Assembly (NCBI GenBank): GCA_903911825.1 | Contig: CAIWFB010000216.1 | Coordinates: forward strand, 1,317 to 65,316 | Direction: 5' to 3' | Source: an uncultured Verrucomicrobia subdivision 3 bacterium | GTDB taxonomy: Bacteria; Verrucomicrobiota; Verrucomicrobiia; Limisphaerales; UBA11358 | DNA: 64,000 nt | Shown here: positions 1 to 64,000 of the stretch, piece by piece | How the letters are laid out: the number at the start of each line of letters is the position of its first letter | Position numbering within the stretch: the stretch's first letter is position 1 | Notes under the pieces: generated by a model | What the model was told of the DNA's origin: nothing | What the model saw: the letters and a program-made list of their open reading frames with translations, nothing else | Database searches by the model: none | Program-made: the position numbers and the translations under genes

Positions 1-135
1 TGGGCGGAAAGAGGAAAGGCCGACAAAATAAAAAGCTAAAAAGCTGACACACTGAAAAGCTAAAAAGCTAAAAGGCTGAAATACTAACAAGCTGACAAAA
101 TAAAAGGCTGAAAACGGAAAGCGGAGGTTCAGGGT
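1..135. repeat. Phased 8-bp repeat array A (cut by window edge)
   Basis: In-register octamers aagctaaa aagctgac acactgaa aagctaaa aggctgaa atactaac aagctgac ..., ending in gcggaggt. A-rich on the + strand. Lies just 3' of the GT gene that stops at 173. Confidence 0.85.
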
Positions 136-172
136 TTGAGCGAACGCACGTTCGCGGCTACGGTAAAAAATC

Positions 173-1363
173 TCAGACGAGGCAGTCCGGGCGGGGGCGA
201 CGGCCGTGGAGCCATTCATACACCTCGGACAATTTAGCCAAGACGGTCGCTAAGGCATATTTTTCCTCAACCAACCGCCGGCCTGCCTGACCATAGCGCG
301 CGCGCGCGGCGTCATCGAGCGCTAAGGCTTGTCGCAACGCGAAGCACAATTCAGGCTCGGTATTATCCACCAACCAGCCACACCGGTAGGTTTCCAAGTC
401 CGCCCAAGGGGTGTGGCGGGTGGTAATCACGGGTGTCCCGTGAGCCAGAGCTTCGGCGACCACATTCCCAAAGTTTTCGCTACTGGTGGGGAGCACGTAA
501 CACCGAGCATGGTGGAGCAACCAGTTTTTTTGCACCTCATCAACATAACCCAGCCAGCGGCAGCGGCGGGCAACCCCCAATTGTTCGGCCAACTGACGAC
601 ACTCGGCCAGATAGGCGGGCGAACCCGTGCCGGCAATCACCAGCAGCAGCTCCGGCGAGATGGGCACGCCAGACTGGAGCAACCGAGCCCACGCCCGAAT
701 CAACAAATGAAGACCTTTCTTGGGATGCAACCGAGACAGAAACAGCAGGAAGGGCTGCGTTGGCAATAAAGCATCGGGCAAGGGGGCGACCGGGAGTCCG
801 GCCAGTTGCCGATCCAACTCAACCAGATCCACGCCGACCGGCAGCACAGCGATCGGAGTCCGAAACCCAAGGTCACGAAGCTGTTGGGCTTCCTGACCAG
901 AGTTCACATGCAAACAGGTGGCGCCATGGAGTAGACGATCTTGAAACCACCAACGAGCCAAGCGTTTTTGGAACCATTTTTGGTCGCGCGCCCACGTTTC
1001 ATAAGTGCCCATCAATTCCACGACGTAAGGCCGATGATGGCGGCGGGCTTGCACCGCGCCGTAGTGCAGGGCCCGCAACCAAGCCCCATGTAAATGATAG
1101 ACATCGGCCGGAGCGGCTTGAGTCAGCTGCCGGCGGAGCGGAGCGGAACGACCTAATTTTGCCGGAGCGGCCACGGGAAACACGTGCATCTCCACCGGCG
1201 GCGGGAGGCGAACTGCTGGTGACGTGTGCGGATACCCTTCCAGCGTCCAAAGCTCCACACGATGACCCGCAGCCACCTGACCCTGGCAGTAATTGCTAAG
1301 CGATTGGGTCGGCCCACCATGTTCGGGGGAAAAAATTCCTTGGACGTGTGCGATATGCATCAA
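173..1363 (-). CDS. Glycosyltransferase, GT-B fold, family 4-like
   Basis: 396-aa ORF. C-terminal GT4-type segment PTSSENFGNVVAEALAHGTPVITT (E-x7-E). One-base gap to the next GT gene. Confidence 0.85.
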   Translation of the reverse strand: MMHIAHVQGIFSPEHGGPTQSLSNYCQGQVAAGHRVELWTLEGYPHTSPAVRLPPPVEMHVFPVAAPAKLGRSAPLRRQLTQAAPADVYHLHGAWLRALHYGAVQARRHHRPYVVELMGTYETWARDQKWFQKRLARWWFQDRLLHGATCLHVNSGQEAQQLRDLGFRTPIAVLPVGVDLVELDRQLAGLPVAPLPDALLPTQPFLLFLSRLHPKKGLHLLIRAWARLLQSGVPISPELLLVIAGTGSPAYLAECRQLAEQLGVARRCRWLGYVDEVQKNWLLHHARCYVLPTSSENFGNVVAEALAHGTPVITTRHTPWADLETYRCGWLVDNTEPELCFALRQALALDDAARARYGQAGRRLVEEKYALATVLAKLSEVYEWLHGRRPRPDCLV

Positions 1364-1364
1364 T

Positions 1365-2375
1365 TTAGAAAGCGGAGGGGCTGGCTAGTTCGCGATAAAG
1401 TTCTGCGTAACGAGCGGCAATCGCGGGCGCAGAAAATCGTTTTACATTTTCGAATCCGGCGGCAATTATTTTTTGGCGGTAGGCGGCATCCTGGCAAACC
1501 TGCAAGATACCTTGGCGGATGGCGGCCACGTCAAACGGATCCACCAGACACGCTCCGGCTCCAGCCACTTCAGGCATGGAGGAAACCCGGCTGGTGATGA
1601 CCGGCCGACCCGTCGCCTGCGCCTCCAGAATGGGTAAGCCAAACCCCTCGTCGGTGGAGGCGAAAAAGACCAGATCACAGTTTTGAAAAGCGAGTAACAC
1701 TTCCTGATCCGTGGCGGACGGCAGATTGGTGTAAGGAATTCCCGACGCGGACAACATAGCTGATTGAGCTGAACTTAAATGGCCCACGATGCGCAACCGG
1801 CAGGATAAGCCGGCTAACGCCGGAATCAGCCGCTCCAGATTTTTATTGGGCGCCGTGCCGAGATGAAGGACTTCTGGAGCCGTGATAGCGAACGGCCGAA
1901 GCACAGGCACGAACTCCGGCCCCACACAATTAGGCACCACGCGGATTTTGGCCGGGTCGCACTGAAGTTCGTGCAATAACTCCTGCCGAGTGGTTTCCGA
2001 AACCACGGTAACCAAGGCAGCACAGCGCACGGGCCAGGTAAACCAGAACAACTTCAGAACCGCACGACGCCAACCCGTAAGCCGACGCAACGCAGCACAA
2101 TCGTGGATGGTCAAGAGCGTGCGACGCCGATTCAAAGCTAGCGCGAGATAATGCACATCGCCGGTAATATGGTTGATTTGTCCCTGACGCCGGGCCGCAT
2201 CCATCATGTTTAGTAGCCGGGGCCAAACTGCCTTGCTGAAATGCGGGCAAATGTGAGTGACACATTCCGTATCCGCCGGCATCGCCTGCCGAAGGCCGTC
2301 AAAAAGCCGTTCTATGCTGACATAACCCGCCAGCGGGCGGCGGTGAAAATGAACGACGGTGAGGGGAGGAGACAT
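1365..2375 (-). CDS. Glycosyltransferase, GT-B fold, family 4-like
   Basis: 336-aa ORF with ASTDEGFGLPILEAQATGRPVITS (E-x7-E). The ATG directly abuts repeat array B and has no Shine-Dalgarno. Confidence 0.85.
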   Translation of the reverse strand: MSPPLTVVHFHRRPLAGYVSIERLFDGLRQAMPADTECVTHICPHFSKAVWPRLLNMMDAARRQGQINHITGDVHYLALALNRRRTLLTIHDCAALRRLTGWRRAVLKLFWFTWPVRCAALVTVVSETTRQELLHELQCDPAKIRVVPNCVGPEFVPVLRPFAITAPEVLHLGTAPNKNLERLIPALAGLSCRLRIVGHLSSAQSAMLSASGIPYTNLPSATDQEVLLAFQNCDLVFFASTDEGFGLPILEAQATGRPVITSRVSSMPEVAGAGACLVDPFDVAAIRQGILQVCQDAAYRQKIIAAGFENVKRFSAPAIAARYAELYRELASPSAF

Positions 2376-2576
2376 TTTTTAAAAACTAAAAAACTAAAAA
2401 ACTGACATACTGAAAAGCTAACATGCTGAAATGCTGACATGCTGACATACTGAAAAGCTAAAAAGCTGAAAAACTAAAAAGCTGAAAAACTAAAATGCTG
2501 ACATGCTGAGATACTGAAATACAGAAAAGCTGAAATGCTGAAATCACAAAAGTTGAAAGCAAGAAAGTAGAAAAAT
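2376..2576. repeat. Phased 8-bp repeat array B
   Basis: About 25 consecutive octamers (aaaactaa aaaactga catactga aaagctaa catgctga aatgctga catgctga ...). They fill the whole spacer between two co-directional GT genes. Confidence 0.9.
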
Positions 2577-2592
2577 GCGGTCGGATGGTAGA

Positions 2593-3879
2593 TTACCCCA
2601 GCAGTTGCTTTAACAGGTGCTTAATTTGTTCACGATAGCGCTCGGGCGTGAACTGCTGGGCGAATTGTCCGGCAATTTTCCCGTCGCTGACCAAAGCATC
2701 GCGATTACGAGCGTAATACTCGAGTCGTTGCGCGATGGCGTCGCTATTCATGACCGGCACGCGCCAAGCTGGGTCCGGCACTGGCACGCCGCAGTTATCG
2801 GTGACGATCACCGGCAGTCCGCACGCCATCGCTTCTAACGCCACAAACCCAAAGGTGTCCACTAGTGAGGGCAAAACCAAAACGTCGGCGGCGCCATACA
2901 AGGCACGCAACTCGGCTTTATTTTTTTTACCCGCCAACCGGATGGCGGCCGGGGAGCGCGCGAGAAAACGGTCGGTCTCCCCACTGTTAACGCCCACCAA
3001 AGTCAATTGCACGCCCGGCCCACACTGTTCCACTGCGCGGATCAGCCAAGGAATCCCTTTGCGCAACCCGATACCGCCAACAAATAAAACCTGCAAGGGC
3101 GCACGTGCGTCCCGCACCGGCGGAGCGACGGGAGGCTGCCAGAGTTGGGTATCCACCCACAGAGGAATCGGCACCAGCCGTTCAGCGGCAAAACCGTTGG
3201 CCAGAAAACTGCGGCGGTGGACTTCGGAAAGGACCAGCAACACATCCGCCATGGCAAATTCCTCGGCCTTACGCGCCGCCAACTCCGGCGGGTCGAACGG
3301 AACCGGCGGCGGCTCACCCAAAGCCTCAGCCGCCTGCGCCAACAGGCTGGTCAAAAAATCCGGATGGACTTGGGGGCAATCCAACACCTTAAGCATCCCA
3401 CGTTCGCCCGCCGCGCGGAAGGAATCACGCGCACAGGTTTCGGTGCCCACCACCAGGCGACATTCCGAAGCCGACACGCAGCGCGCCACCGCCCGGTCAA
3501 AAGCGAAGTTAGCCTGATACCAAGGGTAGGAGCCGCGAGAGAGCGGAAAGGCTGACGCGAAACGATGCAATAAAAAGGGAACGGGAAATTCCTGGAGCCG
3601 GGAGCGGGGAACACCCGTGATCCGCCGATTCAACATCGTCGGTTGCCCCAGCAAAACGCCCAACCACCGACCCCACTGACCGGGCGCGTCGAAAATCGAG
3701 CCGTAAAACATCTCCAGCAAACCGGCCTCCTCGGCGGCCAGCGCAATTTGAAACGCCTGATGCACGCCGCTGTAAGCCACGATGACGGGACGATTTGGTT
3801 GAAAAGCTGACACGCTGAAAGACTGAAAGCCGGAAAGCCGGATCAAATTTGGTGGTCGCGATTGGGCCGGGGTGGCCAA
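2593..3879 (-). CDS. Glycosyltransferase, GT4-like (true start probably internal, near 3780)
   Basis: PSLVDTFGFVALEAMACGLPVIVTD motif. The first ~33 codons of the ORF (…SGFQSFSVSAFQPN) are just repeat array C translated, and they overlap the upstream gene. A GTG at about 3780 (…IVAYSGVHQAF) is a more plausible start. Confidence 0.8.
   Translation of the reverse strand: MATPAQSRPPNLIRLSGFQSFSVSAFQPNRPVIVAYSGVHQAFQIALAAEEAGLLEMFYGSIFDAPGQWGRWLGVLLGQPTMLNRRITGVPRSRLQEFPVPFLLHRFASAFPLSRGSYPWYQANFAFDRAVARCVSASECRLVVGTETCARDSFRAAGERGMLKVLDCPQVHPDFLTSLLAQAAEALGEPPPVPFDPPELAARKAEEFAMADVLLVLSEVHRRSFLANGFAAERLVPIPLWVDTQLWQPPVAPPVRDARAPLQVLFVGGIGLRKGIPWLIRAVEQCGPGVQLTLVGVNSGETDRFLARSPAAIRLAGKKNKAELRALYGAADVLVLPSLVDTFGFVALEAMACGLPVIVTDNCGVPVPDPAWRVPVMNSDAIAQRLEYYARNRDALVSDGKIAGQFAQQFTPERYREQIKHLLKQLLG
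3798..3845. repeat. Phased 8-bp repeat array C (short)
   Basis: ttgaaaag ctgacacg ctgaaaga ctgaaagc cggaaagc cgg…, about 6 units, at the junction of the Wzy-like gene stop and the GT gene start. Confidence 0.7.
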
Positions 3880-5282
3880 GTTTTTTGTCCGCTGCTAACG
3901 CTTGGTTCAAGCTCAGTTTTTACGCCGGCGGGCTTGGCTTGAGGATTTAGTTCTGCCGCCGCCAGCACCACCGCAAAGATCAGCCAAGCAAAGGCCGAGG
4001 CCGTGTGGTTGAAAATGACCGCCCCATAAAACATGGGCAGCAAGAATAGTTGGGTGGCGGTCAAAGCGGATTTGGCGCCGCTGGACTGGACTCCCCGCTT
4101 AGCCCGCTGAAGGGCTAGGATGGCACCTGCGCACACCACCAGATAACCAAGTAAACCCAAAGCCCCAGCCTCCATAACCAAGCGGGGCAACGCACTTTCA
4201 AAATGATTAAAACCGGCTTGACCAGTGGTATAGAACTGACCACCCACTTGTTCCGAGCCAAACCCGTTACCCAGCGGGGACAACTGCAAAGCCCGCACCA
4301 TTTCACTCAATGGTCCAAACGCCCGATCACTAAAGGTATCGCCCGCGGTGGCCTGTCGCTCCAACAAACCACTGCCTAGGTTTGAGAAAATTCCGGTTAC
4401 CCCGAGCGCAGCGGCCACCGCCAGACCCAACACACCCACAAACAGACCACGCAAGAAAATCGACAAACCATCCTGGGCAGAAACTAGCCAGCCCAGAATC
4501 ATCGCCAAGCCAATCACCACCGGACTCCGCGAAATCGAGGCCAGCGCACACCCCATACCAGCCGCCAACGCCACCCAAGCGACCAGCCTTTGCCGCTGCG
4601 AATTGGCCATCCCCATACCCACCAAACCAGCCCAAATTCCGGCCGAGGAAATCAGTGCCAAGCCGGCAATATAAGCAAAGGTGCCCGTGGCCCGCACCCC
4701 CGATGCCGCCTCGATCACCTGCATGTCAGCGTCGGCATAGCGGTTCAGAAGATGATCGGCAGGCAACCGGTTTTGTTCGACGCCCAGCGCAAAATTGAAA
4801 ATGGTCAAGATGGTCAGCAAGCCGACCACCTGCCGCAACGGCAAACCGGCCAAGCGCGGCACCACCAGCCACGCGATGAACGGCAGCACTACCACGGCAC
4901 GCGCGGTCAACACCGCGCCCACCGGGTTCAAGCCATGCGCACAGCTGATCGCGGCGCCCGCCAGTAACAGACTGCATCCGGGAACCAGCCAATTGCCAAA
5001 AACCTGAAGGGCCGGTGAGGGCTGACTCCGTTGCGGATAAAACAGCAAAGCGGCAAAAATGAGGTCCTTGGAGAAATACATGAGGTATTTGGCCGCCCCA
5101 CCGCCAAACCCCGGAACCCATTTGCGAAAGGCGCCCTCTAGCACCGTCATCGCCAGCGCCGCCAAAGCGACCAGCCAGACCCTTTGAACTGGGCTAGCGG
5201 GAGCCATTCTGCGTTTAGGCCTTACCGACCAATCACGCACGAACGGCGGCGTTGCCTCAATTATCTTCTGGTCCAAATTCAT
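3843..5282 (-). CDS. Polytopic membrane protein, O-antigen polymerase/ligase (Wzy-like)
   Basis: 479-aa ORF with many hydrophobic helices and one larger loop. Embedded in a GT operon. The family assignment rests on architecture and context only. Confidence 0.55.
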   Translation of the reverse strand: MNLDQKIIEATPPFVRDWSVRPKRRMAPASPVQRVWLVALAALAMTVLEGAFRKWVPGFGGGAAKYLMYFSKDLIFAALLFYPQRSQPSPALQVFGNWLVPGCSLLLAGAAISCAHGLNPVGAVLTARAVVVLPFIAWLVVPRLAGLPLRQVVGLLTILTIFNFALGVEQNRLPADHLLNRYADADMQVIEAASGVRATGTFAYIAGLALISSAGIWAGLVGMGMANSQRQRLVAWVALAAGMGCALASISRSPVVIGLAMILGWLVSAQDGLSIFLRGLFVGVLGLAVAAALGVTGIFSNLGSGLLERQATAGDTFSDRAFGPLSEMVRALQLSPLGNGFGSEQVGGQFYTTGQAGFNHFESALPRLVMEAGALGLLGYLVVCAGAILALQRAKRGVQSSGAKSALTATQLFLLPMFYGAVIFNHTASAFAWLIFAVVLAAAELNPQAKPAGVKTELEPSVSSGQKTWPPRPNRDHQI

Positions 5283-5335
5283 GCGTTGTTTTTACCGATG
5301 CCCCGACGGTCTCGGCCAGGGCTGCTTGCAGTATT

Positions 5336-6361
5336 TCAGTTTTTCCGTGCCACCGCCTGTTGAATCACTGCCAAATAGCGGGTCGCGACCTTGGTGGCAT
5401 GCAGGTCACGCAAATGCGCCGGGCCATGGGTAAGCAACTGGAGCCGGGCGGCATCATCCCCTAACAAGGTGAAGATACGGTCGGCCAGTTCTTCAACATT
5501 ATCATTGGAGAACGTCACCCCGCACGCCCCCATCGCTTCCGGCAAACCGCCTCCCGCAGAGCCGATGACCGCACAGCCACAAGCAATCCCCTCCAACGCT
5601 ACAATCCCAAAAGGCTCATTCCAACGCGAGGGCACCACCAAGATTTTATGCGCGGAAAGCAGCTGGGCAATCTCCGCTGGTCGCTTACGGCCCACAAAAA
5701 TCACCTGGCCGGTCAGGCCGGTGTCACTGACTTGCTGTTCTAACGCCGCCCGTTCCGGCCCGTCGCCGATCACCGTCAGGGATGGACAAACACCCCGCTG
5801 CTTGAGTTGAGCCATCGCTTGTAACAGCAATTTAACGCCCTTGTCCGAAACGAGTCGGCCCACGAACGCCAAATCACGCGTGCGGGCGATGCCATCGCGG
5901 ATATAAAACACCCCATCATCGTAGGGATTATAAATGATCGTGCTGGAGCCGGGCAGAGTTCGCGACACGGCCTGGCTGACGGCGATATTGACGGCATAGC
6001 GCGACACCCATTTTTTGAGAAACCCCCAAGTGTCCTCGGGCGAATCATACCAGATCCCGTGCTTGACCACATACGGACGGCGGACCAGTAGCAGCGGCCA
6101 GAGACCGCGCAGACTGATGCCGTTTTGCATGAACACGTCGGCCCCACGCGTCAGCCGCAGGAACTCCCGAACACCCGGGTTGCGAACGATGGGATAGGCA
6201 AAGGTTCTTTTGGCCACGCGCGGATCTTCCAGCACCCGTGTCACAATCGTCACCTCATGCCCTGACCGCGTCCATTCATCCGCCAGAATTTCGGCGATCG
6301 CCTCCATGCCGCCCACGCTCGGATAAAAAACCGTATAAAAGAGGATTTTCATTCGACACAT
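5336..6361 (-). CDS. Glycosyltransferase, GT4-like
   Basis: PSRWNEPFGIVALEGIACGCAVIGS motif. The likely start is MKILFY (about 6352), which removes the overlap with the upstream gene. Confidence 0.85.
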   Translation of the reverse strand: MCRMKILFYTVFYPSVGGMEAIAEILADEWTRSGHEVTIVTRVLEDPRVAKRTFAYPIVRNPGVREFLRLTRGADVFMQNGISLRGLWPLLLVRRPYVVKHGIWYDSPEDTWGFLKKWVSRYAVNIAVSQAVSRTLPGSSTIIYNPYDDGVFYIRDGIARTRDLAFVGRLVSDKGVKLLLQAMAQLKQRGVCPSLTVIGDGPERAALEQQVSDTGLTGQVIFVGRKRPAEIAQLLSAHKILVVPSRWNEPFGIVALEGIACGCAVIGSAGGGLPEAMGACGVTFSNDNVEELADRIFTLLGDDAARLQLLTHGPAHLRDLHATKVATRYLAVIQQAVARKN

Positions 6362-7494
6362 TTTTGCTTGAGTTTAAGGATGGGGCGCTCAATGCAATAG
6401 TAGGAAAAAATCGCTGTGGCGACCGCTGGTAGCCACCAAATGCGCCAGTCATAAAACCAATACTGGCCTAGTTTAGAGCCGGAATTGACTGAAAGAAAAA
6501 GAGCGTGCCACACATAAAGTGAATAAGACAAAACTCCCAGCCATTCCACCGAAGCCCAGTTCAATATGCGGTGCGACAGACCGGTTGTATGAAAGATGGA
6601 AATCCACATCGCCAGCATTACGGCCAAAGCCTGAACGCCCGGAATGAATGAATCCAAGGCTTTATTATGCAGGCAGCCCGTCCATCTGCACCATTCACCG
6701 ACGATAATTACCACCATTGCCAAAACCAACATTAGTGATGCAGAAAACGGTTTCAAGGTGTAATCAATTTTACGAATCAAGAATGCGCCCAGACATCCTA
6801 CTGCAAGTGAATCTGCATAAGCCAGGATTGACCACTCGCCAAAGATGCGCCCGAAAAGCGAACCGTTAGTTCCCATGTTCATTCCGGCCATGCGTTCCAG
6901 AGGACACATAAGCACGGGAATGAGCAAAAGACAGAATGCCGTCTTAAAGCGACGCCAAAGTATAAGTCCAACAATCAGCGCTGGCCAAACAAGGTAAAAT
7001 TGTTCCTCAACTGCCAGGCTCCAAAAATGCGTTGTGAGGCTTGGAGCTTTGCCAAAAATATTTCGGGTGAACGTCAGCACTCCAAACCATGAAGACGATC
7101 CATCATGATACAACCCGAACAAACACAAAACCCCCAAAACCCCCAAGTAGATGAAGTATACCGGGAATATGCGCAGTGCTCGACGTATGTAAAACGATTT
7201 CAAGGAAACGCGCCCGTTTTTTTCCGCCTCCTTCAAGAGTAGATGGGTAATTAAAAAGCCGCTTAACACAAAGAAAAGTCTGACCCCAAGCAGGCCTAAA
7301 GTTTGCAGAAAATATACAAGTGGATATTTTAAGGAAAATAATTCCAGTGGAAACCCCCGCGTTAAATGAGCATGCGATATCAAAACAAGCAGAATGGCCA
7401 CAGCCCTCCAGCCATTCAGGGAAGGAATACGTCCACCCTTAAAAACAGTGTCAAAAGAGCCCGGCTGAACCGGGAGTTCAGTTTTCATAGTCAC
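6349..7494 (-). CDS. Acyltransferase family 3 (OafA-like O-acyltransferase), integral membrane
   Basis: N-terminal SLNGWRAVAILLVLISHA motif and about 10 TM helices over 381 aa. Confidence 0.8.
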   Translation of the reverse strand: MTMKTELPVQPGSFDTVFKGGRIPSLNGWRAVAILLVLISHAHLTRGFPLELFSLKYPLVYFLQTLGLLGVRLFFVLSGFLITHLLLKEAEKNGRVSLKSFYIRRALRIFPVYFIYLGVLGVLCLFGLYHDGSSSWFGVLTFTRNIFGKAPSLTTHFWSLAVEEQFYLVWPALIVGLILWRRFKTAFCLLLIPVLMCPLERMAGMNMGTNGSLFGRIFGEWSILAYADSLAVGCLGAFLIRKIDYTLKPFSASLMLVLAMVVIIVGEWCRWTGCLHNKALDSFIPGVQALAVMLAMWISIFHTTGLSHRILNWASVEWLGVLSYSLYVWHALFLSVNSGSKLGQYWFYDWRIWWLPAVATAIFSYYCIERPILKLKQKCVE

Positions 7495-8362
7495 GCATTA
7501 CCAAAGACATTAATTGTTTTCTGCTAAGCAGCTTGTCGCGCAAGCCGCTTCTCTTTTTGGGACTTAATATGAACTTGCCCCACAGGACAAACCATTCGAC
7601 AACATGACGCAGCAACAAAACCCCGCGACACAGGATCACGAATCGAACCTTGCCATGATTGCGCAGGAGCAGCCAACGGTTGCGATGGAAACGCACCACA
7701 CGCCGCGCAGTCGTTTGAGGGCTGCCAGATCCTCGATGGAAACATTTAAGACTCGTGTCCGTCTTAATGAGCCACCCGGCATCCAGCAGGCGCATGGAGA
7801 AATCCGTGTCTGCATCCAGAAAATCAAACGCCTCGTCAAACCCGCCGATTTGGGCGAACGCCTCCCGCCGAACCGCCATGCAGCAAGAATGAACCACGAA
7901 CCGTTTGCCAACAAACCAGCCACGTTTGGCACACCAACTCCCAACAGCCTGACCCAAAAGAAAATTCAGCAGCGTCGGCTCGGAATCGCCTGCCATCCGC
8001 GTTTGTCCTTCGCCGTTCACTTCGAAAAAACCAAGCGCGCCAAGTCGCGGTTCATTTTGAAAATGCCGCATGACTTGGGGAATCAAATCCATCAATGGAT
8101 ACGCATCACAATCCAGAAACAACACGACCTCTTCATCCAGCAGGCGCATTCCTACGTTGACACTACGGACATAGCCCAGGTTTTTTGGGTTCCGATGAAT
8201 GACAACCTTGTCACTTTCAGGAAATGTTTCTGGCGCATCCGACGCGTCATCCACCACCACGATTTTTGAGATGGAATCTCCGGACGAGTGCAACACCTCA
8301 CGGATGGCGCGCTGGGTCAAAGGCCACGACAGGTAATTGGTGATTAAGACAGAGACCGGCAT
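7478..8362 (-). CDS. Glycosyltransferase family 2
   Basis: N-terminal VSVLITNY…VVVDDASDAPE and LFLDCDAY (DxD) GT-A motifs. Confidence 0.8.
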   Translation of the reverse strand: MPVSVLITNYLSWPLTQRAIREVLHSSGDSISKIVVVDDASDAPETFPESDKVVIHRNPKNLGYVRSVNVGMRLLDEEVVLFLDCDAYPLMDLIPQVMRHFQNEPRLGALGFFEVNGEGQTRMAGDSEPTLLNFLLGQAVGSWCAKRGWFVGKRFVVHSCCMAVRREAFAQIGGFDEAFDFLDADTDFSMRLLDAGWLIKTDTSLKCFHRGSGSPQTTARRVVRFHRNRWLLLRNHGKVRFVILCRGVLLLRHVVEWFVLWGKFILSPKKRSGLRDKLLSRKQLMSLVMRDYEN

Positions 8363-8371
8363 CTTACAAAA

Positions 8372-9307
8372 TTAATTTAGTTTGGCTGGTTGGTAACCGG
8401 AGAGCAATGCCGGCCCTTTCAGCCGCCGCCAGGCGGCAACCGGCAAAGCAGCCAGCCAGAAACCTAAGGCAAAGGGAATACGCCAAGGGCGTTCGCGACT
8501 CCGCCGGTTTAAGACAGAGCTGCGGATGGCGGCGTATAGGAGGGGCAAACAACTATGCCACGAGCCAAAACCGATTAAGAAATACCAGTCGCCGATGCAG
8601 TGGTGAAAATACCAAAACTCTTTCTCCTGCCACCAATTGCGGGCACCACCACCGCGCACCAGCTTCGCACCAAGATGATAAATTTGGCACTTGGGACTGT
8701 AGAGAAATTTGTAGCCTGCCCGCACAAACCGCATGGCAAAATCAGTTTCTTCCCGGTGAGCACCCTTTTCATAATTCTCATCCATGCCGCCTAGTTCCAG
8801 AAAAACATTCCGCCGGATGCCAACATTGCCCGCCATCATAAAACTGGTCTCACGTTCTTTAGAAAAGGTTTTGGGGAAATAAAGCCAGCCGATTTCAGGG
8901 TCTAAGGCTTTTGGCGGCAGAACATCAACTGGTTTGGCATCACCTTCCATGACCTGCCCGGACACCGCTTTGGCACCGGTGCGCTGAAAGGTCTCCGCAT
9001 ACGCCGCCAGAAAATCCGGTTGCACCTGAATATCATCATCCAGAAATAACACCACTTCACCCGTGGCTGCCAGTGCGCCCACGTTACGTGCCATAGAGGC
9101 ATTGGGCTCTGCTTGATGGAGCCAACGGATTTTTCCCTGCTTGTTCCACTTTGTCAGTGCCTTGTGGGTCGCCTCATCCGGTGCCGCCGTCTGATCCACC
9201 ACAATGATTTCGTGCGCGGGATGCGATTGGTCCAGCAACATCTGGATGGTGTCACAAAGGATTTCCCCCCGTCCGAGAGTGGGAATGATGCAACTGATTT
9301 TCATCAA
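8372..9307 (-). CDS. Glycosyltransferase family 2
   Basis: ISCIIPTLGRGE…IIVVDQT…LFLDDD GT-A motifs. 311 aa. Confidence 0.8.
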   Translation of the reverse strand: MMKISCIIPTLGRGEILCDTIQMLLDQSHPAHEIIVVDQTAAPDEATHKALTKWNKQGKIRWLHQAEPNASMARNVGALAATGEVVLFLDDDIQVQPDFLAAYAETFQRTGAKAVSGQVMEGDAKPVDVLPPKALDPEIGWLYFPKTFSKERETSFMMAGNVGIRRNVFLELGGMDENYEKGAHREETDFAMRFVRAGYKFLYSPKCQIYHLGAKLVRGGGARNWWQEKEFWYFHHCIGDWYFLIGFGSWHSCLPLLYAAIRSSVLNRRSRERPWRIPFALGFWLAALPVAAWRRLKGPALLSGYQPAKLN

Positions 9308-10161
9308 TTCCTTATTTCTGGAAGAAATAGCACGTTTGTTGTTCCAATAATTTCAAGCAGTGACAAAGGATTCCGGCTGGCTGGATCAACCGTGGCATAG
9401 TTATACTTCTGCCTGAAAACATCCAGGTCGGCTATTGATACTCCCAGTTTGGCATATGCTTGACTTGCAACCTCACAAAGAATTTTCGGACGACTAGAAC
9501 ATTTGCAATTATCCAAATATCCCTCCAGCCCTTTCAAAACGGGTATTTCAAACCCCTCCACATCAATTTTAATCAAATCAACTCTTTGGAGATTATGTTT
9601 CGAAAAATAATCGCTTAGTCGAATGACCGGAACTTCAAATTGTTCATTGACATCTTTTGGTGCCATAAAGTTTGGAACCATCGTGTTCCAGCCGATATTC
9701 CCCCCCTTGCTAGTGCGAATCGCGGCAGTTCCGGGATTTTCTCCCAGAGCAACTTGGTTGTAAAAAAAATGATATTCGACATTGTTTTTCGCCACAGCCA
9801 TCAAGCGCTCATACAGCCAAGGAACTGGTTCAAAGGCATGCACCTGACCTTTGGCCCCAACAAGCCCCAGTGCCACCGTGCTAATGTATCCACAATTGGC
9901 TCCAACGTCTATGAAAGTATCACCAGGCTTCAATAAGCTTTCGAGGCAGAGACATATGTCCGGCTCATAGTCGCCATAATATATCTCACTCATCATTGAT
10001 CCTAAGTCGAGATTGTATGGAAAACACACCCCATGAACCATGATGATGCCTGAGTTGGGTGGACATGGCATTATGTGGCGACGCCACCACGAAATGGATT
10101 TCCGCCAAAATAATGTTGGGTTGTTTACAAGAACAATAACTGCTTTTTTAATTTTTCTCAT
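9304..10161 (-). CDS. FkbM-family SAM-dependent methyltransferase
   Basis: FIDVGANCGYIS (SAM-binding glycine loop), …VHAFEPVP… and IDVEGFE motifs. Visibly AT-rich. Confidence 0.7.
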   Translation of the reverse strand: MRKIKKAVIVLVNNPTLFWRKSISWWRRHIMPCPPNSGIIMVHGVCFPYNLDLGSMMSEIYYGDYEPDICLCLESLLKPGDTFIDVGANCGYISTVALGLVGAKGQVHAFEPVPWLYERLMAVAKNNVEYHFFYNQVALGENPGTAAIRTSKGGNIGWNTMVPNFMAPKDVNEQFEVPVIRLSDYFSKHNLQRVDLIKIDVEGFEIPVLKGLEGYLDNCKCSSRPKILCEVASQAYAKLGVSIADLDVFRQKYNYATVDPASRNPLSLLEIIGTTNVLFLPEIRN

Positions 10162-11359
10162 ATATGGTTATTTTTTCTTGGCACAAATGGCCTAAAAAAT
10201 ACTGGCGGCAGTTCTCCTGAAAACATTTTTTGCCGATTTCGCTCGCATTTTTGCCCAGCTGGCGGCGTAAGGCTTCATCGCCCAGGAGCCGGGTCAAAGC
10301 CTTGGCCAGCGCCTCGGCATCAGGGTTATCCACCACCTCGGCGACGTCCTGGTTTTCCCGCGCCCACTGCACGGCGGACGCATAGGCTGGGCCAAATATA
10401 AAGATGGGCAAACCTGTGAGTGTGTAATCGGCTAGTTTACTTTGGAAACTCGTGATCATCCAAATCTGATCCTCCGGCCGGAAACTCAACGGCAGGAACA
10501 GCACATCGGTATTTTTTCGAAACTCCTCCAACAACTGTCCATAAGGGATCGTCGGTTTTATGTGAACATTAGGCAAGCGCAGCCCCAGCCGCGCGACCGA
10601 CTTCTCATTCTGGTGCGAATAAATCAGGATTTGACCGCCCAGAGGTTCCAGTGCCGCCGCCGCCAAGCGTAATGCGTCCGCATAGCCATCGGTGATTGTT
10701 CCCGCAAAGCCCAGCGTAAAGCTCCGGCCCGGACGTGGCTCCGGCGGTTCCGGGTAAACCGGCGCGTCGGCGGCGCGACAAGGATATAAACAGGAACCGG
10801 CCACGCCGTATTGCTCCCGGTAGAAACTTTCCATCCAAGGAGAAATGCAAAGCCGGGAGACCGCCTGCCGGTAGACGACCTGAAACCGCCGTTCGGTCCA
10901 GAACTGCAACCGCGCGGGCAGGTTGCATGAGATTGGAGGGTGGTCATGCACAATCAAATGCAACGGCAGTTTCAACGCTTGCGCCGCCAGCGCCGCCGTG
11001 TGCCAGGACCAGCCATGAGCCACAGTCAACACCGCCTCCGGGCGAAAATGTTCTGCCCGGCGAATGATTTTCCCCACCATCAAACGTGTCGTGGCTTGCC
11101 GCCAAATGGAGCTGATGCCGGCAAAGCGGGTATGGGCCAGGCGGCGTGCTCCCAATGGCAGGTGAACATAGTTCACCCCGGGCAGACGGCGCTCTGGCTT
11201 TGACACTTCGGCCAATTCGCAAATCCAGAGTTTTTCCGCCGGATACGTTTGCAAATTGCGGAACAGCAGGGTGGAGCCGGCAACCGTGTGCTCAACCGGC
11301 ACATCACCGATATATAGCAGACGGGGAACCACGACAGGTTTAGTTACTACAGCGGCCAT
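10148..11359 (-). CDS. Hypothetical protein, possibly a divergent GT-B glycosyltransferase
   Basis: 403-aa ORF in the operon with two Rossmann-like halves. I can name no diagnostic motif, so only the CDS call is firm. Confidence 0.5.
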   Translation of the reverse strand: MAAVVTKPVVVPRLLYIGDVPVEHTVAGSTLLFRNLQTYPAEKLWICELAEVSKPERRLPGVNYVHLPLGARRLAHTRFAGISSIWRQATTRLMVGKIIRRAEHFRPEAVLTVAHGWSWHTAALAAQALKLPLHLIVHDHPPISCNLPARLQFWTERRFQVVYRQAVSRLCISPWMESFYREQYGVAGSCLYPCRAADAPVYPEPPEPRPGRSFTLGFAGTITDGYADALRLAAAALEPLGGQILIYSHQNEKSVARLGLRLPNVHIKPTIPYGQLLEEFRKNTDVLFLPLSFRPEDQIWMITSFQSKLADYTLTGLPIFIFGPAYASAVQWARENQDVAEVVDNPDAEALAKALTRLLGDEALRRQLGKNASEIGKKCFQENCRQYFLGHLCQEKITIYEKN

Positions 11360-12065
11360 CGTTATTTTTTGAAATCTCGCTTTGGGGTGCGCCGCATCGG
11401 CTTTCGCCTGTTGCCAAGTGTTTCGCTATGAAGGCCGACACGTCAAAAATCATTGATTCAATATCGGACAGCTTTTCATCCGGAAAATTCCACCATTGAA
11501 TCTTCAGCAACTCGTTGCGGGTTTTTTCATCAAAGCGATACCGCCTTACTTCAATAGGGTTGCCATAGGCGATGGCATAAGGAGGTATATTTTTAGAAAC
11601 CACACTACCAGCACCGATCACTGCCCCATCGCCGATGCTCACGCCATCTAAGATGGTGACGTTCATGCCAATGAACACGTCATTCCCGATGCTGATCGCA
11701 GCTTGCTCTGGCACTTTGTCGCGCTGGCTTAAGCTGAAAGCATTCTGCCGACGGGCTGAATAAAACATCGGAGCAGTGGACAGGCCATGCACCGGGTGAA
11801 CACCCCAGCCACACATCAGGTTTGGGCCAATGGAACAAAACCGGCCAATGGTCGTCAAATTAATGCGCCCCCCCCCGCTGATATAGGTATAAGCTCCGAT
11901 GGACGTATCGTTGAGGCTGGCAGGCTCATAAACTTTGGCTTTGGAACTGACGCAGCAATTTTTCTGGTTGAGCGAGGTCATGGCGCACAACTCCGGCATC
12001 AAATAGAACGCCACATGGCGAACCGCATATCTTAAAACCCGGGTAATTTGGGATGGCACAGCCAT
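11340..12065 (-). CDS. Hexapeptide-repeat acetyltransferase, Vat/CatB (xenobiotic acetyltransferase)-like
   Basis: [53 protein letters not shown]…IQWWNFPDEKL. The start is moved to Met38 of the ORF (12065) to clear the upstream gene. Confidence 0.8.
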   Translation of the reverse strand: MAVPSQITRVLRYAVRHVAFYLMPELCAMTSLNQKNCCVSSKAKVYEPASLNDTSIGAYTYISGGGRINLTTIGRFCSIGPNLMCGWGVHPVHGLSTAPMFYSARRQNAFSLSQRDKVPEQAAISIGNDVFIGMNVTILDGVSIGDGAVIGAGSVVSKNIPPYAIAYGNPIEVRRYRFDEKTRNELLKIQWWNFPDEKLSDIESMIFDVSAFIAKHLATGESRCGAPQSEISKNNDGRCSN

Positions 12066-12081
12066 ATTCACATAGAAGCAA

Positions 12082-12612
12082 TCAACCTTGAGGCCTGAAT
12101 CTGACCAGACGGGCGGGAATGCCAAACACAATCGCCTGCGCCGGAACATCCTTGGTAACAACGCTGCCAGCACCAATCACCGCCCCATCGCCAATCGTAA
12201 TGCCCGGCATAATCACAGCGTGAGAACCAATCCAAACATCTTGGCCAATGCATACTGGCTTTAACACGACCGTTTTAAACATGTCCGCTTTTTCATAGTC
12301 ATGGGTGACGGATGTGATGGTTGAGTGCGAAGCAATCATGGTGCGATTGCCAATCTGCACCCCGCCAGCACCCCAAACATGAACAAACGCGCCGATTACG
12401 CAATCATCCCCAATCTCAATCTTTTCAGGCTGCATGAAGCATAGTGGCAGGTGGAAAAAAGTGTTCTTTCCGCAACTTTTTAGTCTGGCACTCGTTCTGG
12501 CAATCTGGAATTGCCGCCAATATTCCTGAACGCGGTTGATAATGCTGGACAGTAACGGAGCTTGAACCGCCCCCCGACCCAGGCAGCGGACCATGTTTGT
12601 AATCGAAATCAC
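12082..12612 (-). CDS. Hexapeptide-repeat (LbH) O-acetyltransferase, WcaF/maltose-acetyltransferase-like
   Basis: [52 protein letters not shown]. Confidence 0.8.
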
Positions 12613-12669
12613 AATTTAGCCTCCAACAATTCGCTGGCAGTCATTGTTCGCAGCTTCGATTCGTTGTCA

Positions 12670-13932
12670 TCAACATGAGGCAAGGGTGCCGGTTAACCGG
12701 CTTTTTATTATTCCTCGGACCACCATGTATGTGACTAAAAGCAGCATTGGAATGGAGCAAAACCATCCGAATATGAGCACGCCTTTCACCTCGCCTAGAT
12801 TCAAATAGTTAAGAAGAATGATTTGCAGGGCAATCGTGAGGATTGGGGCCATCCACGCATGCCAGATCCAGCCGCGAGCGGTGGCCAGACTCCACACAAT
12901 CCCTGTAAAGCCGCCGAGGATGGAGCCGGCCACCATCCATGGCAGTTCCCGGGTCAACCCGGCATATTTAGCACCGAGCACCCAAAGAATTTCACGCGGG
13001 AACAGCACGCTGCAGGCAAACAGGCTGCCGGCAAAAACGGTATAGGCTGCCAATGACACCAGAAACAATCTCACCAGGCGGGCCAGCGTTTCACAGCGTG
13101 CATAGGTTGGAACCACCACCCCGTTCAGCACGCTGGCAATGACTGCAAATAACACGCTCAATCGCCCCAATGCCCCCAATTCCGCGACCTTCTCCACGTT
13201 GCCAAAAATGGAGATCAGCCAGATAGTGATCTGCCCCTGAAAGGCAAAAAAGAAAACGGTTAAAAACTGTTTGCGGATGAAGACCATCAGTTCCTTGCCC
13301 TGTCCGGCATCGCGGGGCGCGTCAAAGTCCAAAATCTCCGCCGCCCGCCGCCGCACCAGCACCGCCTGCAACGTGGCTCCGATGGTGGCCACCAGCACCG
13401 CCGCCAAGGCGTTGATGAATATCAACGCCAGCCCGCACAGGAGCGTGAGCCGGATCAGGGCGGCAACCAGTTCCAGTTTCTGCACGGCCAGATATTTTCC
13501 GTGCAGCCGCAATGGGGTGGCATACACGCTGGTATTGAATAGCCCCCACAACGTCATAATGATGACGGCAGTAAGCGAGAGCGCCTTGAGCCACGGCACC
13601 TCGTTTTGCCGGAATAAATACAGGGAAAAACCCACCCCAACCGGCACGGCAACCCAGGCCAGTTTGAAACGGATTTCCAGGACGGTGGACACCAACCGGC
13701 TCAATGCCCCGCGATCCCGCCACACGCGCCCACCCACGGCATTCAAGCCGGTGCCAATGCCTGAATCCGTCAGCATGCTAAGAATCGCCTGCAAGCTGGT
13801 GGCGATGGTGTAGGCGGCAAACTCGCGTTTATCCAGCACCCGGACGAGTAGAAACCCGCTCAAGGCCATAGTCAACTGCACCACGCCTTGCATGGCACCA
13901 AATTTTGCGAGCAGTTGTATTTTTTGCTTCAA
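12670..13932 (-). CDS. Polysaccharide flippase, MOP/Wzx-like
   Basis: 420 aa with about 12 TM helices. The start in the ORF track is TTG, and the first ATG is 36 nt downstream (13896). Assignment rests on architecture and context. Confidence 0.65.
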   Translation of the reverse strand: MKQKIQLLAKFGAMQGVVQLTMALSGFLLVRVLDKREFAAYTIATSLQAILSMLTDSGIGTGLNAVGGRVWRDRGALSRLVSTVLEIRFKLAWVAVPVGVGFSLYLFRQNEVPWLKALSLTAVIIMTLWGLFNTSVYATPLRLHGKYLAVQKLELVAALIRLTLLCGLALIFINALAAVLVATIGATLQAVLVRRRAAEILDFDAPRDAGQGKELMVFIRKQFLTVFFFAFQGQITIWLISIFGNVEKVAELGALGRLSVLFAVIASVLNGVVVPTYARCETLARLVRLFLVSLAAYTVFAGSLFACSVLFPREILWVLGAKYAGLTRELPWMVAGSILGGFTGIVWSLATARGWIWHAWMAPILTIALQIILLNYLNLGEVKGVLIFGWFCSIPMLLLVTYMVVRGIIKSRLTGTLASC

Positions 13933-13974
13933 ACAGTTTTAGGCAGGGGATTTCTATTTTCGAAAACACACTGT

Positions 13975-14043
13975 TCAACAGGCAGCCCAAATGAAGTCGG
14001 TAAAGGATTTTCCTGCCCGGCTGGGTTCGAGGATTAGGTCCAT
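13975..14043 (-). pseudogene. 22-codon remnant of a wzm 5' end
   Basis: It translates to MDLILEPSRAGKSFTDFIWAAC*, against the Wzm N-terminus MDLILEPGRAEKNYWRDLW. The 32 nt spanning the ATG and the junction to the array (about 14023-14054) match 15863-15894 at 30/32 positions. Confidence 0.65.
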
Positions 14044-14050
14044 GGTTTGG

Positions 14051-14246
14051 AAAGATGAAAAGCTAAAACTTGATGTAAAAAGCTGACAAACTGAAAAGCT
14101 AAAATGCTAAAATCTGACATGCGGACAAACTAAAAGGCTGAAAAGCTTACTTACTAACAAGCTGAAAAGCTAAAAAGCTAAAATGCTAAAATCTGACATG
14201 CTGAAACTCTAAAAACTGACATGCGGAAAAACTGAAAAGGGAAAAC
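14051..14246. repeat. Phased 8-bp repeat array D
   Basis: gctaaaat gctaaaat ctgacatg cggacaaa ctaaaagg ctgaaaag …, with occasional 7-bp units. Confidence 0.9.
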
Positions 14247-14295
14247 GTTCACCGCGGAGCTTTTTAGCAACAACCAAGCAACCAAGCACAAAGGG

Positions 14296-14598
14296 TCAGC
14301 CGATTCTTTTCTTCCGGTCACTCCAATATTCAGGGCGGCGAGAACCGTGGGCCACGGCCAGAATCCAAATGGTGTCATTCCAGATGAAATAAGGAACATA
14401 GTAGCGAAAAACCTTCAGGTTTACCTGCTGGTATCCATTGGGACGGAGCCGGGGAATTTCTGAATTGTGGCTGATCCATTGAATTGCTGCGCGAACCTCT
14501 TCCTTCAATCGAACACCCAATCCCGGCTCAGTTTCCTCGTAGTAAGCAATGGCTTCAGTTAATTCCTGCTCGGCCTCGAGAAGGATTTCTATCTTCAT
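14296..14598 (-). CDS. Type II toxin, RelE/ParE family
   Basis: 100 aa, MKIEILLEAEQELTEAIAYYEE…VPYFIWNDTIWILAVAHGSRRPEYW. 4-nt overlap with the upstream antitoxin gene. Confidence 0.75.
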   Translation of the reverse strand: MKIEILLEAEQELTEAIAYYEETEPGLGVRLKEEVRAAIQWISHNSEIPRLRPNGYQQVNLKVFRYYVPYFIWNDTIWILAVAHGSRRPEYWSDRKKRIG

Positions 14599-14831
14599 GC
14601 GGGAAAGCGCCGGTCCAGCCGGGCAAACACCTCATCAAAGCCGGCGGAACGGGCGCGGCCGGACTTAACCTCCGCCAGGCGCCGCCCGATTTCCGTTTCC
14701 CAGGCGGCCTCAACAGCGGGGGAAAAATCTTCGCTCTCATCCGATAAATCCAACAAAATACGCGCCAGTGTGAGCCGTTGATCCGACGGCAATTCCAAGG
14801 CATCTTTGGCGAGTTCAGAAATCGCTTTCAT
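14595..14831 (-). CDS. Antitoxin, putative addiction-module component
   Basis: MKAISELAKDALELPSDQRLTLARILLDLSDE…AWETEIGRRLAEVKSG. Start taken at the first ATG (Met13 of the ORF). Confidence 0.7.
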   Translation of the reverse strand: MKAISELAKDALELPSDQRLTLARILLDLSDESEDFSPAVEAAWETEIGRRLAEVKSGRARSAGFDEVFARLDRRFPA

Positions 14832-14870
14832 GCGTGGTAAATTACGCCGTGAAGGTGGATTGTCCAATAC

Positions 14871-15038
14871 AAATAAAAACTGAAAAGCTGAAATGCTGAC
14901 ACACTAAAAGGCGGACAAACTGAAAAACTAAAATGCTAAAATCTGACATACTGAAAGGCTGACAAACGGACAAACAAAAAGCTAAAAAGCTGAAATACTA
15001 AAATACTGAAATGCTAACAGGCTGAAAGGCTGACAAAT
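14871..15038. repeat. Phased 8-bp repeat array E
   Basis: ctgaaaag ctgaaatg ctgacaca ctaaaagg cggacaaa ctgaaaaa ctaaaatg …. Confidence 0.9.
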
Positions 15039-15064
15039 TTAGATAATTCCACTGTTTTAATTTT

Positions 15065-15883
15065 TTAAATGACGTCGGCGAAGGTTTTTTCCAGGCGGCG
15101 GAAATACCAGAGGCCACTCATACAGAGGACGAGCGAGACCAAAACGGAAAAGCTGACACTGGAAAGCTGAAATGGCGTTTGACCGCGCAGGAGGCACCAG
15201 CGGAAGCCATCAATGACGCCGACCATGGGGTTGAGGGAATAGAGGAGTTGCCATTTCGCGGGCACGACGTGGCTGCTAAATCCGACCGGTGAAACATAAA
15301 GCCCGAATTGCACGATGAAGGGGACGATATAGCGGAAGTCGCGGTATTTCACGTTGAGCGCACAAAGCCAGAGTCCGGCCCCAAAGGCGGCGGCAAACGC
15401 CAACAGCGTGAAGAGCGGTAGCGCCAGCAGCCGGAGGTCGGGGGCGAAGCCATACCAGAGCATCATCGCACCCATCAGGCCGAGGGTGATGAGAAAATCC
15501 ACGAGGCTGGTGATGACGGAACCGGCGGGGACGATGAGGCGCGGAAAATAGATCTTGGAGATGAGGTTGGCGTTGCCGATGAGGCTGTTGCTGGATTCGC
15601 TCAAGGCGGTGGCAAAGAATTGCCAAGGCAACATGGCGGACATGACGAGCAGCGCATAGGGCACATCAGCGGGGGCGGTCAGTTTAGCGATCTTACTGAA
15701 CACGATGGTGAAAACCACCATGGTCAGGAACGGACGGATGACGGCCCACGCGACGCCGATGACCGTTTGCTTGTAGCGCACGGAGATATCGCGCCACGCG
15801 AGGATGATGAACAGCTCGCGGTAGTGCCAGAGATCGCGCCAGTAATTTTTTTCGGCGCGGCCGGGTTCGAGGATGAGGTCCAT
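15065..15883 (-). CDS. wzm: ABC-2 type polysaccharide export permease (Wzm-like)
   Basis: YWRDLWHYRELFIILAWRDISVRYKQTVIGVAWAVIRPFLTMVVFTIVF and 6 TM helices. Start taken at MDLILEP (Met15). No partner ATPase gene is adjacent. Confidence 0.85.
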   Translation of the reverse strand: MDLILEPGRAEKNYWRDLWHYRELFIILAWRDISVRYKQTVIGVAWAVIRPFLTMVVFTIVFSKIAKLTAPADVPYALLVMSAMLPWQFFATALSESSNSLIGNANLISKIYFPRLIVPAGSVITSLVDFLITLGLMGAMMLWYGFAPDLRLLALPLFTLLAFAAAFGAGLWLCALNVKYRDFRYIVPFIVQFGLYVSPVGFSSHVVPAKWQLLYSLNPMVGVIDGFRWCLLRGQTPFQLSSVSFSVLVSLVLCMSGLWYFRRLEKTFADVI

Positions 15884-15894
15884 GGGTTGGAAAG

Positions 15895-16097
15895 GGGACA
15901 AACTGAAAAGCTGACTTACTAACAAGCTGAAAAGCTAAAAAGCTGAAACTCTAAAAATTACAAACGGACAAACGGACAAACAAAAAGCTGAAAAGCTGAA
16001 AAGCTAACAAACTAAAATGCTGAAAGGCTGACAAACTGACACACTAAAAAGCTGAAATACTGAAATGCTAAAATGCTAAAATCTGACATGCTGAAAG
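15895..16097. repeat. Phased 8-bp repeat array F
   Basis: It runs from just upstream of the wzm ATG to the stop codon of the four-helix-bundle gene. Confidence 0.9.
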
Positions 16098-16098
16098 T

Positions 16099-16464
16099 TC
16101 AGGCGCCGGCTTTGCGTAACTTGGAAACCATGGTGGTAAAGATGGCGATGAGTTCACTCGTTTCACGCAGGAGGTTTTCCATTGGTTCACCAGTGATGCC
16201 GCAATCGTCCCGCAACAATTCAAGCCATAATTGTGTTTCATCCGCTTCCTGAAGCAAGCCATCCAGCTTGGAACAAAATTCCGAATTGGAACGCGCCCGG
16301 GACGCCTCCCGAGCGTGGGCGGCCACTGAGGTTCCGGAACGCAGGAGTTGATGGCCGAGCACTTTGACCTCGGCGCGAGCCGGGGGAAGTTTCACATATA
16401 GCTGGATAGTCGCCGAGGCATAACGTTTGGTCCGGTCACGCAATTCATCGGATAGGCGGCTCAT
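16099..16464 (-). CDS. Four-helix-bundle protein (23S rRNA intervening-sequence protein family)
   Basis: 121 aa, …YASATIQLYVKLP…LGHQLLRSGTSVAAHAREASRARSNSEFCSKL…ADETQLWLELL. Confidence 0.8.
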   Translation of the reverse strand: MSRLSDELRDRTKRYASATIQLYVKLPPARAEVKVLGHQLLRSGTSVAAHAREASRARSNSEFCSKLDGLLQEADETQLWLELLRDDCGITGEPMENLLRETSELIAIFTTMVSKLRKAGA

Positions 16465-16467
16465 ATT

Positions 16468-16648
16468 CTAAAAAACTGAAAAGCTAAAATGCTGACATGC
16501 TGACAAACCAAAATGCTGAAAAACTAAAAAACTGAAATGCTAATAAGCTGACACACTAAAAAGCTGACAAACTGACATCCTAAAAAGCTGAAAGGCTAAA
16601 ATACTGAAACCTGAAAGGCTGAAAGCTGAGACCGGAGGCCTGAAAGGA
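16468..16648. repeat. Phased 8-bp repeat array G
   Basis: It starts 3 nt upstream of the four-helix-bundle ATG and ends in G-rich variant units (…gctgagaccggaggcctgaaagg). Confidence 0.9.
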
Positions 16649-16743
16649 GCAGGCGCCGCCCTTGGTCGTTTCGCGAGGTTTTTCGCAAAAGATTCCCGGC
16701 ACCAGCACCGCATGTTTTTGCCAAGGCATGAGCCTTAGGGGAG

Positions 16744-17092
16744 GTCGGAGACCTGTGACCTGACAAGCTGACATACTAACAAGCTAAAAAGCTAAAAAGC
16801 TAACATGCTGACAAACTAAAACACTAACAAGCTGACATACTGACATACTGACATACTGACATGCTGACATGCTGACATGCTAAAATGCTAAAAAGCTGAC
16901 ACGCTAAAACACTAACAAGCTGACATGCTGACATGCTAAAAAGCTGACACGCTGACAAACTAAAACCGGAGGTCGGAGATCAAAAATCTAAGACCTGAGA
17001 CCTGACATACTGACATACTGACACGCTAAAAAGATGAAACGCTAACAGACTGACACGCTGAAACACTGACATACTGAGACCTGAACTGACTG
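16744..17092. repeat. Phased 8-bp repeat array H (longest)
   Basis: About 40 units, including a near-perfect run of six (a/g)ctgacat units at 16831-16878. Confidence 0.9.
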
Positions 17093-17121
17093 GCGGCGCG
17101 ACAACGACGGCTTACCAAATT

Positions 17122-17676
17122 TCATTGGCTGCCTAACAATTTCAACAAAAAGGGTAGGACGCGACGACCATTCTTTTCCCAGCTCTGCAGCAGCTTGACG
17201 CGCGCGAGGGTGTGGGTGCGGGCGGCGCCGGTCAGCGGCTGGGCGTGGGCGCTGATGCGCTCCAGGCGGCTGGGGCTGTCGCTCAAATGTTCGGTCAACT
17301 GCTGGCGCAAAAAGCTGCCGGCGAGATGGCGCAGTTCGGCGACGGCCTCGTAGTGGGTGCGGCGCGTGGCGGTGGCGACTTCGCGGACGGCACCGAGTTC
17401 GCGCAGATATTTCAGGCCCTGACTGGCGGAGCCTTTGCTCAGGTGCAGTCGCGCGGCGAGGTCGTCCAAGGTCAACGGCTGGTGCGAAATGAACAGGAGC
17501 CCGTAAAGCTCGGCGTAGGAACGGGGCTGGCCGACAGCGCGGGAAAATTGGACGAAGAGTTGGATGACCTCGGTTTCCACCGGAGTCAACCCGGAAGCCG
17601 GGTGGTTCGTTTGAGCACGGGCAACCATGAGTTTAGCGTTCGCCTGGGAATGTGCGCTGGCCACAGGACGGAGCAT
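17122..17676 (-). CDS. Winged-helix transcriptional regulator, GbsR/MarR-like
   Basis: …VIQLFVQFSRAVGQPRSYAELYGLLFISHQPLTLDDLAARLHLSKGSASQGLKYLRELGAVREV…RRTHYEA. AGGAG lies 8 nt upstream of the ATG. Confidence 0.65.
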   Translation of the reverse strand: MLRPVASAHSQANAKLMVARAQTNHPASGLTPVETEVIQLFVQFSRAVGQPRSYAELYGLLFISHQPLTLDDLAARLHLSKGSASQGLKYLRELGAVREVATATRRTHYEAVAELRHLAGSFLRQQLTEHLSDSPSRLERISAHAQPLTGAARTHTLARVKLLQSWEKNGRRVLPFLLKLLGSQ

Positions 17677-17702
17677 AGTGAGCTCCTGGAATTATTCAAA
17701 TA

Positions 17703-17872
17703 AAAATGAACAAACTGACATACTGAAAGATGACATACTGAAAAGCTAAAAAGCTGACAGGCTGAAATCTGAAAGCGGAGACCTGAAACTGGAAAGCTGA
17801 AAGCTGACATACTGAAAAGATGACATACTGAAAGATGACAAACTAAGATCTGAAATCGGAGATCTGAGAAAA
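17703..17872. repeat. Phased 8-bp repeat array I (in a divergent intergenic region)
   Basis: Same polarity as all other arrays. Contains cggagacc and cggagatc variant units. Confidence 0.85.
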
Positions 17873-17934
17873 GGGAGGGCGGCGGGTTTGGCGGTTGCTT
17901 AGCGGGGGGGACTTCCGTTTTAATGACGTGAACT

Positions 17935-19161
17935 TTGAAAATTCTGCTGCTCAATCAGGCGTTTTATCCCGACGTGGTCTCCACGGCGCAGCATCTCAGC
18001 GAGCTGGCGGTGGCACTGGCGGAGCGCGGGCATACGGTGACGGTGGTGACGGGGCGGCGCGCTTACGATGCGCCGGAGCAAACGTTCGCGGCGCACGAAG
18101 TCTGGCGCGGCATCCAGATCCACCGGGTGGCGGCGACCCGGCTGGGGAAGGGAGCCAAATGGCGGCGGGCGGTGGATTTTGGCAGTTTCGTGCTGGCAAG
18201 CGGGTGGCGGTTGCTGACCTTACCGCGGCACGACGTGGTGGTGGCGCTCACCACGCCGCCGTTGATCTCGTTCATCGGCGCGTGGCGGGCCCGGTGGTGG
18301 GGCGCGGCGTTCGGTTATTGGGTGATGGATATGAATCCGGACGAAGCGATCGCGGCAGGCTGGTTACGGCGGGATTCACTCATGGCCAAGGTGCTGGAAC
18401 GGATGTCGCGCTTCAGTTTCCGGCAAGCCAACCGGATCATCGCGCTCGACCGTTTCATGCACGACCGCATCGTGGCCAAAGGCATCGCCCCGGAAAAAAT
18501 CCTGACGCTGGCACCGTGGTCGCAAGATCAGGACGTGCACTTCGACGCGAGCGGGCGGGAACGGTTCCGCGAGCAGCACGGGCTGACGGGCAAATATGTG
18601 GTGATGTATTCCGGCAACCACAGCCCGGTGCATCCGCTGGACACGTTGCTGGCGGCGGCGGACCGGTTGCAAAGCGATGAGTCCATCGTGTTCTGTTTTG
18701 TGGGCGGCGGGAGCGAATTCAAACGCGTGCAAGCTAGCGTGGCCAGCGGTCAGCGACCGAACGTGCGGTGCCTGCCGTATCAGCCGCTGGCGCAACTGGC
18801 GGCTTCGCTCTCGGCGGCGGACGCGCACGTGGTGGTGCTGGGCGAGGCGATGCTGGGCCTGGTGCATCCGTGCAAAATCTACAACATGCTGGCGGTGGGC
18901 GCCCCGGTGATCTATGTCGGGCCGCAACCGAGCCACGTGAGCGAAATTTTGGCGCAACTGGGCGCGGAGTCTCCGTGGTGCGCTGCGCCGCACGGCGCGG
19001 GGGACACTTTGGCGGAGCAGATCCAGCAACTCCGCCAACGGCCCGCGCAACGGCAGGGAGCGGCGGCCGTGACGGCGACCTTTGCGAAAGCGGCGTTATT
19101 GCCCCGACTCGTGGCGGCGTTGGAAACCATGGCGACACCGCAACCACCGCGCCGCGAATGA
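17935..19161 (+). CDS. Glycosyltransferase, GT4, WcaI/WbuB-like
   Basis: MKILLLNQAFYPDVVSTAQHLSELAVALAERGHTVTVVTG… N-terminus. 408 aa. Confidence 0.8.
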   Translation: MKILLLNQAFYPDVVSTAQHLSELAVALAERGHTVTVVTGRRAYDAPEQTFAAHEVWRGIQIHRVAATRLGKGAKWRRAVDFGSFVLASGWRLLTLPRHDVVVALTTPPLISFIGAWRARWWGAAFGYWVMDMNPDEAIAAGWLRRDSLMAKVLERMSRFSFRQANRIIALDRFMHDRIVAKGIAPEKILTLAPWSQDQDVHFDASGRERFREQHGLTGKYVVMYSGNHSPVHPLDTLLAAADRLQSDESIVFCFVGGGSEFKRVQASVASGQRPNVRCLPYQPLAQLAASLSAADAHVVVLGEAMLGLVHPCKIYNMLAVGAPVIYVGPQPSHVSEILAQLGAESPWCAAPHGAGDTLAEQIQQLRQRPAQRQGAAAVTATFAKAALLPRLVAALETMATPQPPRRE

Positions 19162-20774
19162 CCACGTCGCCGACCAACATTGCCACCCACGCCGGGCGTT
19201 CTCAACGCAGCACCTGGCTCTGGCTCGCCCTACCCTTGGGCTGGCTGTGGTGGCACTTGATCCGGCACCTGCAAGTGGAATGGACGCTCAATCCCCAATA
19301 CGGCTACGGCTGGGCGGTGCCGTTTTTGTGCGCGTATCTGATCAGCAGAAAACTGGGCTCAGCCAACGCCAGCGAGGCGACCGGCCCAGCAGCGGCCACG
19401 GGCGAAAATAAAATGGCGTGGGCAGGTCTGGTCGGGCTGGCGATGCTCTATGCGCCGACGCGGCTGATCGAGGAAGCGAATCCGGAATGGCGACTGATCA
19501 GTTGGGCGTTGGCGGGCGAAACGGTGGGCCTCACCGGGCTAGTGATCTATCTCTGGCTGGGCGGGCGGTGGCTCCGGCGATTGGCGTTTCCGGTGGCTTA
19601 TTTTTTAGTGGCGGTGCCGTGGCCGACGTGGCTGGAGGTGACGGTGATCCAAAGTTTGACGCGGGCGGACGCGGCGCTGACGGTGGAATTGTTGAACGGA
19701 CTGGGGATTCCGGCAATCCCCCATGGCAACGTGATCGAAGTGGCGACGGGCGAGGTGGGCATTGACGAAGCGTGCAGCGGCATCCGCTCATTTCAGGCGA
19801 CGCTGATGATCGCGTTGTTTCTCGGCGAATTGTATCAGCTCGGGCGCGGGCGCCGACTGGGACTGGTGCTGGCAGGCTTCACGCTCTCGTTCGGGTTCAA
19901 TCTGGCGCGGATGACGGTGCTAGTCTGGGTGGCGGCGCGCGAGGGCACCGGGGCGATCGCGCAATGGCATGACCCGACGGGGGTGACGATTTTGCTCGCG
20001 TGTTTTTTCACGTTGTGGGGACTGGGCAACTGGCTGGCGCGCCGCCAACCCGTCGCCGTGGCGCCCGCGCGCCCTGAGTCGGGCAACGGGTGGCCGGAGG
20101 TGAACGGGCGGTGCAACCCGTGGCTGATCGGTTTGACAGGCTGGCTGATCGTCGCGGAAAGTGCGGTGGAAGGTTGGTATCGCTGGCACGAACAACGGTT
20201 GCCGACGGCGGCGCAGTGGACGGTGACGTGGCCGACGAATGAACCGTCGTTTCAGCTCACGGCCCTGCCCGAACGCACGCGCCAAATGCTGCGCTATGAC
20301 GACGGGCAACGGGTCGGGTGGACGGCGGACGGCCGCAACTGGCAGGCAATTTTTCTGCATTGGCAACCGGGCCGCACCGCCGTGCACCTGGTGCAAAACC
20401 ACACACCGGAAGTGTGTATGACCGCCGCCGGACAGCAGGTGGCCACCCTCGCCCCGCGAACCTGGCTGACGGCGGCGGGACTGGAGTTGCCGTTCACCCT
20501 TTACGCCCTCGACCACACCGAGCCGCCGGTCTATATCTTCTACTGCCTATGGGATGACCGCACGAGCGCGCAAGGCCGAGACACCCTCTACCTGAATTAT
20601 GGCACCCGCTTGGGGCCGGTCGTGCAAGGATTGCGAAATCCCGGCCAACGCTCGTTGGAAATCGCGCTGCGCGGCGACCTAGACGCTGGCCAAGCGCAAG
20701 CGATCGTGGAACAACAGTTGCAACGCCTGATCCGCCGCGAGCCGACCAGTCCGGTTCCAAGATCGGCACCCTGA
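19158..20774 (+). CDS. Exosortase fused to a C-terminal EpsI-family domain
   Basis: The start is at Met131 of the ORF (ATGA overlap with the GT stop). It has …NPQYGYGWAVPFL…, the catalytic-type Cys in IDEACSGIRSF, FNLARMTVLVW (Arg), and a C-terminal EpsI-like segment …LVQNHTPEVCMTAAGQ…. Confidence 0.8.
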   Translation: MTTSPTNIATHAGRSQRSTWLWLALPLGWLWWHLIRHLQVEWTLNPQYGYGWAVPFLCAYLISRKLGSANASEATGPAAATGENKMAWAGLVGLAMLYAPTRLIEEANPEWRLISWALAGETVGLTGLVIYLWLGGRWLRRLAFPVAYFLVAVPWPTWLEVTVIQSLTRADAALTVELLNGLGIPAIPHGNVIEVATGEVGIDEACSGIRSFQATLMIALFLGELYQLGRGRRLGLVLAGFTLSFGFNLARMTVLVWVAAREGTGAIAQWHDPTGVTILLACFFTLWGLGNWLARRQPVAVAPARPESGNGWPEVNGRCNPWLIGLTGWLIVAESAVEGWYRWHEQRLPTAAQWTVTWPTNEPSFQLTALPERTRQMLRYDDGQRVGWTADGRNWQAIFLHWQPGRTAVHLVQNHTPEVCMTAAGQQVATLAPRTWLTAAGLELPFTLYALDHTEPPVYIFYCLWDDRTSAQGRDTLYLNYGTRLGPVVQGLRNPGQRSLEIALRGDLDAGQAQAIVEQQLQRLIRREPTSPVPRSAP

Positions 20775-20779
20775 GATGT

Positions 20780-23700
20780 TCAGGCCAGCAACTCCTGAAT
20801 CTCGGCCCAATTCAGCGACGACGCGAACTCCTCCTCCCCGCCGAGCGTGGCTTGGATGACGTCGCGTTTCCGGTTCTGCAGCAGCAGAATTTTTTCCTCC
20901 ACGGTATCGCGCGTGATGAGTTTGTAGCTCGTCACCACCCGATTCTGGCCGATGCGATGGGCGCGATCCGTCGCCTGATCTTCCACGGCGGGATTCCACC
21001 ACGGATCAAAATGGATGACGGTGTCTGCGCCAGTGAGATTGAGACCGGTGCCGCCCGCTTTGAGGCTGATGAGGAACACGGGAATGGTCGGCGTGTTCTG
21101 AAATTTCTCCACCACGGCGGCGCGATTGGTCGTGGAGCCGTCGAGATAACAGAATTCAATATTTTCCTCGGCCAACCGTTCTTTCAGCAGCGTGAGCATG
21201 GAAACAAACTGGCTGAACACCAGCACACGATGGCCGCCATCAATGACTTCCTCGAGCAGTTCGCCGAAGAGATCGAGCTTGCCGGAAGCATTGGCAGGCT
21301 TGACGTTTTCCAATTTCAGCAACCGCAAATCGCAGCACACTTGGCGTAACCGGAGCAACGCACTCAAGACCACCATGCGGCTCTTGGCCAACCCATCCGC
21401 GCCTACGGCGGCGAGAATTTCGTTGCGGCTGGCCTCGATGACTTGCTGGTAAACGGTCCGTTGATCCGGGGTCAATTCGCAGAACGAAACCTGCTCGAGC
21501 TTTGCGGGCAAATCTTTGGCTACATCGCGCTTGTGGCGGCGTAGCATGAACGGACGCAACCGCCGCGCTAGCCGTGACTGGGCTTCGGCATTTTTATCTT
21601 TGGCGATGGGCTGCTCGTAACGCTCGCGGAAATCTTTCGCCGCACCGAGATAACCGGGCATGAGAAAATCGAAGATGGACCAGAGATCCAAAACGGAGTT
21701 TTCCAGCGGCGTGCCCGTGAGCACGAGGCGATGCTTGGACTTCACCGCCTTCACCGCTTGCGCGTTCTGCGTCTGGCGATTCTTGATGTGCTGGGCCTCG
21801 TCCAGTACGGTGGTATCAAATTCAAGCTCGCGATATTTTTCCGCGTCGCGACGAAGGAGGGCGTAACTGGTCACCACGACATCGCAGTTTTTGATCTCGG
21901 CAAACAATGCGTGCCGGTCCGGTCCGTGCAGCGCCAGCACTTTTAATTCTGGCGTGAATTTTTTTGCCTCCGCCACCCAGTTGAAGACCAGACTCGTCGG
22001 GCAAACGATCAAATGCGGCTGGGTAGCCGCCAACGCGCGTTGGCTCGGATCCGCTTTTTGGTTCTGGGAATCCGTTGCAGCCTCCTCACGTCGGCGCCTA
22101 CACGCTTGGAAAAACGCCAGCGTCTGCAGCGTTTTTCCCAACCCCATTTCATCGGCGAGAATGCCGCCGAAGCCGTTCGTCCGCAAAAATTGCAGCCAGC
22201 CCACGCCGTGTTTTTGATAAGGTCGGAGCACGTTTTCCAGTTCGCCGAGCGGCGGACATTCCAGTATCGCCTCGCCGGTTTGCTGGGCGGCACGGTCGCG
22301 CCAAGCGGAAGGTGCGGCGACTTGCCAATTGCCGTGCTGACGCAGCGTGGCTTCGAGAAAACCGGCCTGCGCGTTGCCGATGCGGTAGCCGTCGGCGTGT
22401 TGTTGCGGCGCGCAATCGAGCAGCACTTCCTGTAATTCTTCGACGGCACCGGAATCAATCACGACCATTTTGCCATTCTTCAAGCGCTTGTGATTCTGGC
22501 CGGAAAGCAGCAGGCGCTGGATGTCGGCGGTGGCAAATTTCTCACCGCCATCCGAGGCAAAAACCACGCCCAGATCAAACCACTGCACGCCGGACGACGT
22601 GATCTGAAACTGCGGTTCGATCCGTTCGATATTTTTGAGCGTGCGATTTTCCAACTGCTCGTCCAGCGTCACATTCCACTCGCGTTGCAGCTTGGGAAAG
22701 TCGCGGGCGAGAAAATTCAGCACGGCATTCTGGCCGGTCAGTTGCAGTTTACCTTCAGCATCCGGCGCGGAAAATCCCTGTCGCACCAAGCGACCGAGTG
22801 CGTTCTGTTCGGCAGCAACATCGCGGGTGGAATAGCGCGTCGGCACTTCAGGATCGGGGAGCCACACGGCTTCGTCCGCCGCCGTCACGCCCACGGTCAT
22901 GATGCGCGGGCCGTAGGCGCATTGGAGGCGACCGCGCAATTGGGTCAGCCCGCCTTTGAGTTCCAAGAGGAAGCGCGGCGACTGCGGTTCCAAGGTGAAA
23001 TCTTCCAGTTTGAAATTGGCTTCGAGTCCGCCGGCGGCGAGCAGCGCGGGCCAAGACTGACTCAAAAATTGCGGCACTTGCGAGCGCGTCACCCGCACCG
23101 GCGTTTGGAAAATATTTTTCAGCACCGGCGACAACGCGAGCGGTTGCAGAGAATTATTGCGCCAGACCCAATCGCCGATCAGCGCCAGCGACGTCGGTTT
23201 GTCCCGCAGCGTCACCACGATTTCGCCATTGGTTTCCAACGTGGCGCGCAATGGCAGAGTCAGTGGCGTGGTCGTCACTTTGACGGCGGTGGCTTTGCCC
23301 AGCGTGAGATGCGGATGCTCGATGAGCAGCGGGAGCAGCGCGGCAAACTCTTGGGTTTCGAGTTGGAGAATAGCCGGCGTCTCGCCCGCCGTGAGCCGTT
23401 CCAAGGCATCCAGCACCGCATTGTCTGGCGCCGAAAAGGCGAACGGGCGGCCTTTGGGCAAGGCGTTCAGCGGACAACGGCCGCCGCCCCAGCGGGCCTC
23501 TAACACGAGCAGCATTTTGCCGCGCGCGGCGGCTTGCTCGAAATTCGGGGGCAGGATGAGAAATAATTCCGCCGGTTCGCCGCCGGGCGCACGGAGCAGG
23601 TCGGGAGTTTTTTTAACCACCGGCTTAGCGGTGGGCGCGGCTTTTTCACTGACGGCGGGCGCGGGAGATTTTTGCGCGTTCAGCCAATGCAAACCCACCG

Positions 23701-23953
23701 CGACGCCGTGCGCGCAAATCTTGCCCCATTCGCGAGCCTCGCGGCAGTTGCAGAGATTTTCGATGTCCACGGAGTTGTGGATGACGAGGGAACCGCGAAA
23801 AGTCATGCCGTCGTTCTGCACCACGCCGCGCAGCAACGGCGGCGCCCAGTAGGAGCTGATGACTTGATTCTGCGTGAGGTAAGCGCGGGCGCGCTTCATC
23901 ACGTCCCAGCCGGCAGCTTGGGCGAGCAACGCTTCTGTGAGTTCCACGGACAC
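20780..23953 (-). CDS. SWIM zinc-finger / SNF2-family ATP-dependent helicase
   Basis: SWIM motif CNCREAREWGKICAHGVAV. SNF2 motifs LADEMGLGKT, LDEAQHIKN and QATDRAHRIGQ. 1057 aa. Confidence 0.9.
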   Translation of the reverse strand: MSVELTEALLAQAAGWDVMKRARAYLTQNQVISSYWAPPLLRGVVQNDGMTFRGSLVIHNSVDIENLCNCREAREWGKICAHGVAVGLHWLNAQKSPAPAVSEKAAPTAKPVVKKTPDLLRAPGGEPAELFLILPPNFEQAAARGKMLLVLEARWGGGRCPLNALPKGRPFAFSAPDNAVLDALERLTAGETPAILQLETQEFAALLPLLIEHPHLTLGKATAVKVTTTPLTLPLRATLETNGEIVVTLRDKPTSLALIGDWVWRNNSLQPLALSPVLKNIFQTPVRVTRSQVPQFLSQSWPALLAAGGLEANFKLEDFTLEPQSPRFLLELKGGLTQLRGRLQCAYGPRIMTVGVTAADEAVWLPDPEVPTRYSTRDVAAEQNALGRLVRQGFSAPDAEGKLQLTGQNAVLNFLARDFPKLQREWNVTLDEQLENRTLKNIERIEPQFQITSSGVQWFDLGVVFASDGGEKFATADIQRLLLSGQNHKRLKNGKMVVIDSGAVEELQEVLLDCAPQQHADGYRIGNAQAGFLEATLRQHGNWQVAAPSAWRDRAAQQTGEAILECPPLGELENVLRPYQKHGVGWLQFLRTNGFGGILADEMGLGKTLQTLAFFQACRRRREEAATDSQNQKADPSQRALAATQPHLIVCPTSLVFNWVAEAKKFTPELKVLALHGPDRHALFAEIKNCDVVVTSYALLRRDAEKYRELEFDTTVLDEAQHIKNRQTQNAQAVKAVKSKHRLVLTGTPLENSVLDLWSIFDFLMPGYLGAAKDFRERYEQPIAKDKNAEAQSRLARRLRPFMLRRHKRDVAKDLPAKLEQVSFCELTPDQRTVYQQVIEASRNEILAAVGADGLAKSRMVVLSALLRLRQVCCDLRLLKLENVKPANASGKLDLFGELLEEVIDGGHRVLVFSQFVSMLTLLKERLAEENIEFCYLDGSTTNRAAVVEKFQNTPTIPVFLISLKAGGTGLNLTGADTVIHFDPWWNPAVEDQATDRAHRIGQNRVVTSYKLITRDTVEEKILLLQNRKRDVIQATLGGEEEFASSLNWAEIQELLA

Positions 23954-24055
23954 GACGGCAGTATGCCGACGCGCAGCGCGAATGAGAATTACGAATCGCG
24001 CCGAACATTTTCACGGTGCTGAATTCAACTTTCCGTTATAATCTTCGGTTCCGGC

Positions 24056-27000
24056 ATGAACGATCCGCGCGTTGACGAAATCCGCCAGCTCCTGCCCCAA
24101 GCCATGTTGCCCGATTGGGTGCGGCTCGGGGGCCGGATGGTCCGGCTGTTGCGCGATCAACATCATCCGCAGACGCACGAAAAATTGCTCGCTCGCCTCC
24201 ACGAACAACTGCTCGCCTCCATTGCCTTGCGTGAAGAACGCGCGGCGAACGTTCCGAAAATTTCCTATCCGCCTGACCTACCCATCACCGCGCGCAAGGA
24301 CGACATCGTCGCCGCGATCCGCGCGAATCAAGTCGTGGTCATCGCGGGTGAAACTGGCTCCGGCAAGACGACGCAAATTCCCAAGATGTGCCTTGAAGCC
24401 GGCCTTGGCATCGAGGCAAAGATCGGCTGCACGCAGCCGCGTCGCGTGGCTGCGCTCTCCATCTCACGACGCATCGCGGAAGAATTAAATGTGAACTGGG
24501 GCCGCGAAGTTGGTTGCACCATTCGCTTCGACGACCGCAGTAGCGCGCAGACTTACATCAAGCTGATGACCGACGGCATCTTGCTTGCCGAGACGCAGGG
24601 CGATCCGCTGCTGTCGGAATACAACTGCATCATCATCGACGAAGCGCACGAACGCAGCCTTAACATTGATTTTCTCCTTGGCTACTTGAAGACGCTGCTC
24701 GCCAAGCGGAACGACCTAAAGCTCATCATCACCTCGGCCACGATTGATACCCAGACTTTTTCAAAAGCATTCAATGACGCGCCGATCATCGAAGTTTCCG
24801 GCCGACTCTATCCGGTGGAAGTGATTTACGCGCCGTTCGACGCCGATTCCGAAGAGCGCGGCGACATCACTTATGTGGACGCCGCCGTGCGTGCCGCCGA
24901 AACCGCGCTGTGCGAACCGGGCAACGGCGATATCCTCATCTTCATGCCCGGCGAACGTGACATCCGCGAGACGTGTGACTTGCTCGATGGCCGCTTTGGG
25001 CGCGAGGCGGAAATCATTCCGCTCTTTGGCTTGCTCAGCGCGGCGGATCAGCAACGCGTTTTCGCCCCGCTGAATCGGCGGAAAATTGTCGTCGCCACGA
25101 ACATCGCCGAAACCTCGCTCACGATTCCCGGCATTCGCTACGTGATTGATTCCGGCCTCGCGCGCATCAGCCGCTACAATCCGCGCACGCGCACCAAGCG
25201 GCTGCCGGTCGAGGAGATTTCGCAGAGCAGCGCGAACCAGCGCAAAGGCCGCAGCGGTCGCGTGCAGGATGGCGTGTGCATTCGGCTCTATTCCGAAGAA
25301 GATTTCAATGAGCGCCCGCAATACACGCAGCCGGAAATCCAGCGCGCGAATCTGGCCGAAGTGATTTTGCGGATGCGCGCGTATCGCCTCGGCGACATCG
25401 AGACGTTTCCGTTTGTGAATCCGCCGCCGCCGAGCGCGATTGATGGCGGCTACAAACTGTTGCAGGAACTCGGCGCGCTCGATGAGAAGCGCGAACTCAC
25501 GCAGCTCGGCCACGATCTCTCGCGTCTGCCGATTGACCCTACGCTCGGCCGCATGCTGCTGCAATCGCAACACGAACATGCCGGGCGTGAACTGCTCATC
25601 ATCGCCGCCGGCTTGAGCATTCAAGATCCGCGCGAACGTCCGCTGGATCGCAAGGAAGCCGCTGCCGCCGCACATAAACGCTTCATTGATCCGGCGTCAG
25701 ATTTTTTATCGCTGTTGAAAATCTGGGACGCGGTTCACGACCAATGGGAGCGTTTGCGCACGCAAGGCCAGCGCCGGAAATTTTGCAAAGCCAACTTCCT
25801 CTCCTACCTGCGCATGCGCGAGTGGCAAGATTTACACGCACAGTTGCACGGTGCGCTGGAAGACTTGGGCCGCTTCAAACTCAACGAGAGCAACGCGGAT
25901 TACGCTGCGATTCATCGCTCGATTCTCACCGGCTTGCTCGGGCATGTCGCATTGCGCAAAGAACGCAATCAGTATCAAGGCACCGGCAATCGCCTGCTCG
26001 CGATGTTTCCCGGTTCGGCGCTTTACGACCGTAATGAGCGTCAGCCGAAACCCGTTGCGCGCAACGCAAGCCAGCCGCCGCCAAAACCTGCGTCCACACA
26101 ACAACCGCCGTGGATTGTCGCCGCCGAAATCGTGGAGACCTCGCAATTGTTCGCACGCACGAATGCGGGAATTGATCCGCTGTGGATCGTCCAACTCGCG
26201 CCGCATCTTTGCAAGACGACACATCACAATCCGCACTGGAGCGTGGCGGCGGGAAATGTATTGGTCGAGGAGCGCACCACGCTTTACGGCATGGAAGTGC
26301 GGAAGGTCAAAGTCTCGCACGGCAACATCAACCCCGAGGAGGCCACGGAGATTTTTATCCGCGCCGCGCTCGTTGAAGATGACTTGCTGCCAACACGCCG
26401 GAAGCAAAAAGACGATGAAGGCGACGATGATGACACGCGGATTTTCCGTTCCGCCGACAAGCCGCAGCCGTTACCGCCGCAATATTCGTTTCTGGAACAC
26501 AACCGGAAGATTCGCGAGAAAATCGAGAACTGGCAGACGCGCGTCCGCAGTCACAGCCTCGGCAATCTGGACGAAAAGCTGTTCGAGTTTTATGCGCAGC
26601 GGATCCAGAAAGTCTCTTCGGTTCACGAATTGAACCGCCTCATCCGCGATTGCGGCGGGCCGGAGTTTCTTTGCGCCACGGAAGCGGATTTGACCGGCGG
26701 CACCGCGTTGGATTTCGACAGCGAAGCGTTTCCCGATGCCGTGCCGCTGGGCGGTCAACCGGTGGCGGTGGCTTATGCCTATTCGCCCGGCGAAGAAAAT
26801 GACGGTGCCACGGTGAAGCTCGGTTTTGGTCTCGCCCAAACAATTTCGCAATCGTGCGTGGAATGGTCCGTGCCCGGTTTGCGCGAAGGTTTGGTGAATG
26901 AACTGTTGCGCGCACTGCCAAAAAGTATTCGACGCGAGCTGCAACCGTTTCCGCCGAAGGTGGTGGAGATCGTGAACGAACTTCAGGCCACCGGCGAATC

Positions 27001-28159
27001 GTTGCAGGCGGATCTGGCGCTGTTCATCCGCAAGCATTACGGCGTGGAGATTCCGTTGAACGCATGGCCGACGGATGCCATTCCGGCACACTTGCGGCCG
27101 CGCATTGAAGTCGTGGGCAACGATCAGAAAACCATCGGCACCAGTCGCGATCTCGCGACGCTCCGGCAAAAATTGGAGCAAGTGAAAGCCAAACCCGCGC
27201 CGGATGACTCCGCGTGGACGCGCGTGGCGCAACAATGGGAGCGCACCGGTATCACGACGTGGAATGTCGGCACGTTGCCTGCCCGCATCACGGTGAGCGA
27301 GAACGGGCCGGTGCCGACGTATGCGTGGCCGGGGTTGGCGCGCGAAAAAGATTCAGTGAGTTTACGCCTTTTCCGCACGGAAGAGCTGGCTCGTCAGGCG
27401 ACGCTGGGTGGCATCCACAAACTTGTGGAGCTGGCGCTGGCGAAAGATTTCGCGTGGCTACAGCGTGATTTGCGTGCGCTGATCGGCTTCGAGGCGCTGG
27501 CGGCGAATCTGTGTCCGCTGGATGAATTGCAAACCGACGCGCTGGAAAATCTAAGACGCCACATTTTGCCCGCCGAAGTTTTTTCCGTGCTCAACGAAGA
27601 AAACTTTCAGGCCGCGGTGCAGCAGACGCGGCTACAAATTCCCGGCCTAGCGATGAAATTAGTGGATCACGTCGGCGTCATCCTGCGCGCGCGGAAGGAA
27701 ATCCAGCTCCGCTGCGGACCAACGCCCGTGCTACCAACCACCAAACCCAAGACGCTGTTCGATTTGAGTCAGTTAAATATCGCCACCAAGGATGCGGCCA
27801 AGCCGACGAATCTTTGGGCGGAGGAGTTGGAGGCGCTGGTGCCGCAACATTTTTTAACAGCGATTCCCTTCGCACAGCTCACGCACCTGCCACGTTATCT
27901 CAAAGCGCTGGCCACGCGGATGGAACGGGCGACGTTGAATCCCGGGAAAGACAAGGAACGCGCTCAATTGCTGGCACCTTATTTGGCAGCGCTAAAAAAG
28001 CACGTCGCGAATCCGCCCAAAATTACGGGCGCACGGCAGCAATTGGAAAACTTTCGGTGGATGGTGGAGGAATACAAAGTGTCGGTGTTCGCGCAGGAAC
28101 TGGGAACGGCATTTCCGGTTTCGCCGAAACGGCTGGAGGAACAACTGGGGCAACTCTGA
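24056..28159 (+). CDS. hrpA: ATP-dependent RNA helicase HrpA (DEAH-box)
   Basis: GETGSGKTTQ, IIIDEAHERS, TSAT and QRKGRSGR motifs plus a long HA2/OB/C-terminal extension. 1367 aa. Confidence 0.92.
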   Translation: MNDPRVDEIRQLLPQAMLPDWVRLGGRMVRLLRDQHHPQTHEKLLARLHEQLLASIALREERAANVPKISYPPDLPITARKDDIVAAIRANQVVVIAGETGSGKTTQIPKMCLEAGLGIEAKIGCTQPRRVAALSISRRIAEELNVNWGREVGCTIRFDDRSSAQTYIKLMTDGILLAETQGDPLLSEYNCIIIDEAHERSLNIDFLLGYLKTLLAKRNDLKLIITSATIDTQTFSKAFNDAPIIEVSGRLYPVEVIYAPFDADSEERGDITYVDAAVRAAETALCEPGNGDILIFMPGERDIRETCDLLDGRFGREAEIIPLFGLLSAADQQRVFAPLNRRKIVVATNIAETSLTIPGIRYVIDSGLARISRYNPRTRTKRLPVEEISQSSANQRKGRSGRVQDGVCIRLYSEEDFNERPQYTQPEIQRANLAEVILRMRAYRLGDIETFPFVNPPPPSAIDGGYKLLQELGALDEKRELTQLGHDLSRLPIDPTLGRMLLQSQHEHAGRELLIIAAGLSIQDPRERPLDRKEAAAAAHKRFIDPASDFLSLLKIWDAVHDQWERLRTQGQRRKFCKANFLSYLRMREWQDLHAQLHGALEDLGRFKLNESNADYAAIHRSILTGLLGHVALRKERNQYQGTGNRLLAMFPGSALYDRNERQPKPVARNASQPPPKPASTQQPPWIVAAEIVETSQLFARTNAGIDPLWIVQLAPHLCKTTHHNPHWSVAAGNVLVEERTTLYGMEVRKVKVSHGNINPEEATEIFIRAALVEDDLLPTRRKQKDDEGDDDDTRIFRSADKPQPLPPQYSFLEHNRKIREKIENWQTRVRSHSLGNLDEKLFEFYAQRIQKVSSVHELNRLIRDCGGPEFLCATEADLTGGTALDFDSEAFPDAVPLGGQPVAVAYAYSPGEENDGATVKLGFGLAQTISQSCVEWSVPGLREGLVNELLRALPKSIRRELQPFPPKVVEIVNELQATGESLQADLALFIRKHYGVEIPLNAWPTDAIPAHLRPRIEVVGNDQKTIGTSRDLATLRQKLEQVKAKPAPDDSAWTRVAQQWERTGITTWNVGTLPARITVSENGPVPTYAWPGLAREKDSVSLRLFRTEELARQATLGGIHKLVELALAKDFAWLQRDLRALIGFEALAANLCPLDELQTDALENLRRHILPAEVFSVLNEENFQAAVQQTRLQIPGLAMKLVDHVGVILRARKEIQLRCGPTPVLPTTKPKTLFDLSQLNIATKDAAKPTNLWAEELEALVPQHFLTAIPFAQLTHLPRYLKALATRMERATLNPGKDKERAQLLAPYLAALKKHVANPPKITGARQQLENFRWMVEEYKVSVFAQELGTAFPVSPKRLEEQLGQL

Positions 28160-28174
28160 AGCGGACAGAAAAAT

Positions 28175-28286
28175 GGCTGGCGTGGACGCATCACTAACTG
28201 ACTGTCTGCAACTGCTCTGTCACTGTCTTACGAACCACTGACTCACTTTCACTGACCTTCAACTAACACTCGCGTCCACGTCAGCC
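28175..28286. repeat. 15-bp inverted repeat enclosing an ~82-bp CTGAC-rich segment
   Basis: ggctggcgtggacgc (28175-28189) pairs with gcgtccacgtcagcc (28272-28286) at 14/15. The interior is ctgactgt ctgcaact … ctgactca ctttcact gaccttca. It sits 16 nt after the hrpA stop. Confidence 0.6.
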
Positions 28287-28385
28287 ACAAATCAACTTAG
28301 TCCTCGTTCGTCAGGTGTCAAACGACTTATTGAATTATTTTTTCAGGAGCGGCAGGCGAGACGCCTGCGCTACTTTGGCGACATC

Positions 28386-30545
28386 TCAAGGCACTAGACT
28401 CGCCAGATGGCGCGTGACGTGAAAAATTCCCAAGCACGTCTGCGCGGTGGTCGGATCATTCAGACAAAGCGCGCCTTCCCGGATACGGGGAACGGGTTCG
28501 CCTTCCATTTGTAGCGGAAATTTTTCGGCCAACATCCGGGCGTAGGCGGGAAAATTTTCGAAGCCGGCCGCGCGGAGCTGCGCCTGGTTCAGCAGCCGGA
28601 AAACGCCGCAGCTCGCTTGCGTGCTTTGGTGCATCAATTCCACCAGCACGCGGCCCATCGTGTAACGCGGATTGATCTCGACGATCGGTTTTAATCTGGC
28701 CGCGCCGCTGGCATCGCGATAAACGAAGGCATCAATGCCCAGCGGGCCGACGAATCCCACGCGGCGCAATTCGGCGGCGAGCACAGCAAAAATCTGGTCG
28801 TAAAATTCCAGCAGGCGGCTAGAAATATCTTTGGGTTCGGTGAACAGCGAAACGATGCGCGTGGGGATGCGTTTGTGATGATGCGATTCGGCGAAGTTCG
28901 CCTGAAACTGGCCGCGCGCGTCATTGAGCAAACCGGTGTAGCCGCACAGTTTCAGGCCGGTGGCGGTCATCTCCAACTGCACCGAAAAATCCAGCACGCG
29001 TTCCAACCACGGTTCAACGACGAGCTGGCGTTCATGGGCAAAGGTGTTTTCCAGCCAACGCAATTGATGCGGCAACAGCTCCGGCTCGAACAAACGCAAC
29101 GCGTTGCTGCCCGCGACGCCGTAGGCTTCTTTCACCATGATCTTATGATGGCCGCGCGCGCGGATCTGCGCGATGACGGCTTGGGCTTCGGAGAGAGAAT
29201 TCACGGCGATGCCGACTTCGTTTTCGGAACAAAGCCAAGAAATTGTAGGAGCCGATGTGAGGAGACTTTGCTCTGATTGAGACGCTAAGAAGTTTTGCGA
29301 CTCGTCACCTCGTCTCCTACAAGAAATTATTTTCCGCAACAGGTCGGCGCTCCAGGCTTTGGAATACAATTCCGCAAGGTTGGCATTGAAGCGTTGTTCA
29401 GCACTGCGTTTTTCGCCCGAGACGCTAGCAAAAATCGGTTTGAGCAGTTGTTGACTGTCCGGCCCCCAGGCCCACGGGCGCAGGCTACCCAGTTTGCGCG
29501 CTTGCAGGTCGGCAACGGAATCGGTGGCAGCAAATTCGGGCAGTGAGTAGCCCGCCTGCTTGATACGACTCAAGAATTCGACGGACGGCTTCTGGCGCAC
29601 CAGCACGATGTCGTCCTGTCGACAGAGAAATTGCGGCAGATTTTCCAAGTCGCGGGCGAGCTGCGCCTGCAGCTTGGTGGGATTGAATTTTTTGCCCTGC
29701 GCGAGAAACCCTTCGGTGAAGGCGTTGAAGACGTAAACGCTGGGCGTGCGACCGCGCGATTGCGAATAGACGTTCAGCTCGGCGATGAATTGCGGGTCGA
29801 GCCCGGCCGCGCGGCGGCCTTCGACATTCACGGAAAAGCCTTTGGCTCGTTGCGGCGACAGCGGAAACTTCAGTGTTTGGCAAAACGCTTCCCAATCGGA
29901 CTGGTTGGGATTTTTCCAGCGGCGAAACCATTTCAAGCCGTAAGCGACGTGACCGATCTCATCGTGATAAATTTTTTGAAGCAGCTTCGCGGAATCGGCA
30001 TCGCCTACGGTGGCGAAGTTGCGGCCGTAGTGCCCGGCGAAATCGAGATTCGCTTGCTCGAACGTCAGGCATAGTCCGGCGACGTAATCAATGGGATGCT
30101 GCATGGGCGCGATGCAGCGCCAGAAATAGCCGCTGACGGGAAAATCGCCAAACTCCACACCGCAGGCCTTCATGCGCGCCATATAGAGCCGCGTGTGTTC
30201 CTGTTCGTCTTTGAGCGTTTGAAACAGTCCTTTGCGAAACGCGGCGGGCGCATCGGGAAATTTCAGCAGCACGAGCGCCATGAGTTCGGTGGCGAGCAAT
30301 TCGTGATTGCCGAAAAAGTGCAGGAGCTTGCCGCGCTCGGTGGCGTCTTCGAGCCGATGCAAGCCGGGGAATTCGCTTTTGCCGGTGGCGTGTGGTTTGA
30401 AGGTGAGATTCGCCGGACGATTTGGCATTTCGGGAACCACGATGGCAGTGCCAGGGCGCTCGTCCGTGATGACGTCCGGCGTCTGGAGTTTTTCCTCCAG
30501 CGTCGTAGCGAACAAGACTTGTTCGGCGAAAGCGCGCAATTCCAT
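28386..30545 (-). CDS. Fusion protein: N-terminal DUF455-type ferritin-like domain + C-terminal ATP-grasp-like domain
   Basis: N-terminus: …GNHELLATELMALVLLKF…LKDEQEHTRLY…FEQANLDF…YHDEIGHVAYGLKWF. C-terminus: …KIMVKEAYGVAGSNALRL…LVVEPWLE…GPLGIDAFVY…VEINPRYTMG. Confidence 0.7.
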   Translation of the reverse strand: MELRAFAEQVLFATTLEEKLQTPDVITDERPGTAIVVPEMPNRPANLTFKPHATGKSEFPGLHRLEDATERGKLLHFFGNHELLATELMALVLLKFPDAPAAFRKGLFQTLKDEQEHTRLYMARMKACGVEFGDFPVSGYFWRCIAPMQHPIDYVAGLCLTFEQANLDFAGHYGRNFATVGDADSAKLLQKIYHDEIGHVAYGLKWFRRWKNPNQSDWEAFCQTLKFPLSPQRAKGFSVNVEGRRAAGLDPQFIAELNVYSQSRGRTPSVYVFNAFTEGFLAQGKKFNPTKLQAQLARDLENLPQFLCRQDDIVLVRQKPSVEFLSRIKQAGYSLPEFAATDSVADLQARKLGSLRPWAWGPDSQQLLKPIFASVSGEKRSAEQRFNANLAELYSKAWSADLLRKIISCRRRGDESQNFLASQSEQSLLTSAPTISWLCSENEVGIAVNSLSEAQAVIAQIRARGHHKIMVKEAYGVAGSNALRLFEPELLPHQLRWLENTFAHERQLVVEPWLERVLDFSVQLEMTATGLKLCGYTGLLNDARGQFQANFAESHHHKRIPTRIVSLFTEPKDISSRLLEFYDQIFAVLAAELRRVGFVGPLGIDAFVYRDASGAARLKPIVEINPRYTMGRVLVELMHQSTQASCGVFRLLNQAQLRAAGFENFPAYARMLAEKFPLQMEGEPVPRIREGALCLNDPTTAQTCLGIFHVTRHLASLVP

Positions 30546-30548
30546 GCG

Positions 30549-30998
30549 CTATTTTACGTCGCCTAGTTCCAATTTCAAAGCGTGCAGCGCCAGATTGATG
30601 TCCGCGATGAAGGCCACGAGCGACGCGCAGAGCGAGCCGAGGCACGCGATGAAAATCAACCCGACCAGCCACGCTTGGTCGCCGTGAAACCACGCGGTCA
30701 AAAACAACGTCACCATCAAGACCGCCGCCAGCAGGGCGCTGGTGACGGCAAATAAAATCGCGAGACGAATGATCTTGGCGCGGCGATAAATGATGTCCAC
30801 TTGGGCCAAGGTCGCGGCGTGATCGGCACCGGCGAGCTTGGGTAATTCTTTCGTCAGTTGGCGCGCACGGTCGATGCAACGCCCCAAACGATTGGTCATG
30901 GTGAGCAACAGCAGGCCCACGCCGGAGATGAGGATGACGGGCCCGACGGCATCGCGCAGTTCGGGAATGATTTGTTCGAGTGACGTGGTCGGCAACAT
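30549..30998 (-). CDS. DUF2721-like small membrane protein
   Basis: MLPTTSLEQIIPELRDAVGPVILISGVGLLLLTMTNRLGRCIDRARQL… with 3 TM helices. Start taken at Met15 of the ORF. Confidence 0.6.
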   Translation of the reverse strand: MLPTTSLEQIIPELRDAVGPVILISGVGLLLLTMTNRLGRCIDRARQLTKELPKLAGADHAATLAQVDIIYRRAKIIRLAILFAVTSALLAAVLMVTLFLTAWFHGDQAWLVGLIFIACLGSLCASLVAFIADINLALHALKLELGDVK

Positions 30999-31058
30999 AA
31001 ATTTTCTAACGCAGTTTAACCGCGCGGGGCCAACAAGCAACCGCCACCATGGGCCAGC

Positions 31059-32201
31059 TCAAACCTTGATCCATTTGCCGGTGGCGGAAGATTTTTCCAC
31101 GGCGGTGAGCACGCGCTGATTTTTCAAACCGTCTTCCAAGGTCGGGTGCACGGATTTGCCGTCGGCGCAGGCATTCACAAAATCGGCGATGGCGTGAACG
31201 AACGTGTGTTCGTAGCCGAGGCCGTGGCCCGGCGGCCACCAGTTCGCGACGTAAGGCTGAATGCCATCGCGCTGCGTCACGAGGATGTCGCGGAAACCCT
31301 GACGATCTTTCGGATCGTCGCCGTTGTAATATTTCAACCGATTCATGTCTTCAAAATCGAAGCAGAGCGAACCTTTGCTGCCGTTGATCTCGATCTCGAT
31401 ATGGTTGCGGCGACCGAGCGCATAACGCGTCGCTTCCAGATTGGCCATGACACCATTTTCCAGCCAGCCGATGAACGCGGACGAATCTGGCGCGGTGACT
31501 TTGCCGAGTTGCCGCTTGCCCTTCGCGAGCAGATCCGCGCGCGGCCGCTCCGGCACAAACGTGTGCACGACGCCGCAGACCTGGGTGAATTCGCCGACGA
31601 GATAGCGCGCGAGGTCAACGATGTGCGAGCCGATGTCGCTGTGCACGCCGCTGCCGCTGGTCTCCTTTTGCAAACGCCAGTCGAGGGGAAATTCCACATC
31701 CGCCAACCGATCTTGAGCGTAGCGGGCGCGGAAATGATACAGCTTGCCGAGCGTGCCTTCGCTCAACATCCGCTTGGCCAGTGCGATGGCAGGAATGCGC
31801 CGATAATTGTGGCAAACCATGTGGACGCCCTTCGCCTTTTTCGCGGCGGCGAAGATCGCTTCGCATTCCTTCAGATCGCGACCCAGGGGTTTTTCGCAGA
31901 GGACATGTTTGCCGTTCTTGAGCGCGGCGATGGCCATTTCCGCGTGCGCAAACGTCGGCGTGGCGATGTCCACGATATCTATCAAGGGCGATTCCACAAT
32001 GTCGCACCAATCGGTCGTAGCGTGTTCCCAACCGAGCTTGGCGCGGGCGGCTTGCACGCCGGCGGCATCGCGTCCGCAGAGCGTGTGCAACTCGATATTC
32101 GCTTTGAGATTGAAAAATTTCGGCGCCTGCCGCCACGCATTGGAATGCGCGCGCCCCATGAATTTGTAACCGATGAGTCCCACGCGGAAGGTTTTGGCCA
32201 T
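31059..32201 (-). CDS. Gfo/Idh/MocA-family NAD(P)-dependent oxidoreductase
   Basis: Rossmann N-terminus VGLIGYKFMGRAHSNAW and the LCEKPL motif. 380 aa. Confidence 0.85.
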   Translation of the reverse strand: MAKTFRVGLIGYKFMGRAHSNAWRQAPKFFNLKANIELHTLCGRDAAGVQAARAKLGWEHATTDWCDIVESPLIDIVDIATPTFAHAEMAIAALKNGKHVLCEKPLGRDLKECEAIFAAAKKAKGVHMVCHNYRRIPAIALAKRMLSEGTLGKLYHFRARYAQDRLADVEFPLDWRLQKETSGSGVHSDIGSHIVDLARYLVGEFTQVCGVVHTFVPERPRADLLAKGKRQLGKVTAPDSSAFIGWLENGVMANLEATRYALGRRNHIEIEINGSKGSLCFDFEDMNRLKYYNGDDPKDRQGFRDILVTQRDGIQPYVANWWPPGHGLGYEHTFVHAIADFVNACADGKSVHPTLEDGLKNQRVLTAVEKSSATGKWIKV

Positions 32202-32267
32202 AAATTTGGAAGTTGGGAATTGAACTGGTTTTGCTTGGCTTTATAGTGAGCGCACTAAATCAAGTCA

Positions 32268-33290
32268 ATGACTCTTACCACTGCCGAAATGGCCCAACTC
32301 CTCGCCGGCGACGTGCACGGCGACACCACCGCGACACTGACCGGTTTCGCCACCGCCGCCGAAGCCAAACCGGGCGATCTGACGTTCGCGGAAAAAGAGG
32401 AATTTTTCATCGCCGCCGAGAACAGCGCGGCCACGGCCATCATCGCGGGCAAAGACGCCGTTTCCACCAAGAAAGTCGTCATCCGCGTCGCCAATCCACG
32501 CGTGGCGTTTGCCAAAGCGCTCGCCATCTTTTTTCCCGAACCTAAATTCGCGGCGGGCATCCACCCGTCTGCGGTCATCGCGCCCTCCGCGCACGTGGAC
32601 GCGACGGCGCACGTCGGGCCGCATTGCGTGGTGGGCGAACGCGCGACGCTCGGCGCCAACGTGGTGCTGCAATCCGGTAATGCCGTCGGCGCGGATTCGA
32701 CGCTTGGTGAAGAGACGAATTTATTTCCCAACGTCACCGTGTATCCGCGCACGCAGATCGGCAAACGCGTGCGCATTCATGCGGGCGCGGCGATCGGCCC
32801 CGACGGTTTTGGTTACGTGCTCGACGGCGGGTTTCACCGCAAAGTGCCGCAGATCGGCAACGTGGTCATCGGCGACGATGTGGAGATCGGCGCGAACGTA
32901 ACGATAGATCGCGGCGCACTCGGTTCCACGGTCATCGGCAAAGGCACGAAGATTGATAACCTGGTGCAGATCGGCCACAACGTGCAGATCGGCGAGCATT
33001 GCATCGTCATCTCGCAAGTCGGCATCGCGGGCAGCACGAAGTTGGGGCACTACGTCATTCTCGCAGGCCAGGCCGGTCTGGGCGGACACCTCACGATTGG
33101 CAATCAAGTCACCGTGGGCGCGCAATCCGGCGTGATGTCGAATATTCCGGACGGCGGCAAATGGCTGGGGGCTCCGGCGCAACCGGACAAGGACTTCAAA
33201 CGCCAAGTCATCGCGTTGCGCTACCTGCCGGACTTGTTGAAGAAGGTGGCGACGTGGGAAAAGAAACTCGGCATGGGCGCGGAGGAATAA
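32268..33290 (+). CDS. lpxD: UDP-3-O-acylglucosamine N-acyltransferase
   Basis: 340 aa with an N-terminal uridine-binding-type domain followed by a long left-handed beta-helix of hexapeptide repeats (…[16 protein letters not shown]…[26 protein letters not shown]…). Confidence 0.88.
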
Positions 33291-33316
33291 TTTTTCCACG
33301 GCGGAACCGGCAGGCT

Positions 33317-34594
33317 TCAGCAATACACGGTGAGCGTCTGGACGAGGGGTTGGACGCGGTTGTAATTCAAAACTTTTTCGATGTAAGTCGCATTCAGCGT
33401 TTTTCCCTCGGGCACGAGCAGCAAACCGCTGGGCGTGTAGATGCCGCGCGCGAGCACCATGCCGGGGCGCAGTTCGCCGAGGTGAACCTGGCGTTCGCGC
33501 CGGGGCACGGCGGCAATGGTCTGCGCGTGCAGAAACAGTTTTAACGCTTCGCGATCAAAAGCGGTATCCACGCCGAGTTTGAGGTGGTCGTTAGCGGCGA
33601 CATCCGTGAGACGGCAGGAGGCAAAGGCAACGGGCACGGCCAACAGGCGCGCGAGCCACGGAATATTTTCGCCGATGAGTTGATCGGGATAACCATGGCC
33701 ATCGACACGTTCGTGGTGGGCGCGAATGATGACGCCGACTTGATCCAGATGGCTAACGAAGGTGGCGAGTTCCTGGCCGAGAATGGGGTGCTGCTCGATG
33801 AGCGCGCGTTCGGCATCGGCGAGGCCATGCGGATCTTCCTGCCAGCGCCGGATGATCTGGCGCGGCACGCCGACGAGGCCGATGTCGTGGAGCAGGGCGG
33901 CGGTTTCGAGCACGCGCTGATCTTCGGGCGACAGTTTGGCGAGCTGACCCATGGCGCGGGCGAGTTCGGTGACGCGGCGGGCTTGATTGCCGAGCGACGG
34001 ATAAAACGTCTGCATGGTGTGCACGCAGAGTTCGATGGAGCGAAAGAGATTGGTTTCGAGGGCGGAATTGAGTTCGGCGAGCTTACGATTCTGGTGGCCG
34101 GTGAGTTGCAGTTGTTGCTCGAGCGAACGGTTCAGTTCCACGAGCTGGCTGTTCATGGACTGCGTGGCGTCCTGCAAATGGGCGTTCTGGCAGATGAGCT
34201 GGTGGCGCTGGAGGGCGTTCTGCAAGGTGGCGATGAATTCCTCATGCAACCACGGCTTGATGATGAACCGGAAAATTTCCCCTTTATTGATCGCGGCGAT
34301 GACAGTGTCGAGATTCAACACGGCGGTCGCGAGGATGCGCGTGGCGAAGGGCTGGATCTGGCGGGCGTGGCCGAGGAGTTCGAGGCCGGAGAGTTCGGGC
34401 ATCAACTGGTCGGAGATGATGACGGAAAATTTCTGTTTGCGGAGTTCGGCGAGCGCATCGAGCGGCGAGCTGAAACCGACGGCTTTGAAACCCGCGCGCT
34501 GCAAGGTCAGGAGGAGGGCAGACAGGAAAATCTTCTCGTCATCCACGACGAGAATGGGGTCGGCAGGAACAATCATTTCGTCCGGCGTTCTCAT
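33317..34594 (-). CDS. Response regulator with HD-GYP domain (probable c-di-GMP phosphodiesterase)
   Basis: Receiver domain ILVVDDEKIF…IISDQLMPELSGLELL, then LLHDIGLV … HHERVDGHGYPDQL. Confidence 0.85.
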   Translation of the reverse strand: MRTPDEMIVPADPILVVDDEKIFLSALLLTLQRAGFKAVGFSSPLDALAELRKQKFSVIISDQLMPELSGLELLGHARQIQPFATRILATAVLNLDTVIAAINKGEIFRFIIKPWLHEEFIATLQNALQRHQLICQNAHLQDATQSMNSQLVELNRSLEQQLQLTGHQNRKLAELNSALETNLFRSIELCVHTMQTFYPSLGNQARRVTELARAMGQLAKLSPEDQRVLETAALLHDIGLVGVPRQIIRRWQEDPHGLADAERALIEQHPILGQELATFVSHLDQVGVIIRAHHERVDGHGYPDQLIGENIPWLARLLAVPVAFASCRLTDVAANDHLKLGVDTAFDREALKLFLHAQTIAAVPRRERQVHLGELRPGMVLARGIYTPSGLLLVPEGKTLNATYIEKVLNYNRVQPLVQTLTVYC

Positions 34595-34615
34595 AATCCG
34601 GCCCGGAAAATCACA

Positions 34616-35008
34616 TCAGGAGACAAAGCTCCAAGCGGTGTCGGAGCCAAAAGCATAGGAGCGCTGGAGCAGTTTGAGATTGCGGCCCGCTTCGCTCAAT
34701 TCACTTAGTTTGGTCTGGGCGGTGGCTTGGGCGGCTTGCAGCAAGCGCTGGTTGCGCCGGGTGATCTCGACCAATTCGTGCCGATAGACACGGAGGACGG
34801 CTTCTTTTTGGTCGCACGCTTGACCGGTCAATTCCCATTCCTGACGGGCGGCCAGATTAAGGGCGCCGACTAATTTCTGAAAATCTTCGATGGCGGTCTG
34901 GCAATCGGCGAGCAGGGTCCAATCGCGCATCTCAATCGCTTGACCTTCCGCGAGGGCGAGGCGGCGCCATTCGCGATAGGCGTGGAATAATTCCTGTTCG
35001 GCATTCAT
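34616..35008 (-). CDS. Hypothetical coiled-coil protein in FliT-like position
   Basis: Start at Met31 of the ORF, giving an ATGA overlap with the fliS stop. About 130 aa and helical. Assignment is by position only. Confidence 0.5.
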   Translation of the reverse strand: MNAEQELFHAYREWRRLALAEGQAIEMRDWTLLADCQTAIEDFQKLVGALNLAARQEWELTGQACDQKEAVLRVYRHELVEITRRNQRLLQAAQATAQTKLSELSEAGRNLKLLQRSYAFGSDTAWSFVS

Positions 35009-35460
35009 GTGGCGCGGGAATGGTTGGAAGGCCAGCTCTCGGCCACGGCGGCGAATTGCGACGTGTCGGCCGTTTGACGCGTCAACATACCCGACCACGC
35101 ATCGCGCAATTGCTTGAGCATGGGGATGACCTCATCCACGCCTTTGCGGGACTTCTTGAGGTTACTCTCGACCAACCGGCGTTCAAAATAGACGTAAAGA
35201 TTACGCAACGTATCGGCGAGCTGCCCGCCGGATTCGGTATCGAGCGAATGATTCAATTCGCGGATGATGTCAATCGCCCGCGTGAGATTGTTGTGGATAG
35301 TGGTGTTGCGTTCACCAATCTCCATGACGTTGAACCCGAGCAGGGCGCGATCAATGGAATTGAGGGCACCGTCAAAAAGCATCAGCACCAACTGGCCGGG
35401 CGGCGCCGTTTGCGTGGAGATTTGCCGATAGGATTTCCAAGGATTAGCGGCGGGCATCAT
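35005..35460 (-). CDS. fliS: Flagellar export chaperone FliS
   Basis: …YRQISTQTAPPGQLVLMLFDGALNSIDRAL…IHNNLTRAIDIIRELNHSLD…LYVYFERRLVESNL. Confidence 0.85.
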   Translation of the reverse strand: MMPAANPWKSYRQISTQTAPPGQLVLMLFDGALNSIDRALLGFNVMEIGERNTTIHNNLTRAIDIIRELNHSLDTESGGQLADTLRNLYVYFERRLVESNLKKSRKGVDEVIPMLKQLRDAWSGMLTRQTADTSQFAAVAESWPSNHSRAT

Positions 35461-35480
35461 GAGGCGAGGCGAGTTAAGGG

Positions 35481-35813
35481 TTAGAGGCGCTTGGCGAGAA
35501 AGCCAGCGAGCTGGCCGAGTTGACCGGCCGAGGGATAGTTGGAATCCGCCACCAAGGCAGCGGCGCGAGCGACTTTTTCGGGGCGGACTTCCGCCGCCGG
35601 TTTAGCCAGTTGTTTGGCCAACTGGGTCGTTTCAAAAGAAACCGAATTGTCCGCCGGCGTTTCGGCCGCGCGACGGGCCGCAGCTTGACGGAGAGGAACG
35701 TAATTAGCGCCACCGGTATTGAATTCAACAACCATAATTTTAAATATTTTGGGAGTCAGACCGCCGGGTCTGCCTTCCCTTGATAAGTTGTCATCGGCGA
35801 AACGCATAAACAC
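35481..35813 (-). CDS. Small flagellar-locus protein, possibly anti-sigma-28 FlgM-like
   Basis: The C-terminus …EKVARAAALVADSNYPSAGQLGQLAGFLAKRL resembles the FlgM C-terminal helix region. The start is uncertain (Met27 at 35735 is an alternative). Confidence 0.4.
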   Translation of the reverse strand: MFMRFADDNLSREGRPGGLTPKIFKIMVVEFNTGGANYVPLRQAAARRAAETPADNSVSFETTQLAKQLAKPAAEVRPEKVARAAALVADSNYPSAGQLGQLAGFLAKRL

Positions 35814-35830
35814 TTTAGGAGTAATTTATT

Positions 35831-36550
35831 TCAATGCTCCGGCAGGGTGTCTAGCAACGCGGCGGCCGAGTAGCGGCCAAAGCGGCGGGGGGAATTAAGC
35901 GCCACCCAGTTTTCGGCCGCTGGCAACGCCGGCCAGACGGGCTTCTTTTGCTCAAAATGCCCAGCAGCCTTGGCAATGGCCGGTTGGGAGGCATCAAACA
36001 GCTCATCCGCCGCCCACAGAATCTGGCCGGAGTGCGCATCCACTAGCTTGAACCGCCAGCCCACGGCCAGCGGCGCGTAAGCCCGGTAAGTGGTCAATTC
36101 GCCAAACAACACGGCGTCACAACCATATTCCCGCCGGAGATAGGTGAAGAAATCCACCGGCAACACTTCGGCGCCGGTCCACGCCGAGCGACCGGTTGCG
36201 GAGCGGAGCTTGGTGGCATCCACCGCCACGGCTTCAAACCGTTTGAGCTTCACGAGCTGCTCCCACAACACCGGTGCGAGGGCTTCGCACCCTTCGGGCA
36301 GATCGCCCGCCTGACTGGCGGTTGCCAAGGGCAGAATGGCCACGCGTTGGAGGTTGAGCGAGAGTTTGGGCGGATAGACAAAGACGTTGTCCGGCCGAAA
36401 ATCCTGCTTATAAATACTGGTTTGGACAGGCGCTGATTGACAACCGATAAAGCCACCGCAAACGGCGGCGATACCGACTGACCAACCCAGACGCCAGAGT
36501 GATTTCGTGCTCCGGCCAGCACCGGAGGGAAACCCAAATTTTGAATTCAT
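35831..36550 (-). CDS. Putative lipoprotein (DUF799/LpoB/FlgO-like layout)
   Basis: Signal peptide ending in the lipobox-like GGFIGC. …RVAILPLATASQ…YGCDAVLFGELTTYRAY…KLVDAHSGQILWAAD. Confidence 0.55.
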   Translation of the reverse strand: MNSKFGFPSGAGRSTKSLWRLGWSVGIAAVCGGFIGCQSAPVQTSIYKQDFRPDNVFVYPPKLSLNLQRVAILPLATASQAGDLPEGCEALAPVLWEQLVKLKRFEAVAVDATKLRSATGRSAWTGAEVLPVDFFTYLRREYGCDAVLFGELTTYRAYAPLAVGWRFKLVDAHSGQILWAADELFDASQPAIAKAAGHFEQKKPVWPALPAAENWVALNSPRRFGRYSAAALLDTLPEH

Positions 36551-36577
36551 GGACTGCCTTTCAGCTAGTCACCGAGA

Positions 36578-38296
36578 CTAAAGTTTTGCGATTTGTGCGA
36601 GTTGCTGATTGGTCTTGGCCGTAGCCGTTTCCATAGCTTGAAACTCTTTGGTCCAGAAGGCTTGATCCGCCGCGATGATCTTTTCCTGATTCGTGATCTG
36701 GTCATCGACCGCTTTGCTCTGTTTGGTCAAGACCGCCTGATGCGCGGTGAGCGACCCGGAATCCCCGACAATATTCGTCAAAAACGAATCCAACTTCACG
36801 GCCAGCCCGCTGGTGGAATCCGAGAACAATTTTTTGACGCTGCTTAAATTGCCCGTGAGGGCGTCATTTAAAGCCGAGGAATCCGCGAGCGTGATGGTGT
36901 TATCATAGCCGTTGGACTTGATGCCGAGCCCTGCCAGTTGACTTAACGTGGCGGAGAGCCCGGTGATGGAGACCGATGAAAAAGTGTTGCTGCGAAGATT
37001 ACTCGCAATATTGCCTGCGTCCACATCGCCGGTGAGCGTGCCGGCGGTCACCACCCCAGCCGGACTCGTGGAGCTCGCGGAATTGGTGGTGATGTAGGAT
37101 TGGATGTTGTTGTAGGCAGAAATAAATTTTTGAATATTCGTGCTCACGGCAGTCGTATCGGCCGCCACCGTCACGGTCGTCGCGCCCGAGGTGAGCGCGG
37201 CCAGGGACAAACCGGTGACGCCGGAACTATCCGCATTGATGGTATTGGAACGACTCACCAACGTGGCGCCGCCATTGACGGTATATTTCAAATCCTGCCC
37301 GGTCGCAAACGCGCCGCCGGACAAGCCGGTGGCCGCGAGAAAATTGCCCGTGACATCCTGAAGCGAAATCCCCACATCCCCCGTCGTCTTGTTGGAAAGC
37401 GAAAACCGGTTGTTCACCGAATCGTATTGAGCGGTCACGCCGGCCGCCGATGAATTAATCCGATCGAGCACGGCGGCGGTGGTGTCGGTGCTGGCGTTGA
37501 AACTGATGCTGACGCCATTGATCTGAAACGCGCCCGCACCGCTGCCGCCATCGTTGACGGCAGTCGCGAGGCTGGCCCCCGTCAGGACAGCGGAGGTTTT
37601 GACGCGCCCCAACGCATCACCACTGGTGACGCTGTTGGTGGTGTTATTATAAAGCTTGGCCACTTGCAAAAAATTACTCGTATCGGCGGCGCTGCCGAGC
37701 GTGATGGCGCTGGCGCTGTTCAACGTGATCTTATCCGTGCTGGCATCGTAGCTAGCGGTCACAGCGTTGCCGGTAGCGGTGGCGATCTTGTCAAAGACGC
37801 CTTGCAGCGAATCGGTGGTGGCCACAGTGACTTGCTGGCCATTCACGGAAAAAGTTCCCGCGCTGACGGACGTCGCAAAGTTAGCCGCGCCCACGGTGAC
37901 GCCGCTGACGTCACTGGTCGCGCTGAGATGGCTGCTGATATTGCCCGTGCCGGTCTGCGTGGCGGCGGTGGCGAGTTGGGAGATATTGAAATTGAAGGTG
38001 CCGGTCATGCCCCCGGAAACGGCGGTGGCGGTGGCCACGGCAGGGGTGCCGCTGGTCGCGCTCCGGTTATCGTAAATGGTGGAATCTTTCAACGCCTGCA
38101 CGCTCGTCTGGAACTGGGTCAGATAACTTTTGATGATCGTGTAAGCGGAATTCTTGCTGTTGATCTTGGCCTGGCTTTTCGCCCAGACCGCTTCCGGCGC
38201 ACGCTCCGCCTGGGCCAACTGAGACACGAGGGTCTTCCAGTCAAAGCCAGATGCCAGTCCCGAGATGGATAAGTCCACGCCAGAGGTGCTTGCCAT
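36578..38296 (-). CDS. fliD: Flagellar filament cap protein FliD
   Basis: N-terminal ISGLASGFDWKTLVSQLAQAERAP and a C-terminal coiled-coil region. 572 aa. Confidence 0.9.
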   Translation of the reverse strand: MASTSGVDLSISGLASGFDWKTLVSQLAQAERAPEAVWAKSQAKINSKNSAYTIIKSYLTQFQTSVQALKDSTIYDNRSATSGTPAVATATAVSGGMTGTFNFNISQLATAATQTGTGNISSHLSATSDVSGVTVGAANFATSVSAGTFSVNGQQVTVATTDSLQGVFDKIATATGNAVTASYDASTDKITLNSASAITLGSAADTSNFLQVAKLYNNTTNSVTSGDALGRVKTSAVLTGASLATAVNDGGSGAGAFQINGVSISFNASTDTTAAVLDRINSSAAGVTAQYDSVNNRFSLSNKTTGDVGISLQDVTGNFLAATGLSGGAFATGQDLKYTVNGGATLVSRSNTINADSSGVTGLSLAALTSGATTVTVAADTTAVSTNIQKFISAYNNIQSYITTNSASSTSPAGVVTAGTLTGDVDAGNIASNLRSNTFSSVSITGLSATLSQLAGLGIKSNGYDNTITLADSSALNDALTGNLSSVKKLFSDSTSGLAVKLDSFLTNIVGDSGSLTAHQAVLTKQSKAVDDQITNQEKIIAADQAFWTKEFQAMETATAKTNQQLAQIAKL

Positions 38297-38346
38297 AATT
38301 TTTTCGTTGTTACGTTACGTTCACTACATTGCTGCCTGCGATGAAA

Positions 38347-38377
38347 CCCCGGACGACGCACCGGGCGCCGTCCGGGG
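38347..38377 (-). terminator. GC-rich hairpin after flagellin 1
   Basis: mRNA sense: CCCCGGACG…CGUCCGGGG followed by UUUCAUC. The U-tract is short. Confidence 0.5.
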
Positions 38378-38410
38378 AACTTTTCACCGGTCTTTGCGAT
38401 CAGTCTCGGC

Positions 38411-39214
38411 TTAACCTAACAAGCGGAGGACCGATTGCGGCATCGAGTTGGCCTGCGCGAGCATCGCCGTGCCAGATTGGACGAGGATGTTGTTTTTCGC
38501 GTAGGTGGTGCTTTCTTGCGCCACGTCCACATCGGTGATGCGACTTTTAGCGGCGGAAAGGTTGTTGCTCAACGAGCTCAACTGGTCACTGTGGTAACCG
38601 AGGGCTTCGATGTTGGAACCGATATTGGCACGATCTTTAGCGAGCTGCGTGATCGCGGCTTTGACGTTGGTCAAGGCCGTGGCCGCATGCGCCGAGGTGT
38701 CAACCGAAGACCCGGTAGCGGTGGTGTAAGTGGTGTTACCCAGATTCACCCCGACGTTGGAGAACGTGTTACCATCGCTGTCCGAGGTCACGTTCAGCGC
38801 CGTGCCACTGAAGAGGCTGACGCCGTTGAAATCCTTGGTAGAGGCGTCACCGACGTAGGTAGCCAAGGTGCTAAACTCCGTGTTATACAGGGAGCGATCG
38901 GCGTCCGTCTTGGTGACGTCTTGTGAGAGCACAGACAATTCACTCATCCGGTTGAGCGCGTCATTCACTTTTTGCAGATAACCGTCCTGCGTTTGGTTGA
39001 ATGAGATGGCGTTGCCCACGTTGCTCTGCGCCGCATTCGTGCGGGAGATCTGGGCGTTGAGCTTCATAGACACAGCGAGACCCGCGCTATCATCCGCCGG
39101 CGAAACGATCTTCGAACCGGAGGACAAGCGTGCGAGCGATTTGCTGAGCATAGCGCTGGATTGACCGAGCTGTGCGGCCGCGGATTGTGCAGTAGTATTT
39201 GTATTGATGACCAT
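38411..39214 (-). CDS. fliC: Flagellin (copy 1, 267 aa)
   Basis: MVINTN…LSSGSKIVSPADDSAGLAVS… and …RITDVDVAQESTTYAKNNILVQSGTAMLAQANSMPQSVLRLLG. Confidence 0.92.
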   Translation of the reverse strand: MVINTNTTAQSAAAQLGQSSAMLSKSLARLSSGSKIVSPADDSAGLAVSMKLNAQISRTNAAQSNVGNAISFNQTQDGYLQKVNDALNRMSELSVLSQDVTKTDADRSLYNTEFSTLATYVGDASTKDFNGVSLFSGTALNVTSDSDGNTFSNVGVNLGNTTYTTATGSSVDTSAHAATALTNVKAAITQLAKDRANIGSNIEALGYHSDQLSSLSNNLSAAKSRITDVDVAQESTTYAKNNILVQSGTAMLAQANSMPQSVLRLLG

Positions 39215-39282
39215 AACTGACTCCTTCCATGAGTCACCCCTTGCGGGGTTTTAGATGTTTTGAACGAGGCATCCCTGCCTCG
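39215..39282 (-). promoter_or_regulatory. Flagellin-1 leader: SD-overlapping GGA site + two hairpins, distal loop AGGGAU
   Basis: mRNA sense: CGAGGC-AGGGAU-GCCUCG … CCCCGCAAGGGG … CAUGGAAGGAGUCAGUU-AUG. Confidence 0.65.
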
Positions 39283-39408
39283 GAGCGGACTTTGGAAAGG
39301 GCGTCCACCCAGTTAATCCCCCGGCCGTTTGCGGTCGCCGTCACCGTTGTCTCCTAAATCATTATCCGTGAACCACACTGATAATTTGTGACTTACTCGA
39401 CACCTAAT

Positions 39409-39435
39409 CTATCGGCCGACTCCCCAAACACTTTA
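39409..39435 (-). promoter_or_regulatory. Sigma-28 (FliA)-type promoter of flagellin 1
   Basis: The minus strand reads TAAA-N15-GCCGATAG. The consensus is TAAA-N15-GCCGATAA. Confidence 0.7.
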
Positions 39436-39604
39436 GCGAAGAAAATAAAACATCCCCCAAACCGGCTTAACGCCTGGTTATAAGGGATGTTTTGGATGAA
39501 CCTTCCAGAGCGCAGGCGGAATTTTCCGCAGGGAAGTCGGGCGGAACGGTCCGCGACCTAAACCTGATGCGGGAAAACGACTAAAGCTTTAATCCCGCCT
39601 GCGT

Positions 39605-39654
39605 CTGGAAAAATAACGAACGAAGCGGCTCACGCCGCAGTCGCGGCGTGAGCC
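39605..39654 (-). terminator. Intrinsic terminator after flagellin 2
   Basis: 12-bp stem GGCUCACGCCGC/GCGGCGUGAGCC followed by a U-rich GCUUCGUUCGUUAUUUUUCC. Confidence 0.6.
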
Positions 39655-39663
39655 GGTGAAGAA

Positions 39664-40467
39664 TTAACCCAAGAGCTTGAGGACGGATTGCGGGAGCGAA
39701 TTCGCTTGGGACAACATCGCCGTGCCGGATTGGACGAGAATGTTCCACTTCGCGTAGTTCGTGCTCTCCTGCGCCACATCCACATCCGTGATCCGGCTAT
39801 TTGCAGCCGACAGGTTGTTCTTCAACGAGGACAACTGGTCGTTGTAATAGGCCAGGCTTTCCATGTTGGAACCAATATTGGCGCGATCGGAGGCGAGCTG
39901 ATTGATGGCCGCCTTCACCGTGCCGAGCGCCGTGGCGGCATTCGCAGATGTATCAATCGTGCCCGCGATGGCCGAGGCATACGTGGCGTTGGCGAGATTT
40001 ACCCCGGACATAGCGAAGAGATTGGCTTCGCTATCCGTCGTGACATTCAGCGTGGCCGCCGAGAACAGGCTGACGCCGTTGAAATCTTTCGTGGCGACGT
40101 TATTGATGTAAGAACCGAGGGCAGAAAACTCCTGTTGATACAGGGCGCGATCCGAATCCTGCTTCGTCACGTCTTGCGACAGCACGGCGAGTTCGCTCAT
40201 GCGGCTCAAGGCATCATTCACTTTCGTCAGATACCCATCCTGAGTCTGGCTGAAGGAGATGGCGTTGCCGACGTTATTGGAAGCCGCATTGATGCGGGCC
40301 AGTTGGGCATTTAACTTCATCGAGACCGCCAGCCCAGCGCTGTCATCGGCCGGAGAAGTGATTTTGGATCCGGAGGATAGACGTTGCAGTGATTGCGCGA
40401 GCATGCCGGAGGAATGCATTAGGAGCGTAGACGTTCCTTGCGCCTGCAGATTTGTATTGATGACCAT
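39664..40467 (-). CDS. fliC: Flagellin (copy 2, 267 aa)
   Basis: Start at Met20 of the ORF (MVINTNLQAQ…). Conserved flagellin termini. Confidence 0.92.
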   Translation of the reverse strand: MVINTNLQAQGTSTLLMHSSGMLAQSLQRLSSGSKITSPADDSAGLAVSMKLNAQLARINAASNNVGNAISFSQTQDGYLTKVNDALSRMSELAVLSQDVTKQDSDRALYQQEFSALGSYINNVATKDFNGVSLFSAATLNVTTDSEANLFAMSGVNLANATYASAIAGTIDTSANAATALGTVKAAINQLASDRANIGSNMESLAYYNDQLSSLKNNLSAANSRITDVDVAQESTNYAKWNILVQSGTAMLSQANSLPQSVLKLLG

Positions 40468-40530
40468 AACTTTACTCTTTCCGTGAGTCGCCCCGGGAGG
40501 GGCGTTGATTTGCGCAACATCCATGTTGCG
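40468..40530 (-). promoter_or_regulatory. Flagellin-2 leader hairpins, distal loop AUGGAU
   Basis: mRNA sense: CGCAAC-AUGGAU-GUUGCG … GCCCCUCCCGGGGC … CACGGAAAGAGUAAAGUU-AUG. Confidence 0.65.
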
Positions 40531-40611
40531 GGTGCTTCAATTAAGGGTGAAACACCGTTTTTCCCTGCCAACCTTTAGAGGCCGTTGACCGCCTGTCTTG
40601 CGACACCCTAG

Positions 40612-40637
40612 TTATCGGTGACCGCAAAAAATTCTTA
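40612..40637 (-). promoter_or_regulatory. Sigma-28-type promoter of flagellin 2
   Basis: The minus strand reads TAAG-N14-ACCGATAA. Confidence 0.6.
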
Positions 40638-40646
40638 AGCAAAAAA

Positions 40647-41477
40647 TTAATTACCACCCAAAAGTTTTAAAACAGACTGCGGCTGCGTGTTCGCCTGCGC
40701 CAACATCGCCGTGCCGGATTGGACAAGAATGTTCCACTTCGCGTAGTTCGTGCTCTCCTGCGCCACATCCACATCCGTGATCCGGCTGTTCGCAGCAGAA
40801 AGATTATTCTGCAAGGCCGCGAGCTGTTCGTGATAAAAGCCCAGCCGCTCCAGATCCAAACCCAAACTGCCCCGGTCCCGGGCGAGCTGATCGATCGCCG
40901 CCTTCACGCCTGACAACGTAGTGGCCGCATGGGCCGCCGTGCCGATGTCCGCCTGCGCCACCGACGCGTAAGTCGCGCTGCTCAAATTGAGGCCGATCAT
41001 CGTCATCGTGCCCACCCGCATGATCGTGTGCTCAATGTCGCCCGCCGTCGTGACGTATAAATTCTGGGAGGTGAACAAACTGACCCCGTTGAAATCCTGC
41101 GTCGCCGCGTGCTGGAGATAATCACCGAGGGAATGAAATTCTTGCTGATACAAACCGCGATCCGCATCCGACTTGGTCACATCCAACGACAGCAGCGACA
41201 GTTCGCTCATGCGCGTCAAGGCCGCGCCCACTTTTTGCAGATAACCATCCTGGGTCTGCACAAACGACATCGCGTTGGAGAGATTACTTTGCGCCGCGTC
41301 GAGGCGCAGCAATTGCGCCCCCAACTGCGTGGACACCGCCAGCCCCGCGCTATCATCCGCTGGAGAAATGATTTTGGATCCCGACGAAAGCCGTTGGAGT
41401 GATTGGGCGAGCGCGCCCGAAGAGTGCGCCAAGCGCGTAGCCGCCGCCTGCGCCGAAAAATTAGTGTTGATGACCAT
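40647..41477 (-). CDS. fliC: Flagellin (copy 3, divergent, 276 aa)
   Basis: Only the last 276 codons of the 477-aa ORF are flagellin (MVINTNFSAQ… to …PQSVLKLLGGN). The upstream 200 codons are Arg/Pro-rich translation of the leader. Confidence 0.88.
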   Translation of the reverse strand: MVINTNFSAQAAATRLAHSSGALAQSLQRLSSGSKIISPADDSAGLAVSTQLGAQLLRLDAAQSNLSNAMSFVQTQDGYLQKVGAALTRMSELSLLSLDVTKSDADRGLYQQEFHSLGDYLQHAATQDFNGVSLFTSQNLYVTTAGDIEHTIMRVGTMTMIGLNLSSATYASVAQADIGTAAHAATTLSGVKAAIDQLARDRGSLGLDLERLGFYHEQLAALQNNLSAANSRITDVDVAQESTNYAKWNILVQSGTAMLAQANTQPQSVLKLLGGN

Positions 41478-41540
41478 AACGAACTCTTTCCATGAGTCGC
41501 CCCGCGAAGGGCATTGGATTGGCGCGACATCCGTGTCGCG
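41478..41540 (-). promoter_or_regulatory. Flagellin-3 leader hairpins, distal loop ACGGAU
   Basis: mRNA sense: CGCGAC-ACGGAU-GUCGCG … GCCCUUCGCGGGGC … CAUGGAAAGAGUUCGUU-AUG. Confidence 0.65.
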
Positions 41541-41585
41541 GGTGCATCTCAAGCAAAGGAAGGATGCGCCGACTTCTTGACCGAC

Positions 41586-41611
41586 CGAGCGGCACTGTCT
41601 GGCCCGTCTTA
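41586..41611 (-). promoter_or_regulatory. Weak sigma-28-like match upstream of flagellin 3
   Basis: TAAG-N14-GCCGCTCG has the same spacing as copies 2 and 4 but a poor -10 element. Confidence 0.3.
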
Positions 41612-41906
41612 ACAACACCATCCGCCAGACTCCGCTGCTGCGAGTGATAACCGTCTCCACCGATTTGGCACCACCCCGACCAGACCGCAGACGGGGATTT
41701 CCCGCCGGGCGAAACGGGCTTGAATAAGCTGCGTTTCGAACCGTTGGGGGAAAACCTTGTGAATCTTCGCCCCGTCTGCGTCTGGTGGTTTTGGCTGCCT
41801 GTGACCTGTGCCCTGGCTGCTTTGGGTTTCCGCCGGTTTGGCCGCCGGCGGTTCTGACTGCGCGGCTGACTGGCTCCTTCCCCGGATATTCCGCTCTTCG
41901 GGTTGC

Positions 41907-41931
41907 CCGGGCGGCGGAGGCCGCCGCCCGG
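41907..41931 (-). terminator. GC hairpin after flagellin 4
   Basis: CCGGGCGGCGG-CCU-CCGCCGCCCGG, an 11-bp perfect stem with no clear U-tract. Confidence 0.45.
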
Positions 41932-41958
41932 ACGTTCCCGACTAGCGGACTTGAGGAA

Positions 41959-42762
41959 TTAACCCAAGAGCTTGAGGACGGATTGCGGGAGCGAATTCGC
42001 TTGGGATAACATCGCCGTGCCGGATTGGACGAGAATGTTCCACTTCGCGTAGTTCGTGCTCTCCTGCGCCACGTCCACATCCGTGATCCGGCTGTTCGCG
42101 GCCGACAGGTTGTTCTTCAACGAAGACAACTGGTCGTTGTAATACGTCAGGCTCTCGATGTTGGAACCGATGTTCGCGCGATCGTGAGCGAGCTGCGTCA
42201 AGCCGGCTTTGACATTCGTCAACGCAGTCAAGGCGCCCGCTGCCGTGCTGATATCCGAACTTGCCGCCGAGGCGTAAGTGGTGTTGCTCAAATTCACACC
42301 CGCCATGCCGAAGGTATTCGCTTCGCTATCGGTGGTGACGCTGAGACTGGTGCCGGTGAACAGGCTCACCCCGTTGAAATCTTTCGTCGCCACGTTCCCG
42401 ATGTAGGAACCGAGCGCGGAGAATTCTTGTTGATACAACGACCGATCGGAATCGGTCTTCGTCACGTCTTGCGCCAGGACCGACAATTCACTCATGCGAC
42501 TGAGGGCATCGTTGACCTTGGAGATGTAACCGTCTTGCGTCTGGCTGAACGAAATGGCGTTGCCGACATTGTTCGTGGCCGCGTTGATGCGGGCCAGTTG
42601 CGCGTTGAGTTTCATTGAGACCGCCAAACCAGCGCTGTCGTCCGCCGGCGAAGTGATCTTCGAGCCGGATGACAAACGTTGGAGGGATTGGCTCAACATA
42701 GCCGATGAATGCATCAGGAGCGTGGACGTGCCTTGCGCCTGAAGGTTAGTATTAATGACCAT
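41959..42762 (-). CDS. fliC: Flagellin (copy 4, 267 aa)
   Basis: MVINTNLQAQGTSTLLMHSS…. The 3' ~135 nt are nearly identical to copy 2. Confidence 0.92.
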   Translation of the reverse strand: MVINTNLQAQGTSTLLMHSSAMLSQSLQRLSSGSKITSPADDSAGLAVSMKLNAQLARINAATNNVGNAISFSQTQDGYISKVNDALSRMSELSVLAQDVTKTDSDRSLYQQEFSALGSYIGNVATKDFNGVSLFTGTSLSVTTDSEANTFGMAGVNLSNTTYASAASSDISTAAGALTALTNVKAGLTQLAHDRANIGSNIESLTYYNDQLSSLKNNLSAANSRITDVDVAQESTNYAKWNILVQSGTAMLSQANSLPQSVLKLLG

Positions 42763-42827
42763 AACTTTACTCTTTCCGTGAGTCGCCCCGGGAGGGGCGT
42801 TTTGTTTTGCGCAACATCCATGTTGCG
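42763..42827 (-). promoter_or_regulatory. Flagellin-4 leader hairpins, distal loop AUGGAU
   Basis: Same elements as the copy 2 leader. Confidence 0.65.
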
Positions 42828-42908
42828 GGTGTAACTTTCTCGGGCGTCACACCTTTAAACCCTGTCAGCCTTTGGAGGCTGCTGACCGCCTATCTTGCGA
42901 CACCACAC

Positions 42909-42934
42909 TCATCGGCAGAAAAGCGGCGCACTTA
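42909..42934 (-). promoter_or_regulatory. Sigma-28-type promoter of flagellin 4
   Basis: The minus strand reads TAAG-N14-GCCGATGA. Confidence 0.65.
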
Positions 42935-43006
42935 AATTTCCGCGTAATTTTTTTGCGCTCACCATAGACAAACCCCAGCAGCATACCGCAAAATCACGGC
43001 TCCGAC

Positions 43007-43762
43007 ATGAAAGCCGCCCACTCCGAAAATTCCGCCGAACGCGAATTGCTCCTCCACCAACAATTTCTCGCGCTCAACAAACTTTCCGCCGGCGTCGCCC
43101 ACGAATTCAACAACCTCGTCGCCGGCATTCTCGGCAGCGCCGAACTCATCGCCCTCGATTTGCCCGACGAACATCCCACCCGCGAAACGCTCAAACAAAT
43201 TTTTGAAGCCAGTCACCGCGCCCGCGATTTTATTCATTAACTTCGCGAACTCGCCCAACGCCCCGCGCCCGTCCTGCACCCGCTCCACCTCCAGCCCATC
43301 ATCGAAGAAAGCTGCGCCATTCTCCAAACCATCATCCCGCCCAAAGTGGAATTGCTCGCGCACATTGATGCCGATTGCCCCGCTGTGCTAGCCGATCCCG
43401 CGCAGATGCAGCAAACCATCATCGAACTCTGCGTCCAATCCTGGCACGGCCTGCCCGAACGCCGAGGCACCATTGAAATTTCGCTCAAGAAACACCACTT
43501 GGAAAAAACCGAAGGCCTCCGTCTCAGCGGCGACTACGCACTCATTGGTGTTTCCGATAACGGCCAAGGCCTCGACAAAAGCTCCAAAGAGAAGATCTTT
43601 GAACCTTTTCACATCCGCCGCTCCAACGGGAAAAAAATCGGACTGGAATTGTTTTTGGTGCGCGAAACCATCCACGCCCACCACGGTGAAATCGTTGTGG
43701 AAAGCGAACCTGGCCACGGCCTCGCCTTCCACGTCTATCTGCCTGCCGTGAAGGAAAAATAA
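43007..43762 (+). pseudogene. Soluble histidine kinase (HisKA + HATPase_c) interrupted by one in-frame TAA
   Basis: ORFs 43007..43240 (H-box SAGVAHEFNNL) and 43346..43762 (N/G boxes, …DNGQGLD…GLELFLV…) are in the same frame. The only stop between them is TAA at 43238-43240. Confidence 0.65.
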
Positions 43763-43814
43763 TTCTTAAGAAAAGCCCGCTGCCGCGTTTTGTCGCCCAT
43801 GGCGACGAGGCGAA

Positions 43815-44222
43815 TTAGCCAATCCGGAAAGAAATCTTCTGCACCACTGACTTGCCAAAGCTGTGCTGCAACCGCTCCAAAATTTCTTTGCGCCGGTAAC
43901 GCACGATTTCGTTCAGCCACACGCTCGAGTCCACATTCACAAACAGCGTGCCCTTGTTCAGGTTATGCGGCTGCGCGTGCGCCGTGACCGCCGGATCAAT
44001 CAGCGCATTCCAAACCTTGACGATTTCCGCCTCCGCTTGTCGCGCCTCCAGCCGAAATTCCTTCATCAACGCCGGCAGGAAATCGCCCACCGGCCGCGCC
44101 GGTGTGGCGCGCGCCTTTTCTAGCGGCACATAATCCACCCCGCGCCACTGCGCGAGCACGCGCGCGCGGGCGGAAGCTTTTCCCCCGCCTGACGACGTAT
44201 ATTTTTTGACCGGCGGCAACAC
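43815..44222 (-). CDS. DUF721 (DciA-like) protein
   Basis: …IVKVWNALIDPAVTAHAQPHNLNKGTLFVNVDSSVWLNEIVRYRRKEILERLQ…. Confidence 0.65.
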   Translation of the reverse strand: MLPPVKKYTSSGGGKASARARVLAQWRGVDYVPLEKARATPARPVGDFLPALMKEFRLEARQAEAEIVKVWNALIDPAVTAHAQPHNLNKGTLFVNVDSSVWLNEIVRYRRKEILERLQHSFGKSVVQKISFRIG

Positions 44223-44347
44223 GCGGAAATGTTCAGCCGAACCGGCGCGGAATGCAAGGCGTCACGCGCCTGCCCACCAAACCGCGCCACTAACCACGCT
44301 CGGAATTCCGACTTGCCAACCCAGACTTTGCACAGCAAAGTGAATCT

Positions 44348-44974
44348 ATGGAACCGAATTGGGCCGCTGAAAATCTCCAAACCATCCGCACCCTGATGGA
44401 ACGCTCCGCCGTCTATCGCCGCGCCCTCGCGCCGATCATGATTATTTGCGGAATTTCTGGATTAGCTGGTGGCGTCGCTGGCTGGCAATGGCATTTAGAT
44501 GCTAACAAAGAGTTTGTCTGGGTCTGGGTCATCACTGCTGTCTTCGCATTGAGTTGCTCCACTTTACTGATTCGCCAGCAGGCATTGAGGGCAGCAGAAT
44601 CATTTTGGTCTCCCCCCACTCGCCGAATTACCCAAGCCTTGATGCCCCCGTTTCTGGTTGGCGCTGTGTTGGCCGGGGTAACAACTCAGTGGGGAAATGA
44701 TACCGTTGGACGAGAGTTTTTAATCATAATTTGGTGCCTCGCTTTTGGATGTGGAATTAACGCCGCAGGCTTCTTTATGCCGCGCGGTATCAGATGGTTT
44801 GGTTGGATTTTTCTACTGATTGGCTTTGGCTTAATTGCCTGCCTTAGCCTAGAGGTTGATTTGTTAAAAGTGTTTCATTCACCACATTTACTCATGGCCA
44901 CCATCTTCGGTGGATTGCATCTTGCCTACGGTTTTTATCTCTACTTCACTGAAAAGAAAAACCCTACCGTGTGA
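44348..44974 (+). CDS. Hypothetical membrane protein
   Basis: 208 aa with about 5 TM helices. GTGA overlap with the downstream regulator gene. Confidence 0.6.
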   Translation: MEPNWAAENLQTIRTLMERSAVYRRALAPIMIICGISGLAGGVAGWQWHLDANKEFVWVWVITAVFALSCSTLLIRQQALRAAESFWSPPTRRITQALMPPFLVGAVLAGVTTQWGNDTVGREFLIIIWCLAFGCGINAAGFFMPRGIRWFGWIFLLIGFGLIACLSLEVDLLKVFHSPHLLMATIFGGLHLAYGFYLYFTEKKNPTV

Positions 44975-45279
44975 ATCCGGAACCGTTCTTACAATTGGAT
45001 CGGCTGATCCATGAGAAAGGCCGCCTGGCCATCATGTCCATGCTCGCCGCCGCGCCGGAACTGACCTTCACAGAACTGCGCAATGCGTTGGAAATGACCG
45101 ACGGCAATCTCACCACGCACATCAAAGCCTTGCAACAGGAAGGCTACGTTTCCGTGGCCAAGTCGTATCAAAATAATCGCCCGCTCACGACCTGTTCGCT
45201 CACGACTCCCGGTCGCAAAGCCTTCGCCGAATACATCAACTTGCTGGAAAAAATCGTCCAGCAACACCGCCCTCAGTAA
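44971..45279 (+). CDS. Winged-helix transcriptional regulator (ArsR/HTH_34-like)
   Basis: LDRLIHEKGRLAIMSMLAAAPELTFTELRNALEMTDGNLTTHIKALQQEGYVSV. Confidence 0.75.
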   Translation: MNPEPFLQLDRLIHEKGRLAIMSMLAAAPELTFTELRNALEMTDGNLTTHIKALQQEGYVSVAKSYQNNRPLTTCSLTTPGRKAFAEYINLLEKIVQQHRPQ

Positions 45280-45331
45280 AATTCTTTTGAACAGTTTCTA
45301 ACGGCTACGGTCTTCTACTTTGTAACACAAA

Positions 45332-46204
45332 GTGAACATGAAAGTCCTCCGTGCCGAACATCTGGGAATGTGTTTTGGAGTCCGCGACGCCATTGCGCTG
45401 GCTCTGAAAACCGCCGAACGCGAGCCGCTGACCGTTCTCGGCGACCTCGTCCACAATGAAACGGTGCTCGCCGAATTACGCCAGCGCGGCATTCGCTTCG
45501 AGCAACAAGCCGCCGGCGTCCGCACGGCGGCGGTCATGGTCACGGCGCACGGCGCTTCGGAGCGGGCGATGAACGCCACCCGCGCCCGGGGTTTGAAAGT
45601 GGTGGAAGCGACTTGCCCGCTGGTTCATGTGGCGCATCGCAGCCTGCAAAAACTGGTCGCGGAAGGGTTTCATCCCGTCATCATCGGCAAACGCGATCAT
45701 GTGGAAGTGCGCGGCATGACGGAAGATTTGGCGACGTTCGACGTGGTGTTAAGCGAAGCGGATCTGGCCCAACTGCCGGAGCATTCGCGGTTTGGTGTCA
45801 TGGCTCAAACCACGCAGCCGATTGAAAAAGTGCGTCACCTGGTGCGTTTGCTGGGCCAACGCTTTCCGCAATCGGAAGTTCGCTTCATTGACACCGTTTG
45901 CCAGCCGACCAAACAACGCCAGAATGCCGCGCAAGATTTAGCCAAAGCCTGCGACGTCGTCATCGTCATCGGCGGCGCGCACAGCAACAACACACACGAA
46001 CTCGTCAAAACCTGCGGGCAATTCTGCGCCCGCGTGCATCACGTCCAAACCGTCGCCGATTTGCGAACGGAATGGTTTCGCCCCGACGACACCGTGGGCA
46101 TCACGGCGGGAACGTCTACGCCGGACAGTGTGATTGCTGAAGTTGAACAACGACTGCCAGCGCTCCTGCCAAGCCAGCGAGAATTGCAGACAGCCGCTGC
46201 CTAA
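45332..46204 (+). CDS. ispH: 4-hydroxy-3-methylbut-2-enyl diphosphate reductase
   Basis: LGMCFGVRDAI, ATCPLVHVAH and VVIGGAHSNNTHELV motifs. Confidence 0.9.
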   Translation: MNMKVLRAEHLGMCFGVRDAIALALKTAEREPLTVLGDLVHNETVLAELRQRGIRFEQQAAGVRTAAVMVTAHGASERAMNATRARGLKVVEATCPLVHVAHRSLQKLVAEGFHPVIIGKRDHVEVRGMTEDLATFDVVLSEADLAQLPEHSRFGVMAQTTQPIEKVRHLVRLLGQRFPQSEVRFIDTVCQPTKQRQNAAQDLAKACDVVIVIGGAHSNNTHELVKTCGQFCARVHHVQTVADLRTEWFRPDDTVGITAGTSTPDSVIAEVEQRLPALLPSQRELQTAAA

Positions 46205-46208
46205 CGCC

Positions 46209-46919
46209 ATGCCCAAGTCGTCCACAGTTGATCCGTCGGCTGAATTCGCAACGCTGTTGCGCGGTGAATCCGCCACTATCTCGGCTTGGAGCGAGCAGAG
46301 GAATACGCGCCGATTAGCCGCGCACTTTGCCATCATCATTATGGGGGCGGGTTGTTATGGCGCGGCGATGGGTTGGTGGCGTGCGCCGCAGCAGGCGTTG
46401 TTGGTGGCGATCAAATTGCCGCTCATCATTTTACTCACCACGCTCGGCAACGCCCTCATCAACGGCATGCTCGCGCCGCTGCTCGGGTTGAACATTCCCT
46501 TTCGGCAATCGTTCTCGGCCATCGTGATGAGTTTTGCCACGACCGCCGCAATACTTGGCGCGTTCAGTCCGCCGATCGCATTCGTGGTGTGGAACGCGCC
46601 CGCACTAGGCTCACCGGCCGCAACGTCGGCGACCTATAGTTTCATCATGCTAACTCACGTGGCTGCGATTGCGGTGGCAGGGATCGCGGGCAACGTGCGG
46701 CTATTTCAACTGCTGGCCCACTGGGGAAACAGCCGGGCGGTGGCCCAACGCGTTTTGTTCGCGTGGCTCGCGGGAAATTTAATTCTCGGCAGCCAACTCG
46801 CGTGGAATCTGCGCCCGTTCATCGGTGCCCCGTTGTTGCCGGTCGAATTTTTCCGCGCCAATGCGTTTCGCGGGAATTTCTTTGAAGCCGTCTGGGGCTC
46901 GCTCCGCCAACTCTTTTAA
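46209..46919 (+). CDS. Polytopic membrane protein, unknown family (paralog P1)
   Basis: Start at Met26 of the ORF. …CYGAAMGWWRAPQQALLVAIKLPLIILLTTLGNALINGMLAPLLGLNIPFRQSF…. Close paralog of 47772..48491. Confidence 0.7.
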   Translation: MPKSSTVDPSAEFATLLRGESATISAWSEQRNTRRLAAHFAIIIMGAGCYGAAMGWWRAPQQALLVAIKLPLIILLTTLGNALINGMLAPLLGLNIPFRQSFSAIVMSFATTAAILGAFSPPIAFVVWNAPALGSPAATSATYSFIMLTHVAAIAVAGIAGNVRLFQLLAHWGNSRAVAQRVLFAWLAGNLILGSQLAWNLRPFIGAPLLPVEFFRANAFRGNFFEAVWGSLRQLF

Positions 46920-46941
46920 TTCAACTAAACCAACAAAACAT

Positions 46942-47754
46942 ATGAATGAAAACAATCCGATTCCACCACTCATACCGCCGGCGGAAAGCGCCAAAACGTT
47001 CGCCGACCGAATCTCAGAAACGCTGCCGCCACCACCTCTGCACGGTTTGCGTCCTTTGGGCGAAGACCCGGCGGAACGTGTGCCGATCACGAATGCCATC
47101 GCGGCGATTGATTCGATTTTGCGCCAGCCACGGCGCGTCATGTTTCAATTATTTCAACCCGGCGCGGGCAAGTTGATCGCCCGAATGTTAGTGGTAGCAG
47201 CACTGTGTGGCGTGGTTTATGGCGTCGTAGCGGGAACTTTTTCCGGCGGAGCCCAACTATGGATTGCGCCGGCCAAAATTGTAATGGGGCTGATGCTTTC
47301 GGCGCTGATCTGCCTGCCGAGCCTTTACATTTTCACCTGTCTCAGCGGCTCGCAGGCGCGACTGACCGAGGTTTTTGGTCTGCTGGGCGGCTTGCTGATG
47401 CTGATGACCATTCTGCTGATTGGCTTTGCGCCGGTGGCGTGGATTTTTTCGCAATCCACCGAATCGGTAGTCTGGATGGGTTCGCTGCATCTGATTTTCT
47501 GGTTCATCGCCACGATTTTTGGGCTTCGTTTTGTGGAGGCGGGTTTCACCCATTCCCGCGCTCGCTCACAGGCTGGCTTCCATACGTGGATGATCATCTT
47601 TATTTTGGTGGTAGTGCAAATGACGACTGCCCTGCGACCCATCATTGGCACCGCCCACACCTTTCTGCCGAAAGAAAAACAATTCTTCTTGAGCCATTGG
47701 GGTAATTGCTTAAAAGCCCCGGCCGCCGAGTCCAACCGCAGTGCCCGGGATTAA
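46942..47754 (+). CDS. Polytopic membrane protein, distant paralog (P2) with Pro-rich N-terminus
   Basis: Start at Met40 of the ORF (MNENNPIPPL…). It aligns to P1/P3 over the YG..G … K … L.G … F.P.AW helices. Confidence 0.7.
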   Translation: MNENNPIPPLIPPAESAKTFADRISETLPPPPLHGLRPLGEDPAERVPITNAIAAIDSILRQPRRVMFQLFQPGAGKLIARMLVVAALCGVVYGVVAGTFSGGAQLWIAPAKIVMGLMLSALICLPSLYIFTCLSGSQARLTEVFGLLGGLLMLMTILLIGFAPVAWIFSQSTESVVWMGSLHLIFWFIATIFGLRFVEAGFTHSRARSQAGFHTWMIIFILVVVQMTTALRPIIGTAHTFLPKEKQFFLSHWGNCLKAPAAESNRSARD

Positions 47755-47771
47755 AACCTTACTCGTCCATC

Positions 47772-48491
47772 GTGAACGCTACCCTGCTTTCGCCGCGCGC
47801 CGTGGAGACCTTTCTCCACGCTGCGCCGGAACAGTTTCGCGTTTGGCTGGTGCGGCGACCAGCGATGTTGGTGGGGTTTTGCGTCGTCGCGATTATCCTC
47901 GGCGCGGGCAGCTATGGTGCCGTGATGGGCGCTTGGCGGGATTCCCTACAGGCGCTCTACACGGGCATAAAATTACCCTTGGTGATTTTAATGACTGCGG
48001 TAGGCAACGGTTTGCTGAACGGCATGCTCGCGCCACTGCTCGGCTTGAACCTCACCTTTCGCCAATCTCTCGCCGCCGTGCTGATGAGTTTTGCCGTGAC
48101 CGCGCTGGTGTTGGGCGCGCTCAGTCCGGTCGCGTGGTTCATCGTTTGGAATACGCCGCCCCTGACCGCCGGAACCACGCTGGCGGCTACGGAATATGCC
48201 TTTCTACAATTAACTTTGGCGGTTTTTGTGGCGCTGGCGGGCGTGATTGGCAACCTTCGGCTGCTGCCGTTGCTCCGCGAATGGGCGAGCAGCGCGGCCG
48301 TCGCACGCAACGTGTTGCTGGCTTGGTTGGCGGGAAATCTGTTTCTGGGTAGCCAGATTTCTTGGGTGCTACGACCATTTATCTGGGAAGCCAATCGCCC
48401 GGTAGAATTCACCGGGCAAGCCAGTTTTCACGGCAGTTTTTTTGAAACCGTTTGGGCCGCCGCGCAGCGCCTGATATTTTCCAATTTATGA
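47772..48491 (+). CDS. Polytopic membrane protein, unknown family (paralog P3)
   Basis: A GTG start after the P2 stop is inferred. …SYGAVMGAWRDSLQALYTGIKLPLVILMTAVGNGLLNGMLAPLLGLNLTFRQSL…. Confidence 0.7.
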   Translation: MNATLLSPRAVETFLHAAPEQFRVWLVRRPAMLVGFCVVAIILGAGSYGAVMGAWRDSLQALYTGIKLPLVILMTAVGNGLLNGMLAPLLGLNLTFRQSLAAVLMSFAVTALVLGALSPVAWFIVWNTPPLTAGTTLAATEYAFLQLTLAVFVALAGVIGNLRLLPLLREWASSAAVARNVLLAWLAGNLFLGSQISWVLRPFIWEANRPVEFTGQASFHGSFFETVWAAAQRLIFSNL

Positions 48492-48673
48492 CGGACGCAA
48501 TTCAACGAATGGCGCGGGCGCAGGCCTTGCCACGCCGCCTTAAAGCCCTCACGTGGCTATTCATCCTCGGCTTGTTTCTCAGTGGGGCCACGGCGATTCC
48601 GTTGACCACGGAAGTGGGCATGCTGGTGCGGATGCTGGGGGCGGATCACGGTTCGACGGGCTGGTTGGCGTGA
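48488..48673 (+). CDS. Small membrane protein (possibly the 5' part of a gene interrupted by TGA)
   Basis: ATGA overlap with the P3 stop. One TM helix (LTWLFILGLFLSGATAIPL). It ends at a TGA that is in frame with the next ORF. Confidence 0.5.
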   Translation: MTDAIQRMARAQALPRRLKALTWLFILGLFLSGATAIPLTTEVGMLVRMLGADHGSTGWLA

Positions 48674-48676
48674 CTG

Positions 48677-49006
48677 GTGCAAATCCGCGATGCCCTGCGT
48701 GCCACCGAGACGCAATATCCGTTTCTCTTTTACGGCACCGACTGGCTGGCGTTCGGACATTTTATCATCGCGCTCGCCTTCGTGGGTGTCTTGCGCGATC
48801 CCGTCCGCAATCGCTGGCTGTTTGATTTTGGCCTCATCGCCTGCGTGCTGGTGATTCCATATGCCTTCGTGTTCGGCGGATTACGCGGGATTCCCGTTTG
48901 GTGGCGACTGATTGACTGTTCCTTCGGCGTGTTCGGTTTCCTGCCGCTCTGGTTTTGCCGGAAGTGGGCGCGGGAATTGGAAAATTTTCCCGCCGATAAA
49001 AACTAG
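48677..49006 (+). CDS. Membrane protein (possibly the 3' part of the same gene)
   Basis: The GTG start lies one codon after the TGA. …YPFLFYGTDWLAFGHFIIALAFVGV… with 3 TM helices. Confidence 0.55.
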   Translation: MQIRDALRATETQYPFLFYGTDWLAFGHFIIALAFVGVLRDPVRNRWLFDFGLIACVLVIPYAFVFGGLRGIPVWWRLIDCSFGVFGFLPLWFCRKWARELENFPADKN

Positions 49007-49401
49007 ACAAATCGCTTCGCCGAGCGCGTCATTAACCAAATGCCCGCACGGACATCGCCCAGTTTTACGGCGAACATGCCCAACCGCTGTTCGCTTCGCT
49101 ATTAAACCTCACGCGCGAGGCGAACGGCGCATTCATGCTCTACTTCATCGGCTGAATTAAAAAAACGATGGCGGCGTGGCCGTTTTCAAGAAGGGCTCCA
49201 CCCCGGATTTGGAGGTGACAAAGGGCGATTGGGGTTGGCGGTATCCACAGAAATAAGCCCCAGATAGGCGCAGGTTTTTCAGACAGAATTCACAAAATTT
49301 TCGGGATTAAAATGCCGATTTAGTTCATTCGGTTAATTCTGTCGGGTGCGCGCCTTTTCTTTTAGCTTCGTGGCTTAGTGGCTTTGTGGTGAAATGCTGG
49401 T

Positions 49402-50778
49402 ATGAATATTACCAATTTGAATCCGGACACGGACATCGGCGCGAGTTCGTGGCTGGTGGAAATGGATAATCACCGCATCTTGTTGGACGCGGGGATGCAT
49501 CCGAAACGCGAGGGGCGCGAAGCGGCGCCGCAGTTCAGCAAGACAGGGACGCATGATGTGGATGCGATTGCGATTTCCCATTGTCACCACGATCACGTGG
49601 GAGCGTTGCCGCTGGCGTGTCGGCATTTTCCCAAGGCGCATGTGCTGATGACGGAGTTGAGCTATCTGCTGGTAGAACGGGTGCTGCACAATTCGGTGAA
49701 TGTGATGACGCGGCAGCGCGATGAGTTGGGCATCAAGGATTATCCGCTCTACACGCATGATGAGCTGGATGAAATCGCGCCGTTGTTTCAGGGCTTCAAA
49801 TATAATCGCGCGATCGAATGGGGCGCGTTTCACAAAGCGCGCGCGGGGGTGCCCTCGCCGACGCTGGAATTTTTTGATGCGGGTCACACGCTGGGTTCGG
49901 CGGGGATATTGTTACGCGGCAAAAAGGAGACGATGTTTTTTACGGGCGACGTTTGTTTTCACGATCAGACGCTGCTCAAGAGTGCGCGTTTTGAAGATGT
50001 GAAGGCGGATGTGATGATCATGGAAACGACGCGCGGCAATCGCGCGGTGGCGGAAGGCTTCACGCGCGACAAAGAAATCGAGCGTTTGGTGGAGGCGATT
50101 CACGCGGCGCAGAAACGCAAGGGTTGTGTGCTGATCCCGTCGTTCGCGCTGGGGCGCACGCAGGAAATTTTGGCGATGCTGGCGTTGCTGATGCGCGAGG
50201 GGAAATTGAAGAAGCAGCCGATTTACATCGGCGGCTTGGGTCGGGTGTTCACGGAGATTTACGACATCGAGGCGCATCGGGTGCATCGTTCGCACTCGGC
50301 GTTGCAACTGAATGAGGCGCTGCAATTAGTCGTGCTGGAAAAAGGCCAGGCGGACAGTATGAAGTTGAGCGGCGGGAAAATTTTCGTCATCACCGCAGGT
50401 ATGATGAGCGAGAACACGGCGGCGCACGATTTGGCGAAGCGGATGATCGGCGACGAGCGGCAGAGCATTTTCTTCGTGGGCTACGCGGATCCAGATTCAC
50501 CGGCGGGTCGCTTGAAGGCGGCGAAGTTGGATGAGACGTTTGTGTTCAGTCCGAGCGCCGGTCGCGTGACGAAGAAGTGCGATGTGCAAGAGTTTGATCT
50601 GACGGCGCACGCGAACCGGGAGGATTTGATGGAGTTTGTGGGGCGCGTTTCGCCACGGGCGATATTGTTGGGTCACGGCGATGAACCGGCGCGGAATTGG
50701 TTCGCGGCGCAAATCAACGAGCGTTGGCCGAAAATTAAAGTAATTCAGCCGCAACCGGCGAAGTTGGTGACGGTTTGA
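49402..50778 (+). CDS. MBL-fold / beta-CASP family nuclease (RNA-metabolising metallo-beta-lactamase)
   Basis: AISHCHHDHVGALP (HxHxDH). 458 aa with a beta-CASP-like C-terminal half. Confidence 0.8.
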   Translation: MNITNLNPDTDIGASSWLVEMDNHRILLDAGMHPKREGREAAPQFSKTGTHDVDAIAISHCHHDHVGALPLACRHFPKAHVLMTELSYLLVERVLHNSVNVMTRQRDELGIKDYPLYTHDELDEIAPLFQGFKYNRAIEWGAFHKARAGVPSPTLEFFDAGHTLGSAGILLRGKKETMFFTGDVCFHDQTLLKSARFEDVKADVMIMETTRGNRAVAEGFTRDKEIERLVEAIHAAQKRKGCVLIPSFALGRTQEILAMLALLMREGKLKKQPIYIGGLGRVFTEIYDIEAHRVHRSHSALQLNEALQLVVLEKGQADSMKLSGGKIFVITAGMMSENTAAHDLAKRMIGDERQSIFFVGYADPDSPAGRLKAAKLDETFVFSPSAGRVTKKCDVQEFDLTAHANREDLMEFVGRVSPRAILLGHGDEPARNWFAAQINERWPKIKVIQPQPAKLVTV

Positions 50779-50798
50779 TTTAGTTGGTTTTCCAAAAG

Positions 50799-50842
50799 CA
50801 AAAACCGCCGGCCGGAGATTTCCGGTCGGCGGTTTTGTTTTG
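50799..50842. terminator. Bidirectional intrinsic terminator
   Basis: aaaaa-CCGCCGGCCGGA-gatt-TCCGGTCGGCGG-ttttgtttt, between convergent genes. Confidence 0.75.
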
Positions 50843-50849
50843 AGAGACT

Positions 50850-51450
50850 TTATTTGCCGCCGCCCTGGCCGCTGACGATGTTCGCCAGGTTGAAAATGGG
50901 GAGGAACATACAAACGACCATGCCGCCGATGACGACACCGAGGAACACGATGAGGAGTGGTTCGATGAGCGACATGAGGCCAGAGAGCGTGGTATCAATT
51001 TCTTCGTCCAAAAACTTGGCCACGCGTTCGAGCATGGTGTCAATGTTACCGGTCTGTTCACCGGCACTCATCATGCGGGTGATCATGGTGGGGAAAATGG
51101 GGTATTTGGCAAGCGCGGCCGAAATGCCTTCGCCGCGTTCGATGTCCGTGGCGGCGCTCTTGATGGCCTTTTCCATCACGACATTGCCGACGGTTTGGGA
51201 AACGATTTGCAACACTTCTACCCGCATCAATCATCGTGGCGAGCTGGCGGGTGAAGACGACCAAGTCTGCCAATTGGACCTTGCCACCTTTGGTTTGTCC
51301 ACGCTTGGCAATTTTTTCTTTAATTTCAACCACTAAGAGGTTGCGGTTGAGCAAAGCGGCAATTGCTGCCTGCTCGGATAAGGCCTCGACGGTATTCCGG
51401 ATTTCGCGGCCGGAAGCCGTTTCCCTAGCGGTATAAGCGAATATTGGCAT
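50850..51450 (-). pseudogene. pilC: Truncated, frameshifted PilC/GspF-family (T2SS/T4P platform protein) remnant
   Basis: ORF 51058..51507 carries a PilC N-terminus (MPIFAYTARE…VVFTRQLATMIDAG). ORF 50850..51230 carries a single GspF domain plus the terminal TM (…MITRMMSAGEQTGNIDTML…IEPLLIVFLGVVIGGMV). The two join by a 1-nt frame change near 51225. The total is about half of a normal PilC. Confidence 0.7.
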
Positions 51451-51816
51451 ATCTATTAGTCGTGAATAATTTATAGGGGATGAATTGCAAAGCAATTCAC
51501 TTTCCACTCACCTGGCTAACCAGCACAATTTGTTCCAGCAGCAAAAGATAGTTCAATTCGGACGGCTCTAAAAACATTAGGTTTACCCGTTTTCCGACCG
51601 TTACGGACCCTCAAAATCCAATGTTTCTAGGGCGAGTATTCATAAAACACTTATTGATAACGACTTAACATCCAGCTTTTGTAAAAAATTTTTGTTGTCA
51701 TTTCCGTCAAATTTCCTTAGTTTTGACAGCAATCGCACCGCAAGGTGCTGGGGCAAACTGTTTTTGCTCCGCTTATTAATAGGTAAAAACAACAACAAAC
51801 AACATCGGAGGAACAG

Positions 51817-53064
51817 ATGAAGTTTAATAAATGGACATACGGTCTGGCCGCGGTTGGGGCAGTTAGCCTCACATCCGCTGCTCATGCAGAAGAAAAACTG
51901 AGCGCGCTTCAAACCACGCTCTCCAACACCACCATCAGCGGTTACGTCAGCGTCTCCGCAAATGTGGCTTTGAGCCCGAACACCACTGGTGTCAACAACT
52001 CCCCGGCTGCTTACATTCCGTTTCAGGGATATTACAAGCAAGACGGCTTCAATTTGGATGTGGTGAAGCTTTCTATCTCCAAGCCGCAAGACGAATCTCC
52101 TTGGGCCTCGGGTTACCAAGTTGACTTGCTCTTCGGCCCAGACGCCGTTGGCTACAATACTTCCGCTAACGCTGGTTATCTCAGCGACAACGATTTCGCT
52201 ATCAAACAGGCCTATGTCGCTTTGCGCACGCCGGTTGGTAACGGCATTGATTGGAAAATCGGTGTGTTTGATACCGTCATTGGTTACGAAGTGACCGACG
52301 CCGGCAGCAACCCGAACTATACCCGCTCATGGGGTTACGCTGTTGAGCCCACGGAGCACACTGGTGTCCTCGCGACCTACAAATTCTGTGACGCCTTGAC
52401 TGTTTCTGCTGGCGTGGCGAACACCTTGAATGCCTCGATCAACACCCGCAATTACTCCGGTGGTAATTCCAGCTTCTGGAAGAAAACCGTCATGGGTTCT
52501 GTGGCTCTCACTGCTCCGAGCAGCTGGGGTTGGGCCGCTGGTTCCATGCTTTACGCTGGTGCCGTTTACGGTTTCAACGACAGCGCCTTTGGTTACTCTC
52601 CTGGCAGCCAGAACCGCTTCTTCGCTTCCGGCAATCAATTCAATGGCTACGTTGGTGGCACGTTGAATACGCCTTGGAAAGCGCTCACCCTCGGTGCGGC
52701 GTTTGACTACGTCCAGAACCTTGGTGGTGGTTATAACAACGGCAATAACTACAACAACGACGGTCACGTTGACGTGTATACGGCTGCGTTGTATGCTACT
52801 TGGAAAGCTACCGACAAGTTGAGCCTGAGCGCTCGTGGTGAATACGTTCACGTTAAATCTGTGAGCGGCTACACCTACGAACCCGGCTACACCTACTCCT
52901 ATAACAGCAACTTTGATGGTTGGTCGCTCACCGGCACCCTGCAATATGACCTCTGGGCCAACGTGATCAGCCGCTTGGAAGTGCGCTACGACAAAGCCAA
53001 CGACAATGTCGTGGCTCACACCGAATCAATCGGTCTCTACGCGAACATCATCTACAAGTTCTAA
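51817..53064 (+). CDS. Outer-membrane beta-barrel porin-like protein
   Basis: Signal peptide …SLTSAAHA, GGAGG SD, alternating-hydrophobicity strands and a C-terminal …NIIYKF. Confidence 0.7.
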   Translation: MKFNKWTYGLAAVGAVSLTSAAHAEEKLSALQTTLSNTTISGYVSVSANVALSPNTTGVNNSPAAYIPFQGYYKQDGFNLDVVKLSISKPQDESPWASGYQVDLLFGPDAVGYNTSANAGYLSDNDFAIKQAYVALRTPVGNGIDWKIGVFDTVIGYEVTDAGSNPNYTRSWGYAVEPTEHTGVLATYKFCDALTVSAGVANTLNASINTRNYSGGNSSFWKKTVMGSVALTAPSSWGWAAGSMLYAGAVYGFNDSAFGYSPGSQNRFFASGNQFNGYVGGTLNTPWKALTLGAAFDYVQNLGGGYNNGNNYNNDGHVDVYTAALYATWKATDKLSLSARGEYVHVKSVSGYTYEPGYTYSYNSNFDGWSLTGTLQYDLWANVISRLEVRYDKANDNVVAHTESIGLYANIIYKF

Positions 53065-53081
53065 TTTAATTTAGAATCCTT

Positions 53082-53120
53082 GGCCCCTTCCGGTGAAAAC
53101 TGGAAGGGGCTTTTTGTTTT
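53082..53120 (+). terminator. Intrinsic terminator after the porin gene
   Basis: GCCCCTTCC-ggtgaaaact-GGAAGGGGC followed by TTTTTGTTTT. Confidence 0.8.
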
Positions 53121-53154
53121 CACAGATAAAAATTTTCTGCATAATTGTGCGCCA

Positions 53155-54042
53155 ATGAAATTCATCCGCGACATCCTCGCCGAAAAAATGGCCACCGGAA
53201 AACCCGTGGTGTCCTTCGAATTCTTTCCGCCTAAGACAGAGGAAGGGGATCGCAACCTTTTAGAGAATCAGATTCCGGCATTACTCGCCACCAAACCGGA
53301 TTTTTGCTCTGTCACCTATGGCGCGGGCGGCAGCACGCGAGAAAAGACACTGATGATTGTGGATCGCATTCAGCGGGAACATCATTTAACAGCGCTAGCC
53401 CACCTGACATGCGTCAATCATACCCAAGCGGAAGTTGGTTCACTGCTTGAAAAATTCCGCACGCTCGGCTGCAAAAATATTCTGGCACTGCGGGGCGATT
53501 CGCCGGGCGGGGGCGAATTTCAAGCCACACCCGGTGGCTTTGAATTTTCCTCGGAACTGGTAGGCTTCATTCGCCAGCAGGGCGATTTTTCAATCGGTGT
53601 GGCCGGCTTTCCCGAAGGTCATATCGCTAATAAAAATGGTAAGCTGGCTGATTGGGAGCATTTGCGGGGCAAGGTTGCAGCTGGGGCTGACTTCGTCATT
53701 ACCCAACTTTTTTTTGACAACCAAGACTATTTTGAATTCCAAGATTTTGTTAAGCAAAAACTAGGCGTATCGGTGCCGATCATTCCCGGCGTTATTGCTA
53801 TTTTGAACGCGGCGCAAATCCGGCGCTTTACGCAATTGTGTGGCTCTAAGATTCCACCCGCGCTCCACGCAAAACTCGTTCTACTGGAAAACGACGATGC
53901 CGCCGCGCTTGAATTCGGAATCGAATACGCCACCCAACAGTGTGAAGCCTTGCTGCGCGGTGGGGCACCGGGCTTGCATTTCTACACGCTCAACAAGGCG
54001 CATTCTACCGTGCAAGTCCTGAAGAATCTGGGGCTCGCTTAA
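53155..54042 (+). CDS. metF: 5,10-methylenetetrahydrofolate reductase
   Basis: Start at Met26 of the ORF. …VSFEFFPPKTEEG…SVTYGAGGSTRE…LRGD…FPEGH…. Confidence 0.9.
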   Translation: MKFIRDILAEKMATGKPVVSFEFFPPKTEEGDRNLLENQIPALLATKPDFCSVTYGAGGSTREKTLMIVDRIQREHHLTALAHLTCVNHTQAEVGSLLEKFRTLGCKNILALRGDSPGGGEFQATPGGFEFSSELVGFIRQQGDFSIGVAGFPEGHIANKNGKLADWEHLRGKVAAGADFVITQLFFDNQDYFEFQDFVKQKLGVSVPIIPGVIAILNAAQIRRFTQLCGSKIPPALHAKLVLLENDDAAALEFGIEYATQQCEALLRGGAPGLHFYTLNKAHSTVQVLKNLGLA

Positions 54043-55010
54043 AACAGATTGTTGGCCATGATGCCTAGCACGCTCAGAGGACCTTGATCCTCTAACCCAT
54101 CGGCGGCTTTGTCTAATTTTTGCAGGGAGAGTTTGGCATTTTTGTAAAATTCTTGCTCGTTCACGAGTTTGCCAAGCGTGCCTTGACCACCATTCACTTT
54201 GGAGAGGATAGAATTCAAATTGGTCATCGAAGCGGTGGCGGATGTAAAGAGCGTGTCGTCCGTAATCAGTTTCCCAATCGTGCCCTGACCCGCACTGATA
54301 TTATTGATCACACCTTTGGCGGTGGCTAAAACATCCTTAGCCGACGCGGCGGAATCTTGAAGGTTGGTGACCGTTGAAAGTGCGCTGGAATAAAGCGTGT
54401 CCTCATAGATCAGTTTCCCAATCGTGCCTTGACCAGCCGCAATCTGGCTAGAAACAGTTTTAATATTCGCAATCGTCGCGGTGAGCGGCGCGCTGTTTTG
54501 CTTCATGAAATCGGTGATTGGGCCGAGGATATTATCAATCTTATCACCCGAAAAAACTTTGGTGACGTTTTGAATCCCAGCGGCGGCATTATCTAGTTTA
54601 GCCATGATGGCACTCAGATCAGGCTGTTCACCGGTCTCTAAAATTGTTCCTTCCTCAGCCTTGGGCGCACCAGGTGAACCAAACGCCACCGCAACAAAGT
54701 TCTGACCCATCAAGCCGGTGAATTTAATGATGGCCTTGCTATCTGTTTTTACGACCGCCTCTGACTTCAATTTCATCGTCACGCTAACCTTGGTATCGGT
54801 GAGTGAAATTTTTTCGACGCGGCCGATTTCTACGCCAGCCATCTTGACACGATCGCCCACCTTCAGATCTTGCGCCGATTCAAACTGCGCGCTGATGTGG
54901 TAGCCGCGACTGAATAAATCTACCGTGCCGAGGGTTTCAACAATCGCCCAAGCCGCCATCACCGCCAGGATGACAAAGACGCCCAGTTTAGTTTCTAAGG
55001 AATTTTTCAT
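54039..55010 (-). CDS. mlaD: MlaD/MCE-family substrate-binding protein with a repeat-containing C-terminal extension
   Basis: N-terminal TM plus an MCE domain (…GDRVKMAGVEIGRVEKI…), then three GQGT(I/L)GKL(I/V)x(D/E)… repeats. Confidence 0.8.
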   Translation of the reverse strand: MKNSLETKLGVFVILAVMAAWAIVETLGTVDLFSRGYHISAQFESAQDLKVGDRVKMAGVEIGRVEKISLTDTKVSVTMKLKSEAVVKTDSKAIIKFTGLMGQNFVAVAFGSPGAPKAEEGTILETGEQPDLSAIMAKLDNAAAGIQNVTKVFSGDKIDNILGPITDFMKQNSAPLTATIANIKTVSSQIAAGQGTIGKLIYEDTLYSSALSTVTNLQDSAASAKDVLATAKGVINNISAGQGTIGKLITDDTLFTSATASMTNLNSILSKVNGGQGTLGKLVNEQEFYKNAKLSLQKLDKAADGLEDQGPLSVLGIMANNLF

Positions 55011-55022
55011 AAGCAGAACAGT

Positions 55023-55778
55023 TTAGTTTTCGCGTTTAAAATCAATGTGCAGAAATTTTTGCACGAGCGGATCATTGAATCTTTTGACTTCGTCCGGCGT
55101 GCCCACCGTTAGAATTTTACCTTCATTTATTACCGCAATCCGATCAGCCACTCCGAAGGCCAGATCGCGGTCATGAGAAACGACAATGGAGGTCACATGA
55201 ATTCGCTTTTTAAGATCCAAAATTTCCTCGCCGATGATGACAGAGGATAGCGGATCCAACTCACTCGTCGGCTCGTCATAAAGAATGACCTGCGGTTCGC
55301 TGACCAGCGCGCGCGCGATGGCCACCCGCTTCCGCATGCCGCCGGATAACTCAGAAGGCATTTTGTGAATCGCGTCCTTCAGCCCTACGTCGGCCAGTTT
55401 TTCGACCACAATTTGCTGAATCTCTTCCAGTGATTTCAGCCGGTGCTCGGTCAAATAAAGTCCCACATTTTCACCGACGGTCAACGAATTGAGCAGCGCG
55501 CCAGATTGGAACACCAGTGCCATGCGGTATTTGGAAACGATTTCCGGCGCGGTGACTTGTTCGCCATTGATAAAAATTTCGCCAGCATCCGGCTCTTCTA
55601 AGCCAATGAGGTGTTTGAGCAAAACACTTTTTCCACTACCGCTTGGCCCCATGATGACAAAAATTTCGCCCGGTTTGACTTCGAGATCGACGCCGTTGAG
55701 CACGGGCTGGCCGCCAAAACTTTTGTGCAGGCCGCGCACCACTAAGCCGACCCCGGGATGATTATTTAGGCTGCTCAT
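55023..55778 (-). CDS. mlaF: ABC transporter ATP-binding protein, MlaF-like
   Basis: Walker A GPSGSGKS, signature LSGGMRKR and Walker B ILYDEPTS. Confidence 0.85.
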   Translation of the reverse strand: MSSLNNHPGVGLVVRGLHKSFGGQPVLNGVDLEVKPGEIFVIMGPSGSGKSVLLKHLIGLEEPDAGEIFINGEQVTAPEIVSKYRMALVFQSGALLNSLTVGENVGLYLTEHRLKSLEEIQQIVVEKLADVGLKDAIHKMPSELSGGMRKRVAIARALVSEPQVILYDEPTSELDPLSSVIIGEEILDLKKRIHVTSIVVSHDRDLAFGVADRIAVINEGKILTVGTPDEVKRFNDPLVQKFLHIDFKREN

Positions 55779-55779
55779 T

Positions 55780-56517
55780 TTATTTCACAAGAAACCGGGT
55801 GAGGAGATAATCAAAAACAACGATGAGCACGATGGAATTCACCACCGCCTTGGTCACGGAACGACCAATGCCGCGGGGGCCACCAATCGTCGTCAAACCC
55901 TGATGGCAAGAAACGGTGCCGATAATTAGGGCAAAACAGAAACTTTTGAAAACTCCATGAACCACGTCTTTCAAGGCGACAATGTTTTGCAGGTCGGTAA
56001 AGAAGGCGCGCAGGGGAATCTGCATTTGGTGATTTAAGTCGGCCACGACAGCCCCGCCAAACCAGCCCACCAGAATGGAAAAAATCACCAGCAATGGCAC
56101 CGCAGCGGCAATTGCTAAAATGCGCGGCAACACCAAATAATGAATCGGGTTGATATTCATCGTGCGCAACGCATCAATTTCTTGGTAGACACGCATTGAG
56201 CCGATTTCTGCCGCCATAGCCGAACCAATCCGCCCCGCGATCAGAATGGCCATCATTACGGGGGCCAGCTCTTTGGCGATGGCAATCCCAACCACACCGC
56301 CCACGGCACTGGCCAGGCTACGCTCCACCAGCACCGGGCCCGTCTGTAAGGCAATGACGGCACCAATAAAAAATGAAAGCACGCAAACCATGAGCAAGCT
56401 GGCGTTGCCAATCTCAAAAAACTGCTCATAGACTTTTTGTCGCTGCCGCCACGTTTGCGGGAGAGCCAGCAACGTGCGCCAAAACAAAAGAATTACTTCA
56501 CCAATGCTTTCAAACAT
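55780..56517 (-). CDS. mlaE: ABC transporter permease, MlaE-like
   Basis: …AKELAPVMMAILIAGRIGSAMAAEIGSMRVYQEIDALRTMNINP…. Confidence 0.85.
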   Translation of the reverse strand: MFESIGEVILLFWRTLLALPQTWRQRQKVYEQFFEIGNASLLMVCVLSFFIGAVIALQTGPVLVERSLASAVGGVVGIAIAKELAPVMMAILIAGRIGSAMAAEIGSMRVYQEIDALRTMNINPIHYLVLPRILAIAAAVPLLVIFSILVGWFGGAVVADLNHQMQIPLRAFFTDLQNIVALKDVVHGVFKSFCFALIIGTVSCHQGLTTIGGPRGIGRSVTKAVVNSIVLIVVFDYLLTRFLVK

Positions 56518-56519
56518 AT

Positions 56520-58001
56520 TTATTTAGCCGACGTTGAGGGAAAGTTGACGTAGAACCAGCGCGACCGCCGCGTTTCCTTATCCGATTGATACTGGAAAAG
56601 TCCGAACAGGAGCGAGAATTTTTTATGGTCCGGGGCCGTTTCGCGCCGATAAAGATTCCAGAACAAAGACTGACTGGCCGATTGGGTTTTCAAATTTGTC
56701 TCGGCTCGCCAGAGCGACCACAGCGGCGACCAGTTTCGCTCGATACCGCGATTGTTTGGCACTGCAGGCTCTAGCGGGGCGAGGATTTGCAAGCGTTCGT
56801 TGCCATTGAAGTCCCGGTGCCAGGTGAACAATGGCCAAACATCTATGCGCTTTTTGGCAGCGCTGGTCTGCGTATTTTTTTCCTCGGAATTAACGAAAAG
56901 AAACAGCGCGAAACGCGCGGTATGTTGATCTAGGGGATCGGAATGCGTGCGGCGATAGGTGTAAAGCGGCCAGACATACGAATCGCTCTGTTTCACCAAA
57001 TTGTGAGACTGACTAAACAAAGGCCAAATGCGCGAAGTATGCTTACCTTCGCCGCGGGTAAAAATCACGAACGGATAAGGGCCTTCCCATTCGTGGTATT
57101 TCTTTTCACGGTCATCAATCCAAGCAAAGAACGGCCAGATCACTGAAGTATAATCGCGTTGCGGCGACCGCGAATAAGCATAAAAAGGGAACGTGGCGCG
57201 GAACTTTTCAGGGTTCTCGGTGCCGATGCCCGTATCTTGCTTGAGGTGCAGCGGCCAGAGAAAAAATCTTTTGTCATGGCCAGCCACCAAACTAATGTCG
57301 CCAAAACCGTTGGTGGCCTGAGTAACCTCCTTATGTTCGTGACCGACAATGGGCCATACCTGCCAACCATTCAAACCCTCGCCGTGCCGGACATGGACAA
57401 AGGGATAAACATAATTATCGGTGATGACATCACGTTTACGCGTTTCGCTGTAAATGGGAAACATGACAAAATCCATCTCATCGTGGAAAAGACGGTTGTT
57501 GAGGTGGCCGTAAAAGGGAAAAACCGCAGTATAATTTAGCTTCGGCTCGGCGGCACGCTGTTGAAAATAGAAGGGAAACACAGTGAAGCGTTTCACCTGG
57601 GTTTCATCTGGCTCTTGCCCGCCCGCAAAACTTAATAGTTGAAATAGTTGCCAGCGATTTTCTAATCCGTAATGGATATGAGTCAAAAGCGGGTAAAAAT
57701 AATCATCTTCGTGCGCCGGGATGGCGGTGTCACGATTGCAGGAATAAAACGGTGGCCAGGCCCAGGTGGTGTTTGATTCGAGATGTTCGGAATAAAAAAA
57801 TGGCCCCGCCGCTTCGGTGCGATAACCCTCTTCTAAGGTCAGCTTAAACCGCTCAAACACGAATCCGTAGGCAGAATCCGCAGCCCAAAGTTTTCCCTGC
57901 ACGCACCCAAAAATCGCCGCAACAATCACCAAACAAAGCAAATGCAGAAATTTCTGCTTTTGCATTTTTGACTTCGTTATCGTTATTGGGTATCTAATCA
58001 T
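56520..58001 (-). CDS. Secreted/lipoprotein-like repeat protein with ~15 aromatic-Pro motifs, unknown family
   Basis: Signal peptide (MQKQKFLHLLCLVIVAAIFGC, probable start 57965). Recurrent (V/I/F)(W/F/Y)P(F/L/I)(F/Y) motifs. 2-nt gap to mlaE. Confidence 0.8.
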   Translation of the reverse strand: MIRYPITITKSKMQKQKFLHLLCLVIVAAIFGCVQGKLWAADSAYGFVFERFKLTLEEGYRTEAAGPFFYSEHLESNTTWAWPPFYSCNRDTAIPAHEDDYFYPLLTHIHYGLENRWQLFQLLSFAGGQEPDETQVKRFTVFPFYFQQRAAEPKLNYTAVFPFYGHLNNRLFHDEMDFVMFPIYSETRKRDVITDNYVYPFVHVRHGEGLNGWQVWPIVGHEHKEVTQATNGFGDISLVAGHDKRFFLWPLHLKQDTGIGTENPEKFRATFPFYAYSRSPQRDYTSVIWPFFAWIDDREKKYHEWEGPYPFVIFTRGEGKHTSRIWPLFSQSHNLVKQSDSYVWPLYTYRRTHSDPLDQHTARFALFLFVNSEEKNTQTSAAKKRIDVWPLFTWHRDFNGNERLQILAPLEPAVPNNRGIERNWSPLWSLWRAETNLKTQSASQSLFWNLYRRETAPDHKKFSLLFGLFQYQSDKETRRSRWFYVNFPSTSAK

Positions 58002-58081
58002 TCCGGTTTAGCCAAAAAATGGCGGCAATTAACATTGACTTTGGCGGTTCAAGCCTTTATTCTGGGTAGCAGTTGAGGTTT

Positions 58082-60898
58082 TTACCTCGGTTCCTCCTGA
58101 CCTGGTGTCGACCTTGTGTCGGCACTGGGTTTTTTATTTAGCGGTGTTCGCCACTGTCCAATTAGCCCCAGCAAAGCTGGCACAAAAGTTAATCCTGCTA
58201 GCATACAGGTTGCAATCCCAACTGACATGATAATGCCCAGACTGTGAATTCCCTGATGTTGCGCCAAAATCAGACTGCCGAAACCCGCGATGGCCGTCAA
58301 TCCCGACACCAACACCGCCTTGCCGGTGCTGCGAGAGAGAATACTCGGAGTCCGCTCTTCTGCATAGCGATTCAGAATGTGAATCCCATTTGTCACACCA
58401 ATGCCGATGACCAATGGTAAGGTCATGATGTTCGCCGGATTGAATGGCACGCCCAACGCGCCCATCAAACCCGTCAGCCAAAGCGTGCCTAGGCCGACAG
58501 GTATCAACGCCAAAATGACCGCCACCAGACTACGAAAGTGAAAGAGCACCATCACCGCAATTGCCACTAAGGAATACCAAGCGGCCACGATATAGCTATC
58601 CTTGAGCAGGGTAGTGTATTCCAGTAATTGCACCGGTGTGCCCGTGATGATGGGTTTGTTTTCGTCTTGCGGATCCAGTTTAGTGCGCAGGGCGGTGATA
58701 AATTCCTGCTGTTCATCCCGCTGCCAGACATCTTTTTTGGGATAAATCTGCAACAGAAATTTCCCATGCACCCCCACAAACCGATTTTTTAACGCCGGTG
58801 GTAAATCTTCAATCCGCAAAGGCGCTCGATCATCTTGCAGTTGCAACACCTGAAAAGTCGTCCGCAAATCCTCAAACAAAGCCTGCTGATACTGGCCAAG
58901 TTTTTCGGAACGCTCTTCGATGGCCAACGTATCGCCCGCGAGCATTGCCCGGCGAAAATCTTGAATCGTCAGCTGCAACGACGCCAATTGGCGGGCTAAT
59001 TCAGGCTCACTATCGCCAACCTCCACCCGCGCCTGACCAAGATAACCAGCAAAAGAATAGAGCGTCCGGCTCAACGAATAAATATCGACCGCGTGCATAT
59101 CCGGCGGGCTGAACTGTAATGGGGCCACAATTTCTTTGATGCCTGCAATGAGCCGTAATTTTTCGCCTTGTTCCTGATGTAGAAAGCCGGCGATCGATTG
59201 CACGTCGGCTACGACGTTAGTGAGGGTGCGAATTTCTTTTTCCAAACGGACCGCTTCGTCCAAATCATCGGCCACCACCGCCCCGAATAACACGGATTTG
59301 TCAGCCGAGGTAATCAGCTTCTTTTCGTAGATCACCGCCGGCAAACCGCTGCTCTGCATGTTCAAGAGATTATAATCAAACACCACCCGGCGTGATTCAT
59401 AGGCGGCTATGACGCTGATGACCAAAATAATCAGCGTCACCAGCACCGGACGTTGTAGCCAATAATTTTCAATCCGCGCCCGCTTGTTGGCGGCGCTCAC
59501 CTGATGATCGATGACGTTTTGTTTTCCGCGCAACAGCAACACCGGCAAAATCGTCATCATCGGAATGAAACAAATCATCAAGCCGCCGCCACAGATGACC
59601 CCCATTTCCCGGATGCCTTTGAAATCCGTGAACGCCATTGCCGCAAACGCCCCCGCCGTCGTGAGCGCCCCCGTGAAGATTCCCTGCCCCGTGAAAACCA
59701 TCGCTTTGGTGAGCGCCTCGTGCTCGGTTTTGCCGTGGCGCAATTCCTCCTCGTAACGCGTGATCAGATGCACGCCAAAATCAATCGCCAGCCCAATCAA
59801 CATTGGCAAAAACGTGATCGTCAAAATATTCAGGTGCCCCACCGTAAGCGTGGCAAAGGCGAATGTGTAGGCCAGTCCGAACAGGAGACAAATGATCGCC
59901 TTGATGGGGCGTCCCGTTTCGTTGTAGCCGTAGATAAAAATGAGGGCGACCAACACGAGCGAGACCACGCCCGCCAGAATCGTATCGGTTTGCGACTGCG
60001 CCATTTCATCCAACTCCAGCACCGGTTCACCGGTGAGCCCGGCATTGACGCCCGAGACTTCTTTTTTGGTTTCTGCGATCAGTTGGCGGATTCGTTCTAC
60101 GGCGGCTTCATTCAAATCGGCGCGCGGCGCATGGGCGGTAGCGAGGAAAATTTTTCCGTGGTTAAAGGTGATATACGTTTCGGCCACCGCCTCATCGCCC
60201 GCATTGAATAAAGCCGTTACGCCCGGCGATGGCGGCGACCCGGCGCGCCCCAAACTTTCGCGCGCTTGCTGTAAAATCCGCTCCAAGGCGGGCAATGATT
60301 TGACCAGCGATTCCGTCTGAGCATTCGTCTCACGAGGAGCCGTGCGGAACTGCGTGTTGACCTGTTCAAAAAAGGAAATCAGGTTCGTGGTCTGGGAAAA
60401 TTTTTGGATGAAGGGGAGATCGTCTTTCAGCGTGTCGCGCAATCCGACCAAATCCTTTTCCGGCACGAATAACAACGCTTTTTTACCCATCATCGGCAGG
60501 TCGCCCTTAAAGAAAACGTCCTTGAAAAGGTGGATTGAGGCCGTTTCCTTGCTGTCTGGTTTCACGGGCGCCACGATGAGCGCCGCTTCCATGCGCACCC
60601 CTAAGCGCTCCACAAACTGCCGGTTTTTTTCGACGTCCTCGCTTTCAACCACGACGACCAGATCATCTTGCTGCGTGAATTCCTTTTGAAACTCGAGGTA
60701 GTTGTGGTGATACCGCTTATTCCCGCCGACGAGATTATTGCGGTCAGTATCAAATTCCAAAAAACCTACCGTTACCGCAATCGCCGCGAAGAACAGCACC
60801 ACTTGCGGCCAGAAAAACCACCGAGGATAGCGGATCACGGCGGCGGCTAGTCGGGCCAGCAGCCGTCCAAGAAAACCGTCTGCGCTCAACGCCTTCAT
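58082..60898 (-). CDS. MMPL/RND-superfamily transporter (HpnN-like architecture)
   Basis: 938 aa in two halves, each with a large extracytoplasmic domain followed by about 6 TM helices. …LIGLAIDFGVHL… and …GIGVTNGIHIL…. Confidence 0.8.
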   Translation of the reverse strand: MKALSADGFLGRLLARLAAAVIRYPRWFFWPQVVLFFAAIAVTVGFLEFDTDRNNLVGGNKRYHHNYLEFQKEFTQQDDLVVVVESEDVEKNRQFVERLGVRMEAALIVAPVKPDSKETASIHLFKDVFFKGDLPMMGKKALLFVPEKDLVGLRDTLKDDLPFIQKFSQTTNLISFFEQVNTQFRTAPRETNAQTESLVKSLPALERILQQARESLGRAGSPPSPGVTALFNAGDEAVAETYITFNHGKIFLATAHAPRADLNEAAVERIRQLIAETKKEVSGVNAGLTGEPVLELDEMAQSQTDTILAGVVSLVLVALIFIYGYNETGRPIKAIICLLFGLAYTFAFATLTVGHLNILTITFLPMLIGLAIDFGVHLITRYEEELRHGKTEHEALTKAMVFTGQGIFTGALTTAGAFAAMAFTDFKGIREMGVICGGGLMICFIPMMTILPVLLLRGKQNVIDHQVSAANKRARIENYWLQRPVLVTLIILVISVIAAYESRRVVFDYNLLNMQSSGLPAVIYEKKLITSADKSVLFGAVVADDLDEAVRLEKEIRTLTNVVADVQSIAGFLHQEQGEKLRLIAGIKEIVAPLQFSPPDMHAVDIYSLSRTLYSFAGYLGQARVEVGDSEPELARQLASLQLTIQDFRRAMLAGDTLAIEERSEKLGQYQQALFEDLRTTFQVLQLQDDRAPLRIEDLPPALKNRFVGVHGKFLLQIYPKKDVWQRDEQQEFITALRTKLDPQDENKPIITGTPVQLLEYTTLLKDSYIVAAWYSLVAIAVMVLFHFRSLVAVILALIPVGLGTLWLTGLMGALGVPFNPANIMTLPLVIGIGVTNGIHILNRYAEERTPSILSRSTGKAVLVSGLTAIAGFGSLILAQHQGIHSLGIIMSVGIATCMLAGLTFVPALLGLIGQWRTPLNKKPSADTRSTPGQEEPR

Positions 60899-60905
60899 CA
60901 GCAGC

Positions 60906-61244
60906 TTAATTCACCTGCTCAACGAAGACCGCCGTGCCGTAGCACAACACTTCGGTGATACCGGGCGCAATTTCCGTGGCGTCGTAACGCACGCCGATCA
61001 CCGCGTTCGCGCCGAGCTGACCGGCGTGCGTGAGCATCATATTGAACGTGTCTTCCCGCGCGCGTTCGCACAGGTTCGTGTAGAGCGTAATGTTGCCGCC
61101 GAAGATACTTTGGATACTCGCGCCAATGTTCCCCACGATGGAGCGGGAACGCACGATGATGCCGCGCACGACGCCAAACGATTTCGTGGTGCGATAGCCC
61201 GGCAATTCAAACGCCGTTGTGGTCAGAGGATGGGTCTGGCTCAT
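60906..61244 (-). CDS. YbjQ/UPF0145-family protein
   Basis: Start at Met32 of the ORF. …[37 protein letters not shown]…[11 protein letters not shown]…. Confidence 0.8.
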
Positions 61245-61290
61245 AATCCACTGATTGAACACGACTGCGTCGTCAGGCAAAAGCGAATTC

Positions 61291-61710
61291 TCACGGCGAA
61301 AGGAACGCGAAGTTCGGCAGATTCCGCAGCCCGGCAAAAATTACCGCTGCGCCCAACAGCCACCAAAGAAATTTCGCGGGGAAAAATGCGCCATTTGCGT
61401 GGCCGCGCCAATGATTCCAGCCAAACTGAAGACCACGCATTAAGCTGAGCGCGAGCACTCCGACCAACAAAGCATTATCGCGAAGCGCCACCGTGAAATG
61501 GCCGTGCAGCAGGGCGTGGAGCGACCGCGTCATCCCGCACCCGGGACAATTCCAACCGGTAAGGCGGTGAAACTGGCAGACCGGGTAAAAAGCGCTCGTT
61601 GCGGGATTGAAAAAATACAGCACCGCTGCCCCAACGAGAACCACGGTCGCCACCAACAGCACCCAAATCCGCGCGTTCAGCGAATTTAACTTGGGCGGCA
61701 CCGCCTTCAT
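61291..61710 (-). CDS. DUF2752 membrane protein
   Basis: …[30 protein letters not shown]…. Confidence 0.75.
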
Positions 61711-62196
61711 TCAGATGGGGCCGAGTTGACCAGGAAAGTGCAACGGCATCGTCGCTAGCTGGAGAAAGCCCAAACCAAAACTGACCAACAAACTAGATGC
61801 CGAGCAGATCAAACCCGCCAAGGCCAAGCCCCAGCCCGCTTGCTTCTCCACTTGCCCGTTGATTTGGATGAGCGCGACAATGGAGAAAACCAGCCCCAAG
61901 ATGTTGAACGGGCAGCCGCAGCAGCAGATGCAGGAAATTAGGCCGCAAATAAAACCGGCGGTCGCAAAGCCATTGTTATCGCCACCCGCCCGCTTCGGCG
62001 GGGCAATCACTGGTGGCGTGCCAGAAAAAGTTGGGGCAAATTCCGGCAACAGACCGATGAAGGTCCAATCCGCCGCACCTTCTAAAAAGATCGGTGTGCG
62101 GCTGTCGGCGCGACCTTGCGCGATCCATTCGCGCACTTTTTCCGCCGGCGCGGGGCCATAAGTTTTCCCGTCCTGTCCAATGATGCGATAGTTCAT
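61711..62196 (-). CDS. GYF_2 (DUF4339) domain + DUF4190-like Cys-rich membrane anchor
   Basis: Start at Met11 of the ORF. MNYRIIGQDGKTYGPAPAEKVREWIAQGRADSRTPIFLEGAADW… and …GLISCICCCGCPFNILGLVFSIVALI. Confidence 0.65.
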   Translation of the reverse strand: MNYRIIGQDGKTYGPAPAEKVREWIAQGRADSRTPIFLEGAADWTFIGLLPEFAPTFSGTPPVIAPPKRAGGDNNGFATAGFICGLISCICCCGCPFNILGLVFSIVALIQINGQVEKQAGWGLALAGLICSASSLLVSFGLGFLQLATMPLHFPGQLGPI

Positions 62197-62197
62197 A

Positions 62198-62989
62198 TCA
62201 TTCCTCTTCGCCGTGGCGCGCGCCACTGTCTGAGCAGACGCCGCGCTTGGTCACAGCTACAAATTCTAACACAGTTTTCGCCGCCGGGCTGGTGAAAATC
62301 GCCTGCGCCACCTGCACCGCCTCGCGAATATTTTTCCCGCTACGAAACAGGGCGTGATAGAGCTTGCGCAATTCCAGCCGCTGTTCTGAAGTAAAGCCCG
62401 CGCGCCGCAAGCCCACTGCATTCAAGCCACAAATCGTATTGTCACCAGTCGCGATGCAGAACGGCGGCAAATCCTGGCTGACGGCCGAACCGCCCTGCAT
62501 GATGGCCAGCGTGCCGACGCGCGTGAATTGATGCACGAGACAATTGCCGGAGATAAAAACGCGATCTTGCACGGTGGCGTGGCCACCGAGCAGCGCACCG
62601 TTCGCGAGAATCACGTGATTGCCCACGACGCAATTATGCGCGATATGCGCGTTGGCCATGATGAAATTATGCGAGCCAACCACCGTGGTGTCTTCGACTT
62701 TAGTGGCGCGGTTGACCGTAACGTGTTCGCGAAAGACGTTGTGATCACCAATCACCAAGCGCGTGGGCTCATCTTTGTATTTTAAATCTTGCGGGGCATC
62801 GCCAATGACGCAGCCCGCATGAAATTGATTACCCGCACCAATTCTCGTCACGCCGGCCAGATACACGTGCGGCCCCACGACACAGTCCGCGCCCAATTCC
62901 ACTGCCGCATCAATCACCGCGAATGGCCCCACACGGACGTTGGTCCCAAGTTTCGCCTGCGGATGAATGGAAGCGGTCGGATGAATCAT
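62198..62989 (-). CDS. lpxA: Acyl-ACP--UDP-N-acetylglucosamine O-acyltransferase
   Basis: Start at Met11 of the ORF (MIHPTASIHPQAKLG…). Hexapeptide helix plus a C-terminal helical domain (…GLNAVGLRRAGFTSEQRLELRKLYHALF). Confidence 0.9.
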   Translation of the reverse strand: MIHPTASIHPQAKLGTNVRVGPFAVIDAAVELGADCVVGPHVYLAGVTRIGAGNQFHAGCVIGDAPQDLKYKDEPTRLVIGDHNVFREHVTVNRATKVEDTTVVGSHNFIMANAHIAHNCVVGNHVILANGALLGGHATVQDRVFISGNCLVHQFTRVGTLAIMQGGSAVSQDLPPFCIATGDNTICGLNAVGLRRAGFTSEQRLELRKLYHALFRSGKNIREAVQVAQAIFTSPAAKTVLEFVAVTKRGVCSDSGARHGEEE

Positions 62990-62996
62990 TTTCAGC

Positions 62997-63026
62997 CACA
63001 GATAAACACAGATAAACACAGATGAA
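62997..63026. repeat. Three tandem 10-bp direct repeats upstream of lpxA
   Basis: cacagataaa cacagataaa cacagatgaa, beginning 8 nt upstream of the lpxA ATG. Confidence 0.7.
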
Positions 63027-63111
63027 AATTGAATTTTGCCGACGTTGCCGTAGCCAAGCTCAGACGAAGAAACTTTGTGCCTTGGTGTCTTCGTGGTTAA
63101 ATTGAAGAGTA

Positions 63112-64000
63112 ATGACCGCTGCCGCCCCCACCAAGTCCGCCGAAGGCAATTTCAAATCTGAAATCGCAGATTTAAAATTGCCCGAACTCCTCGCGCCCGC
63201 TGGCGATTGGGATTGCGCCAAAGCCGCCGTGGAAAACGGGGCGGACGCGATCTATTTCGGCCTCGATAAATTCAACGCCCGGATGCGCGCCCGGAATTTT
63301 ACCGAAGCCATTCTGCCGCAGCTCATGGAATTTCTCCATCGGCGCGGCGTGAAAGGTTACGTCACGTTCAACACGCTGGTATTTCAGAACGAAATTGCCG
63401 ATGCGGAAAATTATCTACGTTCCATCATCGCGGCGGGCGTGGATGCGGCCATCGTGCAAGACGTGGGCATCTGTAAATTGATCCGCGACATTTCGCCGGA
63501 TTTTCCGATTCACGCTTCTACGCAGATGACCATTTCCAGTGCGGCGGGCGTGGAGTTTGCCCGCGACCTCGGCTGCAATCTCGCCGTGCTCGCGCGGGAA
63601 TGTTCCATCGCAGAAATTGAAAAAATCAACGCCGCGCAAGCCACCTCGTTACCGTTGGAAGTTTTTGTTCACGGCGCGCTGTGCGTGGCATATTCCGGCC
63701 AATGTCTCACGAGCGAATCGCTCGGTGGCCGCAGCGCGAATCGCGGCGAATGCGCCCAAGCCTGCCGGATGCCCTACGATTTGATTTCCGATGGCGTGCA
63801 AGTTCCGCTCGGTGATAAGCGCTATTTACTGAGCCCGCAAGATTTGGCCGGGCTGGATGTGTTGCCCGAACTTGTGCGTGCCGGTGTAACTTCGCTGAAA
63901 ATTGAAGGCCGTCTCAAAGCGCCGGAATACGTCGCCAGCATCACGCGCGTGTATCGCAAAGCGTTGGATGATTTGCGAATGACGAATGATGATTTACGCG
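63112..64000 (+). CDS. Peptidase U32-family protein (5' part, runs off the window)
   Basis: Hand translation: MTAAAPTK…LLAPAGDWDCAKAAVENGADAIYFGL…EVFVHGALCVAYSGQCLTSESLGGRSANRGECAQACR (U32 signature). It is absent from the ORF track because no stop falls in the window. Confidence 0.8.
   Translation, partial: MTAAAPTKSAEGNFKSEIADLKLPELLAPAGDWDCAKAAVENGADAIYFGLDKFNARMRARNFTEAILPQLMEFLHRRGVKGYVTFNTLVFQNEIADAENYLRSIIAAGVDAAIVQDVGICKLIRDISPDFPIHASTQMTISSAAGVEFARDLGCNLAVLARECSIAEIEKINAAQATSLPLEVFVHGALCVAYSGQCLTSESLGGRSANRGECAQACRMPYDLISDGVQVPLGDKRYLLSPQDLAGLDVLPELVRAGVTSLKIEGRLKAPEYVASITRVYRKALDDLRMTNDDLR

Follow-up and report, generated by a model that had tools for sequence, protein, structure and literature searches.

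Genes and gene remnants at the locus

A resident wzm-type polysaccharide operon of a Verrucomicrobia subdivision 3 bacterium has its head at 13.9-17.9 kb of the window (the whole stretch of 64,000 nucleotides that was analyzed). A preliminary description gave the order of features on the minus strand correctly: a regulator gene, array H, a unique stub, array G, a four-helix-bundle gene, array F, wzm, array E, an antitoxin/ParE pair, array D, a remnant of wzm, and a gene named wzx. The regulator gene (17122-17676, minus strand) is resident and encodes a winged-helix protein of the MarR/ArsR type (Pfam MarR_2). On the plus strand, a GT4 glycosyltransferase gene (17935-19161; Pfam) forms a conserved pair with an exosortase gene (19158-20774). 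We used the GT4 gene as an anchor for finding relatives; orthologues of it with 55-76% identity are present in MAGs of Verrucomicrobia subdivision 3. The minus-strand gene at 12670-13932 opens the downstream glycosyltransferase/acyltransferase block. The name wzx is not confirmed: the product has no Pfam or NCBIfam family match and hydropathy shows just a polytopic membrane protein with approximately 9-11 hydrophobic segments.

The wzm gene (15065-15883, minus strand) encodes the ABC-2 permease of a polysaccharide exporter (Pfam ABC2_membrane, NCBIfam). It lacks the usual wzt partner, which is adjacent or nearby in the related loci L216, L217, and L219; the only ABC ATPase motifs of the window are near 55349-55649. 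The type II toxin-antitoxin (TA) pair comprises a ParE_toxin gene (14296-14598) and an Unstab_antitox gene (14595-14831), both on the minus strand and both assigned by Pfam. Unique DNA of about 45-55 nt borders the pair on either side, and its context is the same in every occurrence of the pair. The four-helix-bundle gene (16099-16464, minus strand; Pfam, NCBIfam) belongs to the family of 23S rRNA IVS proteins (S23p, TIGR02436, 23S_rRNA_IVP) and is referred to as the IVP gene in this text. Arrays begin 3-5 nt off its start and stop codons.

The GC content of third codon positions (GC3) is 0.78 for wzm and 0.77 for the MarR gene vs 0.53-0.62 for the ParE, antitoxin, and IVP genes (0.59 for IVP). 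By this measure the IVP gene and the TA pair stand out as foreign, and wzm and the MarR gene belong to the core. Thus the earlier claim that the genes between the arrays are accessory cargo is correct for the TA pair, which is inserted cargo, and for the IVP gene, which is an inserted selfish gene. It is rejected for wzm: homologues of Wzm number in thousands (the best are 76-85% identical), GC3 is core-like, and the gene is a resident member of the operon.

A terminator-like hairpin (16697-16710) lies in the stub (16648-16759, minus strand), together with the conserved motif GCGAAACGACCAAGGGCGGC. The stub matches a region of L099/L219 at 38 of 44 positions. In L219 this region overlaps the 3' end of a hexapeptide-transferase gene on the opposite strand, and PPLVV codons are common to the stub and the C-terminus of that gene. 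A motif related to the stub also follows a MarR homologue in L180, as it does the MarR gene of the window. Judging by these matches, the stub is native resident DNA conserved in relatives, probably what is left of a hexapeptide-transferase gene of the opposite strand at its 3' end, together with intergenic DNA. The resemblance of its border to the end of the IVP gene, put forward previously as a second gene remnant, is at the chance level (z=2.2; 45 of 1000 shuffles are as good). This and the native match in relatives led us to reject the stub as an IVP fragment.

The wzm remnant (13975-14054, minus strand) is a pseudogene that combines the 5' part of wzm with a stretch similar to the wzm 3' end, the two meeting at an A-run; its open reading frame (13975-14043) encodes MDLILEPSRAGKSFTDFIWAAC, followed by a stop. 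The reported similarity of 14023-14054 to 15863-15894 (30/32) is confirmed and grows to 41/47. Against shuffled sequence this similarity is significant (z=19, with none of 1000 dinucleotide shuffles as good). The 47 nt (14008-14054) include 11 nt upstream of the ATG. The 3' part (approximately 13989-14012) resembles the last codons of wzm, with 19/23 matches including the A-run and 15/18 excluding it, and aligns exactly at the wzm 3' end, the p-value of this part alone being about 0.06. The remnant is probably an internally deleted second copy of wzm. Its deletion is the sole breakpoint that can be placed in unique sequence, and it lies at a coding A-run, outside the arrays.

Octamer arrays

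The arrays noticed previously are real. They consist of degenerate octamers CTRAMAWR interspersed with heptamers, e.g., CTGAGAC and CGGAGAT, and their A-rich strand is always the plus strand. A four-unit array pattern has 29 matches in the window and none in 100 shuffles. All eight arrays of the window fall within its first 18 kb; the other 46 kb has none. Array D (14063-14239) separates the TA module from the wzm remnant, array E (14880-15037) separates wzm from the TA module, array F (15903-16098) is directly upstream of the intact wzm, and array G (16468-16647), which is polymorphic, is between the IVP gene and the stub. A large polymorphic array (16760-16967 and 17002-17073, with a heptamer-rich spacer inside) occupies the space between the stub and the stop codon of the MarR gene. 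The MarR-like and glycosyltransferase genes are divergent, and the region that separates them holds an octamer/heptamer array (17715-17857). Two more arrays of the same family are found between two glycosyltransferase genes of the polysaccharide operon (2386-2545) and at the window edge (5-122). The arrays occupy the spacers as far as the edges of the ORFs, and every cassette junction in the window is an array.

Approximately ten assemblies of near-identical strains have identical gene content and differ from each other only in array length. The variant L091 has 8 additional nucleotides (one unit) near position 16897 in the large array, and both L091 and L092 have 112 additional nucleotides (14 units) near 16625 in array G; the same longer spacing between the MarR and IVP genes is seen in two more assemblies. 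As this polymorphism was found in independent assemblies of strains with about 100% identity, the arrays are shown to be hypervariable minisatellites: strains identical in other respects differ by whole units gained or lost.

Variation in length only is in agreement with the arrays being neutral, slippage-prone minisatellites at places where selection on spacer length has relaxed, with selfish genes piling up in the same permissive regions of polysaccharide loci; the arrays would then have no role in gene movement and no link to IVP beyond co-occurrence. We consider this explanation unlikely. A metagenome sample provides further points in its favor. Arrays adjoin many kinds of genes there, including housekeeping ones, and about one array in ten touches an IVP gene, so the arrays may spread independently of IVP. 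Additionally, 82 array-gene pairs of the sample revealed no orientation preference relative to the neighboring genes. In the region itself, promoter-like and terminator-like sites show no enrichment and Rfam gives no match. Similarity between arrays barely exceeds the unit-shuffled expectation, and the alignments are ambiguous, except for a 31-nt exact block common to arrays D and F (42 nt with one mismatch), which was matched by 1 of 200 unit-order shuffles. These arrays lie upstream of the two wzm copies, i.e., the array-wzm junction is duplicated, and a common block beside a duplicated gene argues against neutrality. So does the co-orientation of all eight arrays in the window (p about 0.008), which is repeated in contigs L196 and L169, where TA genes are likewise separated by co-oriented arrays.

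The arrays could instead be selected cis-acting spacers: U-rich landing pads for S1 or other RNA-binding proteins, Rho-loading or insulator tracts, or paired RNase III stems that set the expression of cistrons and insulate the operon from selfish genes. This seems to us quite improbable. The arrays do come within 5-20 nt of start codons and, upstream of IVP and wzm, stand in place of recognizable Shine-Dalgarno regions. In the window, L196, and L169, the three TA islands with multiple arrays, it is the coding strand of the arrays that is T-rich. The sense-strand RNA across the IVP gene and its neighboring arrays, F and G, has less structure than shuffled sequences (z=+2.2). Roles in translation or transcript stability were proposed for the cyanobacterial TAACTGA (PMC4679880) and STRR (PMC2670836) repeats. 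Both resemble our arrays in being tandem repeats of 7-8 nt that are exclusively intergenic, often abut start codons, and have a lineage-specific unit in up to tens of copies; they differ in that the window unit is an octamer mixed with heptamers and clustered in the first 18 kb. A role in expression is hard to combine with the absence of orientation preference in the 82 pairs, with the difference of 14 units between co-existing strains, or with the orthologous operon of L217, which is compact and works without arrays.

Simple-sequence-repeat contingency loci in surface-structure genes, e.g., those with Haemophilus heptamers (PMC12721329), also have short tandem repeats in intergenic regions or 5'-UTRs of surface-polysaccharide or adhesin loci, with copy numbers differing between closely related cells. 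Unlike the repeats there, the window units are degenerate, and the arrays occupy gaps between cistrons, not a promoter spacer or a reading frame; a phase-variable switch is not inferable in the window.

IVP elements in other genomes

IVP genes with 70-80% identity to that of the window were found in eight other contigs and in L009 and L013. The copies in unrelated contexts are each bounded by arrays, and most of the genes have an A-rich array upstream and a T-rich array downstream. The canonical unit in relatives is an A-rich array, the IVP ORF, and a complementary T-rich array, which together give a long stem; the flanking arrays of the L165 element fold into such a stem with z=-4.3. ORF-less pairs of arms also occur in relatives. 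All eight arrays of the window point one way, and thus none forms the canonical stem. Among 150 ORFs next to arrays, IVP was the most frequent Pfam family (4 matches); it was not among the listed Pfam families of 150 control ORFs.

The association extends to other phyla, where the repeat units are different. Six of ten plasmid IVP genes have flank complementarity beyond all 500 shuffles, two of the six being homologous Nostoc loci; on cyanobacterial and Chloroflexota plasmids, IVP genes are typically found between complementary tandem-repeat arms. In 40 kb of a Nostoc plasmid, 7-nt arrays of at least four copies occur only as one pair, on either side of the IVP gene. These observations, together with complementary arrays within a few nucleotides of IVP in at least nine independent contexts, are difficult to explain by neutral minisatellites.

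A close known system is the intervening sequence (IVS) of 23S rRNA genes in Coxiella and Leptospira (PMC4990558). It encodes a protein of the same family (PF05635/TIGR02436), and in our relatives the IVP ORF similarly occupies the loop of a long stem whose two sides are complementary flanks. Coxiella carries tandem GACAGAT heptamers, variable in copy number, just upstream of the S23p ORF (PMC4990558). Both kinds of elements are regarded as selfish. An IVS is inserted in helix 25 or 45 of 23S rRNA, whereas the window element lies between protein genes of an operon. In the IVS the inverted repeat is unique and about 28 bp long, whereas the arms of IVP elements are degenerate tandem arrays of 40-330 nt; moreover, the window arms are co-oriented and form no stem, and many arrays have no ORF with them. 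The literature that could be searched contained no link between tandem 7-8-nt repeats and genes for four-helix-bundle proteins.

Insertions into the operon and the possible role of the arrays

For comparison of the operon we anchored relatives on Wzm orthologues. L217 has a compact epimerase-wzm-wzt operon without inserted small genes, and no 7-8-nt arrays were found in its 16.8 kb. The inserted small genes differ among L216, L219, and the window (IVP, VapBC, ParE/antitoxin, and small ORFs). Arrays surround the inserted IVP, VapBC, and small ORFs of L216 and L219 at the junctions scored; in L219 a tandem array is present at all junctions around inserted genes but one, the wzm-orf73 junction, where no array was detected. 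The wzm-wzt gap of L216 contains a degenerate element, namely arms with a 90-nt relic of the IVP 3' end (79% identity).

The preliminary description regarded the arrays as acting as, or marking, recombination joints of a cassette-like locus. The arrays do mark insertion joints, and the inserted genes differ between relatives and are array-bounded. The cassette analogy is thus supported in part, a dedicated site-specific system not. Near-identical strains vary just in array length, with no gain or loss of a cassette among the assemblies compared; the arrays may be active recombination sites as well.

Integrons, e.g., the TA-rich chromosomal ones, are gene-cassette arrays with IntI, attI, and attC hairpin joints. 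The window resembles them in its co-oriented, repeat-bounded units of single genes or TA pairs, in its TA cargo, and in content that varies between related genomes, and the arrays could accordingly be thought of as attachment sites of a dedicated unlinked site-specific recombinase moving single-gene cassettes. This reading, already disfavored, is highly improbable. As stated previously, there is no attC-like dyad (the sole inverted repeat in 13900-17950 is inside wzm) and no integrase or transposase among the genes annotated at 173-20774 by Pfam; genes at 20780-28159 have helicase domains according to a precomputed table. IntI and attI are both lacking. The joints of the window are direct tandem repeats with no conserved core site, unconserved in sequence and length even between strains, and they also bracket resident DNA, i.e., wzm and the stub, while cassette content is fixed among strains.

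We find it about an even chance that the operon head was invaded by the IVP gene and the TA pair, that the arrays are arms or relics of IVS-like IVP elements, and that general recombination operated with no dedicated recombinase. Points against this reading are the one-way arrays of the window, which form no stem, the small share of metagenome arrays in contact with an IVP gene, the fixed cassette content of the strains, the near-shuffled similarity of most arrays, and the weak 3' part of the wzm remnant. The CTRAMAWR arrays would be the repeat arms of the IVP elements of this clade, which would have colonized the operon head and evolve by slippage. Because the arrays are dispersed and share one orientation, with 60-75% similarity in any 8-nt register, they could serve recombination of RecA type or slippage type and may provide portable homology through which segments are inserted, duplicated, and deleted. 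The order F, wzm, E, TA, D, remnant would be the expected product of one crossover between a circular or tandem [array-wzm-array-TA] segment and the array in front of a resident wzm (or the 5' end of wzm). The downstream copy of wzm, now redundant, would afterwards have been lost between two GAAAAA runs. The cassette look of the locus would then be a by-product of element arms and general recombination. The arrays may have been brought in with the insertions, may have been insertion targets, or may have grown later. The repeats of the window look like arms of a little-studied selfish element that is also present in other phyla.

Octamer arrays and genes at the head of the polysaccharide operon

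The window has a GC content of 0.56, and its source is a Verrucomicrobia subdivision 3 (Pedosphaera/Limisphaerales-like) bacterium. Orthologues of the glycosyltransferase encoded at 17935-19161, with 55-76% identity, were found only in MAGs of Verrucomicrobia subdivision 3 type. According to Pfam, a polysaccharide operon runs along the minus strand from 17676 to 173 and encodes glycosyltransferases, acyltransferases, an FkbM methyltransferase, and hexapeptide transferases. At its head, on the same strand, Pfam identifies MarR_2 (17122-17676), 23S_rRNA_IVP (16099-16464; Pfam 1.3e-12, TIGR02436 4.4e-18), ABC2_membrane, i.e., Wzm (15065-15883), Unstab_antitox (14595-14831; 4.5e-9), and ParE_toxin (14296-14598; 8.4e-9). 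The antitoxin gene overlaps the downstream ParE/RelE-fold toxin gene by 4 nt (14595-14598), as expected of a type II toxin-antitoxin (TA) pair of the ParE family. The preliminary description of this DNA gave the minus-strand gene order correctly. The gene that it named wzx (12670-13932) matched no family in Pfam or NCBIfam and can be called only a polytopic membrane protein.

The best homologues of Wzm are 76-85% identical, and homologues number in the thousands. GC3 is high in wzm, as in the core genes, and low in the TA genes and in the gene of the IVP family (the four-helix-bundle proteins of 23S rRNA intervening sequences, IVS; also S23p, PF05635). The wide occurrence and the core-like GC3 thus mark wzm as a resident gene. 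A Wzm/Wzt exporter pairs the permease with an adjacent wzt. However, no gene for the ATPase partner is present at this locus, and the sole Walker A and LSGG motifs in the window lie near 55349-55649; in three orthologous loci (L216, L217, and L219) wzt is adjacent or nearby. GC by codon position was also tried as a gene caller and was rejected, as it failed to tell real ORFs from spurious ones.

Several other features of the window were recorded. At 6349-10161, acyltransferase, GT2, and FkbM genes form a block with a GC3 of only 0.42-0.58, against 0.64-0.80 in the flanking genes, as horizontally exchanged serotype-specific segments typically show; this block contains no arrays. Two adjacent hexapeptide-transferase genes have a 39-nt stretch of 85% identity in common (11598-11636 and 12157-12195) and are therefore paralogues. 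Arrays are absent from the second half of the window, which is a flagellar and envelope region; among the ORFs analysed in 28386-63019, four match flagellin or FlgL models and one or two match LpxD.

The degenerate octamer CTRAMAWR, in tandem (example units CTGAAAAG, CTGACATG, and CTAAAATG), fills all the spacers, with heptamer variants such as CTGAGAC and CGGAGAT at some array edges. Eight arrays lie within the first 18 kb (5-122, 2386-2545, 14063-14239, 14880-15037, 15903-16098, 16468-16647, 16760-17073, and 17715-17857; the third to sixth are arrays D, E, F, and G) and none in the remaining 46 kb. All are direct and co-oriented, A-rich on the plus strand and T-rich on the coding strand. A four-unit pattern matches the window 29 times and its shuffles not once. 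Gapped alignments of array against array, compared with unit-shuffled controls, were mostly uninformative, except for D-F, B-I (the longest common block), and E-G.

Short tandemly repeated (STRR) sequences with the units CCCCAGT, TTGGTCA, and CAACAGT are known. TAACTGA is the unit of another described intergenic direct repeat (PMC4679880). The window arrays resemble these families in being composed of tandem 7-8-nt units that are restricted to intergenic DNA and often abut start codons, but CTRAMAWR equals none of the four units. In the literature covered by our partial search we found nothing on Verrucomicrobial octamer repeats.

The arrays may be selected cis-regulatory spacers. Promoter-like and terminator-like sites in 13800-18000 are fewer than in shuffles, so the arrays are not obvious promoters or terminators. 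Rfam at E<=1 returned for the same region two chance-level eukaryotic matches only and no rRNA match. In phase-variable contingency loci, perfect repeats lie in a reading frame or a promoter spacer, and changes in unit number switch expression. Copy number varies in the window arrays, but these consist of degenerate units between cistrons, and promoter-like sites are not enriched.

A scan of metagenomes with the four-unit pattern found more than 120 contigs, which is a lower bound. Among the matches listed, about 50 contigs have Verrucomicrobia-like GC and arrays of at least 5 units. The orientation of the arrays in these matches shows no bias relative to neighbouring long ORFs (25/22 upstream, 16/19 downstream), which argues against a general strand-specific RNA function. 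The design of the window is repeated in two contigs (L196 and L169), where co-oriented arrays separate MazE-like, PIN, YafQ-like, HicB-like, and DUF6932 genes, and the array-TA islands adjoin epimerase and UDP-glucose dehydrogenase genes. Array-adjacent ORFs among the matches listed also include the non-accessory TsaD, guanylate kinase, and AIR carboxylase. In the same set IVP is the commonest family beside arrays (4/150 ORFs), and it is absent from the listed families of 150 control ORFs. A GC-rich block of 60-80 nt, e.g., GTAGGGCAGTGCGTCCCGCCTGCC or CAGCGGCGCGGCGGGACGCCGCCGCCCTAC, recurs beside arrays in several contigs (L169 2715-2780, 3468-3546, and 3806-3887; L196 1921-2002, 2096-2161, and 3556-3637; L216 6975-7000) and may represent a second dispersed repeat family tied to spacers.

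Variation of the locus and a probable second wzm copy

The locus is present at ~100% identity in about ten independent assemblies, always with the same gene set. The differences between strains are indels of whole units within arrays, with +8 nt in the large array and +112 nt (14 units) in array G. A longer MarR-IVP spacing was seen in four assemblies, for two of which (L091 and L092) the DNA was aligned. Such indels identify the arrays as fast-evolving minisatellites, and it may be that they are neutral ones in a permissive region. Exact-protein look-ups with Wzm, MarR, IVP, and ParE returned the same locus only. Metagenome short-read contigs of the source organism repeatedly end within arrays (L003, L004, L214, L215, and L092). 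The arrays thus fragment short-read assemblies, and MAGs may show fewer and shorter arrays than the genomes contain.

We compared three orthologous loci with a Wzm identity of 80-85%. One (L217) has a compact order of epimerase, wzm, and wzt, with no 7-8-nt array in 16.8 kb. In L216 an IVP gene flanked by arrays lies upstream of wzm, and in the gap between wzm and wzt an A-rich and a T-rich arm enclose a 90-nt relic of an IVP 3' end. The L216 IVP gene is split at 7305-7480 by a MITE-like insert of ~170 nt with terminal inverted repeats GAGAGCGTGTTTCAAAACT ... AGTTTTAAAACACGCTCT. The wzm and wzt genes of L219 stand 4.8 kb apart; between them lie a small ORF, two epimerases, a second small ORF, a VapBC pair, and an IVP gene. 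Tandem arrays with units of several types occupy all junctions of L219 but one, none being detected between wzm and orf73.

The proposal that presence/absence boundaries fall at arrays is therefore favoured at 80-85% Wzm identity, where the inserted genes differ, arrays lie at nearly all boundaries, and the uninvaded operon is array-free; among the about ten near-identical strain assemblies, however, no cassette gain or loss is visible. The arrays are hypervariable and bound the inserted genes. When the closest relatives in the genome collection were anchored on the glycosyltransferase, nothing was conserved beyond the glycosyltransferase-exosortase pair. Other classes of 7-8-nt arrays occur in the same genomes (AGTCCCGT/GGGACTAC, GCGCCTC, and CCTCCGA; L219 295-386, 5279-5754, 9224-9317, and 10520-10623; L099 1-360), and in L219 a small ORF and the VapBC pair lie between direct (AGTCCCGT) arrays of ~12 copies on each side. 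In a relative (L018, 8220-8375), arrays of the heptamer GGAGATC and the octamer CATTTCAG apparently lie inside an exosortase reading frame; they may be an in-frame loop insertion or mark a split gene.

Two decayed gene fragments had been proposed at array borders. The first, a copy of the wzm 5' end at 13975-14054, is real: 14008-14054 matches 15848-15894 at 41 of 47 positions (z=19), a score reached by 0/1000 shuffles, and this is the sole non-array repeat in this part of the window. The match covers 11 nt upstream of the ATG; these are unconserved at the orthologous loci, so the two wzm copies are paralogues within this lineage. Past codon 12 the remnant runs in frame across an A-run into a stretch like the final wzm codons (CCTTTACCGACTTCATTT vs CCTTCGCCGACGTCATTT, 15/18, or 19/23 with the four preceding A's of the run counted). 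This stretch maps exactly to the wzm 3' end, with p ~0.06 taken alone. For this reason an internally deleted second copy of wzm is a probable, not a proven, origin of the remnant. Arrays D and F, upstream of the two wzm copies, have an exact 31-nt block in common that 1/200 unit-order shuffles reach, so the duplicated segment took in part of the array.

The second proposed fragment, an IVP 3' end in the stub 16648-16759, failed the shuffle test (45/1000 shuffles reach its score). We rejected this assignment in favour of homology to a region in relatives (38/44). In L219 the stub-like region runs over the stop codon of a hexapeptide-transferase gene on the opposite strand, the PPLVV codons being common to the stub and this gene, and in another contig (L180) a MarR homologue is followed by a related motif. 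Judged by these similarities, the stub is native DNA, now parted from MarR by a 325-nt array.

IVP genes with tandem-repeat arms

The more interesting result is that short tandem-repeat arrays are tied to IVS-type four-helix-bundle elements. With tblastn, array-touching IVP genes of 70-80% identity were found in seven contigs (L117, L123, L155, L160, L165, L181, and L206) and more distant ones in two (L009 and L013). In most of them an A-rich array, the IVP ORF, and a T-rich array follow one another with a few nucleotides between the ORF and the arrays. The flanks are complementary in L165, L009, L123, L155, L160, and L181, as well as on plasmids of other phyla, and in the L165 element they pair in a long stem whose loop contains the ORF (fold z=-4.3). 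The arrays are the arms of IVP elements in these relatives, and they outlast the decay of the ORF.

The window IVP is a member of the PF05635/TIGR02436 four-helix-bundle family with no complementary flanks enclosing it: both its arrays are T-rich on the sense strand, and its fold is weaker than that of shuffles (z=+2.2). Since all the arrays point the same way and the IVP region has less structure than its shuffles, the window island represents an atypical, one-armed state. In most of the related elements the architecture is that of the 23S rRNA IVS. The IVS, however, inserts in helix 25 or 45 and is excised by RNase III, whereas the window IVP lies between protein-coding genes. In the Coxiella IVS, variable tandem heptamers are situated just upstream of the S23p ORF (PMC4990558).

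On annotated plasmids of Cyanobacteria, Chloroflexota, and Spirochaetota (L221-L232), homologues of IVP are inserted as single genes between co-directional ones, and the surrounding operon is often one for defence or restriction-modification. Short tandem repeats occur in the flanks of 10/10 plasmid IVP genes examined. In six of the ten, two of these being homologous Nostoc loci, the complementarity of the flanks is beyond all 500 shuffles. Each species has repeat units of its own: TAATTCG/AATTACG in Nostoc, AAATCCC/ACGATTT in Planktothrix, and TTTTAGA/TCTAAAA in Gloeocapsa. Flanking heptamer arrays lie at 19939-19971 and 20332-20364 in L227 and at 19916-19975 and 20348-20388 in L228, and in 40 kb of a Nostoc plasmid the pair around the IVP gene are the only 7-nt arrays with at least 4 copies. 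These repeats resemble the classical STRR repeats (PMC2670836), and STRR-type repeats may be arms of IVS-like elements. We found no published link between such repeats and four-helix-bundle genes in a literature search of incomplete coverage, by which novelty is unproven. On the Nostoc plasmid L227 an IS630 transposase gene also lies between inverted tandem octamers (11410-11442 and 12911-12982; CTCCCCTG vs GAGCAGGG and CCCCTCTG), a further example of tandem-repeat arms around a mobile gene.

Possible exchange of genes between arrays

Dispersed co-oriented arrays may serve as portable homology for recombination. A single crossover between a circular or tandem array-wzm-array-TA segment and an array or the wzm 5' end of the resident copy would yield the order array F, wzm, array E, TA, array D, wzm remnant. 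The redundant wzm copy would then have been deleted between two GAAAAA runs.

A system of the integron kind, with a dedicated site-specific recombinase, would cut out and insert genes as single cassettes. Integron cassettes end in attC, an imperfect foldable inverted repeat, whereas the joints in the window are direct co-oriented arrays. As already noted in the preliminary description, neither an integrase nor an attC-like dyad is visible: among the genes at 173-20774 no adjacent intI tyrosine recombinase with attI was found (Pfam gave glycosyltransferases, acyltransferases, MarR, and exosortase only), and the intergenic DNA of 13900-17950 contains no inverted repeat or dyad. The two genes next after 20774 carry helicase domains in the precomputed annotation, and when the genes at 28-64 kb were screened in summary form for a recombinase with NCBIfam, flagellin models made up most of the output, which was uninformative. 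With no recombinase in the annotated region, no dyad, unconserved array joints, and resident genes bracketed by arrays as well, such a system is unlikely. The preliminary description was largely right, and its cassette analogy has partial support as an account of the outcome, not of the mechanism.

For about three decades there has been no explanation of what the four-helix-bundle proteins encoded by the IVS do, how 23S rRNA intervening sequences arose, or what the short tandemly repeated sequences of intergenic DNA, among them the cyanobacterial STRRs, mean. Our data suggest that these puzzles belong together, the common element being an ORF with complementary tandem-repeat arms inserted between genes. 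This predicts that the IVP protein binds the repeat (units (CUUUUCAG)n and (CUGAAAAG)n), that paired arms are processed by RNase III, and that array-array recombinant joints exist. It would also account for the one-by-one interleaving of TA modules and other small selfish genes in the surface-polysaccharide operons of abundant soil and freshwater Verrucomicrobia. A far broader reading, which we consider rather improbable, is that IVP/S23p genes with such arms make up a single, widespread class of mobile hairpin elements that have no recombinase. The 23S rRNA IVS, cyanobacterial STRR heptamers, and Verrucomicrobial octamer arrays would be its forms, a pentameric IVP would recognise the units, and leftover arrays would make neighbouring genes exchangeable cassettes. 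In practical terms, the arrays break short-read assemblies. If the broader reading is true, array remnants would be the portable homology by which TA modules and, here, a wzm copy become exchangeable, an integron-like outcome without an integrase.

What the first reader, a model, noticed from the sequence alone, without database searches (positions are those of the whole stretch)
14051..17872. Strictly phased, single-polarity 8-bp repeat arrays replace spacer DNA throughout the polysaccharide locus
Seen directly:
- The DNA between almost every gene of this locus consists of runs of a degenerate octamer. On the + strand it is roughly (A/G)CT(G/A)A(A/C)A-N.
- The commonest units are gctgaaaa, gctaaaaa, gctgacat, actgacat, gctaaaat and actgaaaa. 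G-rich variants such as cggagacc and cggaggtc occur near some array ends.
- Register is held for up to about 40 consecutive units, with only occasional 7-bp units.
- I find nine arrays: 1-135, 2376-2576, 3798-3845, 14051-14246, 14871-15038, 15895-16097, 16468-16648, 16744-17092 and 17703-17872. Together they span about 1.6 kb by these hand coordinates. Six of them lie within 14.0-17.9 kb.
- All nine share one polarity (A-rich strand is +) and none is palindromic.
- There are no unique spacers, and the period is not a multiple of 3. ORF-track ORFs 14178..14399, 16068..16262, 16580..16774 and 17586..17954 only translate the repeat into SAFQ/SACQ/FSLS strings.
- The arrays are much more AT-rich than flanking genes.
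- A ~25-bp block, gctaaaatgctaaaatctgacatgc, recurs near 14098, 14178, 14928 and 16067. This implies exchange between arrays.

Inference:
- Most flanking genes are on the minus strand. Their transcripts would therefore carry (U)nCAGC octamers that are G-poor, unstructured and have a YC dinucleotide every 8 nt.
- That resembles a Rho-loading (rut-like) platform or a platform for a multimeric RNA-binding protein controlling polarity of a long polysaccharide operon.
- Alternatives are a DNA platform for an oligomerising regulator, clustered weak promoters (TTGTCA and TAGTAT-like hexamers recur every 24 bp), or a recombination substrate.
- I cannot match these arrays to any described element class (CRISPR, REP/BIME, attC, MITE).
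Basis: partly seen in the sequence, partly recalled or inferred. Interest (0 to 1): 0.9.

Follow-up and report, generated by a model that had tools for sequence, protein, structure and literature searches.

The report
Expanded octamer repeat arrays between genes
The gaps between genes of this Verrucomicrobial sugar-coat (polysaccharide) operon are filled by greatly expanded runs of an 8-base motif that, in short form, marks gene ends and gene starts across the phylum; this resembles the still-unexplained cyanobacterial "STRR" repeats, and I found no description of it.

Summary
Nine period-8 arrays (unit R-C-T-R-A-M-A-N on the + strand, about 1.65 kb in total) lie at the stated coordinates. All have one polarity, none occurs in the other 46 kb of the window, and chance expectation is zero. 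They are identical in four independent assemblies, so they are not an artefact.

The window comes from a Verrucomicrobiota genome, probably Limisphaerales. The unit is not private to this locus. Runs of 3-5 units of GCTGAAAN are common in intergenic DNA across Verrucomicrobiota, and their orientation follows a rule. The A-rich reading sits 0-12 nt after stop codons. The T-rich reading (NTTTCAGC) sits about 9-21 nt before start codons. When both occur in one gap they fold into long hairpins, often enclosing a conserved four-helix-bundle "23S-IVS protein" gene next to wzm/wzt.

In this window only the T-rich-in-sense form is present. Each run has grown to 15-39 units. The runs differ by large indels from a relative that is 94% identical in the flanks.

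Best reading: a lineage-specific expansion of an STRR-like intercistronic motif that gives unstructured, U-rich, Shine-Dalgarno-less leaders. The Rho-loading idea is neither excluded nor supported, because C is about equal to G in the transcript. The promoter-cluster idea is rejected.

The parts
15..122 (-). Octamer array 1. It reads NTTTCAGC in the sense of the minus-strand operon, lies downstream of GT4 gene 173-1363, and runs towards the window edge.
2376..2580 (-). Octamer array 2, with 19 units in a single phase. It ends 5 nt before the ATG of GT4 gene 1365-2375.
3798..3845 (-). Short array 3 (3-5 units), immediately after the stop of gene 3843-5282.
14051..14246 (-). Octamer array 4, between the ParE stop and the duplicated wzm start remnant.
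14871..15038 (-). Octamer array 5, between the wzm stop and the antitoxin start (40 nt upstream of the ATG at 14831).
15895..16097 (-). Octamer array 6. It fills the gap between the IVS-protein gene and wzm, and ends 12 nt before the wzm ATG (15883). It is the site of the only indel between population samples (15936).
16468..16648 (-). Octamer array 7, between the conserved leader island and the IVS-protein gene. It ends 4 nt before the ATG at 16464.
16744..17092 (-). Octamer array 8, the longest (39 anchors, 26 of them in one phase). It lies between the MarR/GbsR-like stop and the conserved leader island. It is about 150 nt shorter in relative L131.
17703..17872 (-). Octamer array 9, in the divergent region. 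It lies 27 nt upstream of the MarR/GbsR-like ATG (17676). Its period is irregular (7 or 8).
16641..16759 (-). Non-repeat island kept intact between arrays 7 and 8. It is a conserved leader element with two hairpins and an ops-like GGCGGC box.
   Evidence: 97% identical in L131. Present in 6 relatives with or without arrays. The ops-like motif is found in relatives.
16099..16464 (-). Gene for a 121-aa four-helix-bundle '23S rRNA intervening-sequence protein' (PF05635/TIGR02436). Its homologs in relatives are flanked by the octamer runs.
15065..15883 (-). wzm-type ABC-2 permease gene.
17122..17676 (-). MarR/GbsR-like regulator gene that heads the locus in relatives.
14000..14055 (-). Duplicate of the first ~45 nt of wzm (12 codons) plus its upstream junction. 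It continues as a 22-codon remnant ORF, a footprint of rearrangement at an array/gene-start junction.

Best explanation
The arrays are a lineage-specific, runaway expansion of a short intergenic octamer motif (GCTGAAAN / NTTTCAGC) that is spread through Verrucomicrobiota. This makes them an STRR-like family of dispersed short tandem repeats.

Across the phylum, runs of 3-5 units are placed in a fixed orientation. The A-rich reading starts at or just after a stop codon. The T-rich reading ends about 10-20 nt before the next start codon. Where both occur in one gap, the transcript folds into a long intercistronic hairpin, and the loop often holds a four-helix-bundle IVS-protein gene beside wzm/wzt.

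In this window and its closest relatives only the T-rich-in-sense form is present. Slippage and unequal exchange have grown each run to 15-39 degenerate units, so the runs fill the untranslated gaps of the minus-strand polysaccharide operon.

I infer that they act on the transcript. They would be unstructured, U-rich, Shine-Dalgarno-less leaders that keep each start-codon region open for ribosome loading in a 57% G+C genome whose genes mostly lack Shine-Dalgarno sequences. They would also uncouple neighbouring, partly mobile cistrons (the toxin-antitoxin pair, the IVS-protein gene, glycosyltransferase genes). Changes in array length may tune expression, and the arrays incidentally serve as recombination substrates.

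Shown here: the anatomy, the phylum-wide distribution, the orientation rule, hairpin formation in relatives, the lack of structure in this window, and the rapid length turnover.

Inferred: that the arrays are transcribed, their role in ribosome loading, and any selective value of the extra length.
For: - The unit and its single polarity are established.
- 38 of 120 genome hits to a 4-unit pattern are Verrucomicrobiota/PVC, with the same GCTGAAAN unit.
- In loci chosen by protein and not by repeat, strict CTGAAA runs of 3 or more units occur at 0.44 per 10 kb, where essentially none is expected.
- Orientation rule: A-rich runs after stops have a median distance of 11 nt. Of the T-rich runs before starts, 13 of 39 lie at 9-21 nt. 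Fisher p = 0.003-0.02.
- Four of four loci chosen only by IVS-protein homology obey the rule, and their arrays lie only at the junctions around the IVS-protein gene, wzm and wzt.
- A paired gap in L214 folds at -71.7 kcal/mol, z -3.9. The window arrays are unstructured, with z -0.8 and +1.1.
- Window arrays end 4, 5, 12, 27 and 40 nt before start codons.
- Only 7 of 41 window genes have a Shine-Dalgarno-like motif.
- Long arrays of this dialect elsewhere are T-rich in sense in 7 cases and A-rich in 2.
- L131 (flanks 94-97% identical and ungapped) has arrays at the same three sites but with large indels. More distant relatives (72% MarR identity) keep synteny and the leader island but have no arrays.
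- The only indel between population samples lies in an array.
- Published analogues: STRR arrays (PMC2670836) and the hmw 7-bp repeat hairpin in a 5'UTR (PMC12721329).
Against: - There are no expression data, so it is not shown that the arrays are transcribed or that they affect translation.
- The orientation statistics rest on crude ORF calls and about 120 array-gene pairs, with p only about 0.01.
- The window lacks the A-rich partner runs, so the hairpin function seen in relatives cannot apply here.
- Runs ten times longer than the phylum norm may be selectively neutral by-products.
- Three gaps of 50 nt or more in the same operon do without arrays.
- The 4-unit search pattern fixed the CTRAMA core, so hits from other phyla say nothing about that core.
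Confidence: 0.5

Rival explanations
1. Neutral by-product. The short 3-5 unit motif is functional, but the 15-39 unit arrays of this lineage are selectively irrelevant simple-sequence expansions that are tolerated in untranslated gaps.
For: - Arrays are absent at the same sites in relatives with 72-77% MarR identity.
- Array length and unit order turn over quickly.
- The units are degenerate mosaics with higher-order periods of 16-64 bp, which is typical of unequal crossing-over.
- The functional island between arrays is preserved untouched.
Against: - Bacterial genomes are biased towards deletion, yet 1.65 kb of repeats persists at the same sites in at least two diverged lineages (L131, and L148/L137).
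- Expansion is polarity-biased: 7 T-rich against 2 A-rich elsewhere, and 9 of 9 here.
Confidence: 0.2
2. Rho-loading (rut-like) platform. The untranslated U-rich octamers recruit Rho, so that expression of distal genes depends on an antiterminator bound at the leader.
For: - The arrays are untranslated, unstructured and up to 349 nt long.
- There is a UC dinucleotide in about 65% of units.
- A conserved leader with an ops-like box (GGCGGYAGCNTG; 10 hits against 1.6 expected) precedes arrays in relatives, and a NusG paralogue lies in locus L128.
Against: - C is about equal to G (0.17-0.18), not C greater than G.
- The ancestral run is only about 32 nt long and abuts start codons.
- The complementary A-rich form is equally common after stops.
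- Among the annotated ORFs of the window there is no NusG paralogue. The smaller ORFs were not scanned.
- The ops-like box is degenerate in the window itself (GGCGGCGCCTGC).
Confidence: 0.1
3. Protein platform on DNA or RNA. An oligomerising factor binds one octamer per subunit. It could be a MetJ/omega-like regulator, a nucleoid protein, or the pentameric IVS protein encoded beside the arrays.
For: - The 8-bp period has four invariant positions (C2, T3, A5, A7).
- Modal run length is 3-5 units.
- Runs occur in direct and inverted arrangements.
- There is tight physical linkage to the IVS-protein gene.
- The closest solved homologue, 2RLD, has 5 chains in the entry.
- From my own arithmetic, four octamers (32 bp) span about three helical turns.
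Against: - The orientation rule relative to stops and starts points to the transcript rather than duplex DNA.
- The IVS protein is near-neutral (pI 7.8).
- Most array loci carry no IVS-protein gene within reach: about 57 of 67.
- No ribbon-helix-helix regulator was identified.
Confidence: 0.12
4. Contingency locus. The arrays are hypermutable repeats whose copy-number changes switch or grade the expression of glycosyltransferase and export genes, diversifying the surface polysaccharide.
For: - The arrays lie in a surface-polysaccharide locus, directly upstream of genes.
- Copy number differs between close relatives.
- The only indel among population samples is in an array.
- There is precedent in the H. 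influenzae hmw 7-bp repeats (PMC12721329).
Against: - The units are degenerate: 40 different octamers among 161 units, and perfect runs of only about 3 units. This strongly lowers slippage rates.
- The arrays are identical in four assemblies from different samples, apart from one 1-nt indel.
Confidence: 0.08

Closest known systems
STRR (short tandemly repeated repetitive) heptamer arrays of heterocystous cyanobacteria
   Same: Both are tandem arrays of a 7-8 bp non-coding unit, dispersed in intergenic regions of one bacterial lineage. Examples lie between co-transcribed genes such as hupS-hupL. They can form hairpins. Their function is still unknown, with transcript stability or translational coupling proposed (PMC2670836).
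   Different: Here the unit is 8 bp with an unrelated sequence, and the host phylum is Verrucomicrobiota. An orientation rule relative to stop and start codons is seen here. The window arrays have a single polarity, cannot form hairpins, and are much longer than the phylum norm.
Haemophilus influenzae hmw1A/hmw2A (ATCTTTC)n repeat in the 5'UTR
   Same: A pyrimidine-rich 7-bp tandem repeat is transcribed upstream of a surface-structure gene. Its length tunes expression, and it forms a long hairpin cut by RNase III (PMC12721329).
   Different: The hmw repeat is perfect, hypermutable and confined to one or two loci. The units here are degenerate, dispersed at many junctions and shared across a phylum.
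Dispersed short-unit satellite families in prokaryotes (for example Burkholderia 6-8 nt repeats)
   Same: These are families of non-coding satellites with the same short unit, scattered through a genome (PMC6749651).
   Different: That survey reports no Verrucomicrobial family and no orientation rule.
REP/BIME and 23S rRNA intervening sequences (IVS)
   Same: In relatives, inverted pairs of runs make intergenic hairpins inside operons, as REP elements do. The four-helix-bundle gene sits in the loop of such a hairpin, as its homologues sit in IVS hairpins of 23S rRNA. The IVS biology is from my own knowledge.
   Different: The arms are built of tandem octamers rather than a unique palindrome. 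The window itself has no inverted pairs.
MetJ metbox (8 bp) and omega-repressor heptad operator arrays
   Same: These are tandem 7-8 bp units, direct or inverted, read one per protein dimer (my own knowledge).
   Different: Those arrays have 2-10 units at promoters of a regulon. Here no cognate protein is known, and the arrays reach 39 units.

Membership tests
STRR-like dispersed short tandem repeats | Tandem head-to-tail copies of a short (about 7 bp) non-coding unit | tested here: met
   Period 8; 161 anchored units; the period is not a multiple of 3.
STRR-like dispersed short tandem repeats | Intergenic location, often between co-directional genes | tested here: met
   All nine arrays lie in gaps of the minus-strand operon or in its divergent head.
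STRR-like dispersed short tandem repeats | The same unit recurs at many sites in a genome and across a lineage | tested here: met
   Nine sites in the window. There are 38 Verrucomicrobiota/PVC loci among 120 hits, and 0.44 runs per 10 kb in loci chosen by protein. A whole-genome count for this organism was not possible.
STRR-like dispersed short tandem repeats | The cyanobacterial heptamer sequences themselves (homology to STRR1-3) | tested here: not met
   The unit is RCTRAMAN in Verrucomicrobiota. This is an analogue, not a homologue (STRR sequences from my own knowledge).
Rho utilisation (rut) site | C-rich, G-poor (C greater than G) over about 60-80 nt | tested here: not met
   In the minus-strand RNA, C is about 0.17-0.18 and G about 0.17, with U about 0.48.
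Rho utilisation (rut) site | Unstructured, untranslated RNA | tested here: met
   z -0.8 and +1.1 against shuffles. The position is intercistronic.
Rho utilisation (rut) site | Rho-dependent termination at or after the site | not testable with these tools
   This needs Term-seq with and without bicyclomycin.
Contingency-locus simple sequence repeat | Perfect or near-perfect repeats prone to slippage | tested here: not met
   There are 40 distinct octamers among 161 units, and the longest identical run is about 3 units.
Contingency-locus simple sequence repeat | Copy-number polymorphism within populations | tested here: inconclusive
   Four assemblies are identical except for one 1-nt indel inside an array. 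There are large differences from a relative that is 94% identical.
CRISPR | Repeats of 23-47 bp separated by unique spacers | tested here: not met
   The units are 8 bp, contiguous and without spacers.
REP/BIME or MITE | Imperfect palindrome or terminal inverted repeats | tested here: not met
   There is no minus-polarity cluster anywhere in the window. Inverted pairs exist only in relatives.
Integron attC cassette junctions | An imperfect inverted-repeat recombination site with an integron integrase nearby | tested here: not met
   No inverted repeat is present. None of the 40 window ORFs scanned against Pfam carries an integrase domain.
Sigma-70 promoter cluster | -35/-10 hexamers with 16-18 nt spacing, in excess over chance | tested here: not met
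   One site in 13800-18100 against 2.9 +/- 1.7 in shuffles.
Known structured RNA family (Rfam) | Match to a covariance model at the gathering score | tested here: not met
   No hits at the gathering score. Only two sub-threshold chance hits.
MetJ/omega-type operator array | Tandem 7-8 bp units with a cognate ribbon-helix-helix protein | tested here: inconclusive
   The unit length fits, but no cognate protein was identified and the arrays are far longer than 2-10 units.

The most novel reading that the evidence does not exclude
The octamer runs and the four-helix-bundle '23S-IVS protein' (PF05635/TIGR02436, Avd-like, probably pentameric) form one system. Inverted runs make an IVS-like hairpin around the protein's gene inside Verrucomicrobial wzm/wzt operons. 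The protein recognises the octamer runs (about 4-5 units, one per subunit) on RNA or single-stranded DNA, and so controls processing, stability or translation of neighbouring cistrons. Solo hairpins and the giant single-polarity arrays of this window would be derivatives of that module. If true, this would give a first function to a very large orphan protein family and explain why its genes live in hairpin loops of 23S rRNA.
Probability: 0.1. Interest if true: 0.85.

Novelty: new variant of a known kind. Interest (0 to 1): 0.6.

Why it matters
Dispersed short tandem repeats such as the cyanobacterial STRRs have had no established function since their description. My recollection, not checked here, is that they were described around 1990.

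The Verrucomicrobial octamer family adds two things that make the question testable. First, there is an orientation rule: A-rich runs after stop codons and T-rich runs before start codons. Second, the runs recur together with a conserved gene of unknown function inside polysaccharide export operons.

This points to an RNA-level role in how SD-poor bacteria organise translation and processing of long operons.

On the practical side, these arrays break short-read assemblies at polysaccharide loci. Many homologue-bearing contigs are only about 1 kb long. The arrays also create spurious ORFs.

Tried and rejected
- Assembly artefact: rejected. The arrays are identical in ENA and Logan assemblies from four samples.
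- Coding repeat: rejected. The period is 8, and the ORFs across arrays are extensions of spurious frames.
- CRISPR, REP/MITE and attC: rejected. There are no spacers, no inverted repeats and no integrase.
- Sigma-70 promoter clusters and intrinsic terminators: both are fewer than in shuffles.
- Rfam: nothing found.
- Literature searches for the sequence itself and for Verrucomicrobia with octamer or tandem-repeat terms: nothing specific.
- Conservation of the long arrays at the same locus in relatives with 72-77% MarR identity: absent. The expansion is therefore recent.
- Hits to the 4- and 6-unit patterns outside Verrucomicrobiota were treated as separate repeat families, because the search pattern fixed their core. 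These include CCTGAAAC in Bacteroidales, ACTGACAR in about 59% G+C contigs, perfect CCTAACAC at contig ends, and a CCCTAAA telomere-like 7-mer.
- IVS-protein charge as a hint of nucleic-acid binding: near-neutral (pI 7.8), so uninformative.
- Replication-strand polarity could not be assessed from a 64-kb window.

Full report
**1. The observation**

Reading 13900-18000 directly shows runs of gctgaaaa, gctaaaaa, gctgacat and similar units between the genes. It reports essentially nothing comparable in 18-64 kb.

A lag-8 autocorrelation and a motif-cluster scan recover the same segments, and only in + polarity. The 4-unit pattern CTRAMANN x4 matches 69 times, all on the + strand, against 0 in 100 dinucleotide-preserving shuffles.

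From 161 anchored units the profile is R-C-T-R-A-M-A-N. C2, T3, A5 and A7 are invariant, and 40 different octamers occur. The longest strictly in-phase run is 26 units, followed by 19 and 17. The + strand is A 0.38-0.51, C 0.14-0.24, G 0.17-0.29, T 0.12-0.19. Array G+C is 0.27-0.50, and 0.31-0.38 for seven of the nine arrays, against about 0.55 in the flanks.

The 25-bp block recurs exactly at 14098, 14177 and 16067, and with two mismatches at 14927. It contains a 7-bp unit that shifts the phase. This shared derived irregularity shows copying between arrays.

The same DNA is 99.99% identical, arrays included, in four independent assemblies.

- The in-phase run is 26 units, not about 40.
- Arrays occupy 6 of 9 internal gaps of 50 nt or more, not almost all.
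- The minus-strand transcript has C about equal to G and is not C-rich.

**2. Context**

All genes flanking the arrays are on the minus strand. They comprise GT4 and GT2 glycosyltransferases, an acyltransferase, an FkbM methyltransferase, hexapeptide transferases, a wzm ABC-2 permease (15065-15883) and a ParE/antitoxin pair. They also include a 121-aa four-helix-bundle '23S rRNA intervening-sequence protein' (PF05635/TIGR02436; 16099-16464) and a MarR/GbsR-like regulator (17122-17676). A GT4 gene and an exosortase EpsH gene diverge on the + strand.

The other 46 kb holds an SNF2 helicase, HrpA, LpxD, four flagellin genes, FliD, LytB, MTHFR, MlaD and an MMPL protein. It has several large gaps but no arrays.

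Read in the sense of the operon, every array is NTTTCAGC. The arrays end 4, 5, 12, 27 and 40 nt before the start codons of the IVS-protein gene, a GT4 gene, wzm, the MarR-like gene and the antitoxin gene. The single polarity is therefore explained by all arrays lying upstream of minus-strand genes.

Named homologues of the MarR-like and IVS proteins come from Limisphaerales, Verrucomicrobiae and Verrucomicrobia bacteria. The window is thus Verrucomicrobiota, probably Limisphaerales.

**3. Relatives at the same locus**

The closest relative is L131 (MarR 95% aa identity). It has arrays at the same three sites in the same polarity. The gene and flanks align ungapped at 94% and a non-repeat island at 97%. 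The arrays differ by large indels: the MarR-to-island array is about 200 nt against 349 nt here.

L148 and L137 (wzm 79-85%, IVS protein 80%) also carry T-rich arrays before wzm.

Relatives at 72-77% MarR identity (L125-L130, L132) keep the order MarR, leader island, IVS-protein or small genes, polysaccharide genes. They have no period-8 arrays. At most they show single units or a proto-run such as gcagaaagctgaaat. The MarR-to-IVS-protein gap is 173 nt in L125 and 657 nt here.

The long arrays are therefore a recent expansion that was added to the spacer DNA rather than replacing it. Among population samples, the only indel in 6.9 kb is a 1-nt change at 15936, inside an array.

**4. The unit is phylum-wide**

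Of these, 38 are Verrucomicrobiota/PVC: Akkermansiaceae, Luteolibacter, Opitutaceae, Puniceicoccaceae, Chthoniobacterales, Terrimicrobiaceae, subdivision 3, Pedosphaera and Kiritimatiellae. All carry runs of 4-6 units of GCTGAAAN. From my own knowledge the phylum makes up only a few per cent of species, so this is a strong enrichment.

In Verrucomicrobial loci fetched by protein rather than by repeat, strict in-phase CTGAAA runs of 3 or more units occur at 0.44 per 10 kb, where chance predicts essentially none. The modal size is 3-4 units.

A 6-unit scan of metagenomes again hit the limit. It returned GCTGAAAN arrays in 52-62% G+C contigs, alongside unrelated dialects that I set aside.

**5. 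Orientation rule and hairpins**

Pooled over Verrucomicrobial loci, arrays show no overall preference for either strand relative to neighbouring genes. Position resolves this.

- A-rich-in-sense runs lie next to stop codons. The median distance is 11 nt, 17 of 29 lie within -3 to +12 nt, and the TGA is often part of the first unit.
- T-rich-in-sense runs cluster 9-21 nt before start codons (13 of 39).
- The opposite combinations are spread widely, with medians of 64 and 69 nt.
- Fisher tests give p = 0.003-0.02. The gene calls behind this are crude.

Many gaps carry the order stop, (GCTGAAAN)n, spacer, (NTTTCAGC)n, start. L214 1765-2030 folds at -71.7 kcal/mol with z -3.9 through array-array pairing. 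Some pairs are adjacent hairpins right after a stop codon (L116, L056).

The window arrays have no partner and are unstructured as RNA, at -26.8 and -21.7 kcal/mol over about 215 nt, with z -0.8 and +1.1. Long arrays (10 units or more) of this dialect elsewhere are T-rich in sense in 7 cases and A-rich in 2.

**6. Link to the IVS-protein gene**

A tblastn search of window proteins against all array loci found IVS-protein homologues (63-81% identity) directly beside arrays in L072, L117, L119, L145, L148, L166, L214, L217 and L236.

As a test free of repeat-based ascertainment, I fetched four loci chosen only by IVS-protein homology: L253, L255/L256, L257 and L259. In three of them the gene lies between wzm and wzt, and in the fourth (L255/L256) it lies just before wzm. 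In all four, 3-5 unit runs obey the rule. In L259 the wzm stop is followed by four A-rich units whose last unit contains the IVS-protein ATG. Four T-rich units then lie 11 nt before the wzt ATG. The other gaps examined in that 20-kb locus have none.

The protein family is very large and tightly conserved, with more than 4000 clusters at E of 1e-15 or better and the top 120 at 78-86% identity (one 98-aa fragment at 99%). Many of its contigs are only about 1 kb, consistent with repeats breaking assemblies. The nearest solved structure, 2RLD, has five chains. The window protein is near-neutral, with pI 7.8.

**7. Other tests bearing on mechanism**

- Sigma-70-like promoter matches (1 against 2.9 +/- 1.7) and terminator-like sites (3 against 6.5 +/- 2.3) are fewer than in shuffles.
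- No Rfam family matches.
- Only 7 of 41 window genes have a Shine-Dalgarno-like motif. Open, A/U-rich start regions are therefore likely to matter for initiation in this organism; that is an inference.
- The non-repeat island 16641-16759 is conserved in six relatives. It has two predicted hairpins, with three pairs showing compensatory change.
- The island ends in CCAAGGGCGGC(A/G)C. In relatives this reads GGCGGCAGCTTG, close to the E. coli ops box GGCGGTAGCGTG (ops sequence from my own knowledge). The pattern GGCGGYAGCNTG has 10 hits in held loci against 1.6 expected, mostly just upstream of arrays.
- L128 has a NusG paralogue in the locus.
- The first ~45 nt of wzm, with its upstream junction, are duplicated at 14000-14055 ahead of a different gene. 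This shows rearrangement at an array/gene-start junction.

**8. Interpretation**

The best-supported account is that the arrays are a lineage-specific expansion of an STRR-like intercistronic motif of Verrucomicrobiota.

Shown:
- the unit, its distribution and the orientation rule;
- hairpin formation in relatives and the lack of structure here;
- fast length turnover and exchange between arrays.

Inferred:
- the arrays are transcribed with the operon;
- they serve as unstructured, U-rich leaders that keep start regions accessible and uncouple neighbouring cistrons;
- their length may tune expression.

The extra length may equally be a tolerated by-product (rival, 0.2). The Rho platform idea (0.1) gains context from the ops-like leader. 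It loses ground on composition and on the short, codon-adjacent ancestral form. A protein-platform reading (0.12), including binding by the IVS protein, is not excluded. A classical contingency switch (0.08) is unlikely because the units are degenerate.

**9. Comparison with known systems and novelty**

The closest known kind is the cyanobacterial STRR family. These are 7-bp intergenic tandem arrays that can form hairpins, and their function is unknown (PMC2670836). Next is the hmw 7-bp repeat in a 5'UTR, which forms an RNase III hairpin (PMC12721329). Dispersed short-unit satellites are also recorded in a few prokaryotes (PMC6749651).

I found no description of the Verrucomicrobial octamer. 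I therefore class it as a new variant of a known kind. Interest is moderate to high because of the orientation rule and the link to the IVS protein, not because of the Rho hypothesis.

Noticed in passing
window 16641-16759 (minus strand); L131 882-1000; L132 ~1600-1705; L128 ~10530-10630; L125 ~10590-10720; L129 ~6400-6520: A conserved ~110-nt non-repeat element lies downstream of the MarR/GbsR-like gene in all six relatives. It has two predicted hairpins (three pairs with compensatory changes) and ends in CCAAGGGCGGC. In relatives the box reads GGCGGCAGCTTG, close to the RfaH ops box. The pattern GGCGGYAGCNTG has 10 hits in held loci against 1.6 expected. It is a candidate JUMPstart/ops-like leader of Verrucomicrobial polysaccharide operons.
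   Followed up: partly
L253 9091-11711; L257 9061-11710; L259 9083-11785; L255 10001-13331: In relatives the four-helix-bundle '23S-IVS protein' gene sits between wzm and wzt, or just before wzm, like an intervening element inside the ABC-transporter gene pair. In the window no wzt is present. An unannotatable 407-aa ORF (12670-13893, no Pfam or NCBIfam hit) follows instead.
   Followed up: partly
window 14000-14055 vs 15840-15895: The first ~45 nt of wzm (12 codons) plus its upstream junction are duplicated in front of gene 12670-13893, leaving a 22-codon remnant ORF. L129 also holds a 48-aa wzm N-terminal fragment.
   Followed up: partly
L129 6381-10700; L132 1756-2587; L193 2496-2820; L255 11370-11900; window 14296-14831: The zone between the MarR-like gene or wzm and the biosynthetic genes collects small mobile-type genes in different relatives. 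These include ParE/antitoxin, NTP_transf_2, DUF433, GIY-YIG, DUF6036 and PhdYeFM. It looks like a cassette hot spot.
   Followed up: no
L011, L027, L063, L114 (MAG RPQK01 'Acidobacteria bacterium metabat2.299'); L139, L178, L213, L218, L222, L237 and others: A second octamer dialect, ACTGACAR, forms long arrays, often as inverted pairs at contig ends, in about 59% G+C contigs. A third dialect, CCTGAAAC, occurs in Bacteroidales, directly upstream of start codons in the A-rich sense.
   Followed up: no
L133, L140, L141, L144, L162, L170, L174, L176, L197, L198 and others; L023 5438-5826: Perfect CCTAACAC repeats lie at the ends of low-G+C metagenome contigs. A CCCTAAA 7-mer, which I recall as the plant-type telomere repeat, is present in a 'Halanaerobiaceae' MAG contig. 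These look like eukaryotic telomeric or contaminant sequence.
   Followed up: no
window 49365-49389: A different octamer, GCTTAGTG x3, lies about 13 nt upstream of the ATG of a beta-CASP/RMMBL ribonuclease-like gene (49402-50778).
   Followed up: no
window 38411-42762: Four flagellin paralogues and fliD form a cluster with large intergenic gaps, none of which holds an octamer array.
   Followed up: no
window, 41 gene starts: Only 7 of 41 genes have a Shine-Dalgarno-like motif within 4-22 nt of the start codon, so the organism appears SD-poor.
   Followed up: partly
L059 300-5000 (Opitutaceae MAG): Four short octamer runs within 5 kb are each followed by a second conserved repeat (ggagtgcggcg...gtggagtgcggtggcccgacaccgcc). 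This suggests a composite repeated element.
   Followed up: no
window 5330-5345: The stop codon of gene 5336-6352 lies inside a two-unit A-rich mini-run (aaaaACTGAAATACTGcaag). This is the only A-rich-after-stop instance in the window.
   Followed up: no

Follow-up and report, generated by a model that had tools for sequence, protein, structure and literature searches.

An exported aromatic-proline hairpin-repeat protein is a probable component of the MlaE-MlaF-MlaD lipid transporter in Verrucomicrobiota

The window analysed here is a stretch of 64,000 nucleotides from an uncultured bacterium of Verrucomicrobia subdivision 3. It encodes, at positions 56520-58001, a protein of 493 amino acids to which we give the working label REP, and whose gene stands second in a tightly spaced minus-strand run ordered MMPL, REP, mlaE, mlaF, mlaD. 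The genes of this run, and the parts of REP and MlaD that are referred to below, are as follows:

58082..60898, minus strand: HpnN-like MMPL/RND lipid exporter (PF03176; TIGR03480 at 524 bits, below the cut-off)
56520..58001, minus strand: REP (P0001), 493 aa with an ATG start, a predicted exported aromatic-Pro hairpin-repeat protein (open reading frame and translation)
57882..58001, minus strand: REP residues 1-40, predicted signal peptide (from sequence; helix at residues 14-34 modelled with low confidence)
56784..57875, minus strand: REP residues 43-406, main hairpin array of ~38 short strands (DSSP of the models, motif statistics and invariant prolines)
56706..56792, minus strand: REP residues 404-432, conserved non-repeat insert LQILAPLEPAVPNNRGIERNWSPLWSLWR, with two short helices (418-428 in the AlphaFold2 model)
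56529..56711, minus strand: REP residues 431-491, C-terminal hairpins of seven strands, without a terminal aromatic signal
55780..56517, minus strand: mlaE permease (PF02405, 240 bits)
55023..55778, minus strand: mlaF ABC ATPase (PF00005)
54039..55010, minus strand: mlaD, 323 aa (PF02470 at residues 35-111)
54042..54083, minus strand: hydrophobic C-terminal tail of MlaD, ...GPLSVLGIMANNLF, specific to REP-linked MlaD

The stop codon of REP (56520-56522) and the ATG of mlaE (56517) are separated by a gap of 2 nt, exactly as reported in the initial annotation of this DNA, while 80 nt lie between the MMPL stop and the REP ATG. A consensus scan found no terminator-like sites in either gap. A lpxA gene is located upstream at the present locus.

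The motif [WFY]-P-[FLIVM] occurs 14 times in REP, with 13 matches falling past the signal peptide, against a chance expectation of 1.4 +/- 1.1 and a maximum of 7 in 5000 composition-preserving shuffles. With the addition of two to three degenerate copies (WPPFY, WSPLW, GPFFY), the exported part of the protein contains the approximately 15-16 aromatic-Pro motifs that had initially been counted by hand, yet the interval of 20-40 residues originally given for them requires revision, as spacing is mostly 17-22 residues, or double that. Across 65 homologues and 15 units, the family consensus is hydrophobic (88%), aromatic (75%), Pro (98%), hydrophobic (99%), aromatic (70%), with polar or charged flanks and with Gly, Asp, Glu or Asn at ~9-10 residues on either side. 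The invariant columns in the 65-sequence alignment (22-76% identity) are ten of the motif prolines and nothing else. Among close homologues, the best-conserved block is the insert at residues 404-432, where L404-R432 form a run of invariant columns whose consensus is kept in the wider alignment, and which is a candidate functional site to judge from its conservation.

The fold of REP is predicted with high confidence by AlphaFold2 (mean pLDDT 93.3 and pTM 0.81 with a 65-row alignment; 96.8 and 0.82, respectively, for residues 43-250 alone). Under DSSP the model is all-beta, consisting of an unbroken antiparallel up-and-down meander of ~46 strands of 5-8 residues (~23 hairpins), in which one sequence repeat equals one hairpin, made up of a strand, a two-residue tight turn of G/D/N type, a second strand, and a 3-4-residue aromatic-Pro loop. 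The earlier proposal that the repeat represents a beta-hairpin unit is therefore upheld by the models of both REP and residues 43-250. Since each repeat provides a single hairpin, the aromatic-Pro loops all come to lie on one edge of the modelled ribbon, and the tight turns on the other. In both model and alignment, hydrophobic residues cluster on both faces no further than ~4 positions from the proline, the remaining strand being charged or polar, and a continuous aromatic/Pro/hydrophobic stripe runs along one edge of a ribbon that is otherwise polar.

In agreement with the initial annotation, we were not able to assign REP to a named family, with no match in Pfam (E<=1), NCBIfam or PDB sequence searches (by single sequence, and for the PDB also by profile). 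Structure prediction followed by Foldseek, which the same annotation had proposed as a check, yielded the all-beta hairpin meander described above and no global PDB match. Against the PDB, Foldseek with the full model returned tandem propellers (E ~1e-5), LRP modules and teneurin, which we reject as global matches given TM-scores of 0.10-0.15 and rmsd >20 Å, and the N-terminal half returned nothing at E<=0.001. These TM-scores offer no support for the beta-propeller that had been suggested initially, and propellers (WD40/YWTD) are absent from the top 50 of an exhaustive VIA structure search. RHS/YD-repeats have no Pfam match in REP, with teneurin at Z 6.1 and rmsd 26 Å. Moreover, no confident match to a characterised family unrelated to lipid transport emerged from Pfam, NCBIfam, the PDB or Foldseek. 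As modelled, REP possesses a confidently predicted architecture without a global counterpart among solved structures.

In the VIA search the best scores go to single-layer sheets. For the full model, the matches lie in the C-terminal third and include MORN radial-spoke proteins (Z 10.5-10.8, 141-149 residues, rmsd 4.3-5.0 Å), the CPAP G-box (Z 10.7, 148 residues, rmsd 7.3 Å) and OspA (Z 9.8, 145 residues, rmsd 4.7 Å). Using the N-terminal half, matches are to the CPAP G-box (Z 10.7, 167 residues, rmsd 11.6 Å), OspA (Z 9.8, 109 residues, rmsd 3.2 Å), TbMORN1 (Z 9.1, 139 residues, rmsd 7.1 Å) and MORN4 (Z 8.2, 96 residues, rmsd 2.8 Å). MORN proteins, the CPAP/SAS-4 G-box and OspA thus resemble REP in placing consecutive beta-hairpins in one antiparallel sheet (Z 8-10.8 over ~100-150 residues). 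However, they share no sequence kinship with REP, which is 2-3x longer and more curved, which has an aromatic-Pro loop where the MORN motif is Gly-rich, and which differs in setting from these eukaryotic cytoskeletal proteins and spirochaete surface antigens. Membership of the MORN repeat family (PF02493) is rejected in the absence of a Pfam match in REP or 65 homologues (E<=0.1), the likeness being local and structural (Z 8-10.8). The walls of beta-barrels can also be superposed on the model, including FecA (179 residues at 5.8 Å), MtrB (193 at 6.4 Å) and Tom40 (143 residues at 4.9 Å, on REP residues 158-329), at barrel Z-scores of 6-7 that fall inside the background range given by the VIA tool. 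Since over long stretches the fit to barrel walls is better than that to flat sheets, the REP ribbon would be strongly curved, at approximately one turn per 20-26 strands, and the alignment statistics suggest that the whole chain may form an open spiral or ring-like object, as opposed to a flat 200-Å strip.

REP is, by its sequence, an exported protein, and its original description as secreted is borne out by the signal peptides of both REP and its homologues. The N-terminus has a Lys-rich n-region containing ITIT, followed by a 17-residue hydrophobic core and a likely cleavage site between LWA and AD, and sites of Ala-x-Ala type are found in most homologues. A lipobox had also been noted initially, and while the corresponding AIFGC is indeed present in REP, a lipobox-like Cys occurs in just 13 of 167 full-length homologues. 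Consequently, lipoprotein status (as a substrate of SPase II) does not hold as a family trait. We read the protein as a substrate of Sec and SPase I in most lineages, and it may be a lipoprotein in a few, with P0001 itself ambiguous.

REP belongs to a large family, with 1158 representatives at 50% identity (E<=0.001) and >3159 clusters at 90% identity, all of which are unnamed or annotated as "hypothetical protein". No precomputed Pfam domain exists among the 120 matches listed, every ESM Atlas neighbour is an unnamed verrucomicrobial cluster, and we found no published description of the family in the literature. The best 80 genome matches belong to the Limisphaerales (Verrucomicrobia subdivision 3), and the few bins among them that are labelled otherwise, probably in error, have an identical synteny, at 56-62% identity. 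REP is matched in 157 of 301 genomes sampled evenly across Verrucomicrobiota, and MlaE in 284 of 301, from which it follows that Mla-type systems work without REP.

The order MMPL, REP, mlaE, mlaF, mlaD on one strand is preserved in 80/80 Limisphaerales loci, as far as contigs reach. We also considered 20 genomes from other Verrucomicrobiota families, in which REP is 21-28% identical to P0001. REP lies directly upstream of mlaE in 16 of these distant genomes, 15 of which have a run of mlaE-mlaF-mlaD on the same strand, while in the one further genome REP precedes mlaE, with mlaF and mlaD nearby. None of the 20 has an MMPL gene beside REP, and clustering of all open reading frames at the distant loci revealed no other widely shared neighbour. 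Because mlaEFD is kept in the distant loci and MMPL is not, the conserved unit is REP-mlaEFD, and the link to MMPL is a feature of the Limisphaerales. Co-location of REP with mlaE, mlaF and mlaD is therefore conserved (80/80 close and 16/20 distant loci), and the genetic coupling to mlaE proposed in the initial annotation extends far beyond the source genome, whereas the partnership with MMPL suggested alongside it finds no support, its adjacency being confined to the Limisphaerales. In the other 4 of the 20 distant genomes, the best REP homologue (~480 aa) is not beside mla, and Pfam revealed no coherent neighbours of REP copies located away from mla. Some of these four genomes also contain giant open reading frames of 1300-1500 aa composed of REP-like repeats, one of which adjoins mlaE in divergent orientation.

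The MlaD encoded with REP continues past its MCE domain (residues 35-111) into a ~200-residue extension with three GQGT(I/L)GKL...(Y/F) repeats. Its profile finds Mce1B of the mycobacterial Mce1 needle as its best match in the PDB (8fed_B, positions 7-256, E 8e-25), and also matches designed six-helix coiled-coil barrels, both of which indicate that this MlaD is of the needle type. Most long MlaD proteins have been described as needle-type and periplasm-spanning (PMC10665443; PMC12436622), and REP-linked MlaD is, from its sequence, probably periplasm-spanning as well. All 91 of the REP-linked MlaD proteins listed end in a hydrophobic tail (...GPLSVIGIMANNLF here, ...TSPITTFSSIFFGAF in distant classes), a feature found in 0 of 20 MCE genes from REP-less mlaEF operons and in neither of the 2 other MCE proteins of the source genome, these 22 proteins instead having charged ends. 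As the REP-linked MlaD proteins are orthologues, this correlation represents one trait, and not a set of independent events. The tail is the likeliest candidate for a point of contact with either REP or the outer membrane (OM). A complex prediction of REP 42-493 with a monomer of MlaD 30-322, both entered as alignments, gave an ipSAE of 0.00 in two runs, a value that carries no verdict either way; MCE proteins are hexameric.

The source genome, which is 91.5% complete with 5.4% contamination, contains three genes for MCE proteins, along with three matches to mlaE. At this level of completeness, neither MlaC (PF05494) nor a PqiC-like gene (PF03886) was found in it. We reject REP itself as MlaA (PF04333) or MlaC (PF05494), to which it has no Pfam match, and as PqiC/ABC_trans_aux (PF03886), to which it has no Pfam match at E<=1. 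One match to MlaA (PF04333) exists in the source genome, on another contig, whose end truncates it, and so an OM partner is not strictly missing. However, MlaA is sporadic, being present in 8 of 61 genomes of the class, and consequently does not track REP. Squalene-hopene cyclase is also present, which fits with an HpnN-like exporter that would handle hopanoids.

We suggest that REP is probably an unrecognised periplasmic or OM-side component of the MlaE-MlaF-MlaD transporter. Specifically, we put a probability of roughly 0.55 on REP being exported by Sec and serving, in soluble or peripherally membrane-bound form, as the fourth subunit of a needle-type MlaFED, acting at its OM end. The assignment to MlaFED is favoured by an adjacency conserved at close and distant loci alike, by the 2-nt gap and intergenic gaps free of terminator-like sites, and by the lack of any other conserved neighbour. 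It is also favoured by the signal peptide, by a confident fold with a hydrophobic edge and polar body, by the needle-type MlaD, and by a tail that goes with REP linkage (91/91, as compared with 0/20 and 0/2). Placement at the OM end is suggested by the failure to find MlaC or a PqiC-like gene in the source genome and by the sporadic occurrence of MlaA. Counting against REP as a subunit of MlaFED are the four distant genomes in which the best homologue is away from mla and the wider occurrence of MlaE than of REP in the phylum sample, and the case is also weakened by the MlaA match in the source genome and by a tail correlation that amounts to one trait. Under this hypothesis, a MlaD hexamer would span the periplasm as a hydrophobic tube and REP would act at its distal end, where it may dock on or cap the hydrophobic MlaD tip, dip its aromatic-Pro rim into the inner leaflet of the OM, or both; lipids could then move between the MlaD tube and the OM. 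A more specific version, which we consider speculative and rather improbable, is that REP forms an open beta-spiral or ring of 23 hairpins whose aromatic-Pro stripe extends the MlaD channel to or into the OM inner leaflet, with the six MlaD tails plugged in. If true, this conduit would add a third way, in structural terms, of bridging the periplasm to those provided by MCE tubes and by the beta-grooves of AsmA and Lpt proteins.

Several alternative hypotheses may explain the association of REP with mlaEFD. One with an outside chance of being correct is that REP serves as a periplasmic lipid carrier or bridge, functionally analogous to MlaC or to grooves of the LptA/AsmA type, with its stripe shielding acyl chains between MlaD and the OM. 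The source genome, in which MlaC was not found, would be in keeping with such a role, as would a hydrophobic stripe along the whole length of the ribbon, a 46-strand meander that by our arithmetic could span roughly 100-200 Å, and the occurrence of LptC and LptD among the weak structural matches (Z ~6). However, the hydrophobic residues are placed at one edge and on both faces, as opposed to lying inside a concave groove, the faces of the strands carry many charges, and the linked MlaD already resembles a tube that spans the periplasm. An integral OM beta-barrel, acting as the channel of the Mla system, is a far poorer prospect. Although the all-beta meander topology and the long superpositions on the walls of FecA, MtrB and Tom40 would suit a barrel, as had been suggested initially, strands of 5-8 residues that are rich in Arg, Lys, Glu and Asp, with both faces polar or charged outside the vicinity of the Pro loop, lead us to reject this architecture, and the barrel Z-scores of 6-7 do not exceed the tool's background. 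A C-terminal aromatic beta-signal is likewise lacking, with 6 of 167 homologues ending in F or Y and Lys the commonest final residue.

It is also conceivable, but distinctly unlikely, that REP serves the HpnN-like MMPL exporter, for example as a hopanoid receiver on the OM side, and that its link to mlaEFD is secondary. The position of MMPL directly upstream in 80/80 Limisphaerales loci and the squalene-hopene cyclase of the source genome are consistent with this, but MMPL is beside REP in 0 of 20 distant genomes where mlaEFD is kept in 15-16, and its gap to REP is 80 nt as compared with 2 nt for mlaE. Aromatic hairpin repeats of ~20 residues are typical ligand-binding modules, and by this analogy REP could be a scaffold that binds cell wall, polysaccharide or head groups in a choline-binding or MORN-like manner, organising the envelope without direct lipid transfer. 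The best structural matches (MORN, G-box and OspA sheets) would accord with this idea, as would the upstream genes at some loci, which are glmM- or glmU-like judging from N-terminal sequences alone, and lpxA here. We nevertheless find it hard to favour, given the tight phylum-wide coupling specifically to mlaEFD and the lack of any match to a Pfam repeat family.

Returning to REP as a fourth subunit of MlaFED, its closest functional analogues are PqiC of the Escherichia coli PqiABC system and MpcA of Brucella, where a four-gene Mla-type operon encodes MpcEFDA and the OM lipoprotein MpcA co-purifies with MpcEFD (PMC12436622), a precedent for such a subunit. Like REP, PqiC and MpcA are extra exported components sharing an operon with the genes of an MCE transporter that has a long helical needle, and as lipoproteins they act in lipid hand-over at the OM end of the needle, the same site that we propose for REP. 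However, they are small alpha/beta proteins that form an octameric ring, whereas REP is an all-beta hairpin-repeat protein of ~450 aa that usually possesses no lipid anchor, and its gene comes first in the operon where theirs come last. MlaA (VacJ) and MlaC of the proteobacterial Mla system likewise work with MlaFED outside the cytoplasm, where they handle lipid on its way between MCE ring and OM, as proposed for REP, yet their folds and sequences are unrelated to it. The long MlaD of the Veillonella type resembles the REP system in its minimal MlaEFD core, its trans-envelope MlaD and its lack of a MlaC shuttle, but carries a fused C-terminal OM barrel, where the REP system has a separate secreted beta protein and a MlaD with a short hydrophobic tail. 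Indeed, MlaD of the PVC group is reported to be without the fused OM barrel found in Veillonella (PMC10665443).

How MlaEFD/MCE transporters reach the OM where MlaA and MlaC are absent is described as an open question (PMC10665443), and the REP family presents a concrete candidate for this missing OM link across a phylum of environmentally abundant bacteria. If the models are a fair guide, REP-mlaEFD would constitute an MCE lipid transporter whose accessory protein is structurally new. Given that >1000 sequence clusters carry no annotation beyond hypothetical protein, the REP family merits a name in family databases. A weak lead in this respect is PF03640 (Lipoprotein_15), which matches 2 of 65 homologues with a best E of 5.7e-6.

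Upstream of the gene for REP, the exported aromatic-Pro hairpin-repeat protein, a common gene pair occurs in 7 of the 20 distant genomes (at loci L112, L129 and five others), and, judged by N-terminal sequences alone, one member resembles glmM and the other a glmU-like acetyltransferase. In the window, the string of genes upstream of REP begins with lpxA. REP-mlaEFD thus tends to be located among envelope-precursor genes.

The following features belong to the window or to its source genome (G000).

57975-57986, minus strand: ITIT motif, REP residues 6-9 (from sequence)
58082-60898, minus strand: HpnN-like MMPL exporter (from profile matches)
54039-55010, minus strand: mlaD, with C-terminal extension repeats at residues about 190-295 (from sequence)
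L131, G000:C163:18422-20414: MlaA (VacJ) homologue, 140 bits

The MMPL exporter is HpnN-like, with a score that does not reach the equivalog cut-offs for HpnN, and it fits the model of the sterol transporter BstA as well (276 bits); a squalene-hopene cyclase is encoded elsewhere in the source genome (L135, G000:C353). The MlaA homologue is incomplete, as it runs off the contig end; MlaA is thus missing from the window but not from the source genome. The extension of the window MlaD contains three internal repeats (AGQGTIGKLIYEDTLY, AGQGTIGKLITDDTLF and GGQGTLGKLVNEQEFY), whose glycines (G193/G195/G198, G241/G243/G246 and G277/G280) are near-invariant among the 39 REP-linked MlaD compared.

Within the REP signal peptide, ITIT lies in the n-region, preceding the hydrophobic core, and is kept in most Limisphaerales homologues. 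Two of the 65 aligned REP homologues weakly match the Pfam family PF03640 (Lipoprotein_15, secreted repeat; best E 5.7e-6), which may reflect a remote repeat relationship, or else chance. Other Verrucomicrobiota encode giant ORFs of 1150-1525 aa, each with several REP-like stretches, as follows.

G292:C49:11470-13680: giant REP-like ORF, adjoining mlaE (9813-10442) in divergent orientation
G007:C8:186251-188524: giant REP-like ORF
G160:C23:30331-33003: giant REP-like ORF
G026:C119:2136-4553: giant REP-like ORF

The full Limisphaerales synteny, lpxA...MMPL-REP-mlaEFD, was also found in public MAGs named Bifidobacteriaceae, Limnocylindrales, Methylomirabilota or Sulfopaludibacter (loci with unexpected labels: L008, L028, L036, L043, L048, L060, L062, L076 and L079). 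These MAGs, in which REP identity is 53-62%, are probably mislabelled or contaminated bins.
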